NCBI GenBank assembly: GCA_035715125.1
Contig: DASTLJ010000153.1
Location: 1-48,451 of the forward strand
Length of the DNA stretch: 48,451 nt
Origin: Verrucomicrobiia bacterium
GTDB lineage: Bacteria > Verrucomicrobiota > Verrucomicrobiia > Limisphaerales > JADJPG01
Reading direction: 5' to 3'
Positions 1 through 48,451 of the stretch are shown here, piece by piece. Under the pieces are notes generated by a model. The model was not told where the DNA came from and made no database searches. It was given only the letters and a program-made list of their open reading frames with translations. Both the position numbers and the translations under genes were made by a program. Positions within the stretch are counted from its first letter, which is position 1; every line of letters starts with the position of its first letter.

Positions 1-3000
1 CCCTCGGGCGGCTGCGGGAAAGCGAAGAGGTAGTTCGAGCCACTGCCGCTGACACTCGCGGCGGAAATGCCGTTGATGAGCAGATCGCCGGCATCCACGT
101 TCTGGACGCGCTCGCTGAAGGTGACCAAAAGGAACGAAAAATTCGTCAGTGTCGCGCCGCGAGGCGGAACCTGCGTGACAATCGTCGGCGGGGTCGTATT
201 GGGGAAAACGGTGAGACGGACCACGGCAGACGTGGCAGAGATTCCGTTCATGTCGAAGGCGACGGCAGTCAGCAGATTCGTACCGAAAAGGGCATCCCAC
301 ACCACGTTGAACGGACTGGATGGGTCCTCGCCAATCAGCGCGCTATTGGCGAAAAACTGCACGTCGGTCACTCCAGCCGGCGCGCTGGCGTAGGCCGAGA
401 CGAAGAGGTTGGTCCCGCCCTCGACGGCCGCGCCATCCGCGGGACTGGTGATCCGCACGAACGGAGTGCCGACCGAATCAAACACGTCGATATGAACCGC
501 TGCTGATTGCTGCCTTGCGCCATCGTCGTCGGTCGCCATGGCCGTCAGGGAGTGAGGGCCGAGCGGAGGACTGTTCCAGTCGAAGCTGTAGGCAGCATTC
601 GTCGTTTCACCGAGCTTCATTCCATCGGCGAAGAATTCGACTTTCGTTACGTTGCCGTCCGGGTCGGACGCACTCGCGGTCAGCGTGATGTTCGACGGCG
701 CGAGGAAGTAGTCGTTGTTCGTCGGGCTGGTGATGGCAACGAGTGGAGACAGGTTTCGAACCAGAGCAGGCGCTCCGATCATGTACAATTGGAACCAACT
801 GTCGGGTGTGTTAGCGACATTCTGATGAACCTCCGCGGCGAGCACGTTAGTACCCTCGACAAAAAGTGCCCGGCTGGGAAAGGCAAAATAGAAATTGCCT
901 CCGTCGTCGAAGGCGTCGGTCGACGCGCGGGTCGTGTAGGTAATCGTCCCGGACGGCATGTTGTCACGGAACACTTCCACCCCGTTCAGGTAAACAACCA
1001 CCCCATCATCGCGCTGAATATAAAGGTAGAAGGCGAGATAGCTGGCCACATTGGTGAGCACCAAGGATTGGCGGTAATAGGTAGTGATGTATTTACTGTT
1101 CGGATTTGGTCCAAAGGAATTCGTCGTGGCAGGGAAGCGCCCGTTGGAATCACTGTAGCCGAGCGGGGACGGACCGCTGGCCCAACCGCTGTCGTCGAAA
1201 TTGGGGGCAATCCAGTTCGTGCCTTGATTGGAGCCGTCATCGAGATATTTCCAGACGGAGCCATCAAACAGCAATGTGCTGTACACGCCGATGTAGTGTG
1301 GCTGCGAATTGTAGGAGGCTCCCGTGTCCGACCTGCCAATCGCCGTCAATCGGTGCGACCCGCCCACCGGATTGCTCCAGGCCGCGCTGTAGGGCGGCGT
1401 GGAGTCCTGGCCAAAGTATTGTCCGTCCACGTAGAATTCGATGTTTGTGATCGAGCCAGAGCCGGCGGGCAAATAGGCCCATGCCGTCACGGAAATGGAA
1501 CTGGTGCTGCCGAAGAAGTTCCAGTAGCTGCCATCGAACGGCAGGAGCAGAGTGACTCCGACGTTTTGCACGAAAACATTCACGGGACCCGATGTGTAGC
1601 TCTGGCTGTTGGCCCCAATGGCCACGGCATAGAAGCTGTTCGTCTCGAGCGGCGTGTTGGTGGCCACGCCGGTAAAGGGCGCGTTCGTGCTCGATGCGAT
1701 GCGGACGAAGCCGCGATAGAAATCGACCTGAGTAGCGGGCGAGCTTGGAAAGTTGCTGCTGAAGGAAACCGTGAATGGAATCGGATCGCCCAAGGTAAAG
1801 ACCGCGCCATTGGTCGGTGAACTGATGGAGAAGCCATTCGGACCCTGAATATGAAGCGTGATGCTGCCCGAGGAACCACCATAACCATCCACCGCGATGC
1901 GATAGGCCGTGCCCGCCGTCGCGTTGAATTGGACCAGGCTCTGCGCTGAAAAGAAGTTTCCTGAAAAATAATCGTCATTGCCTGCAATCGTGGTCAGTTG
2001 GTTGACCGCATTGCCGACATAGACTCCCAGAAGTGTATCGAAGGTACTGCCGAATGTGTCAATGGTAGTCAGGCCGTTGTCGGGCGCCGTCCAGGTCCAC
2101 CAAACCGAATGTGTCCCGCCAAATCCCCCGTGGGCGGGTTCGCCGGATTCCCTTGTGGCTCCCACGTTGTTCCCTGTCGTGGTCACAAACAGCCCGTTGA
2201 GCGGGATGGCATTGGTGAAATGGTTGTTGGAGCCCGGCGCTCCGGAGACCACGGTCACATGGTTTGTGTCCGAGTAACTCTTCCGGCCCAAACTGTCCGT
2301 CCCCGCAGCATAGACCGTGTGATTGCCCACCGCGGGGTTGGCCACCGAAACCGAGTAGGGCGCTGTGCCGTCCACACCGGCCGATGCCCCATCGAAGTAA
2401 AACTGCACATTGCTTACGGTGACCGGCGCCCCAACGGTAGCCGTGGCCGCCAGCGCCAATAGCAGGCCAGCCGTCACGGTCAAATCGTTGATTGGGCTGG
2501 TAAGAATCACCGCCAGCGGATTGGGACGAATCGTGAAGACGTTGGTGGTGGAGTCCGCTTGCTGCGGGATCGGGATGGAACTATCGGCTATGTGGACGTA
2601 GCTGGTGTAGCTGCCCACGGGCAAAAGGCCGAGGTTCGTCGTAAATGGGGGCGAATTCAGCAGGCCGACCAATTGGTCATTGGTGTAAAACGATACCGTG
2701 TGCGGTGAGGTGCCACCGCCCCCAACGGCGTCGAGTCTCACGGACTGGCCGAAATTGTACGACGCGCCATTGGTCGGAGTCAGGTTCACGCCTAATGGCC
2801 CGTTGATATGAATCGTGGCAGCCAACGAGTTGCTCACCCATCCCCTGGCGTCAGTCACGGTCGCCTTGATCGCGTGATCCCCGACGAAGAGCGCGCCGAA
2901 ATTGCGTTCATAAGGCGCGGAGGTCACCGCCGCGCCGTTGGGCAGATTGTCCAGGTAGAACTGGACCCAGTACGGCGCGGTGCCGCCGGACACCGTTGCC

Positions 3001-4052
3001 ATTGCCGACACTTCGGTGGTGTTGTCAAACGTGGCGTCATTGACCGGGGCCGTCAGGTCCAACACAACCGGGTCAGCCACAATAAACGTGTTCGTCCTCG
3101 AATTCGCGCTCGCCGGACTGGCAGCGCTATCGGTCGCGACCGCATAGATGTTGTTTGTTCCGACTGGCAGAGTCCCCAGGCTTACGTCGTAAGGCGCAGT
3201 CGCGCTCGCTCCCGCCGAAGCAAAGATCATGTTACCCGCACCGCTGTTCGTGAAATACTCCACCGTGTAGGGCGCGGTGCCGTTGGCCAGCGTCGCCGTC
3301 GCCGCAATGGAGCTTCCGGACACGAAGAGTGCCCCGTTGGTCGGCGCCGTCAGGGTGCAGGCAAGCAACAGCGGGAAACCCGCCGTTACTTGCAGCGAGA
3401 AATTGTCAAACTGATTGGCGGAATCAATTCCCGCTAACGTTGCATTGTCATCCACCCACATGAAGTACAAACTCCCCCCATTGGTCCAATTCAAAGTGAA
3501 CTGGAGAAGGTAAGGCGTGAATCCATTGGCCGAAAGTGTATGGTTGAGCGTGGGCAGGTTGATCCAGCTATTGGCCAGCCCGGTGAAGCTGATATAAGCT
3601 CGCGTGCCTCTGCCGTTCTCTTCCGGGACCTCCACCGTCCCTCCTATCGTAAGCCCGTAGGAGAGCGTAATTTGCGTCGCGTTGGTGCCAGTGTTGTTCA
3701 CGAACTTTCCCATCAGCACCGTGTAGCGATTCCCCGTGGGCCGCGTCTGAAGGTAGAGCCCGGTCGAACTCCACACCGCGGTGCCCAGCGCCGCCGGGGG
3801 ATTGCCAGTGCTCGAGGTCGCTTGAGCCGTGACTCCACTGGCCGTGATGTTCGCATTCACGTCCGTGTCCGGATTATAATTATCGCCGCTGCCACCAGCC
3901 CTGCTGAACGTTGCCCAGTCCGCCGCCGCCGGTTGGGTTCCGAATGCATTGGTGTAGCCCGCCGGCTCCAGGCTGGCCGCCCTGGCGTTGCCCGCAAGGA
4001 ACAGGAAGGCCGCCACCAGTGGTACGCAGGCTCGCCGACTGAGGAATCTCAA
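1..4052 (-). CDS. Giant secreted multi-Ig-like-domain protein (first ~1350 codons; 3' end lies beyond the left edge)
   Basis: The minus-strand frame is open from 4052 to position 1 with no stop, so it is absent from the ORF track. Manual translation from TTG at 4052 gives MRFLSRRACVPLVAAFLFLAGNARAASLEP, a signal peptide. About nine Big_7/chitobiase-type Ig repeats follow (e.g. ITSPTNNDYFLAPSNITLTASASDPDGNVTKVEFFADGMKLGETTNAAYSFDWNSPPLGPHSLTAMATDDDG). There is also a GEPxH..WWTWTAP domain and a DDGVVVYLNGVEVFRDNMP..VHQ domain. An in-frame ATG at 4151 is an alternative start. Confidence 0.75.
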   Translation of the reverse strand, partial: MRFLSRRACVPLVAAFLFLAGNARAASLEPAGYTNAFGTQPAAADWATFSRAGGSGDNYNPDTDVNANITASGVTAQATSSTGNPPAALGTAVWSSTGLYLQTRPTGNRYTVLMGKFVNNTGTNATQITLSYGLTIGGTVEVPEENGRGTRAYISFTGLANSWINLPTLNHTLSANGFTPYLLQFTLNWTNGGSLYFMWVDDNATLAGIDSANQFDNFSLQVTAGFPLLLACTLTAPTNGALFVSGSSIAATATLANGTAPYTVEYFTNSGAGNMIFASAGASATAPYDVSLGTLPVGTNNIYAVATDSAASPASANSRTNTFIVADPVVLDLTAPVNDATFDNTTEVSAMATVSGGTAPYWVQFYLDNLPNGAAVTSAPYERNFGALFVGDHAIKATVTDARGWVSNSLAATIHINGPLGVNLTPTNGASYNFGQSVRLDAVGGGGTSPHTVSFYTNDQLVGLLNSPPFTTNLGLLPVGSYTSYVHIADSSIPIPQQADSTTNVFTIRPNPLAVILTSPINDLTVTAGLLLALAATATVGAPVTVSNVQFYFDGASAGVDGTAPYSVSVANPAVGNHTVYAAGTDSLGRKSYSDTNHVTVVSGAPGSNNHFTNAIPLNGLFVTTTGNNVGATRESGEPAHGGFGGTHSVWWTWTAPDNGLTTIDTFGSTFDTLLGVYVGNAVNQLTTIAGNDDYFSGNFFSAQSLVQFNATAGTAYRIAVDGYGGSSGSITLHIQGPNGFSISSPTNGAVFTLGDPIPFTVSFSSNFPSSPATQVDFYRGFVRIASSTNAPFTGVATNTPLETNSFYAVAIGANSQSYTSGPVNVFVQNVGVTLLLPFDGSYWNFFGSTSSISVTAWAYLPAGSGSITNIEFYVDGQYFGQDSTPPYSAAWSNPVGGSHRLTAIGRSDTGASYNSQPHYIGVYSTLLFDGSVWKYLDDGSNQGTNWIAPNFDDSGWASGPSPLGYSDSNGRFPATTNSFGPNPNSKYITTYYRQSLVLTNVASYLAFYLYIQRDDGVVVYLNGVEVFRDNMPSGTITYTTRASTDAFDDGGNFYFAFPSRALFVEGTNVLAAEVHQNVANTPDSWFQLYMIGAPALVRNLSPLVAITSPTNNDYFLAPSNITLTASASDPDGNVTKVEFFADGMKLGETTNAAYSFDWNSPPLGPHSLTAMATDDDGARQQSAAVHIDVFDSVGTPFVRITSPADGAAVEGGTNLFVSAYASAPAGVTDVQFFANSALIGEDPSSPFNVVWDALFGTNLLTAVAFDMNGISATSAVVRLTVFPNTTPPTIVTQVPPRGATLTNFSFLLVTFSERVQNVDAGDLLINGISAASVSGSGSNYLFAFPQPPE

Positions 4053-4304
4053 GCCACCAATACCAATGATAGATTGAAACTCTTCACTCCAACTTCGCCC
4101 TCTCCGGCACGTGCGAAATCTCCAGAGCGATATACAACGCGGTCGTTTCATAACCACTACACTGGACAAGCCCTAATGCGCTCGTACAAGGATTATGATG
4201 CAGACGCGCCAAACGCAAGAGAATTCACCAAGGCCGTCGGATTCATATTGCGACTCTGTCGCCGCATGAATCGCCTCGCAACGCAAGGCTCAACCTTTTT
4301 GAGT

Positions 4305-5156
4305 TCAAACTTGAGGCGGAACCTGAACTCGCCCGACCGCTAGCAGGATTCCGTGCAGCAGCGCGTGGGGATTTGGGGGGCAGCCGGGAATGTAAACATC
4401 CACCGGGATGACGGAGTCCACGCCCCCGCGCGTGGCATAGTTCACGCCGAAGATACCGCCGCTGCAACCACAGGCGCCGACTGCGACGACGAGCCGCGGC
4501 TGCGGGGTCGCGTCGTAGGTTTTCTTGAGAGCCATTTCCATGTTGCGCGTCACAGGGCCGGTGACCAGAAGCATGTCGGCGTGGCGAGGGGAGGCGACGA
4601 AATGGATCCCGAAGCGTTCGAGGTCATACACGGGGCTGTTGAGGCCGTGGATTTCGATCTCGCAGCCATTGCAGGAGCCGGCGTCCACCTGGCGGATGTG
4701 AAGCGATCGGCCGAGCACGGAATGAATGCGCTTCTGAAGTTGCTGGCCGAGCGTATTAAGCGAGTCGCCGCCAGGGCCAGCGGCCGCCGGTGCTTTGATT
4801 ATCCGCTCGTGGGTGCCGTCGCGAGCCAGATTGTATTTGGCCGTGAACTGGAGGCTGGCACGCCCGCGGGCGGCCAGTTCGCACTGATTCGTCATGCGGA
4901 TGGATTTGTCCACGTCGGCACACAGGCCGCAGAAGATGCACTTGCCCAGGTCAAGTGTCGCCGTGCGCGTCGTGTGTTGATCGCGAAACTCGATGGCGCC
5001 GGTCGGACAAATGGCGGCGGCGGGCCGGGCGTCTTTCCAATTCGCCCAATCAATCTCCGGTTTGCCGCGCGCGCGACTGGAGACTTCCGGCGGCGTCTCG
5101 GGATACCTCGTCGTGACAACGCCGGTCTTCAAACTTTGGCGCAGAGTTTCAAACAT
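4305..5156 (-). CDS. Fused HyfH/HycF-like ferredoxin + HyfI/HycG (NuoB-like) small subunit
   Basis: ORF 4305..5324 trimmed to ATG 5156, which lies 2 nt after the stop of the upstream gene at 5159. The N-half (AAICPTGAIEF...LDLGKCIFCGLCADV) is NuoI/HycF-type. The C-half (HIRQVDAGSCNGCEIEIHGL, FVASPRHADMLLVTGPVT, GACGCSGGIF, VDVYIPGCPP) is HycG/NuoB-type. Confidence 0.85.
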   Translation of the reverse strand: MFETLRQSLKTGVVTTRYPETPPEVSSRARGKPEIDWANWKDARPAAAICPTGAIEFRDQHTTRTATLDLGKCIFCGLCADVDKSIRMTNQCELAARGRASLQFTAKYNLARDGTHERIIKAPAAAGPGGDSLNTLGQQLQKRIHSVLGRSLHIRQVDAGSCNGCEIEIHGLNSPVYDLERFGIHFVASPRHADMLLVTGPVTRNMEMALKKTYDATPQPRLVVAVGACGCSGGIFGVNYATRGGVDSVIPVDVYIPGCPPNPHALLHGILLAVGRVQVPPQV

Positions 5157-5158
5157 GG

Positions 5159-6754
5159 TCAGCGATCCGTCCCCGAATAGGAGAGGTTGAAGCTTTTGTT
5201 CACGACCGGGAAATCCGGGATGATGTTGCCGAGAATGGCTTCGCTCAGCGCCGGCCAGTTTTGCAGCGAAGGGTCTTTCACTTTGCAACGCGCCAGCCGA
5301 TTGCCGGGCGCGGTGTGAACCCAATGGAAGATTTCGCCGCGCCAGCCTTCGACGTAGCCGAGGGCCACGCGGTCTGGCGGCACTTCGCCGACCTCCGTAC
5401 GAACAGGACCTTCGGGCAGCTTGGCCATGACCTGGCGGAGGATGCCAAAGGATTGGAACAACTCTTCCCGGCGCATCGCCAGGCGGCGTTGCACGTCGCC
5501 TTCGGTGAAGACCGGCACACTGAATTGCACCTGGTCGTAGAAGTCGTGCGGGAAGTCACGGCGCAGGTCATGGTCGAAGCCCGATGCCCGGCCTGCGATG
5601 CCGACGACCCCGAGGTCGCGCGCGGCCTTGGGGGTAAGGACGCCCGTCGTCTCCAGTCGATCGCGCGTGCCGGAGTGCGAACGGATCAACTCGGCCAGGT
5701 CGGTAAACTCGCGTTCGAACTCGTCCACGAACGTGGCCAACTCGCGGAGTTGACTGGCGTCGAAATCGAAGCGCACGCCGCCGAGGGCCGCCATGCCCCG
5801 CAAGAGGCGGTTGCCGGTGAGTTGTTCGTTCACGCGCAGCACGCGTTCCTTGAGCCGCATCGCGTGCATGTGCGCGGTGACGAACGCCACGTCCGTGCAA
5901 ATCGCGCCGATGTCGGCGACGTGATTGTAGAGCCGTTCCAGTTCGAGGCAGACGGTGCGGAGGGCGCGGGCGCGCGGCGGCGCCTCGGCTCCGCTGGCCC
6001 GTTCGACGGCATGGCAAAAGGCCGTCGCGTGCGCGAAACTGGAATCGCCCGAAAGACTTTCCGCCAGCCGAACGCCGTGAGAAATCGGCAGGCTCTCAAA
6101 AAGTTTCTCCGTCCCTTTGTGCACGTAAAACATCCGCAGTTGCAGGTAGAGCACCGGCTCGCCCGCGACGCTGAACAAGAAGTGTCCGGGCTCGATGATG
6201 CCCGCGTGCACCGGGCCGACGGGCACCTGGAACACGCCTTCGCCCTCGACCTCGCGGAACTTGTGCCGCGCGCCGGTGAAGGGCGGCAGTTGCGTGCGCA
6301 CGTCGAAATCCTTGCGCAGCGGATGGACCTCCGGCCAGTCATCGTGCAGCACGCAGCGGCGCGGATTTGGATGGCCGATCAGTTTGATGCCGAACAGATC
6401 CTGGATTTCGCGCTCCTGCCAATCGACCGCGGGAATGGCGTTGGTGAGCGAAGCCAATTCCGGCTGGTCTTGAGGAATGGGAACACGCACCAGCACGAAC
6501 CCGTGCGCCGCGTCGAGCGCGTAAAGGTAATAGACAAAGAATACCTGATGCGCGGCGCGGGCGTCCTCGGCGAACACGCCGGCGAGACGCGCATTGTATT
6601 TTTTGTAAAACACGGAGCAGAGGGCGCTTGCCAGTTCCAGTTTCGCGTGGAGATAGAGCTCGTTCGGCTGCGGCGCGGGCGCGCGCTCGATTTGAGAGCC
6701 GAAACGCTGAGTCAGTTCGTCGAGCACCGTTCGCAATTCCGGGAGCAGATTCAT
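5159..6754 (-). CDS. HyfG/HycE-like large subunit (NuoC-NuoD fusion) lacking the [NiFe] cysteine ligands
   Basis: ORF 5159..7180 trimmed to ATG 6754, giving an ATGA overlap with the upstream stop at 6751. The NuoC-like part contains WQEREIQDLFGIKLIGHPNPRR. The NuoD/HycE-like part contains VGPVHAGIIEPGHFLFSVAGEPVLYLQLRMFYVHKGTEKL and LERLYNHVADIG. LAESLSGDSSFAH replaces the CGxCxxxH motif, and the protein ends in SFNLSYSGTDR. Confidence 0.9.
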   Translation of the reverse strand: MNLLPELRTVLDELTQRFGSQIERAPAPQPNELYLHAKLELASALCSVFYKKYNARLAGVFAEDARAAHQVFFVYYLYALDAAHGFVLVRVPIPQDQPELASLTNAIPAVDWQEREIQDLFGIKLIGHPNPRRCVLHDDWPEVHPLRKDFDVRTQLPPFTGARHKFREVEGEGVFQVPVGPVHAGIIEPGHFLFSVAGEPVLYLQLRMFYVHKGTEKLFESLPISHGVRLAESLSGDSSFAHATAFCHAVERASGAEAPPRARALRTVCLELERLYNHVADIGAICTDVAFVTAHMHAMRLKERVLRVNEQLTGNRLLRGMAALGGVRFDFDASQLRELATFVDEFEREFTDLAELIRSHSGTRDRLETTGVLTPKAARDLGVVGIAGRASGFDHDLRRDFPHDFYDQVQFSVPVFTEGDVQRRLAMRREELFQSFGILRQVMAKLPEGPVRTEVGEVPPDRVALGYVEGWRGEIFHWVHTAPGNRLARCKVKDPSLQNWPALSEAILGNIIPDFPVVNKSFNLSYSGTDR

Positions 6755-8223
6755 TGACCCCCTCCTAACACTTGCGCCGCGGTCCGCACCAGTTCGTAAA
6801 TCGGCGCGGGCAGCACCAGTCCAAGCGCGACCGCCGGCACGGCCACCAGCAGCATCGCGCCGAGCTTCCACGGGCACTCCGTGCCGCGCGCTGTGTCGGG
6901 CGCGGGCTGGCCTAGATTCAGCTTCGACATGCGCACCAGGAACCCTGCGAAAATCGCGACGATGCCCGCGACGATCAAGCCCGCCGCCCAGGGGCGGTCC
7001 GCCGCCAGCGCCGCGCTCAGGGCCGTGAACTCGCTCTGGAACAGGCTGAAGGGCGGGACGCCGGTGATGGCCACCGTGCCCATGAGAAACAGCGCGCCCG
7101 TCCACGGCAGCGTATGAATGACGCCAGTGACTTTGCGGAAATACGGCGTGCCGAAGTGCTGCTGGACGTTGCCCGCGCAAAAAAACATCAACGGCTTGGT
7201 CACACCGTGGAAAAGCATGTGCAGCACCATGCCCAGCGCGCCGAGTTTGCCGCCGAACCCCAGCGCCGCGATCATGATGCCCGACTGGTCGATGCTCGAA
7301 TAGGCGAGCAGCCGGCGGAAATTCCGTTGGGTGAGCACGAACGGCGCGGCGACCAGGATGGAAACAACGCCGAAGACCACGAGCAGGTTCCCGGCATACT
7401 CATGGCCAAGGCATTTGGCAGCCAGGGTGTAGAAACGCGCGATGCCATAAACCGCGCAGTTGATGAACCCGGCGCCCAGCAGCGCGGCCGCGGGCACGGG
7501 GGCTTCGGCGTAGGCATCGGGTTTCCAGGTGTGCATCGGCACCAGGCCGGCCTTCGTTCCGTAGCCGACGAGCACCAGCACGAACGCCAGGCGCATCGCG
7601 GCAGGCTGGCATTGGCCAGCCACCTCGATGAGCACTGACCAGTTGAAGCCGTGCGCCGCGTGCTTGCCCAGCGCTGGCAGCGCCGCAAAGTAGGTTAGGA
7701 CCGTGCCCAACAACGCCAGCGCGATGCCGGCACTGCCGATGATGATGTATTTCCACGCGGCTTCGAGGGAACTTTTCTGATTATAGAAGCGCACCAACAA
7801 GACCGACGCAAGCGTGGTGGACTCCATTGCGACCCAAAGCAGGCCCAGACTGTTTACCAGCGGCACGGCCATCATCGTGCCCACGAAGATCGGGGTGAGC
7901 ACGTAGTAGCGGTGCAGCAGAATTGCGTTGATTTTTCCCGCACGCTCTTCGCCGCGCAGATACCCGATGGCGTATCCGGCGCACGCCAGCGCGACGAACG
8001 CGATAAGGCCCACCACCAGGGCGCTGAGGGCGTCCGCGCGCAGGAAACCGCCGAAAGCTTCGACCGTGCCGCGCGCGAGGACTTGCGCTCCAAGCCCCGC
8101 CGCGAGGGCGGCAACCATGCAGAAGCCGAGCAGATTCAACCGCTCCAGCACGGCCCGCTCGCGCAGCGGCCAGCAAGCCAGGCCGGTGAGCAAAGGCACG
8201 AGGACGAGGAGCACCAAGATCAT
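6751..8223 (-). CDS. Antiporter-like subunit (HyfF/HyfD; NuoN/NuoM family)
   Basis: ORF 6751..9528 trimmed to ATG 8223, giving an ATGA overlap with the stop at 8220. It starts MILVLLVLVPLLTG. Motifs: GYGTKAGLVPMHTWKPDAYAEAP, LLAYSSIDQSG, FHGVTKPLMFFCAG. The protein is polytopic and hydrophobic. Confidence 0.85.
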   Translation of the reverse strand: MILVLLVLVPLLTGLACWPLRERAVLERLNLLGFCMVAALAAGLGAQVLARGTVEAFGGFLRADALSALVVGLIAFVALACAGYAIGYLRGEERAGKINAILLHRYYVLTPIFVGTMMAVPLVNSLGLLWVAMESTTLASVLLVRFYNQKSSLEAAWKYIIIGSAGIALALLGTVLTYFAALPALGKHAAHGFNWSVLIEVAGQCQPAAMRLAFVLVLVGYGTKAGLVPMHTWKPDAYAEAPVPAAALLGAGFINCAVYGIARFYTLAAKCLGHEYAGNLLVVFGVVSILVAAPFVLTQRNFRRLLAYSSIDQSGIMIAALGFGGKLGALGMVLHMLFHGVTKPLMFFCAGNVQQHFGTPYFRKVTGVIHTLPWTGALFLMGTVAITGVPPFSLFQSEFTALSAALAADRPWAAGLIVAGIVAIFAGFLVRMSKLNLGQPAPDTARGTECPWKLGAMLLVAVPAVALGLVLPAPIYELVRTAAQVLGGGQ

Positions 8224-9701
8224 GGCACTCCTCGAATGATGTTCGCCGCTTGCTCCATCAGTTGACGGACGGAAGCCGGCAGCCAGGCGGTGAACAAGAG
8301 CAGCGTTCCGAGCGGCAGGCTCATCGCCGCGACGTTGCTGGCTGAAATGGCCTCGCGCGGGTGTTCGCCGCCGGTCGGACCGAGCAGCACTCCGGCGAGT
8401 TTGGTCAGCACGCCGCAGAAGACAAGGATGAGGGCCGCCAACATCACCACGCTCACCCAGACGTGGTTCGACGTGAAGCCGCCGGCAAGGACCGTCAGTT
8501 CGCTCACGAACATGCCGAATGGCGGCAGGCCGCTCACGGCTGCGGCGGCCAGGGCCAGCAACAGCGCCGTCACCGGCATGGCGCGCACCAGGCCAGGGCC
8601 GATGCTGCGGAACTCGAGCGCATGAAATTGCTGGTGGATGTTGCCCGCCGCGAAGAACAGCACGGGCTTGGTCAGCGCGTGGTAACCCATGTGCAGCAGC
8701 GCGCCGAAGACGGTGAGCGGCGCGTTCATGCCAACAGCCACGCAAATCAGGCCGACGTGTTCCAGGCTGGAGTACGCCAGCATCCGCTTGAGATTCTTTT
8801 GCACGAGAATGAACGGCCCGGCCAGGAGCATTGAAAGCAATCCGAAGCCCAGGAGCAGATTGCGGCTGAAAGCGGAGTCGAGACAGGCCGTGGTGAGGAT
8901 GTGGAAGCGCAGCAGCGCATAGACGGCGATCTTCAGTGACACGCCGGAGAGCATCGCGCTGGTCGGCGACGGCGCTTCGCTGTGCGCGTCGGGCAGCCAG
9001 GTGTGCATCGGTGCCAGGCCAGCCTTGGTGCCGTAACCAATCAGTACGAAAATGAAAGCCAGCGTGATAAGGCGAGGGTCGAGCCGCGGCGCCAGCGCCA
9101 ACAGGCGCGACCAATTGAAGCTCGGCAGGGTTTCGCCGCCCGTCTTGCCGACCGCCGCGGCGTAAATGAAGATGGTGCCAAACAAGGCCAGCACCAGACC
9201 CAACCCGCCGAGCATGACGTATTTCCACGCCGCTTCGAGGGAGCTCTTGCGATTGTAGAGCGCCACCAGCAGCACCGACGAAAGCGCCGTGGCTTCCACC
9301 GCAATCCACATCACGCCGAGATTGTTCGCCAGCACGACGAGCAACATGCCCGTGGTGAACAATGGCGTAAGCACGTAAAACTCGCGGAAGCGCCTCTCGG
9401 TCACGGCCGCCTCGGCCAGCTCGCGCCGGAAGTAACGCACGGCGTAGAGCGACGTGGCCAGCGACACGACCGAGATGAGCAACACCATCCACGCGCTCAA
9501 GGCGTCGGCGCGCAGGAACTCGGCCCACTCGGTCACTGGCGCGCCGTGACTGGCCAGCACGGCTTTGAGCAACTTCACCCCGAGGACCAGGACCGTCAGG
9601 AATCCCACGATGTTGAGCCCCTCCACCAGCCCCCGTGGCCGGGCGACCAGACAGAGCAGCCCGACGACGAGGGGAGCGCAGAGGATGGAGCTTAGCAGCA
9701 T
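8220..9701 (-). CDS. Antiporter-like subunit (HyfD/HyfF; NuoM/NuoN family)
   Basis: 493-aa ORF. Motifs: GYGTKAGLAPMHTWLPDAHSEAP, MLAYSSLEHVG, YHALTKPVLFFAAGN. It is a paralogue of the downstream gene. Confidence 0.85.
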   Translation of the reverse strand: MLLSSILCAPLVVGLLCLVARPRGLVEGLNIVGFLTVLVLGVKLLKAVLASHGAPVTEWAEFLRADALSAWMVLLISVVSLATSLYAVRYFRRELAEAAVTERRFREFYVLTPLFTTGMLLVVLANNLGVMWIAVEATALSSVLLVALYNRKSSLEAAWKYVMLGGLGLVLALFGTIFIYAAAVGKTGGETLPSFNWSRLLALAPRLDPRLITLAFIFVLIGYGTKAGLAPMHTWLPDAHSEAPSPTSAMLSGVSLKIAVYALLRFHILTTACLDSAFSRNLLLGFGLLSMLLAGPFILVQKNLKRMLAYSSLEHVGLICVAVGMNAPLTVFGALLHMGYHALTKPVLFFAAGNIHQQFHALEFRSIGPGLVRAMPVTALLLALAAAAVSGLPPFGMFVSELTVLAGGFTSNHVWVSVVMLAALILVFCGVLTKLAGVLLGPTGGEHPREAISASNVAAMSLPLGTLLLFTAWLPASVRQLMEQAANIIRGVP

Positions 9702-9705
9702 GAGA

Positions 9706-10389
9706 TCACCACTTCAGTTCGTTGAGCTTGCTCACGTCCATCGAGGCGAACGTTTCGCGGATGCGAAACACGAGAATGCCGAGCACCATCACCGCAATGA
9801 CCACATCGAAGAAGATGCCGATTTCAACCACCAGCGGCATGCCATAGGAGGTCAGGACGATGGCCGCGAGCATGACGCCGTTTTCCATCGTGAGCAGCGC
9901 GAGCACCTGAGTGATGGCTTTGCGGCGGTTGATCATCAGAAAAAAGCCGGTCAGCAGCAGCGCGATGGCCACGGCGAGTGTGTTGCTGCCGAGCCGCTCC
10001 AGGGAAACGATTGGGCGAGCCACGACGTAGGCGAGCACGGTCAACGCGCCGCAGATGAGCATGGACGCAGGCGCGTTGGCAAAGGGTTGAATCTCCTGCT
10101 CGATTCTGATTTGGCGCACCAGGCGCTCCAGCCGCCACGGGAGGAAGATCACTTTGCCAGCCAGCGTGAGCACCACCACGACGTAAACGTGCCAGGCGTG
10201 GTAGGCGTAGCCGACGACACCGGCAATGGCGGCGAGCAGGAGGGATTGCATTGCGAAAATGCGGATGCTCGTGACGAGCATCGGCTGCACGGCCAGCAGG
10301 ACTTGCAGCACCAGCATCAGCGCGGCCAGCAGTGTGATGAATTGAGAGCCGGTTTCGGAGGGGGGTGGGGGCATGGTTAGAATTCGCAA
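9706..10389 (-). CDS. HyfE-like small membrane subunit (NuoK-like)
   Basis: 227-aa hydrophobic ORF of HyfE-like length, containing LALLTMENGVMLAAIVL, and sitting in the Hyf gene-order position. ATG 10374 is an alternative start. Confidence 0.75.
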   Translation of the reverse strand: MRILTMPPPPSETGSQFITLLAALMLVLQVLLAVQPMLVTSIRIFAMQSLLLAAIAGVVGYAYHAWHVYVVVVLTLAGKVIFLPWRLERLVRQIRIEQEIQPFANAPASMLICGALTVLAYVVARPIVSLERLGSNTLAVAIALLLTGFFLMINRRKAITQVLALLTMENGVMLAAIVLTSYGMPLVVEIGIFFDVVIAVMVLGILVFRIRETFASMDVSKLNELKW

Positions 10390-10466
10390 TTTGTCAGGCT
10401 GAACAATGTGGATACGGCGGCTTCGCCCGGCTTGTTTTTCGCGCGCGAGAGCTTAATGTCATCCCC

Positions 10467-10697
10467 ATGAGTTCTGCCTTGCAGGCCCAACTTCTGGAAA
10501 AGTGCGGCAAGGTGCCCGCCGAGAGAGTACGCGAAGTGCTCGACTTCGCGGAATTCCTGGCGAGCAAGTCGTCGGCGCATTCGAAAGGCAAGCGCCACCG
10601 GCCCAACCGCTCCCTGCGCGCGTACGTCGGAGGCGTGCGCCACGGCGCGCTGGCGCGGGAAATTGACCATGAGCTCTACAACGGCGCTGTTCGTTGA
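10467..10697 (+). CDS. Putative DUF2281-like type II antitoxin (orphan), antisense within the hyf-like operon gap
   Basis: Internal ATG of ORF 10365..10697. The product is MSSALQAQLLEKCGKVPAERVREVLDFAEFLASKSS... The 'P-E...VLDF.EFL' signature is typical of DUF2281 antitoxins paired with PIN toxins. Confidence 0.45.
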   Translation: MSSALQAQLLEKCGKVPAERVREVLDFAEFLASKSSAHSKGKRHRPNRSLRAYVGGVRHGALAREIDHELYNGAVR

Positions 10698-10761
10698 CAC
10701 CTGGGGCTGGGTCGTCATCGGAACAGGAAGGTTGAGACTAGCGCCAGCGTTGCCAGGATGA
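10669..10761 (+). pseudogene. Possible truncated PIN-domain toxin remnant (30 codons)
   Basis: ATG 10669 overlaps the antitoxin 3' end, as in TA operons. It encodes MSSTTALFVDTWGWVVIGTGRLRLAPALPG*. LFVDTxxW resembles a PIN N-terminal strand with its catalytic Asp. The frame stops at 10759-10761, inside the convergent hyfC-like 3' end. Confidence 0.25.
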
Positions 10762-11659
10762 ACGCGGCGCTCAGCAGGTCGGGCACGCGAAACAGCCGGA
10801 GCTTCGCGTTGGTGAACTCGACCAGCACGACCGCGCCGGCCAGCACGAGTAACTTCGCGACAAAGAAGAGCAGGCCCAGTCCAAAAGCCGCCACAGTCGG
10901 CTCCGCTGCCAAACCGACCGGGAAAAAGATGTTCGCCAGCAGCGCCATGAGGACGAGTTGCTTGATGGACGCGCCCCACTCGATGAGCGCCAGGTAGCGG
11001 CCCGAATACTCCAGCAGCATTGCCTCGTGAATCATCGTCAACTCCAGGTGCGTGGCCGGGTTGTCCACCGGGATGCGTCCGGTCTCGGCCAGCAGCACAA
11101 TGAACATCGCCGCGAAGGCCAGCGCGTGGGCGGGATCGAGGAAGGTCCAGCCGGGCCCCTGGCTGGCGAGAACGATTTGGCTGAGGTTCGTCGACCCCGC
11201 CGTGATGGCGACCGTGAAAATCGCGAGCATCATCGCCGGTTCGGCGACGGCGGCCAGAGTCATTTCGCGGCTGCTGCCCATGCCGCCGAACGGGCTGGCG
11301 GGGTCCAGTCCCCCCAAGGCCAGGAAAAATCGGCCCAGTGCCATCAAGCCGACCACGGCCAGCACGCCCCCGAACAGGCTCATCGGCGCGAGCGCGGTGA
11401 CCATCGGCACCATCAGCCCGGCCGAAAGCGCCGTGACAAACAACACATGGGGCGTCAGCGAAAAAATCCACGAGGCGTGCTCCGAGATGACCATGTCCTT
11501 GCGCAGAAATTTCGCCATGTCAAAATAAGGCTGCCAGAGGGGCGGACCGCGGCGGTTCTGGAGTTTAGCTTTCCAGTTCCTGATGAGCCCGCTGAGCAGC
11601 GGCGCCAGCAGGAGCAGGAGCGCGGCTTGAAGGAAGATGGCCAGCGGACTGAGGTTCAT
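10715..11659 (-). CDS. HyfC/HycD-like membrane subunit (NuoH family)
   Basis: ORF 10715..11992 trimmed to ATG 11659, starting MNLSPLAIFLQAALLLLLAPLLSG. Motifs: RNWKAKLQNRRGPPLWQPYFDMAKFLRK, LLAETGRIPVDNPATHLELTMIHEAMLLEYSG. Confidence 0.85.
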   Translation of the reverse strand: MNLSPLAIFLQAALLLLLAPLLSGLIRNWKAKLQNRRGPPLWQPYFDMAKFLRKDMVISEHASWIFSLTPHVLFVTALSAGLMVPMVTALAPMSLFGGVLAVVGLMALGRFFLALGGLDPASPFGGMGSSREMTLAAVAEPAMMLAIFTVAITAGSTNLSQIVLASQGPGWTFLDPAHALAFAAMFIVLLAETGRIPVDNPATHLELTMIHEAMLLEYSGRYLALIEWGASIKQLVLMALLANIFFPVGLAAEPTVAAFGLGLLFFVAKLLVLAGAVVLVEFTNAKLRLFRVPDLLSAAFILATLALVSTFLFR

Positions 11660-11676
11660 GGCAGGAACTTCGGCGG

Positions 11677-11757
11677 ATTGGAGTGATGGAGTGATGGAGT
11701 GCTGGGGGCGACCGCGCGTCGGAGTTTCCCAGCACTCCAGCACCCCATTACCCCATT
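11677..11757. repeat. Heptamer-built hairpin (GGAGTGA-type) inside the operon
   Basis: GGAGTGATGGAGTGATGGAGTGCTGGG - 21 nt - CCCAGCACTCCAGCACCCCATTACCCCATT. The core stem GGAGTGCTGGG/CCCAGCACTCC is perfect. It lies between the hyfB-like stop (11775) and the hyfC-like start (11659). Confidence 0.8.
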
Positions 11758-11774
11758 CTTCCCGGTAAGCGTGG

Positions 11775-13823
11775 TCATAGCGCGAAAAGCAGCAGCAACA
11801 GCAGCGTGATGAAGATGTAGAGCAGGTAGGCGTGGATGCTGCCCGCCTGGAGGGCGCGGATGTGGCGCGAGCCCCGCAGAATCCAAATCCGCAGCGGCCG
11901 GTAAATGCGCCGCTCGAACACCTCTTCGACGCGGCTCTCGAATCGGAGGGAGGTCGCGAAGTAAGGCGAGAAGTCGTATTCGCGTTGCACATCGCGGTGG
12001 GGGCGGAACAGGGCCTTGAAGATCATGCGAATGGGTTTCGAGAAACCGGTCGCCGTGTATTCCATTTGGGGTGTCAGGCCGCGCTGGCCGCAGTCCCACG
12101 TCGGGCCGCGCCGCGTCCTGGCGTTACGCGCAAAGACCAGCCAGAGCGCGAAGGGAATCAGGAGAAAACTCAGGCCCATGAACAGGATGCCCAGCGTCGA
12201 AAGCGTCCCGGCGTTCGCGCCTGGCGCAGCCAGGACGAAGCCGCCCGCAACGATGAGTTGCTCGCTGAGTTGTCGACCCGTGAGCTGTTGCGTCAGCGGG
12301 TCCATCAGCCTGACGAACGTGGTCGGAAACAATCCAAGCGCGACGCACGCGGCCGTAAGGACCGCCATGCCGAAGAGCATCGCAGGCGACGCTTCATGCG
12401 CTTGCCCGGCGCGTTCGCTGCGGGGCTGGGCCAGGAAAGTGATGCCGAAGGCCTTGACGAAGCACGCCGCGGCCAGCGCGCCGGTCAACGCCAACATCGC
12501 GCCGCTGAGCGGGAAAATGAGGCGCACAAGACTTTCCGTCGTGCCGAACCCTTGGAGCAACGCTTGATAGGTGAGCCACTCGCTGACAAACCCGTTGAGT
12601 GGCGGCAGCGCGGAAATGGCCACCGCGCCCACGAGGAAGTAAAAAGCCGTCTGCGGCATTCGTTTGACCAGGCCGCCCAGGGCCTCCATGTTGCGCGTGC
12701 CGGTGGCGTGCAGCACCGCGCCCGCGCCGAGGAACAGCAACCCTTTGAACACCGCATGGTTTACGGTGTGATAGAGGCCGGCAATCAGCGCCAGCGACGC
12801 CAGCAGGGGGTGGCCCGAGTGGAGGAACATCAATGCCGCGCCCAGGCCGATGAGGATGATGCCGATGTTCTCGATGCTGTGATAAGCCAGCAGGCGCTTG
12901 AGGTCATGCTCCATCAGCGCGTAGAGCACGCCGAGCACGGCCGAGACTGTCCCAAGGACCAGCACGGTCACGCCCCACCAAAGTGGCGGCGGGCCCAGGA
13001 ATTCGAAGCAGACGCGGGTCAGCCCGTAGATGCCGCTCTTGATGAGCACGCCGGACATGAGCGCCGAGACGTTGCTGGGCGCGACCGGATGCGCGGCCGG
13101 AAGCCAGATGTGCAACGGCACGATGCCGGCCTTGATGCCGAAACCGAGCAGGAACAGGACGAACGCCGCGTTGCGTTTGCCGGGCGACATCTTCGCGCCG
13201 AGATCGTGCAGGCTGTCGAAACCGTAGTCGCCCGAAGCCTGGAAAAGCAGAAGGAAGCCAAGGATGACGCACCCGGCGTCGATGTGCGACATGATGAAGT
13301 AGAGGACACCCGCGTCACGTGTCTCCGGCTTCTCGTGCTCGAAACTCACCAGACAATACGCCGTCAGCGCTATGATTTCCCACGCGATGAGGAACAGCCA
13401 GATGTTGTCCGCCACGAAGACGAGCGTCGTGGCGAGCAGCAACGCGTTGAAGAAGGCCCCGAGCAAGCCGACGTTTTTGCGGCCAAAGAACCCCTTCGCG
13501 TAGCCGAGCGAGTAGGCCGACAGCGCGAAGCCCAGCAGGGAGACGATGAGCAGAAAGAACGCGCCCAGCGCGTCGAGCCGCACGCTGAATTTGATGTAGG
13601 GAATGAGGGCCGGCAGCAGCTCGAATTGCGGAGCCGTAGCGCCCGTTCCTCGGGCGAGATGAAGAATGGCTGCAACCAGGCCGCACAACGCGGCGAGCGA
13701 GCCCGCGCCGAACGAGCAGACGTTAGCCACCTTCTCGCGGCGCACAAACACCAGGCCGGCCACAGAGCCGAGGAGATAGCCGCAGAGCGACGAGATGAGC
13801 AAGGTGGCGGGTTGGAGGTTCAT
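11775..13823 (-). CDS. HyfB-like antiporter-type subunit (NuoL/MrpA family)
   Basis: 682-aa ORF. Motifs: GIKAGIVPLHIWLPAAHPVAPSNVSALMSGVLIK, LLAYHSIENIG, NHAVFKGLLFLGAGAV. Its length is close to that of E. coli HyfB. Confidence 0.9.
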   Translation of the reverse strand: MNLQPATLLISSLCGYLLGSVAGLVFVRREKVANVCSFGAGSLAALCGLVAAILHLARGTGATAPQFELLPALIPYIKFSVRLDALGAFFLLIVSLLGFALSAYSLGYAKGFFGRKNVGLLGAFFNALLLATTLVFVADNIWLFLIAWEIIALTAYCLVSFEHEKPETRDAGVLYFIMSHIDAGCVILGFLLLFQASGDYGFDSLHDLGAKMSPGKRNAAFVLFLLGFGIKAGIVPLHIWLPAAHPVAPSNVSALMSGVLIKSGIYGLTRVCFEFLGPPPLWWGVTVLVLGTVSAVLGVLYALMEHDLKRLLAYHSIENIGIILIGLGAALMFLHSGHPLLASLALIAGLYHTVNHAVFKGLLFLGAGAVLHATGTRNMEALGGLVKRMPQTAFYFLVGAVAISALPPLNGFVSEWLTYQALLQGFGTTESLVRLIFPLSGAMLALTGALAAACFVKAFGITFLAQPRSERAGQAHEASPAMLFGMAVLTAACVALGLFPTTFVRLMDPLTQQLTGRQLSEQLIVAGGFVLAAPGANAGTLSTLGILFMGLSFLLIPFALWLVFARNARTRRGPTWDCGQRGLTPQMEYTATGFSKPIRMIFKALFRPHRDVQREYDFSPYFATSLRFESRVEEVFERRIYRPLRIWILRGSRHIRALQAGSIHAYLLYIFITLLLLLLFAL

Positions 13824-13871
13824 GGAGCCTTCACGCGCACCCGCCTCCCAAACCGCAGGACCCCTTCCGCA

Positions 13872-13887
13872 GGCACAAAGTCGGCCA
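13872..13887 (-). promoter_or_regulatory. Weak sigma-54-like -24/-12 element upstream of the hyfB-like gene
   Basis: The minus strand reads TGGCCGACTTTGTGCC. The GG-to-GC spacing is correct, but the -12 element is GTGC rather than TTGC. It lies about 50 nt upstream of ATG 13823. Confidence 0.25.
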
Positions 13888-14090
13888 GAAAGGCGCGTGG
13901 TTCGGGCGCCTCCTCGCTGTCAGAGAGCCCGCTCGACTTCCCTGTCTCCATCACGGTCACGGTTTTCAGAAGAGGTTATCGGTTTTGCCGGAAGTCTGCA
14001 ATCGGGCGTTGTCGCCGCTGCTGTGGTTCGACGGGGAATTGAGGACTTTTCATTTCGAAAGCATGTCGGTGGCTTCGGCTGCTGGTTTGT

Positions 14091-14588
14091 TCAGTTCACG
14101 ACTGGCTTGGATGGCTCGCCTATCGCGCTGCCCCGCAAGGTAATTTGCTGAAGCAATTCAAAAACCTGGAATGTGTCTTGCGCGGTATGGAGTTCCTCCA
14201 CGAGCCGCCTCTCTTTGGCCAGGCGCGCCAGGCCGGAGATGAGTTGCAGGTATTGAGTTGAATCGGTCGCTGGCACGGCAATGAGAAAAACCAGGCGCAC
14301 GGATCGGGCAGCCTTGGCACCCCAGCCCAACGGTTCGGCGCTGCGGCCGAGAGCGAATGCAAGCCCGTTAAGCCCGGGCGCGCGTGCGTGAGGGAAGGCC
14401 ATCCCCGCCTCCATTTCCGTGCTCAGGAGGTATTCACGGTTCAGCGCCGCGTGGTAGAAAGGCAGCAAGTCCGGGATGCGCCCTTTGCGCTGGAGCGCCT
14501 GGCCCAGTTCCTGGATCACGCTGGCGACATCCTTGCCACGCAGGCTCGGAATGATGAGGCCCGGACTGGTGAAATCGGCCAGCGTCAT
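14091..14588 (-). CDS. PTS EIIA type-2 domain protein (PtsN/EIIA-Ntr-like)
   Basis: 165 aa. Contains LIIPSLRGKDVASVIQELGQAL, GMAFPHARAPGL (the phosphorylatable His context) and VRLVFLIAVP. Confidence 0.8.
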   Translation of the reverse strand: MTLADFTSPGLIIPSLRGKDVASVIQELGQALQRKGRIPDLLPFYHAALNREYLLSTEMEAGMAFPHARAPGLNGLAFALGRSAEPLGWGAKAARSVRLVFLIAVPATDSTQYLQLISGLARLAKERRLVEELHTAQDTFQVFELLQQITLRGSAIGEPSKPVVN

Positions 14589-14612
14589 CGCGTGGGGTCA
14601 GGCGCCAAAGGG

Positions 14613-14969
14613 CTAAACACCTCGCGAGGACGCCCGCTTGCGGGGCCGCTTGGCCTTCGGTTCGACCGGTGCCGGCGCCGACGATCCTCCCTTGGTCAGC
14701 CCGAGGGGTTCGTCCTCCGGCAGGTAAAGAATGCGCGTGCAGTTGTCGCAGTAGTGAATTTCGGTCGTGTAAGCCAGGGCGGCCAGCGTGCCCGACGGGA
14801 GGCGCAAATGACAATCACAGCAAACGCCGTTGCGTACGATGGCCACTGCTCGTTTCCCTCGGCCAACCCAGCGGTCAAATCTCTCCAGGACAGTGGCCGG
14901 GATTTGCGCGCGAAGCTTTTCGAATTGCTCTTCCTGCTCGGGGGTGAGGCGCCGGTTTTCAAGTTTCAT
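14613..14969 (-). CDS. Zinc-ribbon protein (zf-RING_7 / COG1579 C-terminal type)
   Basis: Contains VRNGVCCDCHLRLP...IHYCDNCTRILY, i.e. two CxxC pairs. The start is set at ATG 14969 (MKLENRRL) because the sigma-54 promoter sits only 13 nt from the longer ATG at 15008. Confidence 0.6.
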   Translation of the reverse strand: MKLENRRLTPEQEEQFEKLRAQIPATVLERFDRWVGRGKRAVAIVRNGVCCDCHLRLPSGTLAALAYTTEIHYCDNCTRILYLPEDEPLGLTKGGSSAPAPVEPKAKRPRKRASSRGV

Positions 14970-15019
14970 GGTTTGCGCCTTGAGCAGAGTTTCAACGATA
15001 CGTATCACGCCAGGGTTAA

Positions 15020-15036
15020 CGCAAAGGCCGTGCCGA
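15020..15036 (-). promoter_or_regulatory. Sigma-54 (-24/-12) type promoter
   Basis: The minus strand reads TCGGCACGGCCTTTGCG, i.e. cGGCAC-N5-TTGC with canonical spacing. It lies about 50 nt upstream of ATG 14969 and directly downstream of a sigma-54 enhancer-binding-protein gene. Confidence 0.5.
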
Positions 15037-15276
15037 GGAGCCGACCATTGCGGTAAGTTGCTGTCCTGCCGAGCGTTAGCTTCCGGGTCTCAAGTGTCTC
15101 AGGGCTCAGGCCATTTCGGAAGTGGGGCTTCTGTGCATTCTTTGCACGACGGCCCAACGGCTTGTGCAAGCCAGATGGGCAGCGCCGGGGACTGTTGTCT
15201 GCCGGACAAACCAATTTTACTTGGTGGTTCAGGGATTTCCGGCGTACCGCCACGACGCGAAGATCGGGGGTACGCA

Positions 15277-15470
15277 GCGCCTCGCGGAGCGAGGCGGTGA
15301 CGGTAGCCGTAGGCTTCAGCCCACGGATAGATCGCAACGACGGTAAGCGTCGCGGAGCGACGCTTGAACTTTGGTTCTGTGGCTATCAAGCGTCGCTCCG
15401 CGACGCGCCTCCCTCCCGCGCCGGTCCGTGGGCTGAAGCCCACGGCTACCCTCATGAAGTCGCTCCGCGA
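15277..15470. repeat. Cluster of nested palindromic REP-like units
   Basis: CGCCTCGCGGAGCGAGGCG (15277-15295). Arms GTAGCCGTAGGCTTCAGCCCACGG (15302-15325) and CCGTGGGCTGAAGCCCACGGCTAC (15425-15448). GCGTCGCGGAGCGACGC (15346-15362) and its complement (15389-15405). A third GTCGCTCCGCGAC lies at 15459-15470. Confidence 0.8.
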
Positions 15471-15560
15471 CCCCACTGCAGCCCCCTTCCCGGAATTCCG
15501 TGATGAACAATTCCTATAGCTGCGAGCCGTCGCAGCCGCTGCGCTCAGGCAGCGGAGGAA

Positions 15561-16943
15561 CTACTCGGTTGCAGCTTGCTCGTCTCCCAGCAGCCCGTAT
15601 CGCTTGAGCTTGTATTGGAGCGAGCGTCGGCTGATGCCCAGGAGCTTGGCGGCCTCTTCGCGATTGGACGTCACATGCGTCAGCGTCTGACGGATGAGCA
15701 ATTTCTCCACTTCAACCAGGGCCATGCCGGGGCGGATGGTGAACGTGGCAGAATGCTTATCGTGGGCCCGAAGAAAGTCCGGCAGTTGGCTGATTTCGAT
15801 CGTCGGCTTGTGGCAGGTCAGCACGAGTCGCTCCGTGACGTTGCGCAGTTGGCGCACGTTCCCCGGCCAGGGAAACCGCTGGCAAAGCTGCATGGCCTGG
15901 GTCGAAAGGGTCTTGCGCCGCCGCTTGTGCCGGGTAGTGAAATGTTCCAGGAACGACTCGATGAGCAGCGGGATGTCCTCGGCCCGTTCTCGCAAGGGCG
16001 GGATGGGGATGGGAATGATTTGAAGCCGATACCAAAGGTCTTCACGGAATTTTCCCGCCGCCACGGCTTCCTGAAGGTTTTTGTTCGTCGCCGCCACGAC
16101 GCGCACATTCACCCGCACAAGTTCCGTGCCGCCCACCATGCGGAATCCGCCGTCTTCGAGCACGCGCAGCATGTCGCCCTGCCCCTTGGCGGGCAGATCG
16201 CCAATTTCATCCAGAAAGAGTGTGCCGCGATCGGCCAGTTGGAACCGGCCCGGCTTGTTGGCAATGGCGCCCGTGAATGCGCCCTTGACGTGGCCGAACA
16301 ACTCAGTTTCCAGCAACGTCTCGGGCAACGCCGCGCAATTGACCGAGATGAACGGCTTGTCGGCACGCGCGCTCTTCAGGTGAATGTAACGGGCGATGAG
16401 TTCCTTGCCAGTGCCGCTTTCGCCTTCGATGAGCACAGTGACTTCGCTGCGGGCCACCTCGTCGGCCAGCCGGAGGACGTTTCGGATGCCCTCACTATTG
16501 CCGACGAGCGGACCGGGTTCGGAGCGCCTGCGCAGCCTCATCCGCAGTTCGTGGTTCTCCGCGACGACCGCCTGAAACTCCAGCGCCTTGAGCACCAGGG
16601 CGCGCAATCGCTGCATGTCGAGGGGCTTGGAAAGGTAATCGTACGCCCCCTCCTTCATCGCTTCGACGGCGCTTTCGACCGTGCCGAACGCCGTCATCAG
16701 AATGAACAACGTGTCGGCGCTCTTCTGCCTGGCCTCCTGGAGCAATTGCAGCCCGCTCAGCTCTGGCATCTTCACGTCGGTGAGAACCAGATTGTAAAGC
16801 CGTTCGCCAACGAGCCGCAACGCGGTCCGCGCATCATTGGCCGCGTCCACCGAATAGCCCTCGCGCTTCAGCGCCTCCTGCACGCCCGCACAAAGGCCCC
16901 GTTCGTCGTCCACCACCAGGATGTTGATTCGGGATTTATCCAT
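15561..16943 (-). CDS. Sigma-54-dependent response regulator (NtrC family)
   Basis: Receiver domain (ILVVDDE...LVLTDVKMP), AAA+ sigma-54 interaction domain (GESGTGKELIARYIH, ELFGHVKGAFTGA) and a C-terminal Fis-type HTH (EAAKLLGISRRSLQYKLKRY). Confidence 0.92.
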   Translation of the reverse strand: MDKSRINILVVDDERGLCAGVQEALKREGYSVDAANDARTALRLVGERLYNLVLTDVKMPELSGLQLLQEARQKSADTLFILMTAFGTVESAVEAMKEGAYDYLSKPLDMQRLRALVLKALEFQAVVAENHELRMRLRRRSEPGPLVGNSEGIRNVLRLADEVARSEVTVLIEGESGTGKELIARYIHLKSARADKPFISVNCAALPETLLETELFGHVKGAFTGAIANKPGRFQLADRGTLFLDEIGDLPAKGQGDMLRVLEDGGFRMVGGTELVRVNVRVVAATNKNLQEAVAAGKFREDLWYRLQIIPIPIPPLRERAEDIPLLIESFLEHFTTRHKRRRKTLSTQAMQLCQRFPWPGNVRQLRNVTERLVLTCHKPTIEISQLPDFLRAHDKHSATFTIRPGMALVEVEKLLIRQTLTHVTSNREEAAKLLGISRRSLQYKLKRYGLLGDEQAATE

Positions 16944-17766
16944 GAGGTTCTAGGGCGACCGCGAGCGGCAATTGCAGCGTGAACACGGCTCCGCCTTCGG
17001 GCGCATTAGCGGCTTGGATCATGCCGCCATGAGCCACAACGATCTGTTGAACAATCCACAAGCCCAGGCCGCTGCCATCGGATTTCGTGGTAAAGAAAGG
17101 CTCGAAAATCGCCCCTTCACGCTCCACGGGCAGGCCCGGCCCCGTGTCGCACACCGCAATGGACAGGATACCGTTCCTGGGGTCGGCCGCGGCGCTTGCG
17201 ATGACGCTCCCTTTTTTTTCAACGGCCTGAATCGCGTTGATGACCAGGTTCACCAGCGCCTGCGTGAGCTGGCCGGGATCGGCCAGGACCGACGGCAAAT
17301 CGGGCGGCACGTCCGCCACAATTTCAATCTCCCGACAAGCCGCTTCGGGCCGCAAAAGCTCGCACACGTGGCCGACGAGCCGGCCGACCTCGACCGGCTG
17401 GAGGTCGAGGGACGACGGCCCGGCCAGGTTGAGAAACTGTTTGACGAGGTTTTCGAGCCGGTGCAATTCGCCCCGCATGATTTCCAGCCGCCCCATCGTC
17501 TTGTCGCGCAGTTCCGGCGCGGCCCTTGCCAGGTCTTCTTCCAGCAATTGCACGTGGATGTCCAGCGAGCTGAGCGGATTGCGGATCTCATGGGCCAGTC
17601 GCGCCAGGAGCCGCGACAACAGAAGCTGTTTTTCCTGGGCGGCCAGCTTGCCCACATCCTGCCCGAGCGCCCTGGCCAAAATGCGTTCCATATCTCGAAG
17701 GAAGTCTATTGAGGAGTTGGACTGGGAGAAACCAGAATATTGTCCGCTCACACCAGCCGGGCGCAT
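16936..17766 (-). CDS. Histidine kinase without recognisable sensor or TM domain
   Basis: H-box LARLAHEIRNPLSSL, N-box LVNLVINAIQA, G-boxes DTGPGL and GSGLGL. It overlaps the regulator gene by 8 nt. Confidence 0.85.
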   Translation of the reverse strand: MRPAGVSGQYSGFSQSNSSIDFLRDMERILARALGQDVGKLAAQEKQLLLSRLLARLAHEIRNPLSSLDIHVQLLEEDLARAAPELRDKTMGRLEIMRGELHRLENLVKQFLNLAGPSSLDLQPVEVGRLVGHVCELLRPEAACREIEIVADVPPDLPSVLADPGQLTQALVNLVINAIQAVEKKGSVIASAAADPRNGILSIAVCDTGPGLPVEREGAIFEPFFTTKSDGSGLGLWIVQQIVVAHGGMIQAANAPEGGAVFTLQLPLAVALEPHG

Positions 17767-17774
17767 TCTGTTGC

Positions 17775-17852
17775 CGTGATGCGTGATACGTGGTGCGTGA
17801 AACGACTGGAATTACGCTTTCCTTTCACGCATCACGCACCACGCATCACGCT
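17775..17852. repeat. Heptamer-built hairpin (CACGCAT-type)
   Basis: CGTGATGCGTGATACGTGGTGCGTGAAA - loop - TTTCACGCATCACGCACCACGCATCACG. It lies between the MOSC gene stop (17846) and the kinase start (17766). Confidence 0.75.
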
Positions 17853-18484
17853 TCACTCCTCGCTTCCCCCCTCGCCAGCACCTGAATCGGCGCTCCCACC
17901 GCCGCCTCGCCCGACTCAACCACCTTCCAATAAATGCCCCGCAGATTTTGCTCCCGCGTCGGCTGCGCGTTGACGAAGTGAAGCGCGTCTGAACCGAACC
18001 GTTCCTTGAACTTTGCGCAGCCGTTGTGCGCCAGGGGTGTCACCTCGACGATGGCTCCGCCCACCCGCAGGCGCGAACCGACCGGGAGATTGGCGACCGA
18101 GATGTCGAGGTCGACGAAAAGATTGTCCCCGAAGACGGTGAGCGGTTGGCCATTGGCGATCAGTTCGGCCACGTCGCGGCGCATGACGGCGAGCTGGGCT
18201 TCAAGCTTGCGCGGCGTGCGCCGGCCCCAACTATCGCCGGGCACTCCGTCTTCCGCCGTCAAGTGCACGCGTTCGGGCGTCTCCCGAAGGCCCTCGCCGC
18301 TGCGGCACACGATGAGGGCTAGGCGTCCCAAATCTTTGGGCGCGCCAGGCAGCTCGCGCAGGCGCGCCTCCAACTCCGCAAGCGGGCGATGACAGGAGGA
18401 GTCACCGTGCGGTTCGTCAGTCTTCGTTTGTAGTTCAGCCATAGTAAGTGCGCTGTCTGACGGAAACGCGGGCGTCGGCATCAT
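17846..18484 (-). CDS. MOSC domain-containing protein
   Basis: Contains LLIANGQPLTVFGDNLFVDLDIS..LPVGSRLRVGGAIVEVT..HNGCAKF...LRGIYWKVVESGEAAVGAPI. ATG 18442 is an alternative start. Confidence 0.75.
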   Translation of the reverse strand: MMPTPAFPSDSALTMAELQTKTDEPHGDSSCHRPLAELEARLRELPGAPKDLGRLALIVCRSGEGLRETPERVHLTAEDGVPGDSWGRRTPRKLEAQLAVMRRDVAELIANGQPLTVFGDNLFVDLDISVANLPVGSRLRVGGAIVEVTPLAHNGCAKFKERFGSDALHFVNAQPTREQNLRGIYWKVVESGEAAVGAPIQVLARGEARSEA

Positions 18485-18894
18485 CTTTGATCCTTCGTCA
18501 GCAGTCCCACGCTCTCAAACGTGCCGAACATCTCAGCCATCGAAATCGAATACAAGGCAGAGTTGTCCACCAGGTCAATCCGGTTAAGCCGATGACCTGG
18601 CATCAACTTGAAACGGTGTGTCATCCCATCTTCAAAATGAACCGTCAGTCTCCCAAGCGATGGACAAGCGTGTACCGGCCCTCCGCCTCGTGCCTTCCGC
18701 ATCGTGTGTAGAACCTGTGTGCAGAGATTGGGCGCAGAAATCTCTCGCCGCGTGGCCAGCGATAGCTCGATGGATGCAACAGGCGCGTCTCTCAGCGTCA
18801 GCTTACGACCGAACTTCGGAGTGCCAGTAAAAAAATAGGCCCATCCGCCTGCGGCAACCAGTAACGTTGCCAAAATCTTCCATGCCTTTCGCAC
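18481..18894 (-). CDS. Hypothetical N-terminally anchored protein
   Basis: 137 aa with one N-terminal hydrophobic segment (WKILATLLVAAGGWAYFF). It has an ATGA overlap with the downstream MOSC ORF. Confidence 0.5.
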   Translation of the reverse strand: MRKAWKILATLLVAAGGWAYFFTGTPKFGRKLTLRDAPVASIELSLATRREISAPNLCTQVLHTMRKARGGGPVHACPSLGRLTVHFEDGMTHRFKLMPGHRLNRIDLVDNSALYSISMAEMFGTFESVGLLTKDQR

Positions 18895-18947
18895 GCAAGT
18901 GGAGGCCTAACAGATACACGGAAAGGTCTTCAAGACTCAAAAGCTGT

Positions 18948-19694
18948 TTACCGGCAATAGCACGGTTCCGTGCGGACGCGGAAATAACGCATCGGGGCCG
19001 CGCCGAGGGAGTTGGTCACCACGACGTCGATGGGCCCAAGTTTGGCGACATAACTGGAATTTGTCTGCCAGTTTGGTGTCGTCAGGGAATCGGAATACTC
19101 GACCGTGTAAACGTAGAGCTGCTGGCCCGTGAAGTGAAAGCGCATCGAGCCGACGACCCGCTCGATGCGGTCAATCACGACCGGGTTAAGGACGAGGGCG
19201 GCGACCACGTTCGTGTGCATGAACTGGTTGGGAACGTCCGCGCCAGACACCAGTGCGGTCGCGACGCCATTGATGCTCAAGGCTCCCGCCTGATCCCGGA
19301 CGGTGTAGTTCCACTCGGCCAGCCCGGGCGACGGCGCGGGAGATCCCTCGCCAAACTGGATGTAATTGGAAAAGACAATCCCGTTGTTGAAGCTGAATGC
19401 GAAGGTCTCTTCGGGAAACCACGGGTAACTGGTGAAAACCGTCCGCAGGTCCGGACTGAGAAACGTCAGCCGGGCGGTGTGGCCGCCGGGATCCACGATC
19501 AATCCGACGAATCCCAGTCTCTCGTCGGGCAGTTCATAGCTGAAGGTATTCGCGGCGATCCCGCAACATTCCGAGTAAAGGCCCGAAGTGATTTCGTAGT
19601 ACCCGCTCTTGAACGTGCTCTGCGCCTGCGCCGGCCGAAGCCCCAGAGTGAGGGCCGAGAGCGTCGCCAACCCAATCAATGTTCGTTCCAACAT
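18948..19694 (-). CDS. Secreted hypothetical protein with C-terminal ..RYFRV module
   Basis: ORF 18948..19883 trimmed to ATG 19694 (MLERTLIGLATLSALTLGLRPAQAQ, a signal peptide). The C-terminus is MRFHFTGQQLYVYTVEYSDSLTTPNWQT...PMRYFRVRT. Confidence 0.65.
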   Translation of the reverse strand: MLERTLIGLATLSALTLGLRPAQAQSTFKSGYYEITSGLYSECCGIAANTFSYELPDERLGFVGLIVDPGGHTARLTFLSPDLRTVFTSYPWFPEETFAFSFNNGIVFSNYIQFGEGSPAPSPGLAEWNYTVRDQAGALSINGVATALVSGADVPNQFMHTNVVAALVLNPVVIDRIERVVGSMRFHFTGQQLYVYTVEYSDSLTTPNWQTNSSYVAKLGPIDVVVTNSLGAAPMRYFRVRTEPCYCR

Positions 19695-19934
19695 AGCTGC
19701 CTCCGATGCATGGATGCCGCCTGGGGCGGCACCCAGGATTATTGTTGAAATACGCCTGTAAAGTTGAACGCCTCGCCGCGAATTGCAAGTCCGAAGGCCG
19801 ATAAATTTGGGAGCAGGGCGCATGATAAGAATCTTCGGACAATGCGTTTTGCTCGGATTTTGCATCAGGCAGTATCTAGCCAACGCATATACGTGTCCTT
19901 CGGCCCAATTTCGCGCAGTCGGTCAAGGATGGCG

Positions 19935-20034
19935 CCTTCTTCGTTTCCTTCGTTTGCTTCTGTTGGATTCGGCACCCCGCCCCGCCAGTGTGGAATTATG
20001 CACAGAAGGAAACGAAGCTAACGAAGCATCGAAG
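19935..20034. repeat. Heptamer-built hairpin (TTCGTTT-type)
   Basis: CTTCTTCGTTTCCTTCGTTTGCTTCTG - ~40 nt - CAGAAGGAAACGAAGCTAACGAAGCATCGAAG, in an intergenic region. Confidence 0.7.
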
Positions 20035-20232
20035 CCGGAGCCGCTCCTGAAAACCGGTCCACTGGCAGGTCTGAAGAATTCTGTCATGCGCCCTTGGGAG
20101 CATGCGCCCCGGCGCGTCTGAACCTTCGAGACGCGGATTGACTCGAGGCCGTCTTGAACCAAGTGATCCCTTTATGTCGTCTGATTGATCTGGCACATTG
20201 ACCCCTTAACAACTTAACCCTTCAATCTCCCG

Positions 20233-20673
20233 ATGAAACTCTCCGGTGCTTACACCCTCGCCGCGCCGCGCGACAAAGTCTTCGCCGCCATCACCGACCC
20301 CGCCGTGCTCCAACGGGTGATCGACGGCTGCGAAAAGATGGTGAAAACCGGCGAGGATTCCTACGACGCTCACCTCAAGATCGGCGTGGCCGGGCTCAAG
20401 GGCAGCTACGTCGGCAAAGTGCAGCTCAAGGATCTCAAGCCGCCGGAGTCCTACACGCTGGTCATCGAAGGCAAGGGCGGGCCGGGCTTCGTGAAGGGCT
20501 TGGCAATGATTCAACTCGCCGACAAAGCCGGCTCGACGGAGATCAAGTGCGACGCCGAGGCGCAAGTGGGCGGGATGATCGCCGCGCTCGGCTCGCGTCT
20601 CATCGAGCCGGCGGCCAAAAAGATGATGGACGATTTTTTTCGGAAGTTCGGCGAGGTGCTCGGGGCGAAGTAA
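20233..20673 (+). CDS. coxG: SRPBCC family protein, CoxG-like
   Basis: 146 aa. Starts MKLSGAYTLAAPRDKVFAAITDPAVLQRVIDGCE and contains KIGVAGLKGSYVGKVQL and AEAQVGGMIAALGSRLIEPAAKKMMDDFF. Confidence 0.85.
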   Translation: MKLSGAYTLAAPRDKVFAAITDPAVLQRVIDGCEKMVKTGEDSYDAHLKIGVAGLKGSYVGKVQLKDLKPPESYTLVIEGKGGPGFVKGLAMIQLADKAGSTEIKCDAEAQVGGMIAALGSRLIEPAAKKMMDDFFRKFGEVLGAK

Positions 20674-20674
20674 G

Positions 20675-20756
20675 GCTGGGAGCGCCGGCTTCCAGCCGGC
20701 GAGTCGCGCCCTCCGGCTTGATTGAAACTCGCCGGCAGGATGCCGGCGCTCCCAGC
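20675..20756. repeat. REP-like palindrome, 'GGGAGCGCCGGCATCCTGCCGGCGAGT' family (copy 1); probable bidirectional terminator
   Basis: Two 30-nt arms, GCTGGGAGCGCCGGCTTCCAGCCGGCGAGT and ACTCGCCGGCAGGATGCCGGCGCTCCCAGC. The element fills the gap between the convergent stops at 20673 and 20761. Confidence 0.85.
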
Positions 20757-20760
20757 CCGC

Positions 20761-21576
20761 CTACACCCGCCCGCGTTGCCGCGCGGCTTCGTAAAGGAAC
20801 ACCGCGGCGGCATTGCCGACGTTGAGCGAATCCACCGCGTTCGCCATCGGGATGGAGACGGCTTCATTGCAGGCACCGAGGATGGTCGGCGTCAGGCCGT
20901 GGCCTTCGCTGCCGAGCACGATGCAAGTGTCGCCGCGCAGGTCGGCCTTCGCGAGCGTTGGGCCTTTGGCCGGGCCATGGGCGGCGACGCACTTCACGCC
21001 GAGGCCGCGCAGTTCGTGCAGCGAGGCGAAGAGGCTTGGGGACTCGACGACGGGCAGCTTGAAGATCGCGCCCATCGAGTTGCGAACGCTGCGGCGCATG
21101 AAAGGCGACGAGCAGGTCTCCCCGGCGATGAGCGCGTGGACGCCGAAGGCGGCGCAGTTGCGGATGATGACGCCGAGGTTTTCCGCGTTGGCGAGCGATT
21201 CGAGGGCGACAACGAGCCACGGCCGCGGACTGCCTTCAAGAATCCTCGGCAGCGGGCGTGGCGGCGGGAACCGGCCGACGGCCATCACGCCCTGGAACAT
21301 GGAGAAACCGACGAGCTTCTCCAGTTCGGGCTTCGGCACGAGGTAGACGGGGATGTTCTCCGGGCGCGCCTTGAGCCGCGATTCGAATTCGGGCCACCAA
21401 TTCCCGGGCATCACCGCGGAGACGATCTCGAAGTCGCTCTCCAGGAGCCGCTCGACCAGCTTGACGCCCTCGGCGATGAAGATGCGGCGGGCGACGTGGT
21501 CAACGGGCCGGCGCATCGTGCGGTAGGGCGCCAGCTCGGGCAGATCGAGCGAGACGGCGTGATGGACGTGGAACAT
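20761..21576 (-). CDS. TrmH/SpoU family RNA 2'-O-methyltransferase
   Basis: Contains ENLGVIIRNCAAFGV, IVLGSEGHGLT and SIPMANAVDSLNVGNAAAVFLYE. The start is set at ATG 21576 (MFHVHH) to avoid overlapping the upstream gene. Confidence 0.85.
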   Translation of the reverse strand: MFHVHHAVSLDLPELAPYRTMRRPVDHVARRIFIAEGVKLVERLLESDFEIVSAVMPGNWWPEFESRLKARPENIPVYLVPKPELEKLVGFSMFQGVMAVGRFPPPRPLPRILEGSPRPWLVVALESLANAENLGVIIRNCAAFGVHALIAGETCSSPFMRRSVRNSMGAIFKLPVVESPSLFASLHELRGLGVKCVAAHGPAKGPTLAKADLRGDTCIVLGSEGHGLTPTILGACNEAVSIPMANAVDSLNVGNAAAVFLYEAARQRGRV

Positions 21577-21583
21577 CCCTGCC

Positions 21584-23953
21584 TCACCTCCGGAGCACAA
21601 ACTCTTTCGCGTTCAGCAGCGCCCACAGGATGTCTTCGAGCGCGGCGCGTTTGTCCCCGGCGGCCAGCAAGGCGCTGAACCGTTCCAACTCGGCCTTCTC
21701 CGGCGCGCGGGTCAGCACGGTCCAGAACAATTCTTCGAGCATCTCGCGGTCGGATTTCCCGGAGCCGAGCAACGCGCCGAGCCGGTTGTCCGGCTCGCCG
21801 AGGAATTCCTGCGTGGTCGGGCCGCTGATGAGTTGGAAGGCCTGGCCCATCGCCGGTTCGCACGATCGCTCGCACTCGGTGGTGAGCTGGCGCGGCGGCT
21901 TGCCGAACGCGCGGAGGAACAAATCCGCCTGCCCCGGCCGGCGCTTGTTGCCCGCGGCCTCGACGCGCACAGTGGGCACCTGGGCGGCGCGGGTGCCCAC
22001 GGGCCAGCCTTTGAATTCCAACGGCACGCCGCTCGCCTGGCTCTCGCAATCCAGCAATTGCTCAGCGCCGAGACGCCGGACGCGCACGTGCGAATAATTC
22101 ACGGCGTCTTCCTCGCTTCCGGGCGCGGGCGTGGAGGAAAGCTGATAGGTCCGCGAATTCATCACGAGCCGGATGACATGGCGCAGGTCGAACTTGTGTT
22201 TCACAAAATCGGCCGTGAGCGCGTCGAGCAATTGGGGATGCGACGCGGGATTGGTCGCGCGAAAATCATCGACCGGATCCACCAGCCCGCGGCCCATGAG
22301 GTGAAACCAGATGCGGTTGACCTGCGCGCGGGCGAAGCGCGGATTTTGCGGACTCGTCAGCCACGAACTGAGGCGCTGCAATTCGTCCGCCTCGACGATT
22401 GGCTCTCGCTCGCCACGGGCCGCCAACGTAAGGTAGGCGTCTCGCCTGCCCAGCGCCGAAGGCGCGTCCCCTTTAGGCCGCTGCGCGGCCAGGGCAGGCG
22501 AGACGCCTGCCCTACCCTGGCGCGGCGCCGCCACCGCATCCTTTTCGCCCAGGAAGCGCGGCGTGGCGGGCTTGCCGAGGCGCGGGTTGGTGTGGCTGAG
22601 CTGGTTGGTGAGGAAAACGATTTGTTCACCGATGAACTCGTGGCTGTCGTTGTTGTCCCGCCGCCGGTTTTCCAGGACCTTGTAGCTCACGCGCGCGAAA
22701 ACGCCCGTCCAGTCGTGATAATCGTCCTGCGTCCAGCGTTCGTAGGGGTGGTTGTGGCATTGCGCGCACTGGAGTCGAGTGCCGAGAAAGACCTGCGCCG
22801 CCGACTCGGCCCGTTCGACGGGTGTGCGGAGAGCGCGGTAGAAGTTCGCGGCCGGCTCGGTGTACGTGCTCCCGCGCGCGGCGATAAGTTCGCGGGCAAA
22901 CTGGTCCAGCGGCTTGTTCGTGGCGATACCCGCGCGAATCCACTGGTGAAAAGCCCGAATGCCCTTGGCGTCGAGCGCCCGCTCGTCGGCGCGCAACAGG
23001 TCCATCCACTTGAGCGCCCAAAACTCGGCGAACTCGGGCCTCTCCAGCAGCGTGTCGACGAGCCGGGCGCGCTTATCGCCGCGCCGGTCGGCGACGAAGC
23101 CGCGCGCCTCGTCCGCCGTCGGCAGCAGGCCGAGCAAATCCAGGAACGCCCGGCGGCAGAACACTTCATCGGCGCACAGAGGCGAAGCGTTCAGGCGCAG
23201 TGTGCGAAGTTTTGCGAAGACGTGCCGGTCGATGAAATTGTTCTCTGCGGGGCGGGCGCCGCGATTGAAGTACGGTGTCTCCGGCACGAACGCCAGGCTC
23301 ACCGGCGCCTGCCGGTCCAGGTAACGCACGAGCACCGTCGTCTCGCCGGGCCCCTTGCGAGTGACCAGCCCCCCGCGCGACACGTCCACGAGCGTGTTGA
23401 CGGCTTCGTAGCAAGCGAGCGCGGTCACGTCGCGCTTCGAGCCGTCCTGGAACCGCGCGATGACCTTGAGCTGCACGCGATCCTTCGGCGCGTAAAGCAC
23501 CTCGGTGGCGGGTGACACGTCGAGCCGCGTGGGTCTTGCGGCGCGCTCCCGGTCGTCGGGCGCGCGGTCGGCAATCCAGCGGCGAAGCATTTCGTACTCG
23601 GTCGAATCGCGCTCCAGTCGAAGCTGGCCTTCGTGCGGCACGGTGGTGGTGGGCTTGAGTAGCAGCAGGCTCTCCTCCGGATTGATGATGTTCACCCGAC
23701 GGCCGCCGACGGCGTGGACCAGCGCGGCGTAGTCCGCCTCCGGATCCTCGCCGCGCAGGGAAAGTTTGAAGCCGCCTTTGCCGTTCCGATTGCCGTGGCA
23801 GGGGCCGGTGTTGCAGCCAGCCTTGGAGAGCACGGCCATGACCTCATTGCGGAACGAGACCGGCGCGGCGACCGCAGCGCTTGCCTGAAAACACGTCGAA
23901 CCGGCAAGCAGAAGCCCAGCCGGAACGAGCGCGTTGAGGCCGCGGGAGGTCAT
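21584..23953 (-). CDS. DUF1549/DUF1553 (PSD1-type) protein with Big_2-like domain
   Basis: Signal peptide MTSRGLNALVPAGLLLAGSTCFQASA (ATG 23953, alternative 23968). Contains CNTGPCHGNRNGKGGFKLSLRG, LQCAQCHNHPYERWTQDDY and VNRIWFHLMGRGLVDPVDDFRATNPASHPQLLDAL. Confidence 0.9.
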   Translation of the reverse strand: MTSRGLNALVPAGLLLAGSTCFQASAAVAAPVSFRNEVMAVLSKAGCNTGPCHGNRNGKGGFKLSLRGEDPEADYAALVHAVGGRRVNIINPEESLLLLKPTTTVPHEGQLRLERDSTEYEMLRRWIADRAPDDRERAARPTRLDVSPATEVLYAPKDRVQLKVIARFQDGSKRDVTALACYEAVNTLVDVSRGGLVTRKGPGETTVLVRYLDRQAPVSLAFVPETPYFNRGARPAENNFIDRHVFAKLRTLRLNASPLCADEVFCRRAFLDLLGLLPTADEARGFVADRRGDKRARLVDTLLERPEFAEFWALKWMDLLRADERALDAKGIRAFHQWIRAGIATNKPLDQFARELIAARGSTYTEPAANFYRALRTPVERAESAAQVFLGTRLQCAQCHNHPYERWTQDDYHDWTGVFARVSYKVLENRRRDNNDSHEFIGEQIVFLTNQLSHTNPRLGKPATPRFLGEKDAVAAPRQGRAGVSPALAAQRPKGDAPSALGRRDAYLTLAARGEREPIVEADELQRLSSWLTSPQNPRFARAQVNRIWFHLMGRGLVDPVDDFRATNPASHPQLLDALTADFVKHKFDLRHVIRLVMNSRTYQLSSTPAPGSEEDAVNYSHVRVRRLGAEQLLDCESQASGVPLEFKGWPVGTRAAQVPTVRVEAAGNKRRPGQADLFLRAFGKPPRQLTTECERSCEPAMGQAFQLISGPTTQEFLGEPDNRLGALLGSGKSDREMLEELFWTVLTRAPEKAELERFSALLAAGDKRAALEDILWALLNAKEFVLRR
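22419..22516. repeat. REP-like palindrome, 'GGCAGGCGTCTCGCCTGCCC' family (copy 1), inside a CDS
   Basis: CCGCCAACGTAAGGTAGGCGTCTCGCCTGCCCAGCGCCGAAGGCGCG...GGGCAGGCGAGACGCCTGCCCTACC. It is about 90% identical to 34398-34493. Confidence 0.85.
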
Positions 23954-24062
23954 TGCCAGATGCTGCATCGCTGGACGCCGCGCCGCGAGGATTTCTTCAC
24001 GAGCTGAAGTCCTCCCGAGAACATTCTTGCCTGAGACGCACCGATCCGGAGAGCATGACGCC

Positions 24063-24284
24063 ATGAAATTCCTCCTCGGCATGGCGGCGTGCGGATTGCT
24101 GTCTTTGCTGGCAAGCGGCTGCGCGACGGTCGGCCCCGAGCAGCAGCGGCTGGTCTCCAAGCCGAACATGCAGTTCTCACAGGGCGCCGTATTCAGCTAC
24201 TCGTCAAAGCTCATGCCGCAAGTGCAGCCGGGATTGGCGACGACCGGTGGAGCGCAGCCCAGCACATGCACTCTTTGCCGATGA
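24063..24284 (+). CDS. DUF4266-like lipoprotein ending in CxxC
   Basis: Internal ATG of ORF 23934..24284. The product is MKFLLGMAACGLLSLLASGCATVGPEQQRLVSKPNMQF...GGAQPSTCTLCR. It has a lipobox (LASGC) and the GCATV-P-E..L...MQF pattern of DUF4266. Confidence 0.7.
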   Translation: MKFLLGMAACGLLSLLASGCATVGPEQQRLVSKPNMQFSQGAVFSYSSKLMPQVQPGLATTGGAQPSTCTLCR

Positions 24285-24291
24285 CGGGCGC

Positions 24292-25962
24292 ATGAGTTTC
24301 ACGAAGTTCCTGGGACTTTGGGCGCCGGCCGTGATCGTGCTGCTGGCGCCCGCCCCCCCGTCCATGGCGGCCGACTTGGCGCCGCCGTTCGATCTGACCC
24401 GGCACGGGGCCGAAGGACGGGTACGATTGGAGGATTTCGCCGGGCAGATCGTCGTGCTGGACTTCTTTGCGTATTGGTGCGCGCCTTGCGAGCGGGCGTC
24501 CCGGGAACTGGAAGTGGGCGTGCGGCAGTATTACGCGGAGCGCAACGGCAACGCCCGCGGAGTGCCGGTGCGGGTGCTGTCCGTGAACATCGAGAAGGCA
24601 TTGCCGGAACGCACGGCGGCCTTCGTGCGACACTCCGGGGCGAGTTTGGTGGTGGATGATTTCGATGGGACGTTGTTGAAGCAGTTTGGGGCCGCGGGCA
24701 TTCCATTCCTGGTGGTGGTGGACGGCAGCGGCTTGAGACCGAACGCGCCGCAATTCAAGGTGGCTTACCAGCACGCCGGATTTGAAGGCACGCCGAATTT
24801 GCGCAGGGTGATTGACAGTCTCGGGAGCGGGGAGGAACGAGCCACGCCAGCCGCCGCGCCAGCGAGTGTCGCCCCGGCGGAGATCACCGTGGAGGCCGAC
24901 ACGGAATTCGCGTTGGCGTCGGACCTTTTCCTGACGGACAGCGGCGTCAAGTTCAGCCGGCGCACTGGCGGCACGGAGTGGGACGGGTCGGTGCGCTACG
25001 CCTCGTTCTGCGAAGACTACCGGCCGAATCCGATCGTGGATGGATTGGGTCACGCGGAGCGGCTGAACGAAGACCGCTTCAGCGGGCTGGTAAACTTGCG
25101 CCAACGCGTGGCCGAACCGCTGCAAGTCCTCGCCTCGGCCAGCGCCTACGACGGTTACCCGGACTATCGCCGCGTGTGGATTGCCAACCGGTATCGTCAG
25201 AAGTACGACGATCCCCGGTTCCCGCGCATCGCAGACTACGAAGAGCCGGACCCCAAGGGATACGGCGGGGCGGCCGGGCTGCGGTGGGAATACTTGTCGA
25301 CGGTGGCCTTCGCGGAATTGCGCCTGGGCTACCGGCACGAACAAACGGCGCCGGGCTACATCGACGTGCTCTTCACGAACTCGGTCGGTGAATTGGACGC
25401 CAAGGCCCTCCGCGGGCGCGAGCAGCTCGACAGCTACTCGGTTTCGTTTTCCTCGGAAAACGTGCTGACGCCGCGCGTGCGCGCGCTCAACGAGTTCACC
25501 CTTACCAAAACCACCGATCGCGAACTGCGCTTCGCCTACCAAGGCTCGATCAACGTGGCGTTGGGCGAACACTGGGTGGCGCGCGGCTACGGCGGCGTGA
25601 GCAAGGAAGCGCCGGGCTTCGATGCTCATTTTTTCGGCCTCACGCTGGAATACGAGGTGTTGCCCAACCTCGCGTTCCTGGTAACCGGCCGTTATTACAA
25701 GGACACGGGCGAGATCGAAAACTCGCTGGCCCTGATCAGCGACCAGGGGCCGCTGAGCGTGAGCAGCGCCGCGCCGCCGCTGACCAGTTGGGAAGCCAGC
25801 GCGGGCGTGCGTTGGTCCGTGGGCCGGTCCACCTTCCGGCTCCACGGCGGGCCGTTCTGGACGGACTACCAGCCCCGGCGCGGTTTCGGCCGCGAATTCA
25901 TTTACCTCTATGCGGATCGGAATTGGGGCCTTGCGCAGTTGACCTGGTCGGTGCAATTTTAG
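24292..25962 (+). CDS. TlpA/ResA-like thioredoxin domain fused to a beta-barrel-like (DUF3570-like?) outer-membrane domain
   Basis: ATG 24292 gives MSFTKFLGLWAPAVIVLLAPAPPSMA, a signal peptide. Redox motif: VVLDFFAYWCAPCERAS. The C-terminal ~380 aa has an alternating beta-strand pattern and ends ..GLAQLTWSVQF with a terminal aromatic residue. Confidence 0.8.
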   Translation: MSFTKFLGLWAPAVIVLLAPAPPSMAADLAPPFDLTRHGAEGRVRLEDFAGQIVVLDFFAYWCAPCERASRELEVGVRQYYAERNGNARGVPVRVLSVNIEKALPERTAAFVRHSGASLVVDDFDGTLLKQFGAAGIPFLVVVDGSGLRPNAPQFKVAYQHAGFEGTPNLRRVIDSLGSGEERATPAAAPASVAPAEITVEADTEFALASDLFLTDSGVKFSRRTGGTEWDGSVRYASFCEDYRPNPIVDGLGHAERLNEDRFSGLVNLRQRVAEPLQVLASASAYDGYPDYRRVWIANRYRQKYDDPRFPRIADYEEPDPKGYGGAAGLRWEYLSTVAFAELRLGYRHEQTAPGYIDVLFTNSVGELDAKALRGREQLDSYSVSFSSENVLTPRVRALNEFTLTKTTDRELRFAYQGSINVALGEHWVARGYGGVSKEAPGFDAHFFGLTLEYEVLPNLAFLVTGRYYKDTGEIENSLALISDQGPLSVSSAAPPLTSWEASAGVRWSVGRSTFRLHGGPFWTDYQPRRGFGREFIYLYADRNWGLAQLTWSVQF

Positions 25963-25974
25963 CAGCGTTACCTT

Positions 25975-26835
25975 ATGAAGTTTTCCACTCTTGTACCTTG
26001 CCTGGGTCTGCTCCCTTTCGCTTGCGCCGTGCTGCTGTCTGGCTCGGCGTCGGCGCAGCAGGGCGCCTATCGCATCGGCGACGTCGTTACGAACTTCTCC
26101 CTGCCAAACCGCTACCTCTGGACCAACGACAATGGCCAGATTTTTACTCCTGGCAACACGAGCTGGCGCCTGAGCGATTTCGCCGGCAAGATTGTGTTCT
26201 TCGACGTCTTCGCCTTCTGGTGACCGAATTGCCAATCGGCCATCGGTCAGATGGCCACCGGAATCCGCGATTACTACGCCGCCCGCAATGGCAACTCCAA
26301 TGGCATTCCCGTCGTGCACGTCGTCATCGACATCGCCGGCGCCACCTACGTGGGGCAAACTGACGCTTACCTGCCGCCGCGCGGGGTGCGCATTTGCGGC
26401 AACGACTGGTCGCGAACGCTGCGCAACACCTTCGCCCCGACGGGCGGCACCAACGGCCCGGACCCGCGCCCGGTGTACATCATCATCAACGGCGTCTCCA
26501 ACTCCGCCAGCCACGCCCAGTGGCAACTGCTCGAACTGCACATCGAGCCGGGAGGCGGCGCGGAGGATTACACGGCGCGCATCGCCGCGTGGCGAAACAT
26601 CATCGATTCTGTCCAAGCCCCGCCGCCGCGCCTGACGAACGTGGCACTGAACGCCGGAACGTTTCAATTCACATTCCCCGGCCAGCGCGGGCGGACGAAC
26701 CGGGTTGAATGCACGACGAACTTCGTGGACTGGACGACCGTCACGAATGCTTTCGGCACCAACGCGCCCATCACCTTCCGCGACACAAACGCGGCGGTGA
26801 ATCCGCAACGGGTTTACCGGGTGCGGCGGCTATAG
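25975..26835 (+). CDS. Candidate selenoprotein: TlpA-like thioredoxin with a U-P-N-C motif (in-frame TGA at 26221-26223) plus a C-terminal ..RVYRV module
   Basis: ORFs 25975..26223 and 26251..26835 are in the same frame, and the only stop between them is the TGA. Alignment with the upstream paralogue: DFAGKIVFFDVFAFW[TGA]PNCQSAIGQMATGIRDYYAARNGNSNGIP versus DFAGQIVVLDFFAYWCAPCERASRELEVGVRQYYAERNGNARGVP. Signal peptide: MKFSTLVPCLGLLPFACAVLLSGSASA. Confidence 0.6.
26238..26256 (+). promoter_or_regulatory. Candidate bacterial SECIS apical hairpin
   Basis: GGCCATC-GGTCA-GATGGCC: a perfect 7-bp stem and a 5-nt loop starting GGU, with the loop 22-24 nt after the TGA. The E. coli fdhF SECIS has a GGUC apical loop at a comparable distance. 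Confidence 0.5.
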
Positions 26836-26929
26836 TCTGCCGTCGCTGTGACTGCGAGGTCGCAGCGGCGCCAGAAACAGACGCGGCGAAGCCGCGGTAT
26901 GTGATTAGCCCCTCCTTCACGGACGTTCC

Positions 26930-26996
26930 CTTTGTCGGAAATTTTGTCGGAAACGCTGTCCATCGTGCGTTCGCCGACAAAGTTTCCGACAAAAAC
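26930..26996. repeat. Palindrome built from four TTGTCGGAAA units
   Basis: CTTTGTCGGAAATTTTGTCGGAAAC - 18 nt - GCCGACAAAGTTTCCGACAAAAAC. Confidence 0.75.
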
Positions 26997-27156
26997 GGCC
27001 GTTGATGAACAGATTGTGCCGCGGCGCGATGGGGATGAACTTGTGGTCCTCGGGGGCGGGGGCGTACTGCCACTGGTCGCCGAATACCCGTTTGCGCTCG
27101 CGAAGTGGCACGACAGTGCGCGCGGCCGGCCTTGGCAGTGCCGCCGGTCCGTTCAT
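26990..27156 (-). pseudogene. Possible 5' remnant of an aldehyde dehydrogenase gene
   Basis: The minus-strand translation MNGPAALPRPAARTVVPLRERKRVFGDQWQYAPAPEDHKFIPIAPRHNLFINGRF resembles the ALDH N-terminus (..YAPAPE..(K/R).(Y/H).LFI.G.F). It then runs into the TTGTCGGAAA palindrome and stops, and no ALDH body follows. Confidence 0.3.
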
Positions 27157-27427
27157 ACTTGCAACCGCGTCCGCCGGCTTGCTTGCCAACGCACGGCGCC
27201 GCGAGCGAGTGGCGGATTTCACGCCCGCGAGCGTAACCAGGATCGCCGGAATTGCCAGCACTTCAGGCGGACACGCTGCGCGCAGCCCGTGGACAGTCCA
27301 CTGTGCCGGCGCGGGCGAGGCGCCTGATGGTGGCCCTCCGCAAGGAGTTCGTGCCGGCATCGAGGTGGGGACGCCCGTTGCCCCTACCGCGATCCCTTAA
27401 GCACCGATTCCCTTGCGACTCAGAATC

Positions 27428-28507
27428 TCATCGCCCACCGCAGCCAGACTGGGCCGCTTGATTGAGCAAAGCGCGCCGCTGGGCTTCGGTGATCAGTCCC
27501 GCACGCGCAAAATCCGACGTGACTTCTTTCACCCTGTTCACGTACTCGCCGTGGCTCTTCCACGGGCCGGCACAGGGCGCTAGCTGTTCGATGCTGCAAC
27601 CGTTTGTGTTGACCAGTGCGCCGGAGGGTGTCTCAGGGCAGGCGTCTAAATAATCCGGCACGTTGTCGCCGTCGGTATCCACCGGAAGGATGTCACCTTG
27701 GGCATACTGTCCACTGAAGGGTTGATAAAAGGAAGCCACCCAGTTCCCTGCAAGCAGTGACGGCAGCACATCGTCAGGAAGGCAGATGCTGCCCTCTTGC
27801 AGACACCGAGGCAGGGAATCGAAGCCGCCCGTGGCAGGAGGCAGGTTGGTGGCCGTTGGGCCGCAATCCAGTGTGCCGAGAACCAAAAGGTGTCCTCCGC
27901 CGAACGGATCGAATGTCATCTGCTCGTCAATAACACCGAAGTAATCACCGAGGATTGCCGGAAGGTCGATTCGATAGCGCAGCAGGTGACCGCTCAAAGT
28001 GAAAGCCGCCATTCCCCACACAACGCGCGCGCGGTTTTCCACGGAAACCCGTCCGCGGAGAGTCGCTTCAAGACCGATCACGTTTGTGCCCGGGGACTCG
28101 CAGAGCGCGTTGGGTACGATTCGACCCAAGTAAAAGTCATCGACTACCACCTGAGTGCCGCCGGAACGGATCAGCGCCGCCTGCTCTGCGGTGATCGGAC
28201 CCTCGCCAAAGAAGCCACACCCGCGGTCCGCGCTACAAAACGGTCCATCGAGGGGAAAAAGGATTGCCCCATTCGGACCGCTGGCGGAAACGGCATTGAC
28301 TGTCCCGGTCGAGACGAATGTTGCCGGCGCTCCTGAAACGTCGAGAGAATAGAAGAGGTTCGTACCGGTCAATCGCAAATCTCCGCCGCCGATCAAGGCG
28401 TTTGGATCGCCAGGCAACCCAATTCTGACCGTGTAGTGTTCTGTCTGCGCACTGAAGGCACAGGTGGCGAAGCCGAAAACCAAGAGGTGAAGTACCGATA
28501 TCTTCAT
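27428..28507 (-). CDS. Secreted hypothetical protein with a thrombospondin type-3-like Ca-binding repeat
   Basis: Signal peptide MKISVLHLLVFGFATCAFSA. Contains VDTDGDNVPDYLDACPETP and a Cys-rich C-terminus. Confidence 0.65.
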   Translation of the reverse strand: MKISVLHLLVFGFATCAFSAQTEHYTVRIGLPGDPNALIGGGDLRLTGTNLFYSLDVSGAPATFVSTGTVNAVSASGPNGAILFPLDGPFCSADRGCGFFGEGPITAEQAALIRSGGTQVVVDDFYLGRIVPNALCESPGTNVIGLEATLRGRVSVENRARVVWGMAAFTLSGHLLRYRIDLPAILGDYFGVIDEQMTFDPFGGGHLLVLGTLDCGPTATNLPPATGGFDSLPRCLQEGSICLPDDVLPSLLAGNWVASFYQPFSGQYAQGDILPVDTDGDNVPDYLDACPETPSGALVNTNGCSIEQLAPCAGPWKSHGEYVNRVKEVTSDFARAGLITEAQRRALLNQAAQSGCGGR

Positions 28508-28567
28508 AGGTTTGCCGGGTTTTTGATGGTTACGTCTGATGCAAATGCCATTGGGGCCGGCAGGATT

Positions 28568-30938
28568 TCATTCGTTCGTGATCGCGCGGAAGAAGCGGGA
28601 GTTGGGGTTGGTGAGGCCGTAGTTCGTGTACCAGTAGGAAACGTAATTCGTGTGAATCGGGTACCAATTGGTTGGGCTGGCAAGATTCGTCGAGGTTTCT
28701 ATCCTGTAGGCGCGATTGGTCAGTCCGTAGAGATGGAAGTAAAAGCTGTTGCTGGTGTAGCTCAACAGGCTCAGACGCGCGGCAGAATTGCCGTGCACGA
28801 AGAGACTCGCGACGGAGCTTGTGGCAAACCCGGTCGCGTTAGAGGCGACGACCCAGTAGCTCCCCGCATTAGTCCCCGCAACGTTGCTCAGCGTGTAGGT
28901 CGCTGAGTTTGCGCCGGCGATGGAGTTTGTCGGATCGGAGGCGTTCGTGCCGCGGAATTTCCAGAAGTAAGCGAGGGTCGGGATGGCGAGGGACTTGAAT
29001 AGAGCGTCCTCCCCGACGACGACATTCGTGCCTTCGGGGTGTTGCACGAACATGGGTGCGGCGGCCTGTTCCCAGTGCAACGTGAACCCAATGCACGCCA
29101 CGTTCAGGCCGGAAACGGCGACCTGATAGGTCGTGCCAGAACTGGCGCTGAAAGAGACTGCGGGCGCACTGCCTGAGGCGTTCGTTTTGAGGGTGAGATT
29201 GCTCACATTCGTGCCGGTGTAGACGGATAGAATCAGCGGAAAGCTACTGCTTCCGCCCGTGGTGTCAAACGTGACGTCTCCGCTGGCTGGGGCGACCCAG
29301 CGATACCAAACCGACGGCGTGTTTGTGCCGGAACCGTGCAGCGGTTCCCCTGTCTCCATCGTGGCCCGGATGACAGTCCCGTTGGTCGTGCCCGACGAGT
29401 TGCTGATCGCGAAAGCGTTTGTGAAGGAATCGTTGGCGGGCACGGGCAGTGCAATCTTTCCCCACCAGGTGCCCCAACGGCTGCCAGGCGCACGAGCGTA
29501 CTCTTGTAGGGTCCAAAAGTCAGTGTCGTTGGCGGGGTCAACCACAGTGGAACTGTAGTCGCCCCATCGGTTCCGCAGTTGAGAATCGGCACGTAGGAAG
29601 TTGGCTTCTCCGGCTTTCAGAACCGTGTCGCTCCGTACGGTAAGCGGCGAATCACAGTAATCGCGAAACGAATAATTGCCGCTGATCCATTGGATCGACG
29701 AGAAGCGCGAATAGCCGATCAGCACGTCGTTGAACCGGTTTACTGCGATGCTGGGATAAGCAAAAGACGTGTCGTCAGTGAGTTTCTCAATTCTGCTGAT
29801 CGGTTGCGCGATGAAGTTTCGCAAAGGGATCTGCCACCACTGCACGATTGTTCGTTCGAGGTCGACAGCGGGGCCATAGGGAAGAAAGATGTGATGCGCG
29901 CACCAGAGAAAACCATTCCGCTGGATCACGGGTGATGAGATCCGATCATCAGCCGCAAATACCCTCGTATATGAGCCGTTTGTTATGGCCTGAAACAGAA
30001 AATTGACGTTGCCATCGTTCCGCACCCAAGCCATATTCGTTGCAACTGCCGGGAAATTCGTCGTTCGCCACCAACTGTTCACCGCCGATTTGGCCCGTCA
30101 AGGCATAGACCCGCAACGCGTTGGTGTTCCACGTTGTCAACAGGTGCATGTTGGTAACCGTGTCGTCGTAAACCAGGCTCGGCGCCAGCGCGAACGCCTT
30201 CGGAGCGTTGGTCTCCGCCCTCAGAATTGTGGGGGCATTCGTCCCCCCCGCGTAAAAGTTGGTCTTGTTGAACACCCAGAGCCGCACGAAGTGGAAATCA
30301 GACTCCGCGCTACTGCCTGTGAGGTACATGTTCGCGGTGACCACGATCCAATTCTTGTTGAAGCCTACCATCGGGAAGTCACCCCAGCGCGTGTGGTTCG
30401 TATCGGCATCGAGCTTCCTTTGATACCAAGTGCCCGTGGGATCACTGGTCTGCGAAACAGCCACGAGCAGCGAGGCATCGCTCAGCTTCTGATTCCCTGC
30501 CGCAGTGGCAATCCACCTTCCTGCATACGGATCATAAACAATTCGCGGATCAAAAGGCTTGGTTGCAGAGAATCCCCACCAGTTCGAGAGCGTCGTCGTC
30601 AAGTTCGTCCCGCCCTGTCTATCTTGGATACGAACGAGCGAGTTGAGCATCGTCACGACATTGCTGGGTCCGACGGCCCCTTGTGTGTCTGGTGGGACAC
30701 CGGCCGGGGCCCCATCGTCCGCAATCGCCAGAAAGTTCGTTGCCGTGGCAGGTGACGGAGGAGGTTCACTGGCGGGAATAAAGGGCGGCCTTCCAATGGC
30801 GAAGCGCAAGACTGCATCCTCCGGGAAAGCGTTGGTTGTCGGTCCGGCCCCGAATGGAATTTCTTCATCATCAGCACGGCAGGGTGCGGAGAAAGACAAC
30901 AACCCCAAGAAGGACATCAGGAGCGCGAGTTTTTTCAT
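28568..30938 (-). pseudogene. Frameshifted secreted beta-propeller-like protein (ORFs 29949..30938 and 28568..30082)
   Basis: The upstream ORF has a signal peptide (MKKLALLMSFLGLLSFSAPCRA) but no C-terminal module. The downstream ORF has no signal peptide but carries WGDYSSTVVDPANDTDFWTLQEYA, a GEPLH..WYRWVAP domain and a C-terminal ..SRFFRAI module. The two frames differ by 1 nt and overlap by 134 nt. Confidence 0.6.
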
Positions 30939-31033
30939 GGCGTTTGGCGTCGATCAAGACTCTCGCGCCCTGACCATCTCAAAGGCAAGATCAAAATAAA
31001 CCCATGTTGGGTGTGGTTGGTTTCTGAGCCGGT

Positions 31034-31273
31034 TTGCTTCTGTTGCGGCTTGTGCCGCACGTTCCGCGTCAGCGAAAGCTCCTTGGCGAGTCGATCCGAA
31101 GATACCGGGAGGGGGCCGGCTTGAGCCAGGAGCAGCTCGCGGAGAAGGCGGAGCTCCATCCCGTTTACGTGGGCAAAATCGAACGCGGAGAACAGTGGAT
31201 CAGCCTGCATGCCCTTTTGCGGATCGCCGCCGCATTGGACGTGCGAGTGCGCGAACTGGTGAAGCATCTCTAG
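31034..31273 (+). CDS. XRE-family helix-turn-helix transcriptional regulator
   Basis: Contains LGESIRRYREGAGLSQEQLAEKAELHPVYVGKIERGEQWISLHALLRIAAAL. It is divergent from the 30938 gene. A GTG a few codons downstream is an alternative start. Confidence 0.8.
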   Translation: MLLLRLVPHVPRQRKLLGESIRRYREGAGLSQEQLAEKAELHPVYVGKIERGEQWISLHALLRIAAALDVRVRELVKHL

Positions 31274-31446
31274 TCTCTAAATCCATCCCGGCGGGTGTTA
31301 GATTGGGGGCCCTGCCAATCAGACAGGTCACACCGGGGTGTCACTTAATCCCCTCGGAATCGTGCGCGATGCGGTCGGCGCCGCAAGGACGGGGTGGTTT
31401 TCTTAGCAGCCCGCCAGGTTCATTCATCCGGCAATGAGGCGACCCT

Positions 31447-34212
31447 TTACGGCCGCACCTGGAAAAATCTCGTCGGCAACGTCCCGATCGGCCGGGTGTG
31501 CGGACTGGTCGCGCCGGCTACTTCCTTCCACGTCGCGCGAAGATCCTCGGATTCCAGCAGCGTTCCGCCGCCGGACCATTCGATGACGAACGAGTTGCCC
31601 TGCCGCCGGATGCGCACGTCGTCCGCGGCCGTTCGTTCCACCCGAAGCTTCACCGAGTCGAAGTCCACGTAGGCGTCATCGGCGTTGCTCGTTTTGCCCA
31701 GGCGAATCACCAAGGGCTGGCCGAGCCCCGAGGGTGCCGGGCCGGAGTCGTAAGCCGTCGAAACGATGTAGAATCCGCCGGCCGCGCCGGGAGCATTCGC
31801 GGACTGGATGCCACTCAAGGTCGTTCCACCGGCCAGCAACAAGAGCCGGTATCCGCCGAACGTTCCGATGTTGCGCACGCCGACGGCGGCGGACAGGGTG
31901 TAGTGGGTGTTGGGCTGGAGGGTCGCGCTCAATTGCTGGCTGAAATAACTGTCAGCCGGGCCGTCCGAAACGCTGGCGATATTCGCACCGGTCATGTTTG
32001 GCAGGATGCCCGAAGCGTTGGGATCGATGATGAACAAACTGGAATAGAGGCTCAGGCCCGGATTGATGCTCCAAAAGACCGACGCGCTGCCGCCCGCGCC
32101 GACCGCGCCGGCATTGACGGTCGTCCAACCGTAAACGCCGCTGGTGTTCACGGCTCCATCGGCTTGTCCAAAGGCTTCGAAGTCGGCGTTGACGATAGAA
32201 GCCTGGCGGATTGAATTGGAGTCCGGGAACGCCGCCGCGATGGCCGAAGCCCATCGCAACGCATGGACTTCGAGCCCCGCCTGGTTGAAATGCACCCCGT
32301 CCGCCAAATAACCCAACCCGCCGAAGTCATCCGTGGTTGGCCCCGGGAAAGCGTCGGCCGATTGCGTGATGGCGTCGTTCTGGCCTTCGATGATGGCCGG
32401 CCAATTCTCCGGCGGCGCCTGGGGGTGATACGACACTCGCGCAATGCCCCACGGCACCGACCAGCCGGCGTCGAGCCTGCTCTGGGCGATGATCGCCCGC
32501 AGGCGGCTGGAATAGGTCGCCGCGCTCGTGCCATCGATGGAGTCGGACTCACCCTGGTGCCAGAGCACGGCTTTGCACCCATTCGGCCCGAAGTATCGAA
32601 GGCCCCCTCCGAGCCTGTGATACCACATTCCGCCCGGCAGCCAGTCCGCGACCGTTGTGCTGCCCAGCGCCACCGAGTAAAAGCCGACCGGCACACCGCA
32701 CCGCGCCACGCACAGATCGCCCAACTGCGGCCACGGCGAACCGCCAATGCCCGTTGCGACAGGCTGCGGATCATTGGCCCGCTGCCAGCGGCTCGAACCG
32801 GCGACCGCCAGCGCGCTGACGCGGTCGTCCTGCGGCGTCTGGGCCGGCGTGCCATCGTTTGCGGCGTTGGATTGGCCCACGGTGACGAAGATGTCGCCAA
32901 CGCCAACGGGTTCAACGGCGCCCTGGCCGAGTTCGGTGCCGCCCTGCAGGGCGCGGACTTCGATGCGATACCAGCCGGCGGTGACCGTCAGGCTGCCCGC
33001 AAATCGGCCGGCGACCGGCGCGTTGTCGAACACGGTCCAATCAGTCGCCGTGCCAGCGAAACCGGTCCGCGGCAGCGCCCGCGCCTCGAAACGCGTCGGA
33101 GCGCCCTGGTAAACGCCGCTCAAGCGCAGGGCCGCTGTGTTTTGCGCGCCGCGCTGCACGATGGCCCGGGGCGTTGGTTGCAACACAGTGAATGGGGACT
33201 GGGACACATCGTATTCGAACTTGAAGTTCGGCCCGAGGTAGGAGCCGGTGTCGTTGCGCGGGACGAGCGGACGCATGAAACTGTTGCCGATGTTGAATCG
33301 GCCTTCCACCCACTGGATGCCCGGCGCCGCCGCCACCGAGGCCTCGCGCGCAATCGGCTCCGCAGTCGCCGCGGAAAACGTTTGCGCGCCGATGACGTAA
33401 CGTCCGGGGCTCAATGTCACCGGAGTCACTGCGACGAAACTGATGCCGTCTTCCAGGGTCACCTCCGCCCCCTGCGGCACGGAGTTGGAGGCGAGCAACG
33501 CGCCGGCTTGATCCCAAAGCCCGACCATCGCCGCTTCCGACGTGCCGTTGAAGTGGTGCTTGCCCAGGTGCGTCACGCGAATGGGGGTGGTCACGTCGAA
33601 TGCAAAGCCGGCCATGAAATCGCTTCGGTTCGTGCCGACAGCGCTGCGCAAGGACAAGGCAATTTCAGAGACGACCAGCTCAAACTTGAAGTTCGGGCCA
33701 AAATACGATCCGCTGTCCGCCCGCACCGAGGTCGGAAGGCTGAACGCGCTGGTCAGGTTGTACCGGCCTTCGACCCAGCGCACGCCGGCCGCGCTGGACA
33801 GCGTCGCCCCGAACACGAATCCTTCGGTCCCCGCCGTCGCGAAGGTCTGCGCCCCAATCACGTAGCGGCCCACCGGCAAGTTCACCGGCGTGATGGGAAC
33901 GTAACTGACTCCGTTCTCCAGCGTCACACCGGCGCCTTGCGGCACCGAGGCGGAACTCAGGAGCGTGCCGCCGCTGTTCCAAATTCCGACCTGTGCCGAT
34001 TCGGAAGTGCCGTCGATGTGGTGTTTGCCCAGGTGCGTAAGCCGGATCGGCACCGTCACGTCGAAGGCGTAGCCAACCACGAAACTGCCATGGTTGGTGC
34101 TAGCCGACAATTGCACCGTAAACGCCGCGCTTGCGCGGACGTCAATCAACCCTGTCCCGAAGAGTGTGACGAGCGCCGCCGCCCAAAGAATCCTGCCCAG
34201 GAACTGTTTCAT
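31447..34212 (-). CDS. Secreted carbohydrate esterase: two DUF4082-like modules + sialate O-acetylesterase (SASA)-like domain + C-terminal ..RFFQV module
   Basis: Signal peptide MKQFLGRILWAAALVTLFG. There is a tandem pair of ~150-aa modules. The esterase motifs are VTVGQSNAAN, VLWHQGESD and ADGVHFN. Confidence 0.8.
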   Translation of the reverse strand: MKQFLGRILWAAALVTLFGTGLIDVRASAAFTVQLSASTNHGSFVVGYAFDVTVPIRLTHLGKHHIDGTSESAQVGIWNSGGTLLSSASVPQGAGVTLENGVSYVPITPVNLPVGRYVIGAQTFATAGTEGFVFGATLSSAAGVRWVEGRYNLTSAFSLPTSVRADSGSYFGPNFKFELVVSEIALSLRSAVGTNRSDFMAGFAFDVTTPIRVTHLGKHHFNGTSEAAMVGLWDQAGALLASNSVPQGAEVTLEDGISFVAVTPVTLSPGRYVIGAQTFSAATAEPIAREASVAAAPGIQWVEGRFNIGNSFMRPLVPRNDTGSYLGPNFKFEYDVSQSPFTVLQPTPRAIVQRGAQNTAALRLSGVYQGAPTRFEARALPRTGFAGTATDWTVFDNAPVAGRFAGSLTVTAGWYRIEVRALQGGTELGQGAVEPVGVGDIFVTVGQSNAANDGTPAQTPQDDRVSALAVAGSSRWQRANDPQPVATGIGGSPWPQLGDLCVARCGVPVGFYSVALGSTTVADWLPGGMWYHRLGGGLRYFGPNGCKAVLWHQGESDSIDGTSAATYSSRLRAIIAQSRLDAGWSVPWGIARVSYHPQAPPENWPAIIEGQNDAITQSADAFPGPTTDDFGGLGYLADGVHFNQAGLEVHALRWASAIAAAFPDSNSIRQASIVNADFEAFGQADGAVNTSGVYGWTTVNAGAVGAGGSASVFWSINPGLSLYSSLFIIDPNASGILPNMTGANIASVSDGPADSYFSQQLSATLQPNTHYTLSAAVGVRNIGTFGGYRLLLLAGGTTLSGIQSANAPGAAGGFYIVSTAYDSGPAPSGLGQPLVIRLGKTSNADDAYVDFDSVKLRVERTAADDVRIRRQGNSFVIEWSGGGTLLESEDLRATWKEVAGATSPHTRPIGTLPTRFFQVRP

Positions 34213-34397
34213 ATAGTTTTGCCTGCCGTCCGCGATGCTCGAAAACTCTCCTCCCCTAATCCACAGGGTATAAAAGTCGGAGAGCGATTCCTAAAACGAC
34301 TCGTTCGAAATTGGAACCGCGCCTCCATAACAGAAGGGCCGCGGGCTGTCCAGCCTCACATCGCAAAAACTTCAGAGGAGCGGTCCTCCGTCTGGAC

Positions 34398-34493
34398 CGC
34401 CAACGTAGGGCAGGCGTCTCGCCTGCCCAGCGCCGACGGCGCGTCCCCGTTTGGCCGCTGCGCGGCCAGGGCAGGCGAGACGCCCGCCCTACG
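34398..34493. repeat. REP-like palindrome, 'GGCAGGCGTCTCGCCTGCCC' family (copy 2), intergenic
   Basis: CCGCCAACGTAGGGCAGGCGTCTCGCCTGCCCAGCGCCGACGGCGCG...GGGCAGGCGAGACGCCCGCCCTACG, between the gene start at 34212 and the gene stop at 34501. Confidence 0.85.
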
Positions 34494-34500
34494 CTCGGAT

Positions 34501-35880
34501 TCACGGGCCGGCCTGAAGGCTCACAAGTTCTCGCAGTTCGGCCGTCGGAATCCGCCACGGGCCCAGCAGCGCTGTGTCCACCACCAACGCCTCCGCCTCG
34601 ATCCGTGTCGCCCGGGACCGCCAGACCGACCCGTCGAAGGTTCGCGCCTCGAAGGCCGCGGGCGACGTGGACGCCTGCCGCAGCACCACTGCGGCCACCT
34701 TGCGGCCGATCTCCAGGCTTCGCCGCCCGAACAACACCGAGCCAAGAACGACCCGGCCGTTGGTCACGCATTGAAACTCGCCGTCCACAAAATCGCCATT
34801 GCTCAACAGGACTCCACCCCGCCCCACCGGGAATTCCTCCGCACCGTCCAGAGGCCGAAACTCCAATCGCGCCACCTGCCGCGTGAGCACGCGCAGCCCC
34901 TTCTTTTCCGGAGACAGCGTCACTGCCGTGTCGTCCACGCCCCGGAAGTGGTCCGCGATGATCGTGCCGTCCCGGAGGACGATCCGTGGGGTGAACCCGG
35001 CGCGCGGCTCCAGGGATCGTGCGCTCACGTGGTCGAATTCGGCGGTGGCGGGAGACCCGCGGCGCCGGCTCGCAGCCGCCAGGCCGACATAAATGCGGTC
35101 CGGCAGGCCGGCTTCGGTTTTGTCCAGGGCCTGCCACCGGCGGCCATCGGTGGAATAGAATCCCGAAATTGTGTTGCCTTCGCGCCGGAGCTTGACCCAA
35201 TACGGCGGCTTCAAGTCCGGCCGCCGCTCGTCCGTCGTGCTGACGCCGCGGGTCCTGCCGCGCCGGAAGTGCGCCCCGCCACCGCCGGAGACAGCCATCA
35301 TGAGGGTGAACGCATCCGAATCGAGACTGGCACGCATGACCACGCCCGCCCTGGCCTGCTGATCCTTCTGGTCCCGCGGGGTAATGCTGGCGACGCGGGC
35401 GACTATCTCGCCGTCGCCACGAAACGGCTGGTAAACGAAGTGAAAGCCCTCCTCGCTCTCGACCCGCGCCGGCCGGGACGACTCGACCGTGAACCGCCCT
35501 CGATAATGCACCGCGCTGCCGGGCTCTTCGAGCCGGCCGAGGTCCACGTTCTGCCACGGTTCGGGCAGCGCGCCGCGTTCCTCGTCCATGGCCAGCGGCT
35601 TCAGGCGCGGACTGAGGGGCGGGGGAAGATTCGTCGGGTTGGTGAAGTCGGCGCGAAGCAGGTTTGAGAGGGCCACACGAACGGGCGGCGCGTTCGATGG
35701 CGTGACCAGAAGGGCATCGGGAGCCTCCAGGTGGATGTGGCCGCAAAGGAGACTGCCATCGAGCGTTTGCACAGTGCCGGCATTGGCCGGCGAGATCGCG
35801 CCGGAAACCAACGCCGCCAGCAGCATAGTTTCAAGCAGTCGCTTGTTCCGCCAGACCCATGAAAAGACGACGTGCGGCAC
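34501..35880 (-). CDS. Secreted protein with ConA-like/DUF1349-like lectin domain
   Basis: Contains FHFVYQPFRGDGEIVARVASI..ARAGVVMRASLDSDAF..YWVKLRREGNTISGFYSTDGRRWQAL..IYVGLAAAS. The start is uncertain: GTG 35880 gives an n-region with WRNKR before LLAALVSGAISPANA, and ATG 35826 is the alternative. Confidence 0.6.
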   Translation of the reverse strand: MPHVVFSWVWRNKRLLETMLLAALVSGAISPANAGTVQTLDGSLLCGHIHLEAPDALLVTPSNAPPVRVALSNLLRADFTNPTNLPPPLSPRLKPLAMDEERGALPEPWQNVDLGRLEEPGSAVHYRGRFTVESSRPARVESEEGFHFVYQPFRGDGEIVARVASITPRDQKDQQARAGVVMRASLDSDAFTLMMAVSGGGGAHFRRGRTRGVSTTDERRPDLKPPYWVKLRREGNTISGFYSTDGRRWQALDKTEAGLPDRIYVGLAAASRRRGSPATAEFDHVSARSLEPRAGFTPRIVLRDGTIIADHFRGVDDTAVTLSPEKKGLRVLTRQVARLEFRPLDGAEEFPVGRGGVLLSNGDFVDGEFQCVTNGRVVLGSVLFGRRSLEIGRKVAAVVLRQASTSPAAFEARTFDGSVWRSRATRIEAEALVVDTALLGPWRIPTAELRELVSLQAGP

Positions 35881-36108
35881 CAATGTAGTGAAGAGTCCGC
35901 GGCATGGATGGCAGATTGCGACTCGCCTCCGGTAGTTTTGGACTGCGGTGCCAAGCGCAGCGCGACACCGCTTTGGCTCGTGTGGCCAAGGGCCGGCCTC
36001 CAGCCAAAGCGCCGTCGTCGCTGCGCTTTGCCGGCGCACTCCATGAAGGAATTTAGCGGCTGGCTTCAGCATGTCCGCACGTTCTGACGCTCGCGTCCTC
36101 CCGGACTA

Positions 36109-37740
36109 TCAGTCGAGCTTCACGTCGCCGCAGAAATGCACGTTCAACCCCAACTCGGCCAATGCGGCGGCCTTGATGCGCGCGGCCCGATGGGCCTGCC
36201 GTTCGCTGGGAACGTAGACGACCTGGATATGATTGGCCTTGTGGCGCGCCATCATTTGATCACGGCTGACGCCCTTCAGGACGGCGTGCATGATGGGCCA
36301 CTGCGAAGTCGTTTCACGCCAGCGGCGCTCCGTCTCCTTAGGCGGCAGCTTCACGACTTCCGCCACGCCGAGGTCGCAGTGCAATCGGCCGTTCATGATG
36401 AACACCCGGCTCCAGACGACATGGCCCGGCTTGCTGACGCCTTTGCAAGTCCCGCCGCCGAGGCGGAAGTACATCGGGGGCTGCCGTTCGCTCACCGCGC
36501 CGCGGTAGCCGCCGATGAAATGTGCCGGCGGCGCGGCCCCCGAAATGAGGAAGACCCAAACGAAATCATCCACGCCCGCGCCCGTGAATGGCTCGCCCCA
36601 GCGCAAATCGTGCAGCGTATTTTCAGGAGCGAAGCCGAGGTGGCGCCAGAGTTGGTACGTCAGCAGCCCATCCAATCCGGCACACTCGTCCACTTCATTG
36701 AAGTGCGGCAATGCCTGGCCTGCGAACAGGACGCGGCCGGTGCGGTCGCACTTCACCGGCGGTCGATCCACGTTGTTGAGCAGGCCCTCGGCCAGGTCGC
36801 TGGCGGGTGTGAGGTCCTTCAACCCCTGCTGGTATTGAATGCCGATGGTGGCGCAGCCGAATTCGTCGGCCAGACGCACGGCAGCGACGTACATCCGGCA
36901 TTGCTGCAGCGTCTGCTTCTCGGTCAACTCCGTTTCATCATCACGGCCCCAGGCGAACTTCATCCCGCGCTTCTGAAGCCAGTTCAAGACGCCGCCCGCC
37001 GCCGCGCCGCCGACGCGGAGCGTCTCGGCATACAGAGTGGATTGGCTAAGGCGTTCCTTGAAGAGGCCGGTGGGGTGGAGCAATTCGTCGGGGAGGATGG
37101 CATTGTACATCCCCATGCAACCCTCATCGAACACGCCCATGATCGCCTTGCGCCGGCGAAACTCGCAGGCAAAATCCCGCCCGAGGTGCTCCTCAGCAGG
37201 CGGAAGGGTGTGCGCATCGAGGTCCCGGACATGGCGCTGATCGTGCGTGACCGAGCCCGTCGCCAGCCATTCACGCAGGCCGGCGCGAAACTTCGCGTCC
37301 TTGAACGTTTCGCTCCAAAGCGTGCTGTAGCGAACGCCGGCTTTTGTCATCGAGCCGTTCAGGTTCAACATGCCGACCAGGCCCGGCCAGGCGCCGCTCC
37401 AGTTGGCGACGGTGAGGATGGGCCCGCGATGAGTCGACAACCCTGGCAGGACGTGATGGCTGTATTGCCAGACGCTTTCGGCGACGAGGAGCGGGGCGGC
37501 CGGGTCGAGCTTGCGAAAGACGTCCATGCCCATTTTCTGAGAATCGATAAAGCCGTGGCGTTTGGCCGGATCCCAGGCGTGCGCGCGGACCAAAGTCCAG
37601 CCTTGGGCCTTGAGGGCGCGGGCCAGAGCGGCTTCCATCCGGGCCTGCTCAGGCCAGCAGGTCTGGTTGGCGCACAGCCGCAAATCGCCGCTGGCGACGA
37701 GATAGGCGTGGCGCGATCCGAGCGGCGCAGGCGTTTTCAC
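36109..37740 (-). CDS. L-fucose isomerase-like family protein
   Basis: ORF 36109..38445 trimmed to GTG 37740 (MKTPAPLGSRHAYLVASGDLRLCANQ), giving a GTGA overlap with the upstream stop at 37737. Contains FDEGCMGMYNAI, GCATIGIQYQQGL and a C-terminal beta-barrel region. Confidence 0.7.
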   Translation of the reverse strand: MKTPAPLGSRHAYLVASGDLRLCANQTCWPEQARMEAALARALKAQGWTLVRAHAWDPAKRHGFIDSQKMGMDVFRKLDPAAPLLVAESVWQYSHHVLPGLSTHRGPILTVANWSGAWPGLVGMLNLNGSMTKAGVRYSTLWSETFKDAKFRAGLREWLATGSVTHDQRHVRDLDAHTLPPAEEHLGRDFACEFRRRKAIMGVFDEGCMGMYNAILPDELLHPTGLFKERLSQSTLYAETLRVGGAAAGGVLNWLQKRGMKFAWGRDDETELTEKQTLQQCRMYVAAVRLADEFGCATIGIQYQQGLKDLTPASDLAEGLLNNVDRPPVKCDRTGRVLFAGQALPHFNEVDECAGLDGLLTYQLWRHLGFAPENTLHDLRWGEPFTGAGVDDFVWVFLISGAAPPAHFIGGYRGAVSERQPPMYFRLGGGTCKGVSKPGHVVWSRVFIMNGRLHCDLGVAEVVKLPPKETERRWRETTSQWPIMHAVLKGVSRDQMMARHKANHIQVVYVPSERQAHRAARIKAAALAELGLNVHFCGDVKLD

Positions 37741-38054
37741 ACATTGAATTCGTCCCAATGCTCCTCGACGAAGCGGCGGATTTGCTCGCGACGGCCGCCC
37801 AGGATCGCGGCGAAGTAAAGGTTCGGCGGTACCATCAGGCCAAAAAGCAGGGCAATCAGGGGCAGGAAGAAAGAGTCGGAGGCGCGCATCGCGAGGTTGA
37901 AAATCACCGAGCAGCACGCCAGCAGCAGGACGCAATGGAGGTAAATCGCATTGCGCGAGTACGAGGTGCAACCGCCCCAGACCTTCAACAATTGGCTGCC
38001 GTTCAACTTTCTGAGTTCGGGTACGAACCAACCGAAAAGCGCGCCGATCTTCAT
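37737..38054 (-). CDS. Small hypothetical membrane protein
   Basis: MKIGALFGWFV... has two or three hydrophobic segments. It is translationally coupled (GTGA) to the isomerase-like gene. Confidence 0.45.
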   Translation of the reverse strand: MKIGALFGWFVPELRKLNGSQLLKVWGGCTSYSRNAIYLHCVLLLACCSVIFNLAMRASDSFFLPLIALLFGLMVPPNLYFAAILGGRREQIRRFVEEHWDEFNV

Positions 38055-38128
38055 GCAGGTGCGCGGAGGGTATTCCAAACAGCCCGCCAGGCAAGCACTG
38101 GCTGGTCTGCACTGGATGGCAGAACGCG

Positions 38129-38197
38129 GTAGGGCGAGGCTCCCGCCGAGCCGAAACTTTCGGTTTAATCGCGGCTCGGCGGGAGCCTCGCCCTACC
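38129..38197. repeat. REP-like perfect palindrome, 'GGTAGGGCGAGGCTCCCGCCGAGCCG' family
   Basis: Perfect 26-bp arms at 38129-38154 and 38172-38197 around a 17-nt loop, located in a divergent intergenic region. Confidence 0.9.
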
Positions 38198-38257
38198 AGC
38201 GTATTGGATCGGAGTTTTTGCTCGAAAGGTTTCCGCAATGGGGTAAAGGATTCCGTC

Positions 38258-38638
38258 ATGCGATCGGATCGTGCAATACTGCTGTTTGTCGCGCTCGCTT
38301 GCTTCGGCTGCGGCTGCTCCGGGGGCCACAGGACCGCCAAGGATCCCCTTGCTCCGGTGACTTCCAGAGTCCCGCAGCCTGCCAGGCCTCCCGGCCTCAT
38401 CGTCACGCCCGCACCGGCCAACCGCGGCAGGATTATACTCGTCAATACCAGCGGCCGCTACGTGGTGCTTAGTTGCCCGTTCGGCTACATCCCCGCCATC
38501 GACCGGCGGCTGAATGTTTACCGTGGCGGCCTCAAAGTTGCCGAAATCAAAATCACCGGCCCGCAACGCGACACCAGCACCGTCGGAGACATCATCGCCG
38601 GGGAATGCCAGGTGGGCGATGAGACGCGCGAAGAGTGA
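38258..38638 (+). CDS. Hypothetical lipoprotein
   Basis: Internal ATG 38258 gives MRSDRAILLFVALACFGCGCSGG, a signal peptide with a lipobox-like Cys. Confidence 0.5.
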   Translation: MRSDRAILLFVALACFGCGCSGGHRTAKDPLAPVTSRVPQPARPPGLIVTPAPANRGRIILVNTSGRYVVLSCPFGYIPAIDRRLNVYRGGLKVAEIKITGPQRDTSTVGDIIAGECQVGDETREE

Positions 38639-38644
38639 AAAGCT

Positions 38645-38947
38645 TCAACCTGCAGACTTCGCCGACTTTGCCGCCGCCTTCTTCTGGTAGGGCGAATGGA
38701 GGTTGAAATAAATGCCGCACAGCGGGTGATCGGTCTCTGACTGGCTGAGAATGATCGTGACCTGCCGATCCAGGGCGATACCGTGACGCAGGTTTGGACC
38801 GCGGCCCTCGTATTCCTTGATGGCCTTTTCGATCAGCGAGCGAAGCGAAGCCTCGCAGTCATCCGGCGCCTTATCCAGGCACACGATGTATTTCTCGTAG
38901 GCCTTGAGGGCCTCGGCGATCTCGGGTTTGAACGTGTCGGCGGTCAC
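38645..38947 (-). CDS. Hypothetical protein (100 aa)
   Basis: The amino-acid composition looks non-shadow (rich in K/E/I/Y). No family recognised. Confidence 0.45.
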   Translation of the reverse strand: MTADTFKPEIAEALKAYEKYIVCLDKAPDDCEASLRSLIEKAIKEYEGRGPNLRHGIALDRQVTIILSQSETDHPLCGIYFNLHSPYQKKAAAKSAKSAG

Positions 38948-38997
38948 GGCGGCAGGATAGAGGCGGCGTGGGCGATTTCAAACTTCAAGTGAGCGCT

Positions 38998-40227
38998 TCA
39001 GTTCCCGCCGGCGCGCCAGCCGGTTTTCTCGATGCGTTCCAGTTCCGCGGTGATGTTCGTGCCCTGGTGGAAGGAGAGCCAGCCGGTGAGGCGGCGGGTT
39101 TGGCCGGGCGGGCAGTCGGGGAACTTCGGGTCGGAGTGCAGGCAGGGCACGGGCGGGTTGGCCCAGGCGCGGTCGCACGGATCCCAGGCGGTGAGAATCC
39201 ACTTCGTGCCATCGTCGGACCGGCAGGCGACGTAGGGTTTCTGGAACAGCTTGTTCGCGTTGGTCAATGCCGTAAACCCGGCCGCGGCTTTGAGCATGAC
39301 ACAATTTTGAACGCGCAAGTCGCGGAGGATCTCGCTCGTGCCGTTGGTGAGCGTGAGTTCCATGCGCACGGCGTCGGCGCCGGGCTTCACTACGGCGCCA
39401 AAGCTGATGCCGTTGGGCAGACGGCGGGCGATGCGCAAGACGCCGCCGGAGTCGGAACGATCCCACTCAAGCGGATCGAGCTTCGTGCCCTGCTTGTCGA
39501 AGATCGTCGGAATGTGCGTGTGCGCCAGGTAGGTAAGGCCGAGGTGGGACCAGAGGGCTTCAGGCACGTCGATGACGACGTAGCTGGCGTCGTCCCACGG
39601 GGTGAAGACACTGACTTTGGTCTCCCGTTGCGGTCGGATGGCGCCTTCCAGGAAGCCGATGCGCGGGTGGCGTCCGCCGGGGTAAGGGAGCACTCTCAGT
39701 GGCGCGCCGGTGAGGCGCCTGGGTGGCGGGACATTTTCAAGCCCGAGCCTGCGCAACGCGGATTTGACTTCAGGCACGTCCAATCCCGTTGCGTCGCCCA
39801 TCTCTTCGGGGGTAAAGCGGTGCCAGCTCATGTTGCGCAGCCAATAAGCGAGGTCCGCTTCGTCGCGTGGCGGGCGGCAGTTTGACGGTTCGGCGGCTGA
39901 GGCGCCTGAGGCGACTGAGGCGAGGATCAAAGAAAGCACTGCGAGCAGGAAAGTGCTCCCCGAATTCTCGTGCGCAGGCTGCCCGTGAACCGAGACGGAG
40001 CGCCGAGCTCCCGTTCGGCGCGATCCGGCGCTTGGGCCGCTCCGAGCGGCGGTTCGGCGCTCCGGTTCCTGGGCCGCCTCGACCTCCAACTTTGGACACG
40101 TACGGGAGCCATGAATCGTCGCCCTGGGAGCGCCGGCATCCTGCCGGCGAGTTTTTCGATTCACAACCAAGTGACTCGCCGGCAAGATGCCGGCGCTCCC
40201 AGGGCAGGCAGGCGAATCGCAACTCAT
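38998..40227 (-). CDS. Hypothetical secreted/anchored protein; true start uncertain
   Basis: The conserved-looking body starts at the hydrophobic segment STFLLAVLSLILASVASGASA (about 39980). There is no ATG/GTG/TTG in frame just upstream of it. The only ATG (40227) forms an ATGA overlap with the upstream stop, and that reading passes through a REP element. Confidence 0.55.
   Translation of the reverse strand: MSCDSPACPGSAGILPASHLVVNRKTRRQDAGAPRATIHGSRTCPKLEVEAAQEPERRTAARSGPSAGSRRTGARRSVSVHGQPAHENSGSTFLLAVLSLILASVASGASAAEPSNCRPPRDEADLAYWLRNMSWHRFTPEEMGDATGLDVPEVKSALRRLGLENVPPPRRLTGAPLRVLPYPGGRHPRIGFLEGAIRPQRETKVSVFTPWDDASYVVIDVPEALWSHLGLTYLAHTHIPTIFDKQGTKLDPLEWDRSDSGGVLRIARRLPNGISFGAVVKPGADAVRMELTLTNGTSEILRDLRVQNCVMLKAAAGFTALTNANKLFQKPYVACRSDDGTKWILTAWDPCDRAWANPPVPCLHSDPKFPDCPPGQTRRLTGWLSFHQGTNITAELERIEKTGWRAGGN
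40123..40203. repeat. REP-like palindrome, 'GGGAGCGCCGGCATCCTGCCGGCGAGT' family (copy 2)
   Basis: CCTGGGAGCGCCGGCATCCTGCCGGCGAGT - 21 nt - ACTCGCCGGCAAGATGCCGGCGCTCCCAGG. Confidence 0.85.
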
Positions 40228-41549
40228 TTGATGTCGTCCGGCTCGACGCGGACCTGGGTGGAAAGCTTGTAGGGATGGCCTCGGGGTGACTTGAGGGTGA
40301 CCTCGCCCATGAAAGCGCGGTACCCGTGATCCGGAGCGGGCACGAAACCGGTCGCTCGGCTGCTCGGCTCGTCCTGAAGCACGCGACTGGTCCAGGTTTC
40401 GTCCCGAAAATCGCGGTCCCGTGAGGTGGTGGTGAACAGCCGGATGCTCTCGGCTGCGGGCTCGATGGTCAAGTCCAGTCCGGGCTTTTCGCCTCTTTTG
40501 AACGTCCAGGACATCTTTGGCAGTTCCTTGCCGTCAGCAATCATTTCGAAAAAGGCCGCCAGGGTTTGTATCGAGTCCTTTCTGTCGCCCTGCTCGTGCC
40601 CGGCGTTGGGCGTCTGGAAGATGAGCTTGGGACCGGGGAGGTCGTTCCAATAGTGGCGGAGCGAATCGACCGTCCAATAACGGTCGTTGGTGCCGAGGAG
40701 CAGGAGCTTGGGCATGGTATAGCGATTACGATAGGAGTACGGGTCGACCCAACTGCGCAGGTTCACGTTGCGGGGCTCGTCAAGCGCCAGGTGGAGGTTG
40801 AGGTCGGTGTATTCCTGGATCTGCTCGCTCTGCCGGCCATAAACCTTTTGCGCCCACGCGATCTGCTTCTTCATGTTCAGCATGTCGATCACTTGCGGAG
40901 CGATGGCTTTGACGCGCGGGTCGACGGCGCCGGTGAGCCAGGTGGTCCAGCCGCGCTTGGAGATGCCGGAAACGACGAAGCCTTCGATGGTCTCGCCGTT
41001 CTCCTGCTTTGCAAAAGCGGTCACAGCGTCCATCGCGCGGACGGCGCTCTTGGTCATGGGGAAGAGCAACGGCCAGGTTTCGTCGCCGGTCTTGAGGTAT
41101 TGGAAAAAGGTGTAGGCGACGAGCGTGTCCTCGACTTTGCCCCCATAGAGCGGTTGATTGGGCACCTGGCTGACGACGGCGGCGACGGCCCCGGCCTGCT
41201 CGGCCAGAAGTTTGAGCATCTTCAGGCTGCTCTTTCCCTCGCCGTCGCCGGTGATGAAGAGGAAGGCTATGCGCGGATTCCGGACTTTTTCCGGCCGCAC
41301 CACCTGGAGGTGATGGGTCCAGAGATGCTCGCGCCATTTCTGCGAAGTCATCTCCAGGTGCGTCACGGTGAAACCCATTGGTTTGCCCTGGTCGGCCTTC
41401 TTCCAGGTAAATGCCGGGTCTGACGCATTCACATAGTTTTCGAGCGCGCCAGCCCGAAGCGAGAGCGGCAGGAGGCCCAGCCCGAGCGCGCCGACGATGA
41501 CCACTGGATGAAACCAACCACTGCGTTGCAAACAATTTGGTTGCGACAT
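40224..41549 (-). CDS. PhoPQ-activated pathogenicity-related (PqaA-type) family protein
   Basis: 441 aa. Contains WTHHLQVVRP, FVVSGISKRGWTTWLTGAVDPRVKAIAP, LLLLGTNDRYW and PNAGHE. Confidence 0.75.
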   Translation of the reverse strand: MSQPNCLQRSGWFHPVVIVGALGLGLLPLSLRAGALENYVNASDPAFTWKKADQGKPMGFTVTHLEMTSQKWREHLWTHHLQVVRPEKVRNPRIAFLFITGDGEGKSSLKMLKLLAEQAGAVAAVVSQVPNQPLYGGKVEDTLVAYTFFQYLKTGDETWPLLFPMTKSAVRAMDAVTAFAKQENGETIEGFVVSGISKRGWTTWLTGAVDPRVKAIAPQVIDMLNMKKQIAWAQKVYGRQSEQIQEYTDLNLHLALDEPRNVNLRSWVDPYSYRNRYTMPKLLLLGTNDRYWTVDSLRHYWNDLPGPKLIFQTPNAGHEQGDRKDSIQTLAAFFEMIADGKELPKMSWTFKRGEKPGLDLTIEPAAESIRLFTTTSRDRDFRDETWTSRVLQDEPSSRATGFVPAPDHGYRAFMGEVTLKSPRGHPYKLSTQVRVEPDDIK

Positions 41550-41665
41550 GAGGAGATACCAGTGAAGCGAGGCGTCCGCGTCAAGCGGGAAGCCTCGGAC
41601 CCACCTGGATTTGGGCTCGTCGCGGCGCGCTTGAGTTTCCGGCCGGCCGCCCTAGTCTCCGTCGT

Positions 41666-42535
41666 GTGGCCGACCCCGACAAGCCCGCCGCGCCCGTCAT
41701 TGCCCCCGCCGACGCCGCCACTTTGCCGGGCATCCCATCTCTTTCCCCAACCGCCCGCCGCTGGCACAAACCGATGTTCGTTGTTTTTCTGGCGACCTGG
41801 ATGGCCAACACCGCGCTCGCGGGCCTGGGAGTTGAATTGCCTGTTGGATTCGGCTGGGTCGAGGCGCTCTTGCCCGTCAGCGCGGTCACGACGACGCTGC
41901 TCGCGCTGGCATGCCGGCTGCCGCTTCAAAACGTCCTGATGGCGGCGGTCAGCATCTCCTCGCTGGCCACTGGCATCCTGGCCGTGGGTGCGAAGACCGG
42001 AACGCCCTTCGGGCCAATCGTCTTCACCGACAGCCTGGGCGAGCGCCTCTTCGAAGTGGTGCCGTGGCCCCTGCCTTTGTTGTGGGTGGTGCTGATCATC
42101 AACGGCCGCGGTGTCGGCCGACTCATCATGCGGCCGTGGCGCAAAACGAATTACTACGGTTTTTGGGTGATCGGCATCTCCTGCGGGCTGGTAACGGTCT
42201 TCGCGTTCGGCTTCGAGCCTTTCGCAGCGAGAGTGAAACACTACTGGCTTTGGCAGACCGCGCAGGGCACGCCGAGTTGGTCCACGGCGCCGTGGGTGAC
42301 TTTTCTCGGCTGGCTCCTGACCGCGGTGGGGATTGTCGCGCTGAGCATCCCGTGGCTGATCAACAAGCTTCCGGTCAAACAGCCGATGGACTACCAGCCG
42401 TTGATAGTGTGGACGCTGGTGAATCTATGGCCGGCGGCGGGCAACGCGAGCCGCGGACTTTGGACGCCGGTCGTTCTCGTGGTGACCCTCAATTTGATCG
42501 CCGCCCTTTACGCCATTCGCGGCGCGCGCTGGTGA
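41666..42535 (+). CDS. Polytopic membrane protein, DUF422/carotenoid-biosynthesis-protein-like
   Basis: Has 6-7 hydrophobic segments and contains VPWPLPLLWVVLIINGRG. ATG 41774 is an alternative start. Confidence 0.5.
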   Translation: MADPDKPAAPVIAPADAATLPGIPSLSPTARRWHKPMFVVFLATWMANTALAGLGVELPVGFGWVEALLPVSAVTTTLLALACRLPLQNVLMAAVSISSLATGILAVGAKTGTPFGPIVFTDSLGERLFEVVPWPLPLLWVVLIINGRGVGRLIMRPWRKTNYYGFWVIGISCGLVTVFAFGFEPFAARVKHYWLWQTAQGTPSWSTAPWVTFLGWLLTAVGIVALSIPWLINKLPVKQPMDYQPLIVWTLVNLWPAAGNASRGLWTPVVLVVTLNLIAALYAIRGARW

Positions 42536-42559
42536 GGGGCCTGGCCGCCCGCTCAAAAA

Positions 42560-42638
42560 CTGTAGCGGCGCTCTATTAGCGCCGTAGGCAGATTAGATTC
42601 CTTGAGGTTTCTTGGCGGTCACAGACCGCCGCTACAGT
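42560..42638. repeat. REP-like element, 'CTGTAGCGGCG ... CGCCGCTACAG' family
   Basis: 11-nt inverted termini at 42560-42570 and 42628-42638. Internal hairpins: CGGCGCT-ctatt-AGCGCCG and GGCGGTC-aca-GACCGCC. Confidence 0.7.
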
Positions 42639-42721
42639 GCAGCCAAGTTTTTGAACGGACTCCTACGGTCCGAATTGAGGTGGGTCAAACTCGCTATCCA
42701 GGTTGGAGTGCGAATCGCGGG

Positions 42722-43414
42722 CTACGGGAACGTGATGGCGAGATTCCGAATATCCGGATCCGTAGCCCACATGTTGACCGGGGCAAACGTTTTTCCAAAC
42801 TTCAAGAAGCGGGCGCTGCCGTCGGCAAACGCATAGTTGGAGCCCGCGCCGCCGCTGTGCCGGATTTGATTGACCTGTATGAGATCATCGTCCGCGTAGG
42901 AGTCCATCCAGAAGTGCCCTTCGCCCGGGGGCGGAGTGGGATCGCCTTCCTTCTCACCAAAGACCACTGTATCCGTCGGTTCCGTAATGGCGCTTTCTGG
43001 AAACCCGTTGGTCTGGGTAGTGGCTTTGAAGTAGTCGTTGAAACCATTGATGATGTAACTGCGCGGGGCGTTGTCGGGCGGGTTGGGTCCTCCGAAAGTG
43101 TGTCCCGGCGACGTATCGCTGGGACACCTGAGAATCCTTAAGTCCCGGTAGCCTTCCTGCAATGCGGTGGTCCAGCGGAGCCCGCCGCGCACCGGGTAGC
43201 GCCCATCGTTGTCGTCGGCGTAAATATTGAGTGACAGTCCAAGCTGCTTGAGATTGTTCACGCATTGAATGCGCTTGGCCGCCTCCTTCGCCTTGGCCAA
43301 AGCGGGCAACAGCATTCCGGCGAGGATCGCGATGATGGCGATAACCACCAGCAATTCGATGAGCGTGAACGCCGCGCGTTGCGCGGTCCGGTTCGATTCA
43401 ATTTTTCCCTTCAT
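42722..43414 (-). CDS. Prepilin-type N-terminal cleavage/methylation domain protein (DUF1559, H-X9-DG type)
   Basis: ORF trimmed to ATG 43414. Contains [31 protein letters not shown] and [18 protein letters not shown]. Confidence 0.9.
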
Positions 43415-43511
43415 GAGTTCGCACGGCTGCCGGGCACAGCCAATTACGCTGATTTCGACCCCAGGACGGGGCGGAAAATTCATGGAAAATTGTGGAAATT
43501 GCCCGACGGAC

Positions 43512-45149
43512 TCAGTACCACGCCAACTCCAGTTGCACGTCGGCGCGCTGCCAGGCTTCGGTGAACTGACGCTGGACGTCATCGGCCTGCTGTCGTTTGC
43601 CCTGGGCGCGAAGGGATTGTTCGAGGCCGAAGAGGCCCCAGCCGTTGCGCGGCCAGCGCTTGACGTCGTCCCGGAAAACCTGTTCGGCCCTCGCGGCGTC
43701 GCCAGATTGGAGCAGGGCCGCGCCGAGGGGGAGACGGGCGGAAATCGGCCAGTAGGACGGTTCCATGTAGGGGATTGCGTCCTGGGCGGCGACAGCTTTC
43801 TCCAACTGCTCGATCATGGCGGGCATGTTTCCTTTCGCTCCAGCGACCTTGCCGGCCAGCCAGGTTGCGGGCACGGCGAGCGTGGCCGACACGGGGAACA
43901 CCGGGCTGCTGAGCTTTTTCGCCTCATCGCTCGCGGCAAGGGCGGCGAGGGCGCTTTGTTCGCGTTCGGCGGACGCGACATCCTTGTGCGCGACGAACGC
44001 GAGGCCGCGGCAGAAATGCCACAGGGCACGATCCACGAGGAAATCGTTCGTGGCCGGCGGTTGGGGAATGGCCATGACTTCCTCCCACTTGCCGAAGCGG
44101 GCGAGCGTGAGCCACGGCAGGTGGCGTTGGCGGGGCGCTTCAAGGGCCTTTTTCGGGCCGCAGAAATTGTCCAGCGCGTTCTGGGCGGTCAGGTTGGCGG
44201 TGCGGAGGGCGTCCTTGCTGCGGCCCTCGAAAAGTTCCGCCCACCAGAGGAAGTGCATGTTGTGCGGATAATACGCGCCCGGATAGAATCCCAACGCACG
44301 GCAGTGGCGAATGTAGTTGCGGTCGGCTTTGATGGCCCGCTCGTTGGCGAGAATGGCGTCGTGATACTGCCCCACGCGGACGTAAATGTGAGCCGGCATG
44401 TGAACGAGATGTCCGGCGGCGGGCGCAGCTTCGCGCAACCGGTCGGCTGAAGGCAGACCCGCCTCGGGCGTCGGCCCGGCCTCGACGGCGTGGATATAAA
44501 AGTGGTTTGCGCCCGGATGATCGGGGTCGCGCGCGATGACGAAGCGGAGAGCGCCGAGGATTTCCTCCGTCTCGGGCTTGGGGGTGCGGTCGCGCGTCCA
44601 GTAATCCCACGGCATCGTGTTCATGAGCGATTCGGCGAAGAGCGTCTGCGCGTCGAGGTCGTCCGGGTATTGCTTTGCCAACCCTCGCATGGCGTCGGCG
44701 AACGCCTTGTCGAGCGCGAGGCGGTCGTCCTTGTGCACCGGCTGGTAACGCTTTTCCAACGCGCTGATGTAAGCCTGCTCCTTCGCGGAGGCGCGCGCTT
44801 TGTTGGCCACCGCCAGTTGCAGCGCGGCCCACGCACCGGCTGTGTCGTTCGAATCCATCGGCTTGTTGACGTGCGGTCCGAAGGCGTAAGCCGCGCCCCA
44901 ATGGGCCATCGCGCACTGCGGATCGAGATGGGCGGCAGACCGGAACGAACGGATGGCTTCCTTGTGATTGAACCCGAAGAGCAGGCGCATCCCCTGGTCG
45001 AAGTAGCGCTGGGCATCCTTGGACTGCGTGTTGATGGGATGGTGCAAGTCGCCAAGACCCTCAAGAAAAGGGCCGGGAAGTTTCTCCGCGGCAGTCGCGG
45101 TCACAGCGAGGGCGGAAACGAGAATGGATGAAAGAATGCAAGTGTTCAT
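43512..45149 (-). CDS. Periplasmic TPR-like hypothetical protein
   Basis: ORF trimmed to ATG 45149 ([21 protein letters not shown], a signal peptide). The protein is helical-repeat rich and contains [13 protein letters not shown] and [11 protein letters not shown]. Confidence 0.6.
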
Positions 45150-45171
45150 TGGTCGTTGAATGGTTTCGAGT

Positions 45172-45876
45172 TCACGAATGGTCCTGCGATTGGGCGATGA
45201 ACCGACCGAGCTTGTCCGGATCGAGCCGGCCGTCACAGCGCACACCGCTGCACACGTCGAGTCCGAACGGGCGCACGGCATCGAAGGCTTGTCGCACGTT
45301 TTCAGCCTTCAATCCGCCCGCCAGGAACACAGGAACAGCGGCTTGCCCGGCGATGCGGCGGCTCAGACTCCAATCATGGGTGCGGCCAGTGCCGCCGAGT
45401 TCCTTCACCGCCGCCGTGGGATTGCCGGAGTCCAACAGCAGCGCATCGACGTGACGGGCCGCTTCGAGCGCCTCGGCCACTGACCGCTCGCCGGTCACGT
45501 GGATGACCTGCACCAGGCCGACGCCCGGCAATGCCTCGCGCAGCGCAGCGTAGGCGCCTTCGCTCAAACGGTCACAGATTTGAATCGTGTTGGTCCGGCA
45601 CCGGCGATGTTGCGCAATGATTTCGATGGCAGTCTGCTTGCTGGTCAACAGGAAAGTCGGAATGCTTGGCAGGATCGACGCGGCGATTTTGGCGATGAGT
45701 TCCTCCGAAATAACGCCCGGCCCGCTCGGCATCTCGGAAACCAGCCCAAGGGCCGAGGCGCCCGCCGAAATGGCCATGCGGGCTTCCGCAACGCTCTGGA
45801 TGCAGCAGACTTTGACGGGCGGACATTTCGTGAATCGTGCGGCGAAAGGGCCTGCCCCGGCGACCGTCAGTTTCAT
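45172..45876 (-). CDS. trpF: Phosphoribosylanthranilate isomerase
   Basis: Contains VKVCCIQSVAEARMAISAGASALGLV, LLDSG..GGTGRTHDW, PVFLAGGLKAENV and GLDVCSGVR. Confidence 0.7.
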   Translation of the reverse strand: MKLTVAGAGPFAARFTKCPPVKVCCIQSVAEARMAISAGASALGLVSEMPSGPGVISEELIAKIAASILPSIPTFLLTSKQTAIEIIAQHRRCRTNTIQICDRLSEGAYAALREALPGVGLVQVIHVTGERSVAEALEAARHVDALLLDSGNPTAAVKELGGTGRTHDWSLSRRIAGQAAVPVFLAGGLKAENVRQAFDAVRPFGLDVCSGVRCDGRLDPDKLGRFIAQSQDHS

Positions 45877-45912
45877 GGGCGGGGTTGTAGCAAAGGATCT
45901 CCAGTAGGTCCA

Positions 45913-46716
45913 TCAATAGCCGCCCGAACCGAGAGATGGCTGCGTGCCGGCGCGCGAAGCGCCGGATTTTTCCGCGGCTTCGCGGCGGCGGTACTCGTCA
46001 AGCATCGCGGCAGTGGCCGTGGCCCCGCAACGACTGGCGCCGAGATCACGCACGAGGATCAGCACGTCGAGATCCCGGACTCCGCCGGCCGCCTTGAGCT
46101 GCACCTTGGGCGAACAAGCCGCCCGCATGAGCTTGAGGTCGTGCTCGGTGGCGCCCTTGTAGGAATACTTGCCGTCGGCGCCTTTGACGAAACCGTAACC
46201 GGTCGAAGTCTTCACCCAGTCGGCGCCGGCGCGCTCGGAGATCTCGCAGAGCTTCCGCTTGAAGTCGTCGCTGCCGAGGCCCGCGCCGCCGTTGGCAAGG
46301 TAGTCGTTCTCAAAAATCACTTTCACCTTCGCGCCGTGCTTGTGGGCTTCGTCGCAGACGGCGCGAATGTCGCGCTCGACGTAGTCCCAGTCGCCGCTCA
46401 GGGCCTTGCCGAGATTGATGACCATGTCGATTTCGGCGGCGCCGTCGCGGCAGGCCAGCTCGGTCTCGTAGCGTTTGGATTCCGTGCACGAGTTGCCGTG
46501 CGGAAAGCCGATGACGCAGCCGACGAGCACGCCGGTGCCGCGCAGCAACTCCGCGGCGCGCGTCACGGCGTAAGGCTTGATACAGACCGAAGCGACGCCG
46601 TACGCAGCAGCCAGCTTGCAACCCTGCTCAAGCTCCTGGTCGGTCATCGTGGGGTGCAGCAGCGAGTGGTCGATCATCTTCGCGAGATGAGCGTACGAGT
46701 ATTTCACGCCCGCCAA
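45913..46716 (-). CDS. deoC: Deoxyribose-phosphate aldolase
   Basis: Contains IDHSLLHPTMT, ASVCIKPY, VIGFPHGN, AEIDMVINLG, DWVKTSTGY (the Schiff-base Lys context) and LKAAGGVR. Confidence 0.85.
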   Translation of the reverse strand: MAGVKYSYAHLAKMIDHSLLHPTMTDQELEQGCKLAAAYGVASVCIKPYAVTRAAELLRGTGVLVGCVIGFPHGNSCTESKRYETELACRDGAAEIDMVINLGKALSGDWDYVERDIRAVCDEAHKHGAKVKVIFENDYLANGGAGLGSDDFKRKLCEISERAGADWVKTSTGYGFVKGADGKYSYKGATEHDLKLMRAACSPKVQLKAAGGVRDLDVLILVRDLGASRCGATATAAMLDEYRRREAAEKSGASRAGTQPSLGSGGY

Positions 46717-47082
46717 ATTGGCGGACGGCTCGGCAAATTGGCGAGAATTTTCTTTGCGAAGACTGACACTTCACCGCATTCCCTCCCGTTCCTGCGGCGG
46801 GGCACTTCCGGTTGGGCGCATCCCGACGCTGCCCCCGGGGCGCGGCCTTCAGGCCGCTTCAGCGTCCGAGCGGCATGGACGTAACGATTGGCCTGTCGGC
46901 TTAGGTACGATGAAGCGGCGTGAACGCCGCGCTCCGACCTGCTTTCAGTCGGGGGCAGTGCCCGGATGCGCCCCTTCCGATTGCAACGGGTTCATCGGGG
47001 TTGCAGGTTGGGCGAATCGAGGCCACGCTGAACCGGGATCCGCGAAGCCTGGATACGGATCGGTCCGACGATTGCGACTGCC

Positions 47083-47577
47083 ATGAACGCACCACCCCCC
47101 TCGAAGAACGAGCGCGACCTTCTCTTTGTGGTGAAGCTGGCCAGCGCACTGGGCATGGGCACCCTGGCGGGATTCCTCTACTCGCTGAAGGACGTGCACC
47201 CAAATCTCCGCCTGGAGTTCGGCGCCGGCGCGGTGCTTGTCGCGGTGGCGACCGCAATCGCTTCGTGGATTTTTTGCGGCGTCATGGCGCGCGCGGACGT
47301 GGAAGGCCGCCCGACGTTCGCGCGGCGCCGGTTTTTCATCCGCTGGCTGATCTTCTTCGGGAGCGCCAGCACGCTTGGGACTCTGTTCGCATTTGCCTAC
47401 TCGCTGCGCAATGTTTCATCCGCCGGCCGGCGCGACGTCGTCGAGGGAACGGTGCTGGCGGTGGTGGTCATCGCCGCCGGCGGCTTCCTCATCCGGAAAG
47501 CGTTCCGTTTCTTCGAGGAGCAGGACAAGGCCGCGCTTGAGGAGCAGCGCCGTCACGATGAAGAGGCTGACGACTAA
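47083..47577 (+). CDS. Hypothetical membrane protein
   Basis: Four hydrophobic segments and an acidic C-terminal tail. Confidence 0.45.
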   Translation: MNAPPPSKNERDLLFVVKLASALGMGTLAGFLYSLKDVHPNLRLEFGAGAVLVAVATAIASWIFCGVMARADVEGRPTFARRRFFIRWLIFFGSASTLGTLFAFAYSLRNVSSAGRRDVVEGTVLAVVVIAAGGFLIRKAFRFFEEQDKAALEEQRRHDEEADD

Positions 47578-47634
47578 TGCGCGCTTTGGGCTTTGTGCTT
47601 GAGCGCCGCCCAAGGGCGCGACTAAGAACGGGCA

Positions 47635-48258
47635 GTGAATCGCACCATGCCATTTCGACTCGGCATCCTCGGTTCGGGCAAAGGCTCGAACATGGTGGCC
47701 ATTGCGGAAGCCATCCGCGCCGGAACGGTGATGGCGGAGATTGCCGTCGTGCTCAGCGACGTGCCCGACGCAGGCATCCTGGAGCGGGCCCGCGAGCTGG
47801 GCTTGAAGGCGGAGTTCATCGCGCCGGGCCGGTTCAGGACAAAACTCGACGACGAAGCGGAGCAAGCCTATGTGAAACGGCTTACCGAGGCGCAGGCCGA
47901 TTTGATCGTGCTGGCTGGGTTCATGAGGATTTTGAAGGGCGAATTCCTCCGCGCGTTCGCCAACCGCGTGATCAACATCCACCCTTCGCTGCTCCCGGCG
48001 TTCCCCGGATTGGAAGCCTGGCAACAGGCGCTCGACTACGGCGTGAAGGTCACAGGCTGCACGGTGCATTTCGTCGACCAGGGAGTCGACAGCGGGCCAA
48101 TCCTGGCGCAGGAAACGGTGCCGGTACTGGCAGGCGACACCGCGGCGACGTTACACGAGCGGATTCAGGAGTCGGAACGGCGGCTCTATCCGCGGGTCGT
48201 CGGCGCGCTGGCCGAGGGGCGGATAGCGTTGAAGGGCCGGCAGTGCGTGTGGGGTTGA
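47635..48258 (+). CDS. purN: Phosphoribosylglycinamide formyltransferase
   Basis: Contains [56 protein letters not shown] and [11 protein letters not shown] 47647 is an alternative start. Confidence 0.9.
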
Positions 48259-48265
48259 GTAGAGG

Positions 48266-48326
48266 GACTGGAGTGATGGGGAGATGGAGTATTGGAATGG
48301 CGGGGTGATGGAGTAACGGGGTACTG
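48266..48326. repeat. Tandem degenerate heptamers of the GGAGTGA type (no inverted partner in the window)
   Basis: GGACTGGAGTGATGGGGAGATGGAGTATTGGAATGGCGGGGTGATGGAGTAACGGGGTACTG. It is the same unit as the left arm of the 11677-11757 hairpin. Confidence 0.7.
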
Positions 48327-48451
48327 AGATGCAAACGCGCAGACTCCCCTGGCTGGACGCGGCTCGCTCGGTCCGGCAATTTCATAACCGCCATGAAACA
48401 GCCACAGCCTGTAGCCGCCGACGTGAGGAGGCGGATTCGTTCCCACCGTTG

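Follow-up and report, generated by a model that had tools for sequence, protein, structure and literature searches.

Operon and upstream unit

The minus strand between positions 4305 and 13823 of the window (the whole 48,451-nt stretch analyzed) carries seven co-directional genes, g1–g7. Five of the products resemble HyfB, HyfC/NuoH, HyfE, HyfF, and HyfF'; the others are a HycE-like large subunit in which NuoC and NuoD are fused and a protein joining HyfH(NuoI) to HyfI(NuoB). The gene calls, in which all ORFs are intact, and the Pfam and NCBIfam assignments bear out the seven-gene Hyf-like membrane complex proposed in an earlier, sequence-only reading.

11775–13823, minus strand: g1, 682 aa, HyfB-like antiporter-type subunit
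10715–11659, minus strand: g2, 314 aa, HyfC/NuoH-like subunit, linking the peripheral and membrane arms
10390–10714, no strand: g2/g3 insert, 325 nt, breaking a coupling found in relatives
9706–10389, minus strand: g3, 227 aa from TTG, HyfE-like subunit with a NuoK-like C-terminal half
8220–9701, minus strand: g4, 493 aa, HyfF-like antiporter-type subunit
6751–8223, minus strand: g5, 490 aa, second, diverged HyfF-type subunit
5159–6754, minus strand: g6, 531 aa, NuoC-NuoD-fused HycE-like large subunit
4305–5156, minus strand: g7, 283 aa, fused HyfH/NuoI-like and HyfI/NuoB-like Fe-S subunit

An alternative ATG is located 5 codons inside the TTG start of g3. The gene coordinates confirmed the proposed ATGA overlaps at 8220–8223 (g4/g5) and 6751–6754 (g5/g6). 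The translational coupling claimed earlier holds for these two pairs, but not for g2/g3 and g1/g2, which are separated by inserts of 325 and 115 nt, respectively. Both inserts are missing from relatives, in which g2 and g3 abut.

The g1 product scored 758 bits with the NCBIfam model for hydrogenase-4 subunit B, passing the 667-bit equivalog cut-off, and matched Pfam Proton_antipo_M (2e-55); in HyfB-type subunits, the TM5 Glu and the TM7, TM8, and TM12 Lys residues are kept in 61–63 of 63 sequences. The g2 product matched Pfam NADHdh (NuoH, 6e-49), with 74–91% identity across the Verrucomicrobiota loci, and g3 matched the NCBIfam hydrogenase-4 membrane subunit (HyfE-like, 6e-28, under the cut-off) and Pfam Oxidored_q2 (3e-07). 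Both g4 and g5 were assigned to NCBIfam HyfF (3e-129 and 2e-122, respectively). The channel residues of g4 are canonical; within its type, TM5 Glu, TM8 Lys, and TM12 Lys are kept in 64/64 sequences and TM7 Lys in 63/64. All 33 g5 orthologues have Asn for the TM8 Lys, and Lys for the Leu of the TM7 HxWLPDAH motif. The number of antiporter subunits differs between related loci, and the g4-type HyfF occurs alone, without g5, in 35 of the 62 hyfB-bearing loci.

Transcription probably begins upstream of g1, at a sigma-54-type promoter, and takes in a zinc-ribbon and a PTS-EIIA gene ahead of the operon.

14091–14588, minus strand: PTS EIIA type-2 (PtsN-like) gene, Pfam PTS_EIIA_2 (5e-23), FPH histidine motif
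14613–14969, minus strand: C4 zinc-ribbon gene, 118 aa, Pfam Zn_ribbon_9 (7e-09)
15021–15034, minus strand: sigma-54-type promoter-like element GGCACGGCCTTTGC, with the zinc-ribbon ATG about 50 nt downstream
15561–16943, minus strand: NtrC-type sigma-54 activator response regulator, Pfam Response_reg, Sigma54_activat (1e-67), and HTH_8
16936–17766, minus strand: histidine kinase paired with the regulator, Pfam HisKA and HATPase_c

The EIIA gene, directly upstream of g1, is probably co-transcribed with the operon. In 19 related loci it precedes hyfB on the same strand, the gap shrinking to 12–90 nt in seven of them, and its start is 24 nt from the end of the zinc-ribbon gene, for which a homologous ORF was found in 18 of 19 related loci. 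Just two such promoter matches occur in the window; the element is one of them and is not significant alone. In 13/19 related loci, the same element, GGYAY-N5-YTGC, is present in the interval from the regulator gene to EIIA. The NtrC-type regulator adjoins the operon in related loci too (73–81% identity), and the histidine kinase is conserved in loci L001, L019, L027, and L037. Six relatives carry a SulP-STAS transporter gene in the same unit as EIIA and the operon.

Large subunit and electron wire

The large subunit g6 contains the Pfam domains Complex1_30kDa and Complex1_49kDa, and its best PDB match by phmmer is E. coli HycE (7z0s_E, 3e-83). The AlphaFold2 model (pLDDT 93.5) aligned with the same chain in Foldseek with a TM-score of 0.95 and an rmsd of 1.9 Å. 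The ligand-bearing regions of g6 and g7 are as follows.

6029–6058, minus strand: L1-equivalent motif of g6, SLSGDSSFAH (residues 233–242), aligning with HycE RVCGICGFAH
5162–5188, minus strand: L2-equivalent motif of g6, NLSYSGTDR (residues 523–531), then stop, aligning with HycE DPCYSCTDR
4920–5009, minus strand: sole remaining HyfH-like [4Fe-4S] site of g7, C50 (CP motif), C73, C76, C79
4380–4673, minus strand: ligands of the proximal (N2/G1-equivalent) [4Fe-4S] cluster of g7, C162, C165, C229, C259

Residue-by-residue comparison with HycE (PDB 7Z0S) placed Ser235, Ser238, Ser525, and Gly528 in the four [NiFe] Cys columns, in agreement with the claim that all four ligands are lost and the N-terminal pair is replaced by Ser. 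Additionally, Asp237 was acquired in the L1 region, and the canopy Asp of the L2 region is Asn523. The L1 region reads AES(I/L)SGDSSFAH in 70 of the 80 orthologue ORFs, and the L2 motif NKSFNLSYSGTDR is present in 72 of them. Among distant Ehr clusters, 61 of 66 have an xGD/xSD core at L1, and the replacement motif SGD[S/T]...NLSY[S/A]G is recognizable in 66 clusters at 33–52% identity. Tyr526, Gly528, and Asp530 are invariant in 63 Ehr sequences, in which Ser525 is at least 90% conserved; Gly236 and Asp237 reach the same level among Ehr sequences.

Shifted CxxC pairs, the outcome that the sequence-only reading had set against itself, were looked for in g6 and excluded. The protein has six Cys residues, but they form no CxxC, CxxxC, or CxC pair and not one is conserved across the family, so a shifted ligand set is ruled out. 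The maturation tail is absent, as had been claimed, with the stop right after NLSYSGTDR; however, this is not diagnostic of ligand loss, because the Cys-bearing sister hydrogenases likewise end at DR. Since the nickel-iron site is lost, the complex cannot make or use hydrogen.

The old metal site is now a polar pocket, conserved and made up of Ser235, Gly236, Asp237, Ser238, Asn523, Ser525, Tyr526, and Gly528. The substrate-proton path of the hydrogenases is kept, comprising Glu188 in the β1-β2 loop, the canopy Arg472, His278, Glu431, and Arg389; among Ehr sequences, Glu188 is invariant and the other four are at least 90% conserved. These residues were mapped to HycE E193, H284, R395, E437, and R478 by phmmer alignment, with the roles taken from PMC9474812.

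The g7 product combines Pfam Oxidored_q6 (NuoB, 4e-34) with Fer4_7, and its ferredoxin-like residues 1–113 match the NCBIfam HyfH/HycF-like family (1e-16); it also matches MbhJ (5e-44), HycG (4e-43), and HycF (4e-09). The four NuoB-like cluster Cys thought to be kept, C162, C165, C229, and C259, proved invariant in 76 orthologues and align with GSCNGCDIE of MbhJ, GGCNGCEIE of HycG, and GCPP. C50, C73, C76, and C79 are invariant in the 76 orthologues as well. The HyfH-like domain has kept four of eight Cys and one of two [4Fe-4S] sites, the other positions being W40, A46, and gaps, and the four lost ferredoxin Cys are still present in 14 paralogues. The peripheral arm is a two-cluster wire, with one HyfH-like [4Fe-4S] cluster and the NuoB-like proximal cluster. 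Going by the Nqo9 ligand assignment, the cluster lost from the HyfH-like domain is presumably the distal, donor-facing one. Input clusters vary among Ehr lineages, from two in the tandem paralogue to one in the g7 lineage and none in Binatia, with its NuoB-only small subunit; this variation counts against a single fixed electron-input mode.

Class assignment and related systems

A rough tree placed the large subunit in a Cys-less clade, sister to the Cys-bearing group-4f-like hydrogenases. This placement, the absence of the four ligands, the presence of the small-subunit cluster Cys, and the NuoH- and antiporter-like subunits in one operon support the proposed Ehr-type assignment and match the literature definition of Ehr; the complex is intact and well conserved. 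The class was known beforehand, and papers up to 2026 assign it no established substrate or role, in line with the sequence-only reading. The operon is common in Verrucomicrobiota, being found in at least 134 species-level genomes. Based on 9–73 orthologue pairs, dN/dS was 0.13–0.19 in six subunits (all but g3), approximately 0.13 in g2, and 0.11–0.16 in g6, where 0.11 is the closest pair. The six measured subunits are under purifying selection.

Among the window ORFs scanned with Pfam, no hyp, hycI, hyfA, fdhF, or nuoEFG gene turned up, in agreement with the earlier claim. No redox partner was found beside the operon in 80 Verrucomicrobiota loci, nor at the Ehr loci of Binatia, Persephonella, Nitrososphaerota, and Aquicultor, nor at the Cys-bearing anammox sister locus.

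The Ehr complexes already described from Geobacter sulfurreducens (GSU0739–0745), Nitrospira, ammonia-oxidizing archaea, and Methylacidiphilum share with the present operon a hydrogenase-like large subunit without CxxC, a small subunit with cluster Cys, and HyfE-, NuoH-, and NuoL/HyfB-like subunits in one operon, the Geobacter likeness being drawn from the published description. The Verrucomicrobiota lineage differs in that HyfH and HyfI are fused and retain a single ferredoxin-type cluster, a second HyfF-type subunit, with the Lys-to-Asn and Leu-to-Lys swap, is optional, and a unit of sigma-54 promoter, zinc-ribbon gene, and EIIA gene lies upstream. The Cys-bearing group-4f-like sisters, such as the 46% identical P0271 of an anammox planctomycete, have the same order HyfB-HyfC-HyfE-HyfF-large subunit-fused (Fer4+NuoB), a common GPxHAGIIEPGHF loop, and an NKSF...Y...D(R/L) C-terminus without a cleavable tail. 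Unlike Ehr, they keep all four Cys (AERICGVC...NKSFELCYSC). What sets the two classes apart is essentially ligand columns 235, 525, and 528 together with position 495 (Pro495 vs Ala); at column 238 the sisters always have Cys but Ehr varies, and Asp237 was acquired in Ehr.

The E. coli formate hydrogenlyase (FHL) Hyc/Hyf (PDB 7Z0S), the best sequence and fold match of the large subunit, shares the NuoC-NuoD fusion, the HycG-type CxxC proximal cluster, the proton-path residues, and the HycF-like N-terminus. Missing from the present operon, however, are the Ni-Fe ligands, the 32-residue C-terminal extension, HycB, FdhF, and the peripheral Cys quartet of HycF; a single protein combines HycF and HycG and has lost one cluster, and the antiporter-like subunits are more numerous. 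Complex I/NDH-1 (NuoB, C, D, H, I, K, L, M, N) is similar in its modular architecture, Ni-free NuoD-type pocket, N2-equivalent cluster, and conserved antiporter channel residues, whereas the tandem-Cys N2 motif, NuoEFG, and separate NuoA or NuoJ are missing here. Pyrococcus furiosus MBS/MBX (PDB 6U8Y) is also hydrogenase-derived, with a large subunit that no longer makes H2, but it is far more distant (by overall similarity, MbsL 7e-32, MbsH 2e-31) and has a different subunit composition with an Mrp-type module.

Candidate mechanism and alternatives

We lean toward an oxidoreductase that takes electrons from ferredoxin, hands them to something other than protons, and translocates ions, namely an Ehr-type complex derived from group-4f-like [NiFe] hydrogenases. 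A diffusible low-potential carrier (ferredoxin, as the analogy with Ech and Mbh suggests, or flavodoxin) would dock on the shortened HyfH-like domain, and the two clusters would pass electrons to the remodeled pocket. There, an acceptor other than H+ would be reduced with proton uptake, and this reduction would drive, or in reverse be driven by, H+ or Na+ translocation via HyfB and one or two HyfF-type subunits. Menaquinone is the best single candidate for this acceptor. Three observations count against a quinone: the two canonical headgroup-ligand positions of complex I hold Ile187 and Gly236 (in place of His38 and Tyr87 of T. thermophilus Nqo4 in the phmmer alignment), a hydrogenase-type CxxC replaces the N2-type tandem Cys, and Ehr has been reported from lineages without recognizable quinone biosynthesis.

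The same lineages would suit a pocket that reduces a substrate other than quinone, soluble or membrane-associated, such as sulfane sulfur (as in Pyrococcus MBS) or another small oxidant. MBS provides the precedent of a Ni-free large subunit with new chemistry, and the pocket lacks quinone ligands; we nevertheless regard this as distinctly unlikely, because the MbsL similarity is far weaker than that to HycE, the operon has no linked genes of sulfur metabolism, and Ehr is common in the literature among quinone-chain aerobes (Nitrospira, ammonia-oxidizing archaea, Methylacidiphilum). The pocket might instead bind an ion or water in a redox-gated or regulated cation/proton antiporter, with the Fe-S arm as a redox sensor and EIIA(Ntr)-like tuning. 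No acceptor site is recognizable; the input clusters dwindle from lineage to lineage; the polar, acidic pocket has room made by Cys-to-Gly at the old metal-cation position; and the EIIA gene, joined in the six relatives by SulP-STAS, lies in the same unit. EIIA-Ntr regulates K+ transporters in E. coli. Such an antiporter is still unlikely, since the conserved full substrate-proton path and canopy Arg are easier to explain by persisting proton-consuming pocket chemistry, and the proximal cluster ligands are invariant everywhere.

A membrane module fed in an FHL-like manner by a formate dehydrogenase encoded elsewhere follows the FDH-Ehr hypothesis of PMC6349859 for Margulisbacteria and Saganbacteria. 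It draws on the FHL-like ancestry of the enzyme and on the Geobacter Ehr subunits reported as commoner on formate; in FHL, HycF carries electrons from FdhF/HycB to HycG via clusters F1 and F2. We judge it very unlikely here, as fdhF, a HycB-type connector, and nuoEF are absent from the window, the flanks of 80 related loci, and five other lineages, and electrons would still require another acceptor without a Ni-Fe site. Loss of what is presumably the donor-facing cluster speaks in the same direction. Highly improbable is a non-functional hydrogenase relic drifting under relaxed selection, as a 2026 paper (PMC13194489) assumes for Geobacter Ehr. Two intergenic inserts do break translational coupling in the present genome, but dN/dS is 0.11–0.19 in all measured subunits, the seven ORFs are intact in an operon of such wide occurrence, and the Fe-S ligands, channel and proton-path residues, and new pocket motif are kept across phyla. 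A working group-4 [NiFe] hydrogenase (Hyf/4f type) with unconventional or shifted ligands almost certainly does not exist here: HycE is the closest solved structure, HyfB exceeds its equivalog cut-off, and the nearest Cys-bearing sisters have the identical gene order, also without a tail, yet the Ser/Ser/Ser/Gly columns and the missing Cys pairs, with 0/6 Cys conserved, led us to reject it at the sequence level. The window also lacks hyp and protease genes, and Nitrospira Ehr expression is not raised by H2 according to the literature.

The ferredoxin-fed oxidoreductase would be expressed on demand from the sigma-54 promoter under the adjacent NtrC-type two-component pair, with the EIIA(Ntr)-like and zinc-ribbon proteins of the same presumed transcript as probable regulators. 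The 325-nt insert, which carries an antisense DUF2281 ORF (plus strand, 10365–10697; Pfam 1e-06), and an intra-operon hairpin could lower the expression of the downstream genes in the present genome.

Operon layout and upstream unit

Profile searches assigned the seven minus-strand genes at 4305–13823 (g1–g7) to the subunits named in the sequence-only reading. The only subunit to exceed an NCBIfam equivalog cut-off was g1. The operon and the features preceding it are listed below.

Features of the operon and its upstream region (coordinates; strand; description)
15021–15034; minus; sigma-54-type element GGCAC-N5-TTGC, ~50 nt before the zinc-ribbon ATG
14613–14969; minus; C4 zinc-ribbon gene, 118 aa, preceding g1 on the same strand
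14091–14588; minus; PTS EIIA type-2 gene with an FPH histidine motif, preceding g1 on the same strand
11775–13823; minus; g1, HyfB, 682 aa; NCBIfam equivalog, 758 against a 667-bit cut-off
10715–11659; minus; g2, NuoH/HyfC-like, 314 aa; profile search
9706–10389; minus; g3, HyfE-like, 227 aa; profile search
8220–9701; minus; g4, HyfF-like, 493 aa; profile search
6751–8223; minus; g5, HyfF-like, 490 aa; profile search
5159–6754; minus; g6, NuoC-NuoD fusion, large subunit, 531 aa; Pfam Complex1_49kDa and Complex1_30kDa
4305–5156; minus; g7, ferredoxin-like HyfH/HycF domain fused to a NuoB/HycG domain, 283 aa

The ATGA overlaps reported at g4/g5 and g5/g6 agree with these gene coordinates. The g1/g2 and g2/g3 pairs, which abut or overlap in relatives, are uncoupled in this genome. 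The 115-nt spacer between g1 and g2 holds a hairpin at 11676–11758 (31-nt arms, 84% complementary), which could act in mRNA processing, stabilisation or attenuation. The g1 and g2 orthologues overlap by 4 nt in the close relative represented by loci L081/L082. Furthermore, g2 and g3 are separated by a 325-nt insert (10390–10714) with an antisense DUF2281 antitoxin-like ORF (10365–10697, plus strand), followed by a 30-codon stub from 10669 with a PIN-like start. Because the g2 and g3 orthologues abut in relatives, the insert looks like the remnant of a toxin–antitoxin cassette inserted within the operon. We make no claim of a toxin gene behind the DUF2281 ORF, as the PIN-like start belongs to the stub only.

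The transcription unit probably begins farther upstream than g1. Genes for an NtrC-type sigma-54 activator and a histidine kinase come immediately before it, an arrangement shared with relatives, and the zinc-ribbon ORF was found in 18 of 19 related loci. The GGCAC-N5-TTGC element is not significant by itself (2 matches in the window vs ~4 expected); the same element was detected in 13 of the 19 loci in the interval between the regulator and EIIA, which also holds the zinc-ribbon ORF. Another sigma-54-like match, TGGCCGACTTTGTGC, ~64 nt before the g1 ATG, was dropped because it was unconserved in 46 related upstream regions. In the related locus L004, a SulP-STAS transporter gene (1412–3307; Pfam Sulfate_transp, 2e-89) lies between EIIA and hyfB, and the window has no such gene. 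Five further loci (L008, L032, L033, L036, and L065) show an unannotated gap of similar size, ~1.9–2.1 kb, at this position; with these, six related loci are taken to have SulP-STAS there. A MOSC-domain gene (17846–18484, minus strand) is located just upstream of the histidine kinase.

Large subunit and the former Ni-Fe pocket

The closest solved structure to g6 is E. coli HycE (7z0s_E, 3e-83). An AlphaFold2 model of g6 (pLDDT 93.5, pTM 0.94), confident apart from residues 182–187 in the β1–β2 loop, superposed on HycE with a TM score of 0.95 and an rmsd of 1.9 Å, and E. coli NuoCD was the poorer match (TM 0.90). The sequence and model scores against HycE indicate homology to the large subunit of group-4 [NiFe] hydrogenases and NuoD. 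In the alignment to 7z0s_E, the N-terminal ligand motif L1 of HycE, RVCGICGFAH, is opposite SLSGDSSFAH of g6, and the C-terminal motif L2, DPCYSCTDR, is opposite NLSYSGTDR, which is followed by the stop codon. The Ni-Fe ligand columns in g6 are therefore occupied by Ser235, Ser238, Ser525, and Gly528, and the proposed loss of all four [NiFe] ligands is correct residue by residue. The Cys pairs that define [NiFe] group 4 (Hyf/Hyc 4a, or 4f), L1 RxCGxCxxxH and L2 DPCxxCxxR/H, are missing from g6, and both pairs are likewise gone in 80 orthologue ORFs and 66 distant clusters. None of the six cysteines of g6 is conserved in its relatives or belongs to a CxxC, CxxxC, or CxC pair, so that ligands merely shifted in position, the finding named in advance as fatal to the sequence-only reading, are excluded.

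The missing maturation tail, also cited in that reading, stood only in part. The g6 protein does stop at DR, but this is not diagnostic, since Cys-bearing sisters (group-4f-like hydrogenases) end at DR as well; the C-terminal extension of roughly 30 residues occurred only in HycE-like sequences. The window ORFs scanned with Pfam included no hyp, hycI, hyfA, fdhF, or nuoEFG, in agreement with their claimed absence, and no hydrogenase maturation machinery (hyp, endopeptidase) was found within the 48-kb window.

The residues replacing the ligands are themselves conserved. The L1 replacement AES(I/L)SGDSSFAHATAF and the L2 replacement (V/I)NKSFNLSYSGTDR are nearly fixed in the 80 Verrucomicrobiota orthologue ORFs. 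A search of 1.84 billion cluster representatives returned 1201 matches below 1e-30, and we classified the 118 full-length top matches. Sixty-six were Cys-less, with an xGD/xSD core in L1 (61 sequences; S-G-D proper in 51) and NLSY(S/A)G in L2 (44 sequences). Another 18 of the 118 were sisters with all four cysteines (AERICGVC...NKSFELCYSC), and HycE-like proteins were farther from g6 than these. We masked the ligand columns and built a neighbour-joining tree of 113 representatives; the tree, which is rough and carries no support values, placed the window inside one large Cys-less clade beside the Cys-bearing clade. Ehr papers from 2019–2026 agree that the CxxC motifs are missing, and this placement next to group 4f agrees with the one that sets Ehr near that group (PMC10284858).

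Column conservation was scored in an alignment of 63 Cys-less sequences sharing 32–92% identity. The β1–β2 loop V179–G190, including Glu188, was invariant, as were Y526, G528, and D530; G236, D237, H278, R389, E431, R472, and S525 were at least 90% conserved. From the g6–HycE alignment and the published roles of the FHL residues (PMC9474812), we assigned Glu188, His278, Arg389, Glu431, and Arg472 as the counterparts of HycE E193, H284, R395, E437, and R478, which represent the loop glutamate, the substrate-proton path, and the canopy arginine. The β1–β2 loop Glu and the substrate-proton path of group-4 hydrogenases are thus conserved in the Cys-less set. The canopy aspartate (HycE D529) corresponds to Asn523 in g6, and a new aspartate, Asp237, stands between the two former L1 cysteines. 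The columns most strongly specific to Ehr against the sisters were 235, 525, and 528, three of the four former ligand columns, together with 495. In this comparison the Ni-Fe pocket has been rebuilt as a conserved polar site, which is more than mere loss, and the rebuilt pocket retains the hydrogenase proton supply. The comparison offers Asp237, Ser235, Ser238, Ser525, and Gly528 as residues for mutation.

Pairwise dN/dS values between the window and its orthologues had medians of 0.13–0.19 across six subunits, which are approximate because many pairs are close to dS saturation; the closest g6 pair gave 0.11 at a dS of 0.27. The nearest relatives of the window are genes 70–94% identical in Verrucomicrobiota metagenome-assembled genomes. 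PSCyt2/PSD1 proteins are present in the window, and the source genome belongs to Verrucomicrobiota. The complex is clearly a live system under selection.

Electron-input wire and membrane arm

In g7, the NuoB-like domain matches MbhJ (5e-44) and HycG (4e-43) and retains the four cluster cysteines ascribed to it, C162, C165, C229, and C259, which are the proximal [4Fe-4S] ligands and were invariant in 76 orthologues, and its proximal-cluster motif is the hydrogenase-type SCNGCEIE. The HyfH-like half has lost one cluster. The cysteines left are C50 ("CP", motif 1) and C73, C76, and C79 (motif 2), also invariant in the 76 orthologues. Judging by the standard 2×[4Fe-4S] ferredoxin ligation pattern and the T. 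thermophilus Nqo9 assignment, the retained site is probably the N6b equivalent adjoining the proximal cluster; the lost site would presumably be the distal cluster facing the electron donor. All eight HyfH-domain cysteines are kept in a paralogue from some related genomes. The paralogue belongs to a second Ehr-like operon (METVAGDTT...NKSFNLSYCGFDL; 38–40% identity), which is found in tandem with the orthologous one in some Verrucomicrobiota (loci L005, L010, L014, L024–L028, L038, L040, L042, L045, L047, L053, and L079); the large subunit of this second operon likewise does not have the full Ni-Fe ligand set.

The HyfB-C-E-F-large-fused(H+I) order recurs in the Cys-bearing sister from anammox and in the Ehr of actinobacterial Aquicultor. 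In the Nitrososphaerota and Persephonella loci the core is retained, and the small subunit is encoded elsewhere or close by. The most reduced electron-input wire among the Ehr loci seen is that of the Binatia locus L084 (4288–11584), where the small subunit is encoded first and is NuoB-only (171 aa), with no HyfH-like/ferredoxin-like domain. The wire is undergoing shortening in different Ehr lineages. No dehydrogenase, NuoEF-type module, or HycB-type connector was linked to the operon in the Verrucomicrobiota, Binatia, Persephonella, Nitrososphaerota, Aquicultor, and anammox-sister loci. Tblastn synteny and pre-annotated contigs revealed no conserved partner genes in the flanks; both were used in place of all-against-all clustering of flanking ORFs, which was swamped by the antisense ORFs typical of high-GC DNA.

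The NuoH-like, HyfE-like, and antiporter-like membrane subunits share one cluster (g1–g5), and this synteny is kept in 80 loci. The TM5 Glu and the TM7, TM8, and TM12 Lys are almost invariant in g1 and g4. The third antiporter-like subunit, of the g5 type, is optional: of the 62 related loci with hyfB, 35 have just one gene of the HyfF type. All 33 g5-type orthologues carry Asn at the TM8 Lys position and Lys for the Leu of HxWLPDAH, which suggests a relocated channel lysine. A recent tandem duplication of g4/g5 was rejected because the DNA copies are only ~70% alike, and it is also contradicted by the g5 type being a stable paralogue that has invariant substitutions of its own. The membrane arm of the complex is intact and bears the canonical channel residues, and its electron wire has two clusters, ending at the proximal one.

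Class assignment, candidate reaction, and flanking sequence

Every sequence-level feature of the energy-converting hydrogenase-related (Ehr) class was found, and the Ehr-type interpretation of the sequence-only reading is correct. The locus is a further representative of this known, functionally unsolved class, which is common in Verrucomicrobiota. Primary descriptions are reportedly those of Marreiros et al. (2013) and Coppi (2005). The name was coined for Geobacter (GSU0739-45) and later generalised. Ehr is placed between hydrogenases and complex I and is widespread, occurring in Geobacter, nitrifiers, ammonia-oxidising archaea, methanotrophic and soil Verrucomicrobiota, Binatia, Aquificota, and candidate phyla. 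Carriers in the 2019–2026 papers include Margulisbacteria, Saganbacteria, Melainabacteria, Nitrospira, ammonia-oxidising archaea, and the verrucomicrobial genus Methylacidiphilum. These papers leave the function unassigned, in keeping with the sequence-only reading.

The complex differs from complex I in several respects. In the alignment to 2fug_4, the Nqo4 quinone ligands His38 and Tyr87 of T. thermophilus are replaced by Ile187 and Gly236 in g6. The tandem Cys of N2 ligation, typical of complex I and absent from membrane-bound hydrogenases (PMC9474812), contrasts with the hydrogenase-type CxxC in g7. Additionally, NuoEFG, NuoA, and NuoJ were not found in the operon or window. Similarity to the MBS/MBX sulfane reductase, a class marked by an MbsL-type pocket and 13 subunits of Mrp-type composition, was weak overall in whole-sequence comparison.

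Selection, the rebuilt pocket, the kept proton supply, the shortened wire, and the absence of a linked partner together suggest that the donor is diffusible and that chemistry takes place at the former active site. By analogy with Ech and Mbh, a ferredoxin-like, low-potential diffusible donor would reduce the HyfH-like cluster. Electrons would then pass to the pocket and reduce an acceptor that is not H+, with proton uptake, and this step would be coupled, possibly reversibly, to H+ or Na+ translocation. Menaquinone is the most plausible single acceptor in Verrucomicrobiota and nitrifiers. Its case is weak because Ile187 and Gly236 occupy the quinone-ligand columns, the CxxC is of the hydrogenase type, and some lineages reported to have Ehr lack quinones (PMC6349859). 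We regard a redox-gated cation/proton antiporter and a non-quinone substrate as unlikely alternatives.

An FDH–Ehr complex has been proposed (PMC6349859), and Ehr subunits of Geobacter are more abundant on formate; with no dehydrogenase linked to the operon in the lineages compared, we regard a formate-linked complex as improbable here. Some authors regard Ehr genes as dead, and one 2026 paper calls Ehr non-functional (PMC13194489). The selection and conservation data argue against that view for this lineage, and a dead relic is effectively excluded. A working hydrogenase is likewise effectively excluded, given the loss of all four ligands; Nitrospira Ehr expression did not rise with H2 present.

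A bolder reading is well short of probable: the conserved Ser-Gly-Asp...Asn-Leu-Ser-Tyr-Ser-Gly pocket, fed by proximal-cluster electrons and the old proton path, may be the active site of an undescribed respiratory reaction, at either a new acceptor or a redox-driven ion-binding site. In Verrucomicrobiota, it would be switched on via the sigma-54/NtrC pair and a PTS-Ntr-type EIIA. If true, Ehr would add a fourth chemistry to those of H+, quinone/phenazine, and sulfane sulfur in the complex I superfamily. Together, the sigma-54/NtrC pair and EIIA offer a regulatory handle on inducing conditions. The additions made here, namely the pocket signature, the proton path, the distal-cluster loss, the altered optional third antiporter subunit, and the sigma-54/zinc-ribbon/EIIA unit, are incremental yet testable.

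Directly downstream of the operon, 1–4172 (minus strand) encodes a very large protein, which is secreted and has six or more Big_7 Ig-like domains; it exceeds 1390 aa, runs past the window start, and is not conserved beside the operon in relatives. At ~6 kb upstream of the operon, the plus strand carries a CoxG-like (SRPBCC) gene (20233–20673), and the window has no CO dehydrogenase genes. Several families of REP-like, GC-rich intergenic palindromes were detected (15282–15470; 20663–20768 and 40121–40205; 22417–22522 and 34394–34495; 38128–38197; 17776–17856), two of which recur at distant window sites.

What the first reader, a model, noticed from the sequence alone, without database searches (positions are those of the whole stretch)
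24063..26835. Three-gene envelope thiol/selenol redox operon: CxxC lipoprotein, thioredoxin::beta-barrel fusion, Sec-thioredoxin
The three genes are separated by only 7 and 12 nt. The first is a 73-aa DUF4266-like lipoprotein that ends ..STCTLCR, so it carries a C-terminal CxxC. The second has a signal peptide, a TlpA-like WCAPC thioredoxin domain and a ~380-aa domain with beta-barrel character and a terminal Phe. DUF3570 is the usual neighbour of DUF4266, so that family is expected here. The third is the UxxC paralogue. The DUF4266/DUF3570/TlpA neighbourhood is conserved in several phyla but has no assigned function. The covalent fusion of the thioredoxin to the putative barrel and the duplicated Sec-containing thioredoxin appear unusual. 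Together they suggest a redox relay operating at or across the outer membrane, with the small lipoprotein as partner or substrate.
Basis: partly seen in the sequence, partly recalled or inferred. Interest (0 to 1): 0.75.

Follow-up and report, generated by a model that had tools for sequence, protein, structure and literature searches.

The report
Outer-membrane thioredoxin-barrel selenoprotein cassette
A three-gene unit conserved across Verrucomicrobiota encodes a tiny lipoprotein ending in two cysteines, an outer-membrane barrel with a thioredoxin fused to it, and a second thioredoxin that uses selenocysteine; it looks like a flavin-free cousin of a little-studied envelope electron-transfer system and probably carries reducing power to the outer membrane.

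Summary
Three tightly spaced + strand genes are present. The first is a 73-aa lipoprotein ending CTLCR. The second is a 556-aa signal peptide–TlpA-like thioredoxin (WCAPC)–~18-strand beta-barrel fusion ending in Phe. The third is a thioredoxin paralogue with an in-frame UGA (W-U-P-N-C) followed by a textbook bacterial SECIS hairpin.

The lipoprotein–barrel pair is conserved in at least 138 Verrucomicrobiota species. The thioredoxin can be fused, encoded as a separate overlapping gene, or placed downstream. The second thioredoxin has UGA in 14 loci and Cys in 56.

Neither the lipoprotein nor the barrel passes the Pfam DUF4266 or DUF3570 models. Profile-profile comparison, with reversed and shuffled controls, still links both to those families. 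The two FMN-attachment motifs of DUF3570 and its ApbE partner are absent.

My reading is a flavin-free, thiol/selenol-only variant of the DUF4266–DUF3570–thioredoxin–ApbE extracytosolic electron-transfer cassette (eLife 2021). The fusion and Sec are lineage variants rather than rarities. The composition and the family relationship rest on computed results. The direction of electron flow, the substrate and any passage across the outer membrane are inferred. This is a new variant of a known but functionally open kind, of moderate interest.

The parts
23969..24062 (.). Intergenic region between the divergently transcribed PSCyt2/PSD1 gene and g1. The cassette promoter is presumed to lie here.
   Evidence: Gene calls for the same contig. 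No consensus sigma-70 site was found.
24063..24284 (+). g1: 73-aa lipoprotein precursor. Lipobox Cys20; mature peptide of 53 aa; conserved QRLVSKPNMxF motif; Gly-rich arm; C-terminal C69-x-x-C72 followed by one residue.
   Evidence: invariant C20, G57, C69, C72 in 43 sequences. No Pfam or NCBIfam hit. Remote DUF4266 similarity.
24292..24369 (+). g2 signal peptide (aa 1-26, ...PPSMA/AD).
   Evidence: Read from the sequence. The AF2 N-terminal helix has low confidence.
24373..24822 (+). g2 TlpA/ResA-like thioredoxin domain (aa ~28-177). The active site W-C63-A-P-C66 is at 24475-24489.
   Evidence: Pfam Thioredoxin_8 scores 33.8 bits (cut-off 27) and AhpC-TSA 30.9 bits (cut-off 26). NCBIfam TlpA/ResA. 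PDB relatives 3kcm, 1jfu (TlpA), 1st9 (ResA). C63 is TGC/TGT in 72 of 72 loci.
24823..24876 (+). Low-complexity Ala/Pro linker between the thioredoxin domain and the barrel.
   Evidence: AF2 pLDDT below 50 at aa 181-192.
24877..25962 (+). g2 beta-barrel domain (aa 196-556). About 18 strands, one conserved Arg-rich helix (aa 292-305, DYRRVWIANRYRQ), terminal Phe.
   Evidence: AF2 pLDDT above 90. Foldseek hits to OmpG/FadL/Occ, E down to 8e-10. Terminal F in 108 of 126 relatives. hhalign against DUF3570 gives Prob 91-93%.
25975..26835 (+). g3: 286-aa secreted thioredoxin-like selenoprotein. Signal peptide aa 1-27; thioredoxin-like region aa ~34-200; C-terminal ~77-aa domain.
   Evidence: Homologues read through the same position.
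26221..26232 (+). U-P-N-C redox motif. TGA 26221-26223 is read as selenocysteine.
   Evidence: This position is TGA in 14 loci and TGC/TGT in 56.
26238..26256 (+). Bacterial SECIS hairpin: stem GGCCAUC/GAUGGCC (7 bp), loop GGUCA, 21 nt between the UGA and the loop.
   Evidence: It fits the bSECIS rules quoted in PMC13188914.
26602..26832 (+). g3 C-terminal ~77-aa domain (...RVYRVRRL). It recurs at the C-termini of other secreted proteins of this organism.
   Evidence: An HMM of this domain also hits the C-termini of ORFs 18948-19883(-) and 28568-30082(-). No Pfam or NCBIfam model matches it.

Best explanation
This is a self-contained envelope redox cassette of Verrucomicrobiota.

Its core is a small outer-membrane lipoprotein (g1) with a flexible Gly-rich C-terminal arm ending in CxxC. 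The next gene encodes an ~18-strand outer-membrane barrel. One or two TlpA-like thioredoxins always accompany this pair. In this window one thioredoxin is fused to the periplasmic N-terminus of the barrel (g2). The other is a secreted paralogue (g3) with selenocysteine as its attacking residue.

The cassette is a divergent, flavin-free relative of the DUF4266–DUF3570–thioredoxin–ApbE system. The two FMN attachment sites and ApbE are gone, so redox chemistry can only run through thiols and a selenol.

Proposed mechanism (inferred):
1. An inner-membrane thiol transporter of the CcdA/DsbD type, encoded elsewhere, reduces the thioredoxin modules.
2. The barrel-tethered thioredoxin and/or the Sec-thioredoxin keep the terminal CxxC of the lipoprotein reduced.
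3. The conserved N-terminal motif of the lipoprotein docks it in or on the barrel.
4. The reduced dithiol arm acts on a substrate at the outer membrane or beyond it.

Shown by computation: gene structure, domains, barrel fold, synteny, Sec recoding, remote homology, and loss of the flavin sites. Inferred: localisation, direction of electron flow, electron source and substrate.
For: Anatomy:
- ORFs and spacing.
- The thioredoxin domain scores above the Pfam cut-offs.
- AF2 barrel with pLDDT above 90 and Foldseek matches to OMP barrels.
- Terminal Phe in 108 of 126 relatives.

Synteny:
- g1 lies upstream in all loci that have upstream sequence.
- A thioredoxin is downstream in 66 of 80 genome loci (70 of 84 with the four earlier loci).
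- Flanking genes differ between loci.
- Thioredoxin and barrel occur fused (window), as separate genes overlapping by 4 nt (L053), or as barrel then thioredoxin (L082).
- Among the representatives, 50 are fused and 76 unfused.

Selenocysteine:
- 14 loci have TGA and 56 have Cys codons at the same column.
- A hairpin with a GGUC(A)/CGUGA loop sits 21-23 nt after the UGA. It passes a strict filter in 9 of 14 TGA loci against 3 of 55 Cys loci (Fisher p 6e-6).
- Compensatory A-U to G-C changes keep the stem paired while changing both encoded amino acids.

Relationship to the DUF4266/DUF3570 system:
- hhalign for the mature lipoprotein gives Prob 79%, E 1.6e-5; controls stay below 1%.
- hhalign for the barrel gives Prob 91-93% and is collinear over 248-324 columns. 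The reversed control gives 1.3% and 15-column shuffles at most 6%.
- The gene order is the same as in true DUF4266-DUF3570 loci.
- The mature peptide length is the same (53 vs 52 aa).

Loss of flavin:
- [ST]GA[ST] occurs in 10 of 234 barrels, at scattered positions. In DUF3570, 113 of 117 proteins carry two motifs.
- No ApbE was found in the window or in 84 loci.

Published basis: DUF3570 is flavinylated by ApbE, the cluster is DsbD-linked, and the DUF4266 Cys motif 'may undergo redox cycling' (PMC8238504).
Against: - No interaction, localisation or redox measurement exists. AlphaFold-multimer could not be run.
- Neither g1 nor the barrel passes the curated family models.
- A small-profile hhalign of the barrel against DUF3570 was negative (Prob 4.5%), so the homology depends on profile depth.
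- Beta-barrels are prone to spurious profile matches. Shuffles in 30-column blocks reached Prob 47% locally and 81% globally.
- g1 has CxxC, not the CxC of DUF4266.
- No CcdA/DsbD gene lies within 10 kb of the cassette or recurs near the cassette in other loci.
- The barrel has no conserved Cys, so its own role is unknown.
- Sec machinery could not be checked, because only one 48-kb contig is available.
Confidence: 0.5

Rival explanations
1. Metal handling, for example copper. The terminal CxxC of the lipoprotein would be a metal-binding site of the MerP/CopZ type. The TlpA-like thioredoxins would keep it reduced, as TlpA does for ScoI and CoxB (my own knowledge). The barrel would be the outer-membrane channel for the metal.
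For: The thioredoxin domains are closest to TlpA/ResA/DsbE, and a weak SCO1/SenC hit appears in the L053 thioredoxin (E 0.014). The barrel has many invariant Asp/Glu/Arg/Tyr/Trp residues. The eLife paper notes VIT1 iron transporters in 25 DUF3570 clusters.
Against: Interchange of Sec and Cys is typical of catalytic redox residues, not of metal ligands. No metal transporter, chaperone or regulator recurs next to the cassette. No His/Met-rich tracts are present.
Confidence: 0.15
2. Carrier-arm chemistry. The Gly-rich C-terminal arm with terminal cysteines would carry a covalently bound sulfur or selenium species (persulfide, polysulfide or selenotrisulfide), in the way the GGCGG arm of SoxY does (my own knowledge). 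The thioredoxins, including the Sec form, would load or reductively release the bound species at the barrel.
For: Both g1 (…SGGAQAAGCTSCR) and DUF4266 (…GVGGGGCGCN) end in a Gly-rich segment with Cys at the extreme C-terminus. The conserved Arg-rich helix and lumen residues of the barrel could suit an anionic substrate. A selenol is a strong nucleophile towards S-S and S-Se bonds.
Against: This is purely an analogy. There is no homology to SoxY and no sulfur-oxidation or selenium-metabolism genes nearby.
Confidence: 0.1
3. The similarity to DUF4266/DUF3570 is convergent. On this reading the cassette is an unrelated outer-membrane protein with a lipoprotein partner, for example a surface-lipoprotein export or plug pair, and the thioredoxin only guards the cysteines during assembly.
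For: The Pfam models fail. The small-profile hhalign was negative. A profile search of 1.84 billion representatives found only 241 relatives and did not run into the large DUF3570 family. The Foldseek hits are generic barrels for both models.
Against: Two independent partners each give profile-profile signals far above the reversed and shuffled controls, in the same gene order and with a thioredoxin attached. The barrel alignment is collinear over almost the full length.
Confidence: 0.15
4. The TGA in g3 is a true stop. On this reading g3 is a broken gene or two small genes, as in the public annotation.
For: The public record calls an 82-aa and a 194-aa hypothetical protein. No tRNA-Sec or sel genes lie on this contig. 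The fold energy of the region is not unusual (z -0.8).
Against: TGA sits at the catalytic Cys column in 14 species-level loci from three sequence subgroups, with the frame and sequence conserved on both sides. The SECIS-type hairpin is specific to the TGA loci. TlpA-like UxxC selenoproteins are an established family.
Confidence: 0.03

Closest known systems
DUF4266–DUF3570–thioredoxin–ApbE (often DsbD-linked) flavinylation cluster (Méheust et al., eLife 2021, PMC8238504)
   Same: A small lipoprotein of the same mature length, with a KPxMxF-type N-terminal motif, a Gly-rich arm and a terminal Cys pair, is followed by a ~360-400-aa beta-barrel gene and accompanied by a TlpA-like thioredoxin. Both partners give profile-profile matches.
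   Different: There is no ApbE. The two [ST]GA[ST] FMN sites are missing. The Cys pair is CxxC rather than CxC. The barrel carries an extra conserved Arg-rich helix. The thioredoxin is often fused to the barrel, and a second thioredoxin paralogue, sometimes with Sec, is present. The cassette fails both Pfam models and is restricted to Verrucomicrobiota.
TlpA/ResA/CcmG(DsbE) periplasmic thiol-disulfide oxidoreductases
   Same: Thioredoxin fold with a WCxxC motif, export by a signal peptide, and a reductant role in an oxidising compartment. The closest solved relatives are 3kcm, 3gl3, 1jfu and 1st9.
   Different: The known proteins are anchored in the inner membrane or are soluble, and they act in cytochrome maturation. 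Here the domain is covalently tied to an outer-membrane barrel. Both copies share an insert (YYAxRNGNxxGxPV) after the active-site helix.
'Thiol-disulfide isomerase-like protein' UxxC selenoproteins (TlpA-like, cd02966/PF13905; Sargasso Sea selenoproteome)
   Same: A TlpA-like fold with Sec replacing the N-terminal Cys of CxxC, and a coding-region bSECIS.
   Different: The g3 family scores below the Pfam cut-off. It carries an extra C-terminal domain and sits in a fixed cassette with a barrel and a lipoprotein. It matches no NCBIfam selenoprotein model.
Porin–cytochrome conduits (MtrCAB), a functional analogy only
   Same: An outer-membrane barrel encloses or docks a redox-active partner protein to move electrons to the cell surface (my own knowledge; MtrB appears among the Foldseek hits of DUF3570).
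   Different: There are no haems. The carrier would be a dithiol arm, and there is no evidence yet that anything crosses the membrane.

Membership tests
DUF4266 (PF14086) | Scores against the Pfam model | tested here: not met
   No hit at E<=1 for g1. The precomputed Pfam field is empty for homologues.
DUF4266 (PF14086) | ~70-aa lipoprotein with a ~52-aa mature peptide | tested here: met
   Lipobox Cys20. The mature length is 53 aa (mode), against 52 aa in DUF4266.
DUF4266 (PF14086) | Invariant C-terminal GGGGCGCN (CxC) | tested here: not met
   g1 and its homologues end GC[TS][SA]C[RKQ], that is CxxC plus one residue.
DUF4266 (PF14086) | Detectable homology at profile level | tested here: inconclusive
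   Mature-only comparison gives Prob 78-79%, E 1.6e-5, with controls below 1%. With the signal peptide included it gives 97%.
DUF3570 (PF12094) | Scores against the Pfam model | tested here: not met
   No hit at E<=1 for g2 or for the unfused barrels of L053 and L082.
DUF3570 (PF12094) | ~400-aa all-beta barrel ending in an aromatic residue, encoded directly after the small lipoprotein gene | tested here: met
   AF2 models of both proteins have about 18-20 strands. Gene order.
DUF3570 (PF12094) | Two [S/T]GA[S/T] flavinylation motifs | tested here: not met
   10 of 234 barrels have any such motif, at scattered positions. In DUF3570, 113 of 117 have two. The aligned positions read FDFLGFxExLxEDR instead of VMSGATIDDxR.
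DUF3570 (PF12094) | Neighbouring ApbE flavin transferase | tested here: not met
   tblastn with two ApbE proteins found nothing at E below 0.9 in the window or in 84 loci. No ApbE within 10 kb of the cassette.
DUF3570 (PF12094) | Detectable homology at profile level | tested here: met
   Large profiles give Prob 90.8-93.2%, E 1.2e-6 to 4.4e-8, and are collinear. The reversed control gives 1.3% and 15-column shuffles at most 6%. Caveat: small profiles gave 4.5%.
TlpA-like thioredoxin (PF13905/PF00578) | Above the curated score, with WCxxC and an export signal | tested here: met
   g2 scores 33.8 bits against a cut-off of 27, and 30.9 against 26. g3 scores only 20.3 against 26, but is a clear paralogue of the g2 domain (E 3e-22).
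Bacterial selenoprotein | In-frame UGA aligned with Cys in homologues | tested here: met
   14 TGA against 56 TGC/TGT at the same column.
Bacterial selenoprotein | bSECIS: 4-16-bp stem, 3-9-nt loop with G in its first two positions, 16-37 nt after the UGA | tested here: met
   7-bp stem, loop GGUCA, 21-nt spacing. The rules are from PMC13188914. The hairpin is enriched in the TGA loci, p 6e-6.
Bacterial selenoprotein | selA/selB/selC/selD present in the genome | not testable with these tools
   Only this 48-kb contig is available. It holds no tRNA and no sel genes among the ORFs that were scanned or that carry precomputed Pfam annotation; not every ORF in the window was scanned.
Outer-membrane beta-barrel protein | Signal peptide, closed antiparallel barrel, C-terminal aromatic beta-signal | tested here: met
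   Insertion in the membrane itself was not tested.

The most novel reading that the evidence does not exclude
The cassette could be a haem-free and flavin-free 'porin–thiol' conduit. The dithiol arm of the lipoprotein would thread the barrel. The barrel-tethered thioredoxin would reduce it on the periplasmic side. On the cell surface it would hand electrons to the Sec-thioredoxin, whose C-terminal domain looks like a lineage-specific sorting tag, or directly to an external substrate. That would be electron transfer across an outer membrane by thiol/selenol-disulfide exchange alone.
Probability: 0.12. Interest if true: 0.85.

Novelty: new variant of a known kind. Interest (0 to 1): 0.55.

Why it matters
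DUF3570-type barrels are the only proposed outer-membrane components of the widespread ApbE/flavin extracytosolic redox systems, and their function is open. A phylum-wide variant has dropped the flavins and instead ties a thioredoxin to the barrel, in some species adding a selenocysteine paralogue. This suggests that the conserved job belongs to the lipoprotein–barrel pair and that the redox input is interchangeable. It gives a simple, testable system, with Cys and Sec point mutants and no cofactor, for asking what these barrels do and whether reducing power can be delivered to or through an outer membrane without haem. It also adds an unannotated selenoprotein family: g3 is split into two hypothetical proteins in the public record. 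Finally, it shows that the current Pfam models miss a whole branch of both families.

Tried and rejected
- Direct Pfam and NCBIfam scans of g1, of the barrel and of unfused barrels found no DUF4266 or DUF3570 hit.
- The first hhalign of the barrel against DUF3570 used 14- and 26-sequence profiles and was negative (Prob 4.5%, out of register). Only profiles of 234 and 117 sequences gave a collinear match, so I ran reversed, block-shuffled and circularly permuted controls.
- The SGAS motif in the g2 thioredoxin domain (24634-24645) looked like an ApbE flavinylation site. I rejected this because only 16 of 50 homologues keep [ST]GA[ST] there.
- ApbE and DUF3570 tblastn against the window and all loci found nothing.
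- SECIS by energy alone does not work. The region is not unusually stable (z -0.8), and mean hairpin energies do not separate TGA loci from Cys loci (-8.2 vs -7.0 kcal/mol). What separates them is the position and the loop sequence.
- Rfam and tRNA scans of the window were empty.
- The promoter and terminator scan was uninformative.
- Clustering of flanking ORFs found no recurrent CcdA/DsbD, ApbE or metal genes.
- A literature search for Verrucomicrobia selenoproteins gave nothing specific.
- The genome scan used peptide patterns taken from the thioredoxin domain, so its ratio of fused to unfused loci is biased. The unbiased profile search was used for that ratio instead.
- AlphaFold-multimer and pairwise model superposition were not available.


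Full report
**What is there**

The window is a complete 48,451-bp MAG contig labelled Verrucomicrobiae bacterium. Three + strand ORFs sit at the stated coordinates, 7 and 12 nt apart.

- g1 (24063-24284) encodes 73 aa with a lipobox (LLASGC). Its mature peptide of 53 aa ends STCTLCR.
- g2 (24292-25962) encodes 556 aa. It has a signal peptide and a thioredoxin domain with WCAPC that passes the Pfam cut-offs for Thioredoxin_8 and AhpC-TSA. The closest solved relatives of that domain are TlpA, ResA and DsbE. An Ala/Pro linker follows, and then a 360-aa C-terminal domain ending SVQF.
- g3 (25975-26835) has a signal peptide, a thioredoxin-like region and an in-frame TGA at 26221-26223, giving F-W-U-P-N-C.

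The upstream neighbour is a divergently transcribed PSCyt2/PSD1 gene, and the downstream neighbour is convergent. No ApbE or DsbD/CcdA gene lies within 10 kb of the cassette.

**The barrel**

An AlphaFold2 model built on 50 homologues has mean pLDDT 83.5. Residues 196-555 form about 18 long antiparallel strands, mostly with pLDDT above 90, plus one conserved helix (aa 292-305). Foldseek against the PDB returns only outer-membrane barrels such as OmpG, FadL and OprD/Occ, with E down to 8e-10. The terminal residue is Phe in 108 of 126 full-length relatives. This is the usual outer-membrane beta-signal (my own knowledge). By the normal topology of such barrels, the N-terminal thioredoxin should face the periplasm (inference).

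**Conservation**

g2 has more than 272 homologue clusters at 40-88% identity, almost all from Verrucomicrobiota. A scan of one genome per GTDB species found relatives in 138 species, covering Limisphaerales/Pedosphaera, Verrucomicrobiales, Opitutales, Akkermansiaceae and Puniceicoccaceae. A profile of the barrel alone, searched against 1.84 billion representatives, found only 241 proteins, so the family is discrete. Of the best 150 representatives, 50 are thioredoxin fusions and 76 are barrels without a thioredoxin.

In the fetched loci a g1 homologue lies immediately upstream of the barrel gene wherever upstream DNA exists. The lipobox Cys, one Gly and both C-terminal Cys are invariant, and the motif QRLVSKPNMxFSDS is conserved. 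Flanking genes differ from locus to locus, so the cassette is self-contained.

The thioredoxin takes several arrangements:
- fused to the barrel, as in the window;
- a separate gene overlapping the barrel gene by 4 nt (L053);
- encoded after the barrel (L082);
- absent downstream, in a marine subgroup whose only thioredoxin is the fused one.

The fusion is thus one arrangement among several and not a rarity.

**Selenocysteine**

g3 is a paralogue of the g2 thioredoxin domain (33% identity, E 3e-22). Both share an insert after the active-site helix. At the column of the g3 TGA, 14 loci have TGA and 56 have TGC or TGT. The reading frame and sequence are conserved on both sides.

A hairpin with stem GGCCAUC/GAUGGCC and loop GGUCA lies at 26238-26256, with 21 nt between the UGA and the loop. 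This fits the published bacterial SECIS rules: a 4-16-bp stem, a 3-9-nt loop with G in its first two positions, and 16-37-nt spacing (PMC13188914). Equivalent hairpins with GGUC(A) or CGUGA loops at the same distance occur in the other TGA loci. The stems differ by compensatory changes that also alter the encoded amino acids. Under a strict filter, 9 of 14 TGA loci and 3 of 55 Cys loci pass (p 6e-6). One of the three Cys loci that pass (L044) belongs to a TGA subgroup and may be a recent Sec-to-Cys conversion.

Hairpin energy alone does not discriminate. The catalytic Cys of g2 itself is never TGA (72 of 72 loci). TlpA-like UxxC selenoproteins are an established family, so g3 is a new member of a known kind. 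The public record splits it into two hypothetical proteins. Sec machinery could not be checked on a single contig.

**Relationship to DUF4266 and DUF3570**

Neither g1 nor the barrel matches any Pfam or NCBIfam model at E<=1. I retrieved real DUF4266 proteins with a consensus-like query written from memory; the hits were validated by their precomputed PF14086 annotation. Their genomic contexts read thioredoxin–DUF4266–DUF3570–ApbE.

- Lipoprotein. Profile-profile comparison of the mature peptides gives Prob 78-79%, E 1.6e-5. Reversed and column-shuffled controls stay below 1%. Including the signal peptide raises the figure to 97%, which is inflated.
- Barrel. Small profiles gave nothing (Prob 4.5%). 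Profiles of 234 barrel domains and 117 DUF3570 proteins give Prob 90.8-93.2%, E 1.2e-6 to 4.4e-8, and the match is collinear over 248-324 columns. A reversed template gives 1.3%, and 15-column block shuffles give at most 6%.

Several further points agree: both partners match independently, the gene order is the same, the mature lipoprotein length is the same (53 vs 52 aa), and a thioredoxin is attached in both systems. I therefore regard the cassette as a divergent branch of the DUF4266/DUF3570 system, while noting that barrels are prone to spurious profile matches.

The differences are instructive:
- DUF3570 carries two [S/T]GA[S/T] motifs that ApbE flavinylates (PMC8238504). In my set 113 of 117 DUF3570 proteins have two. 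Only 10 of 234 Verrucomicrobial barrels have any, at scattered positions.
- The aligned positions read FDFLGFxExLxEDR in place of VMSGATIDDxR.
- No ApbE was found in the window or in 84 loci.
- g1 ends CxxC plus one residue, where DUF4266 ends CGCN.
- The barrel has an extra conserved Arg-rich helix.

**How it most likely works**

The conserved unit is the lipoprotein plus the barrel, always with at least one TlpA-like thioredoxin. With the flavin sites gone, the only redox-active groups are the thioredoxin CxxC, the UxxC/CxxC of the paralogue, and the terminal CxxC of the lipoprotein. The barrel has no conserved Cys.

The most economical reading is a thiol/selenol relay. An inner-membrane CcdA/DsbD-type transporter, encoded elsewhere, would reduce the thioredoxins, as proposed for the DUF3570 clusters. 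The thioredoxins would keep the dithiol arm of the lipoprotein reduced. The arm, held at or in the barrel by the conserved N-terminal motif, would act on a substrate at the outer membrane. Everything after 'the only redox-active groups' is inference.

Rival readings are metal handling, a SoxY-like carrier arm for sulfur or selenium species, convergence rather than homology, and a true stop in g3. Each is listed with its evidence in the rival-explanation entries.

The family guesses are right in spirit, but they fail the curated models and one or more defining features each (CxC; FMN motifs; ApbE). The neighbourhood is not function-less in the literature. The fusion and the Sec form are common within the phylum. 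The proposed relay is plausible but untested.

This is a new variant of a known, poorly understood kind. Its interest is moderate. It offers a cofactor-free entry point to the function of DUF3570-type barrels, and it leaves open, with low probability, a thiol-based conduit across the outer membrane.

Noticed in passing
window 26602-26832; also the C-termini of ORFs 18948-19883(-) and 28568-30082(-): The last ~77 aa of g3 (…RVYRVRRL) form a domain that recurs at the extreme C-terminus of at least two other secreted-looking proteins on this contig and of many g3 homologues. No Pfam or NCBIfam model covers it. It may be a lineage-specific sorting or anchoring tag. In L082 the equivalent thioredoxin instead carries an ASH/HYDIN-type Ig-like domain.
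   Followed up: partly
window 24634-24645 (g2 aa 115-118, SGAS): The thioredoxin domain of g2 contains a perfect [S/T]GA[S/T] ApbE-type flavinylation motif. Only 16 of 50 homologues keep it (TGAE, TGIS and others), so it is probably a coincidence.
   Followed up: yes
L049, L052, L059, L063, L073 (upstream of g1); L009, L012, L016 (downstream of the second thioredoxin): In several of the 80 loci an ECF sigma factor (Sigma70_r2/r4_2) directly abuts the cassette on the same strand, in most of them together with a DUF3379-like putative anti-sigma gene. This hints at envelope-stress control. No such pair lies near the cassette in this window.
   Followed up: partly
window 25975-26223 and 26251-26835: The public annotation splits the selenoprotein gene into two 'hypothetical proteins' (VFT34_05335 and VFT34_05340; HEU0009223.1 and HEU0009224.1). 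The same split into 86 and 177 aa is seen in L001.
   Followed up: yes
L044 6818-6860: A Cys-form (TGC) homologue keeps a perfect SECIS-like hairpin (CUCAGC-GGUC-GCUGAG) at the same distance as its TGA-form relatives L030, L034, L041 and L046. This suggests a recent Sec-to-Cys replacement.
   Followed up: partly
L008, L014, L016, L055 (titled Bifidobacterium/Bifidobacteriaceae); L010, L057 (Akkermansia muciniphila); L011 (Methylomirabilota): Contigs carrying this Verrucomicrobiota-specific cassette are filed under unrelated or implausible organism names. This probably reflects mislabelled or contaminated MAG bins.
   Followed up: no
window 5159-13823 (-): A run of complex I/Mrp-type genes lies here. 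It includes a fused 30-kDa/49-kDa (NuoC/NuoD-like) subunit, two Proton_antipo_M proteins and a NuoK-like protein. It is unrelated to the finding.
   Followed up: no
g2 aa 292-320 (window 25165-25251): The barrel carries a nearly invariant Arg-rich helix and loop (DYRRVWIANRYRQ…PxYEEPDP) with no counterpart in DUF3570. It may be a plug or a binding element, and its role is unexplained.
   Followed up: no
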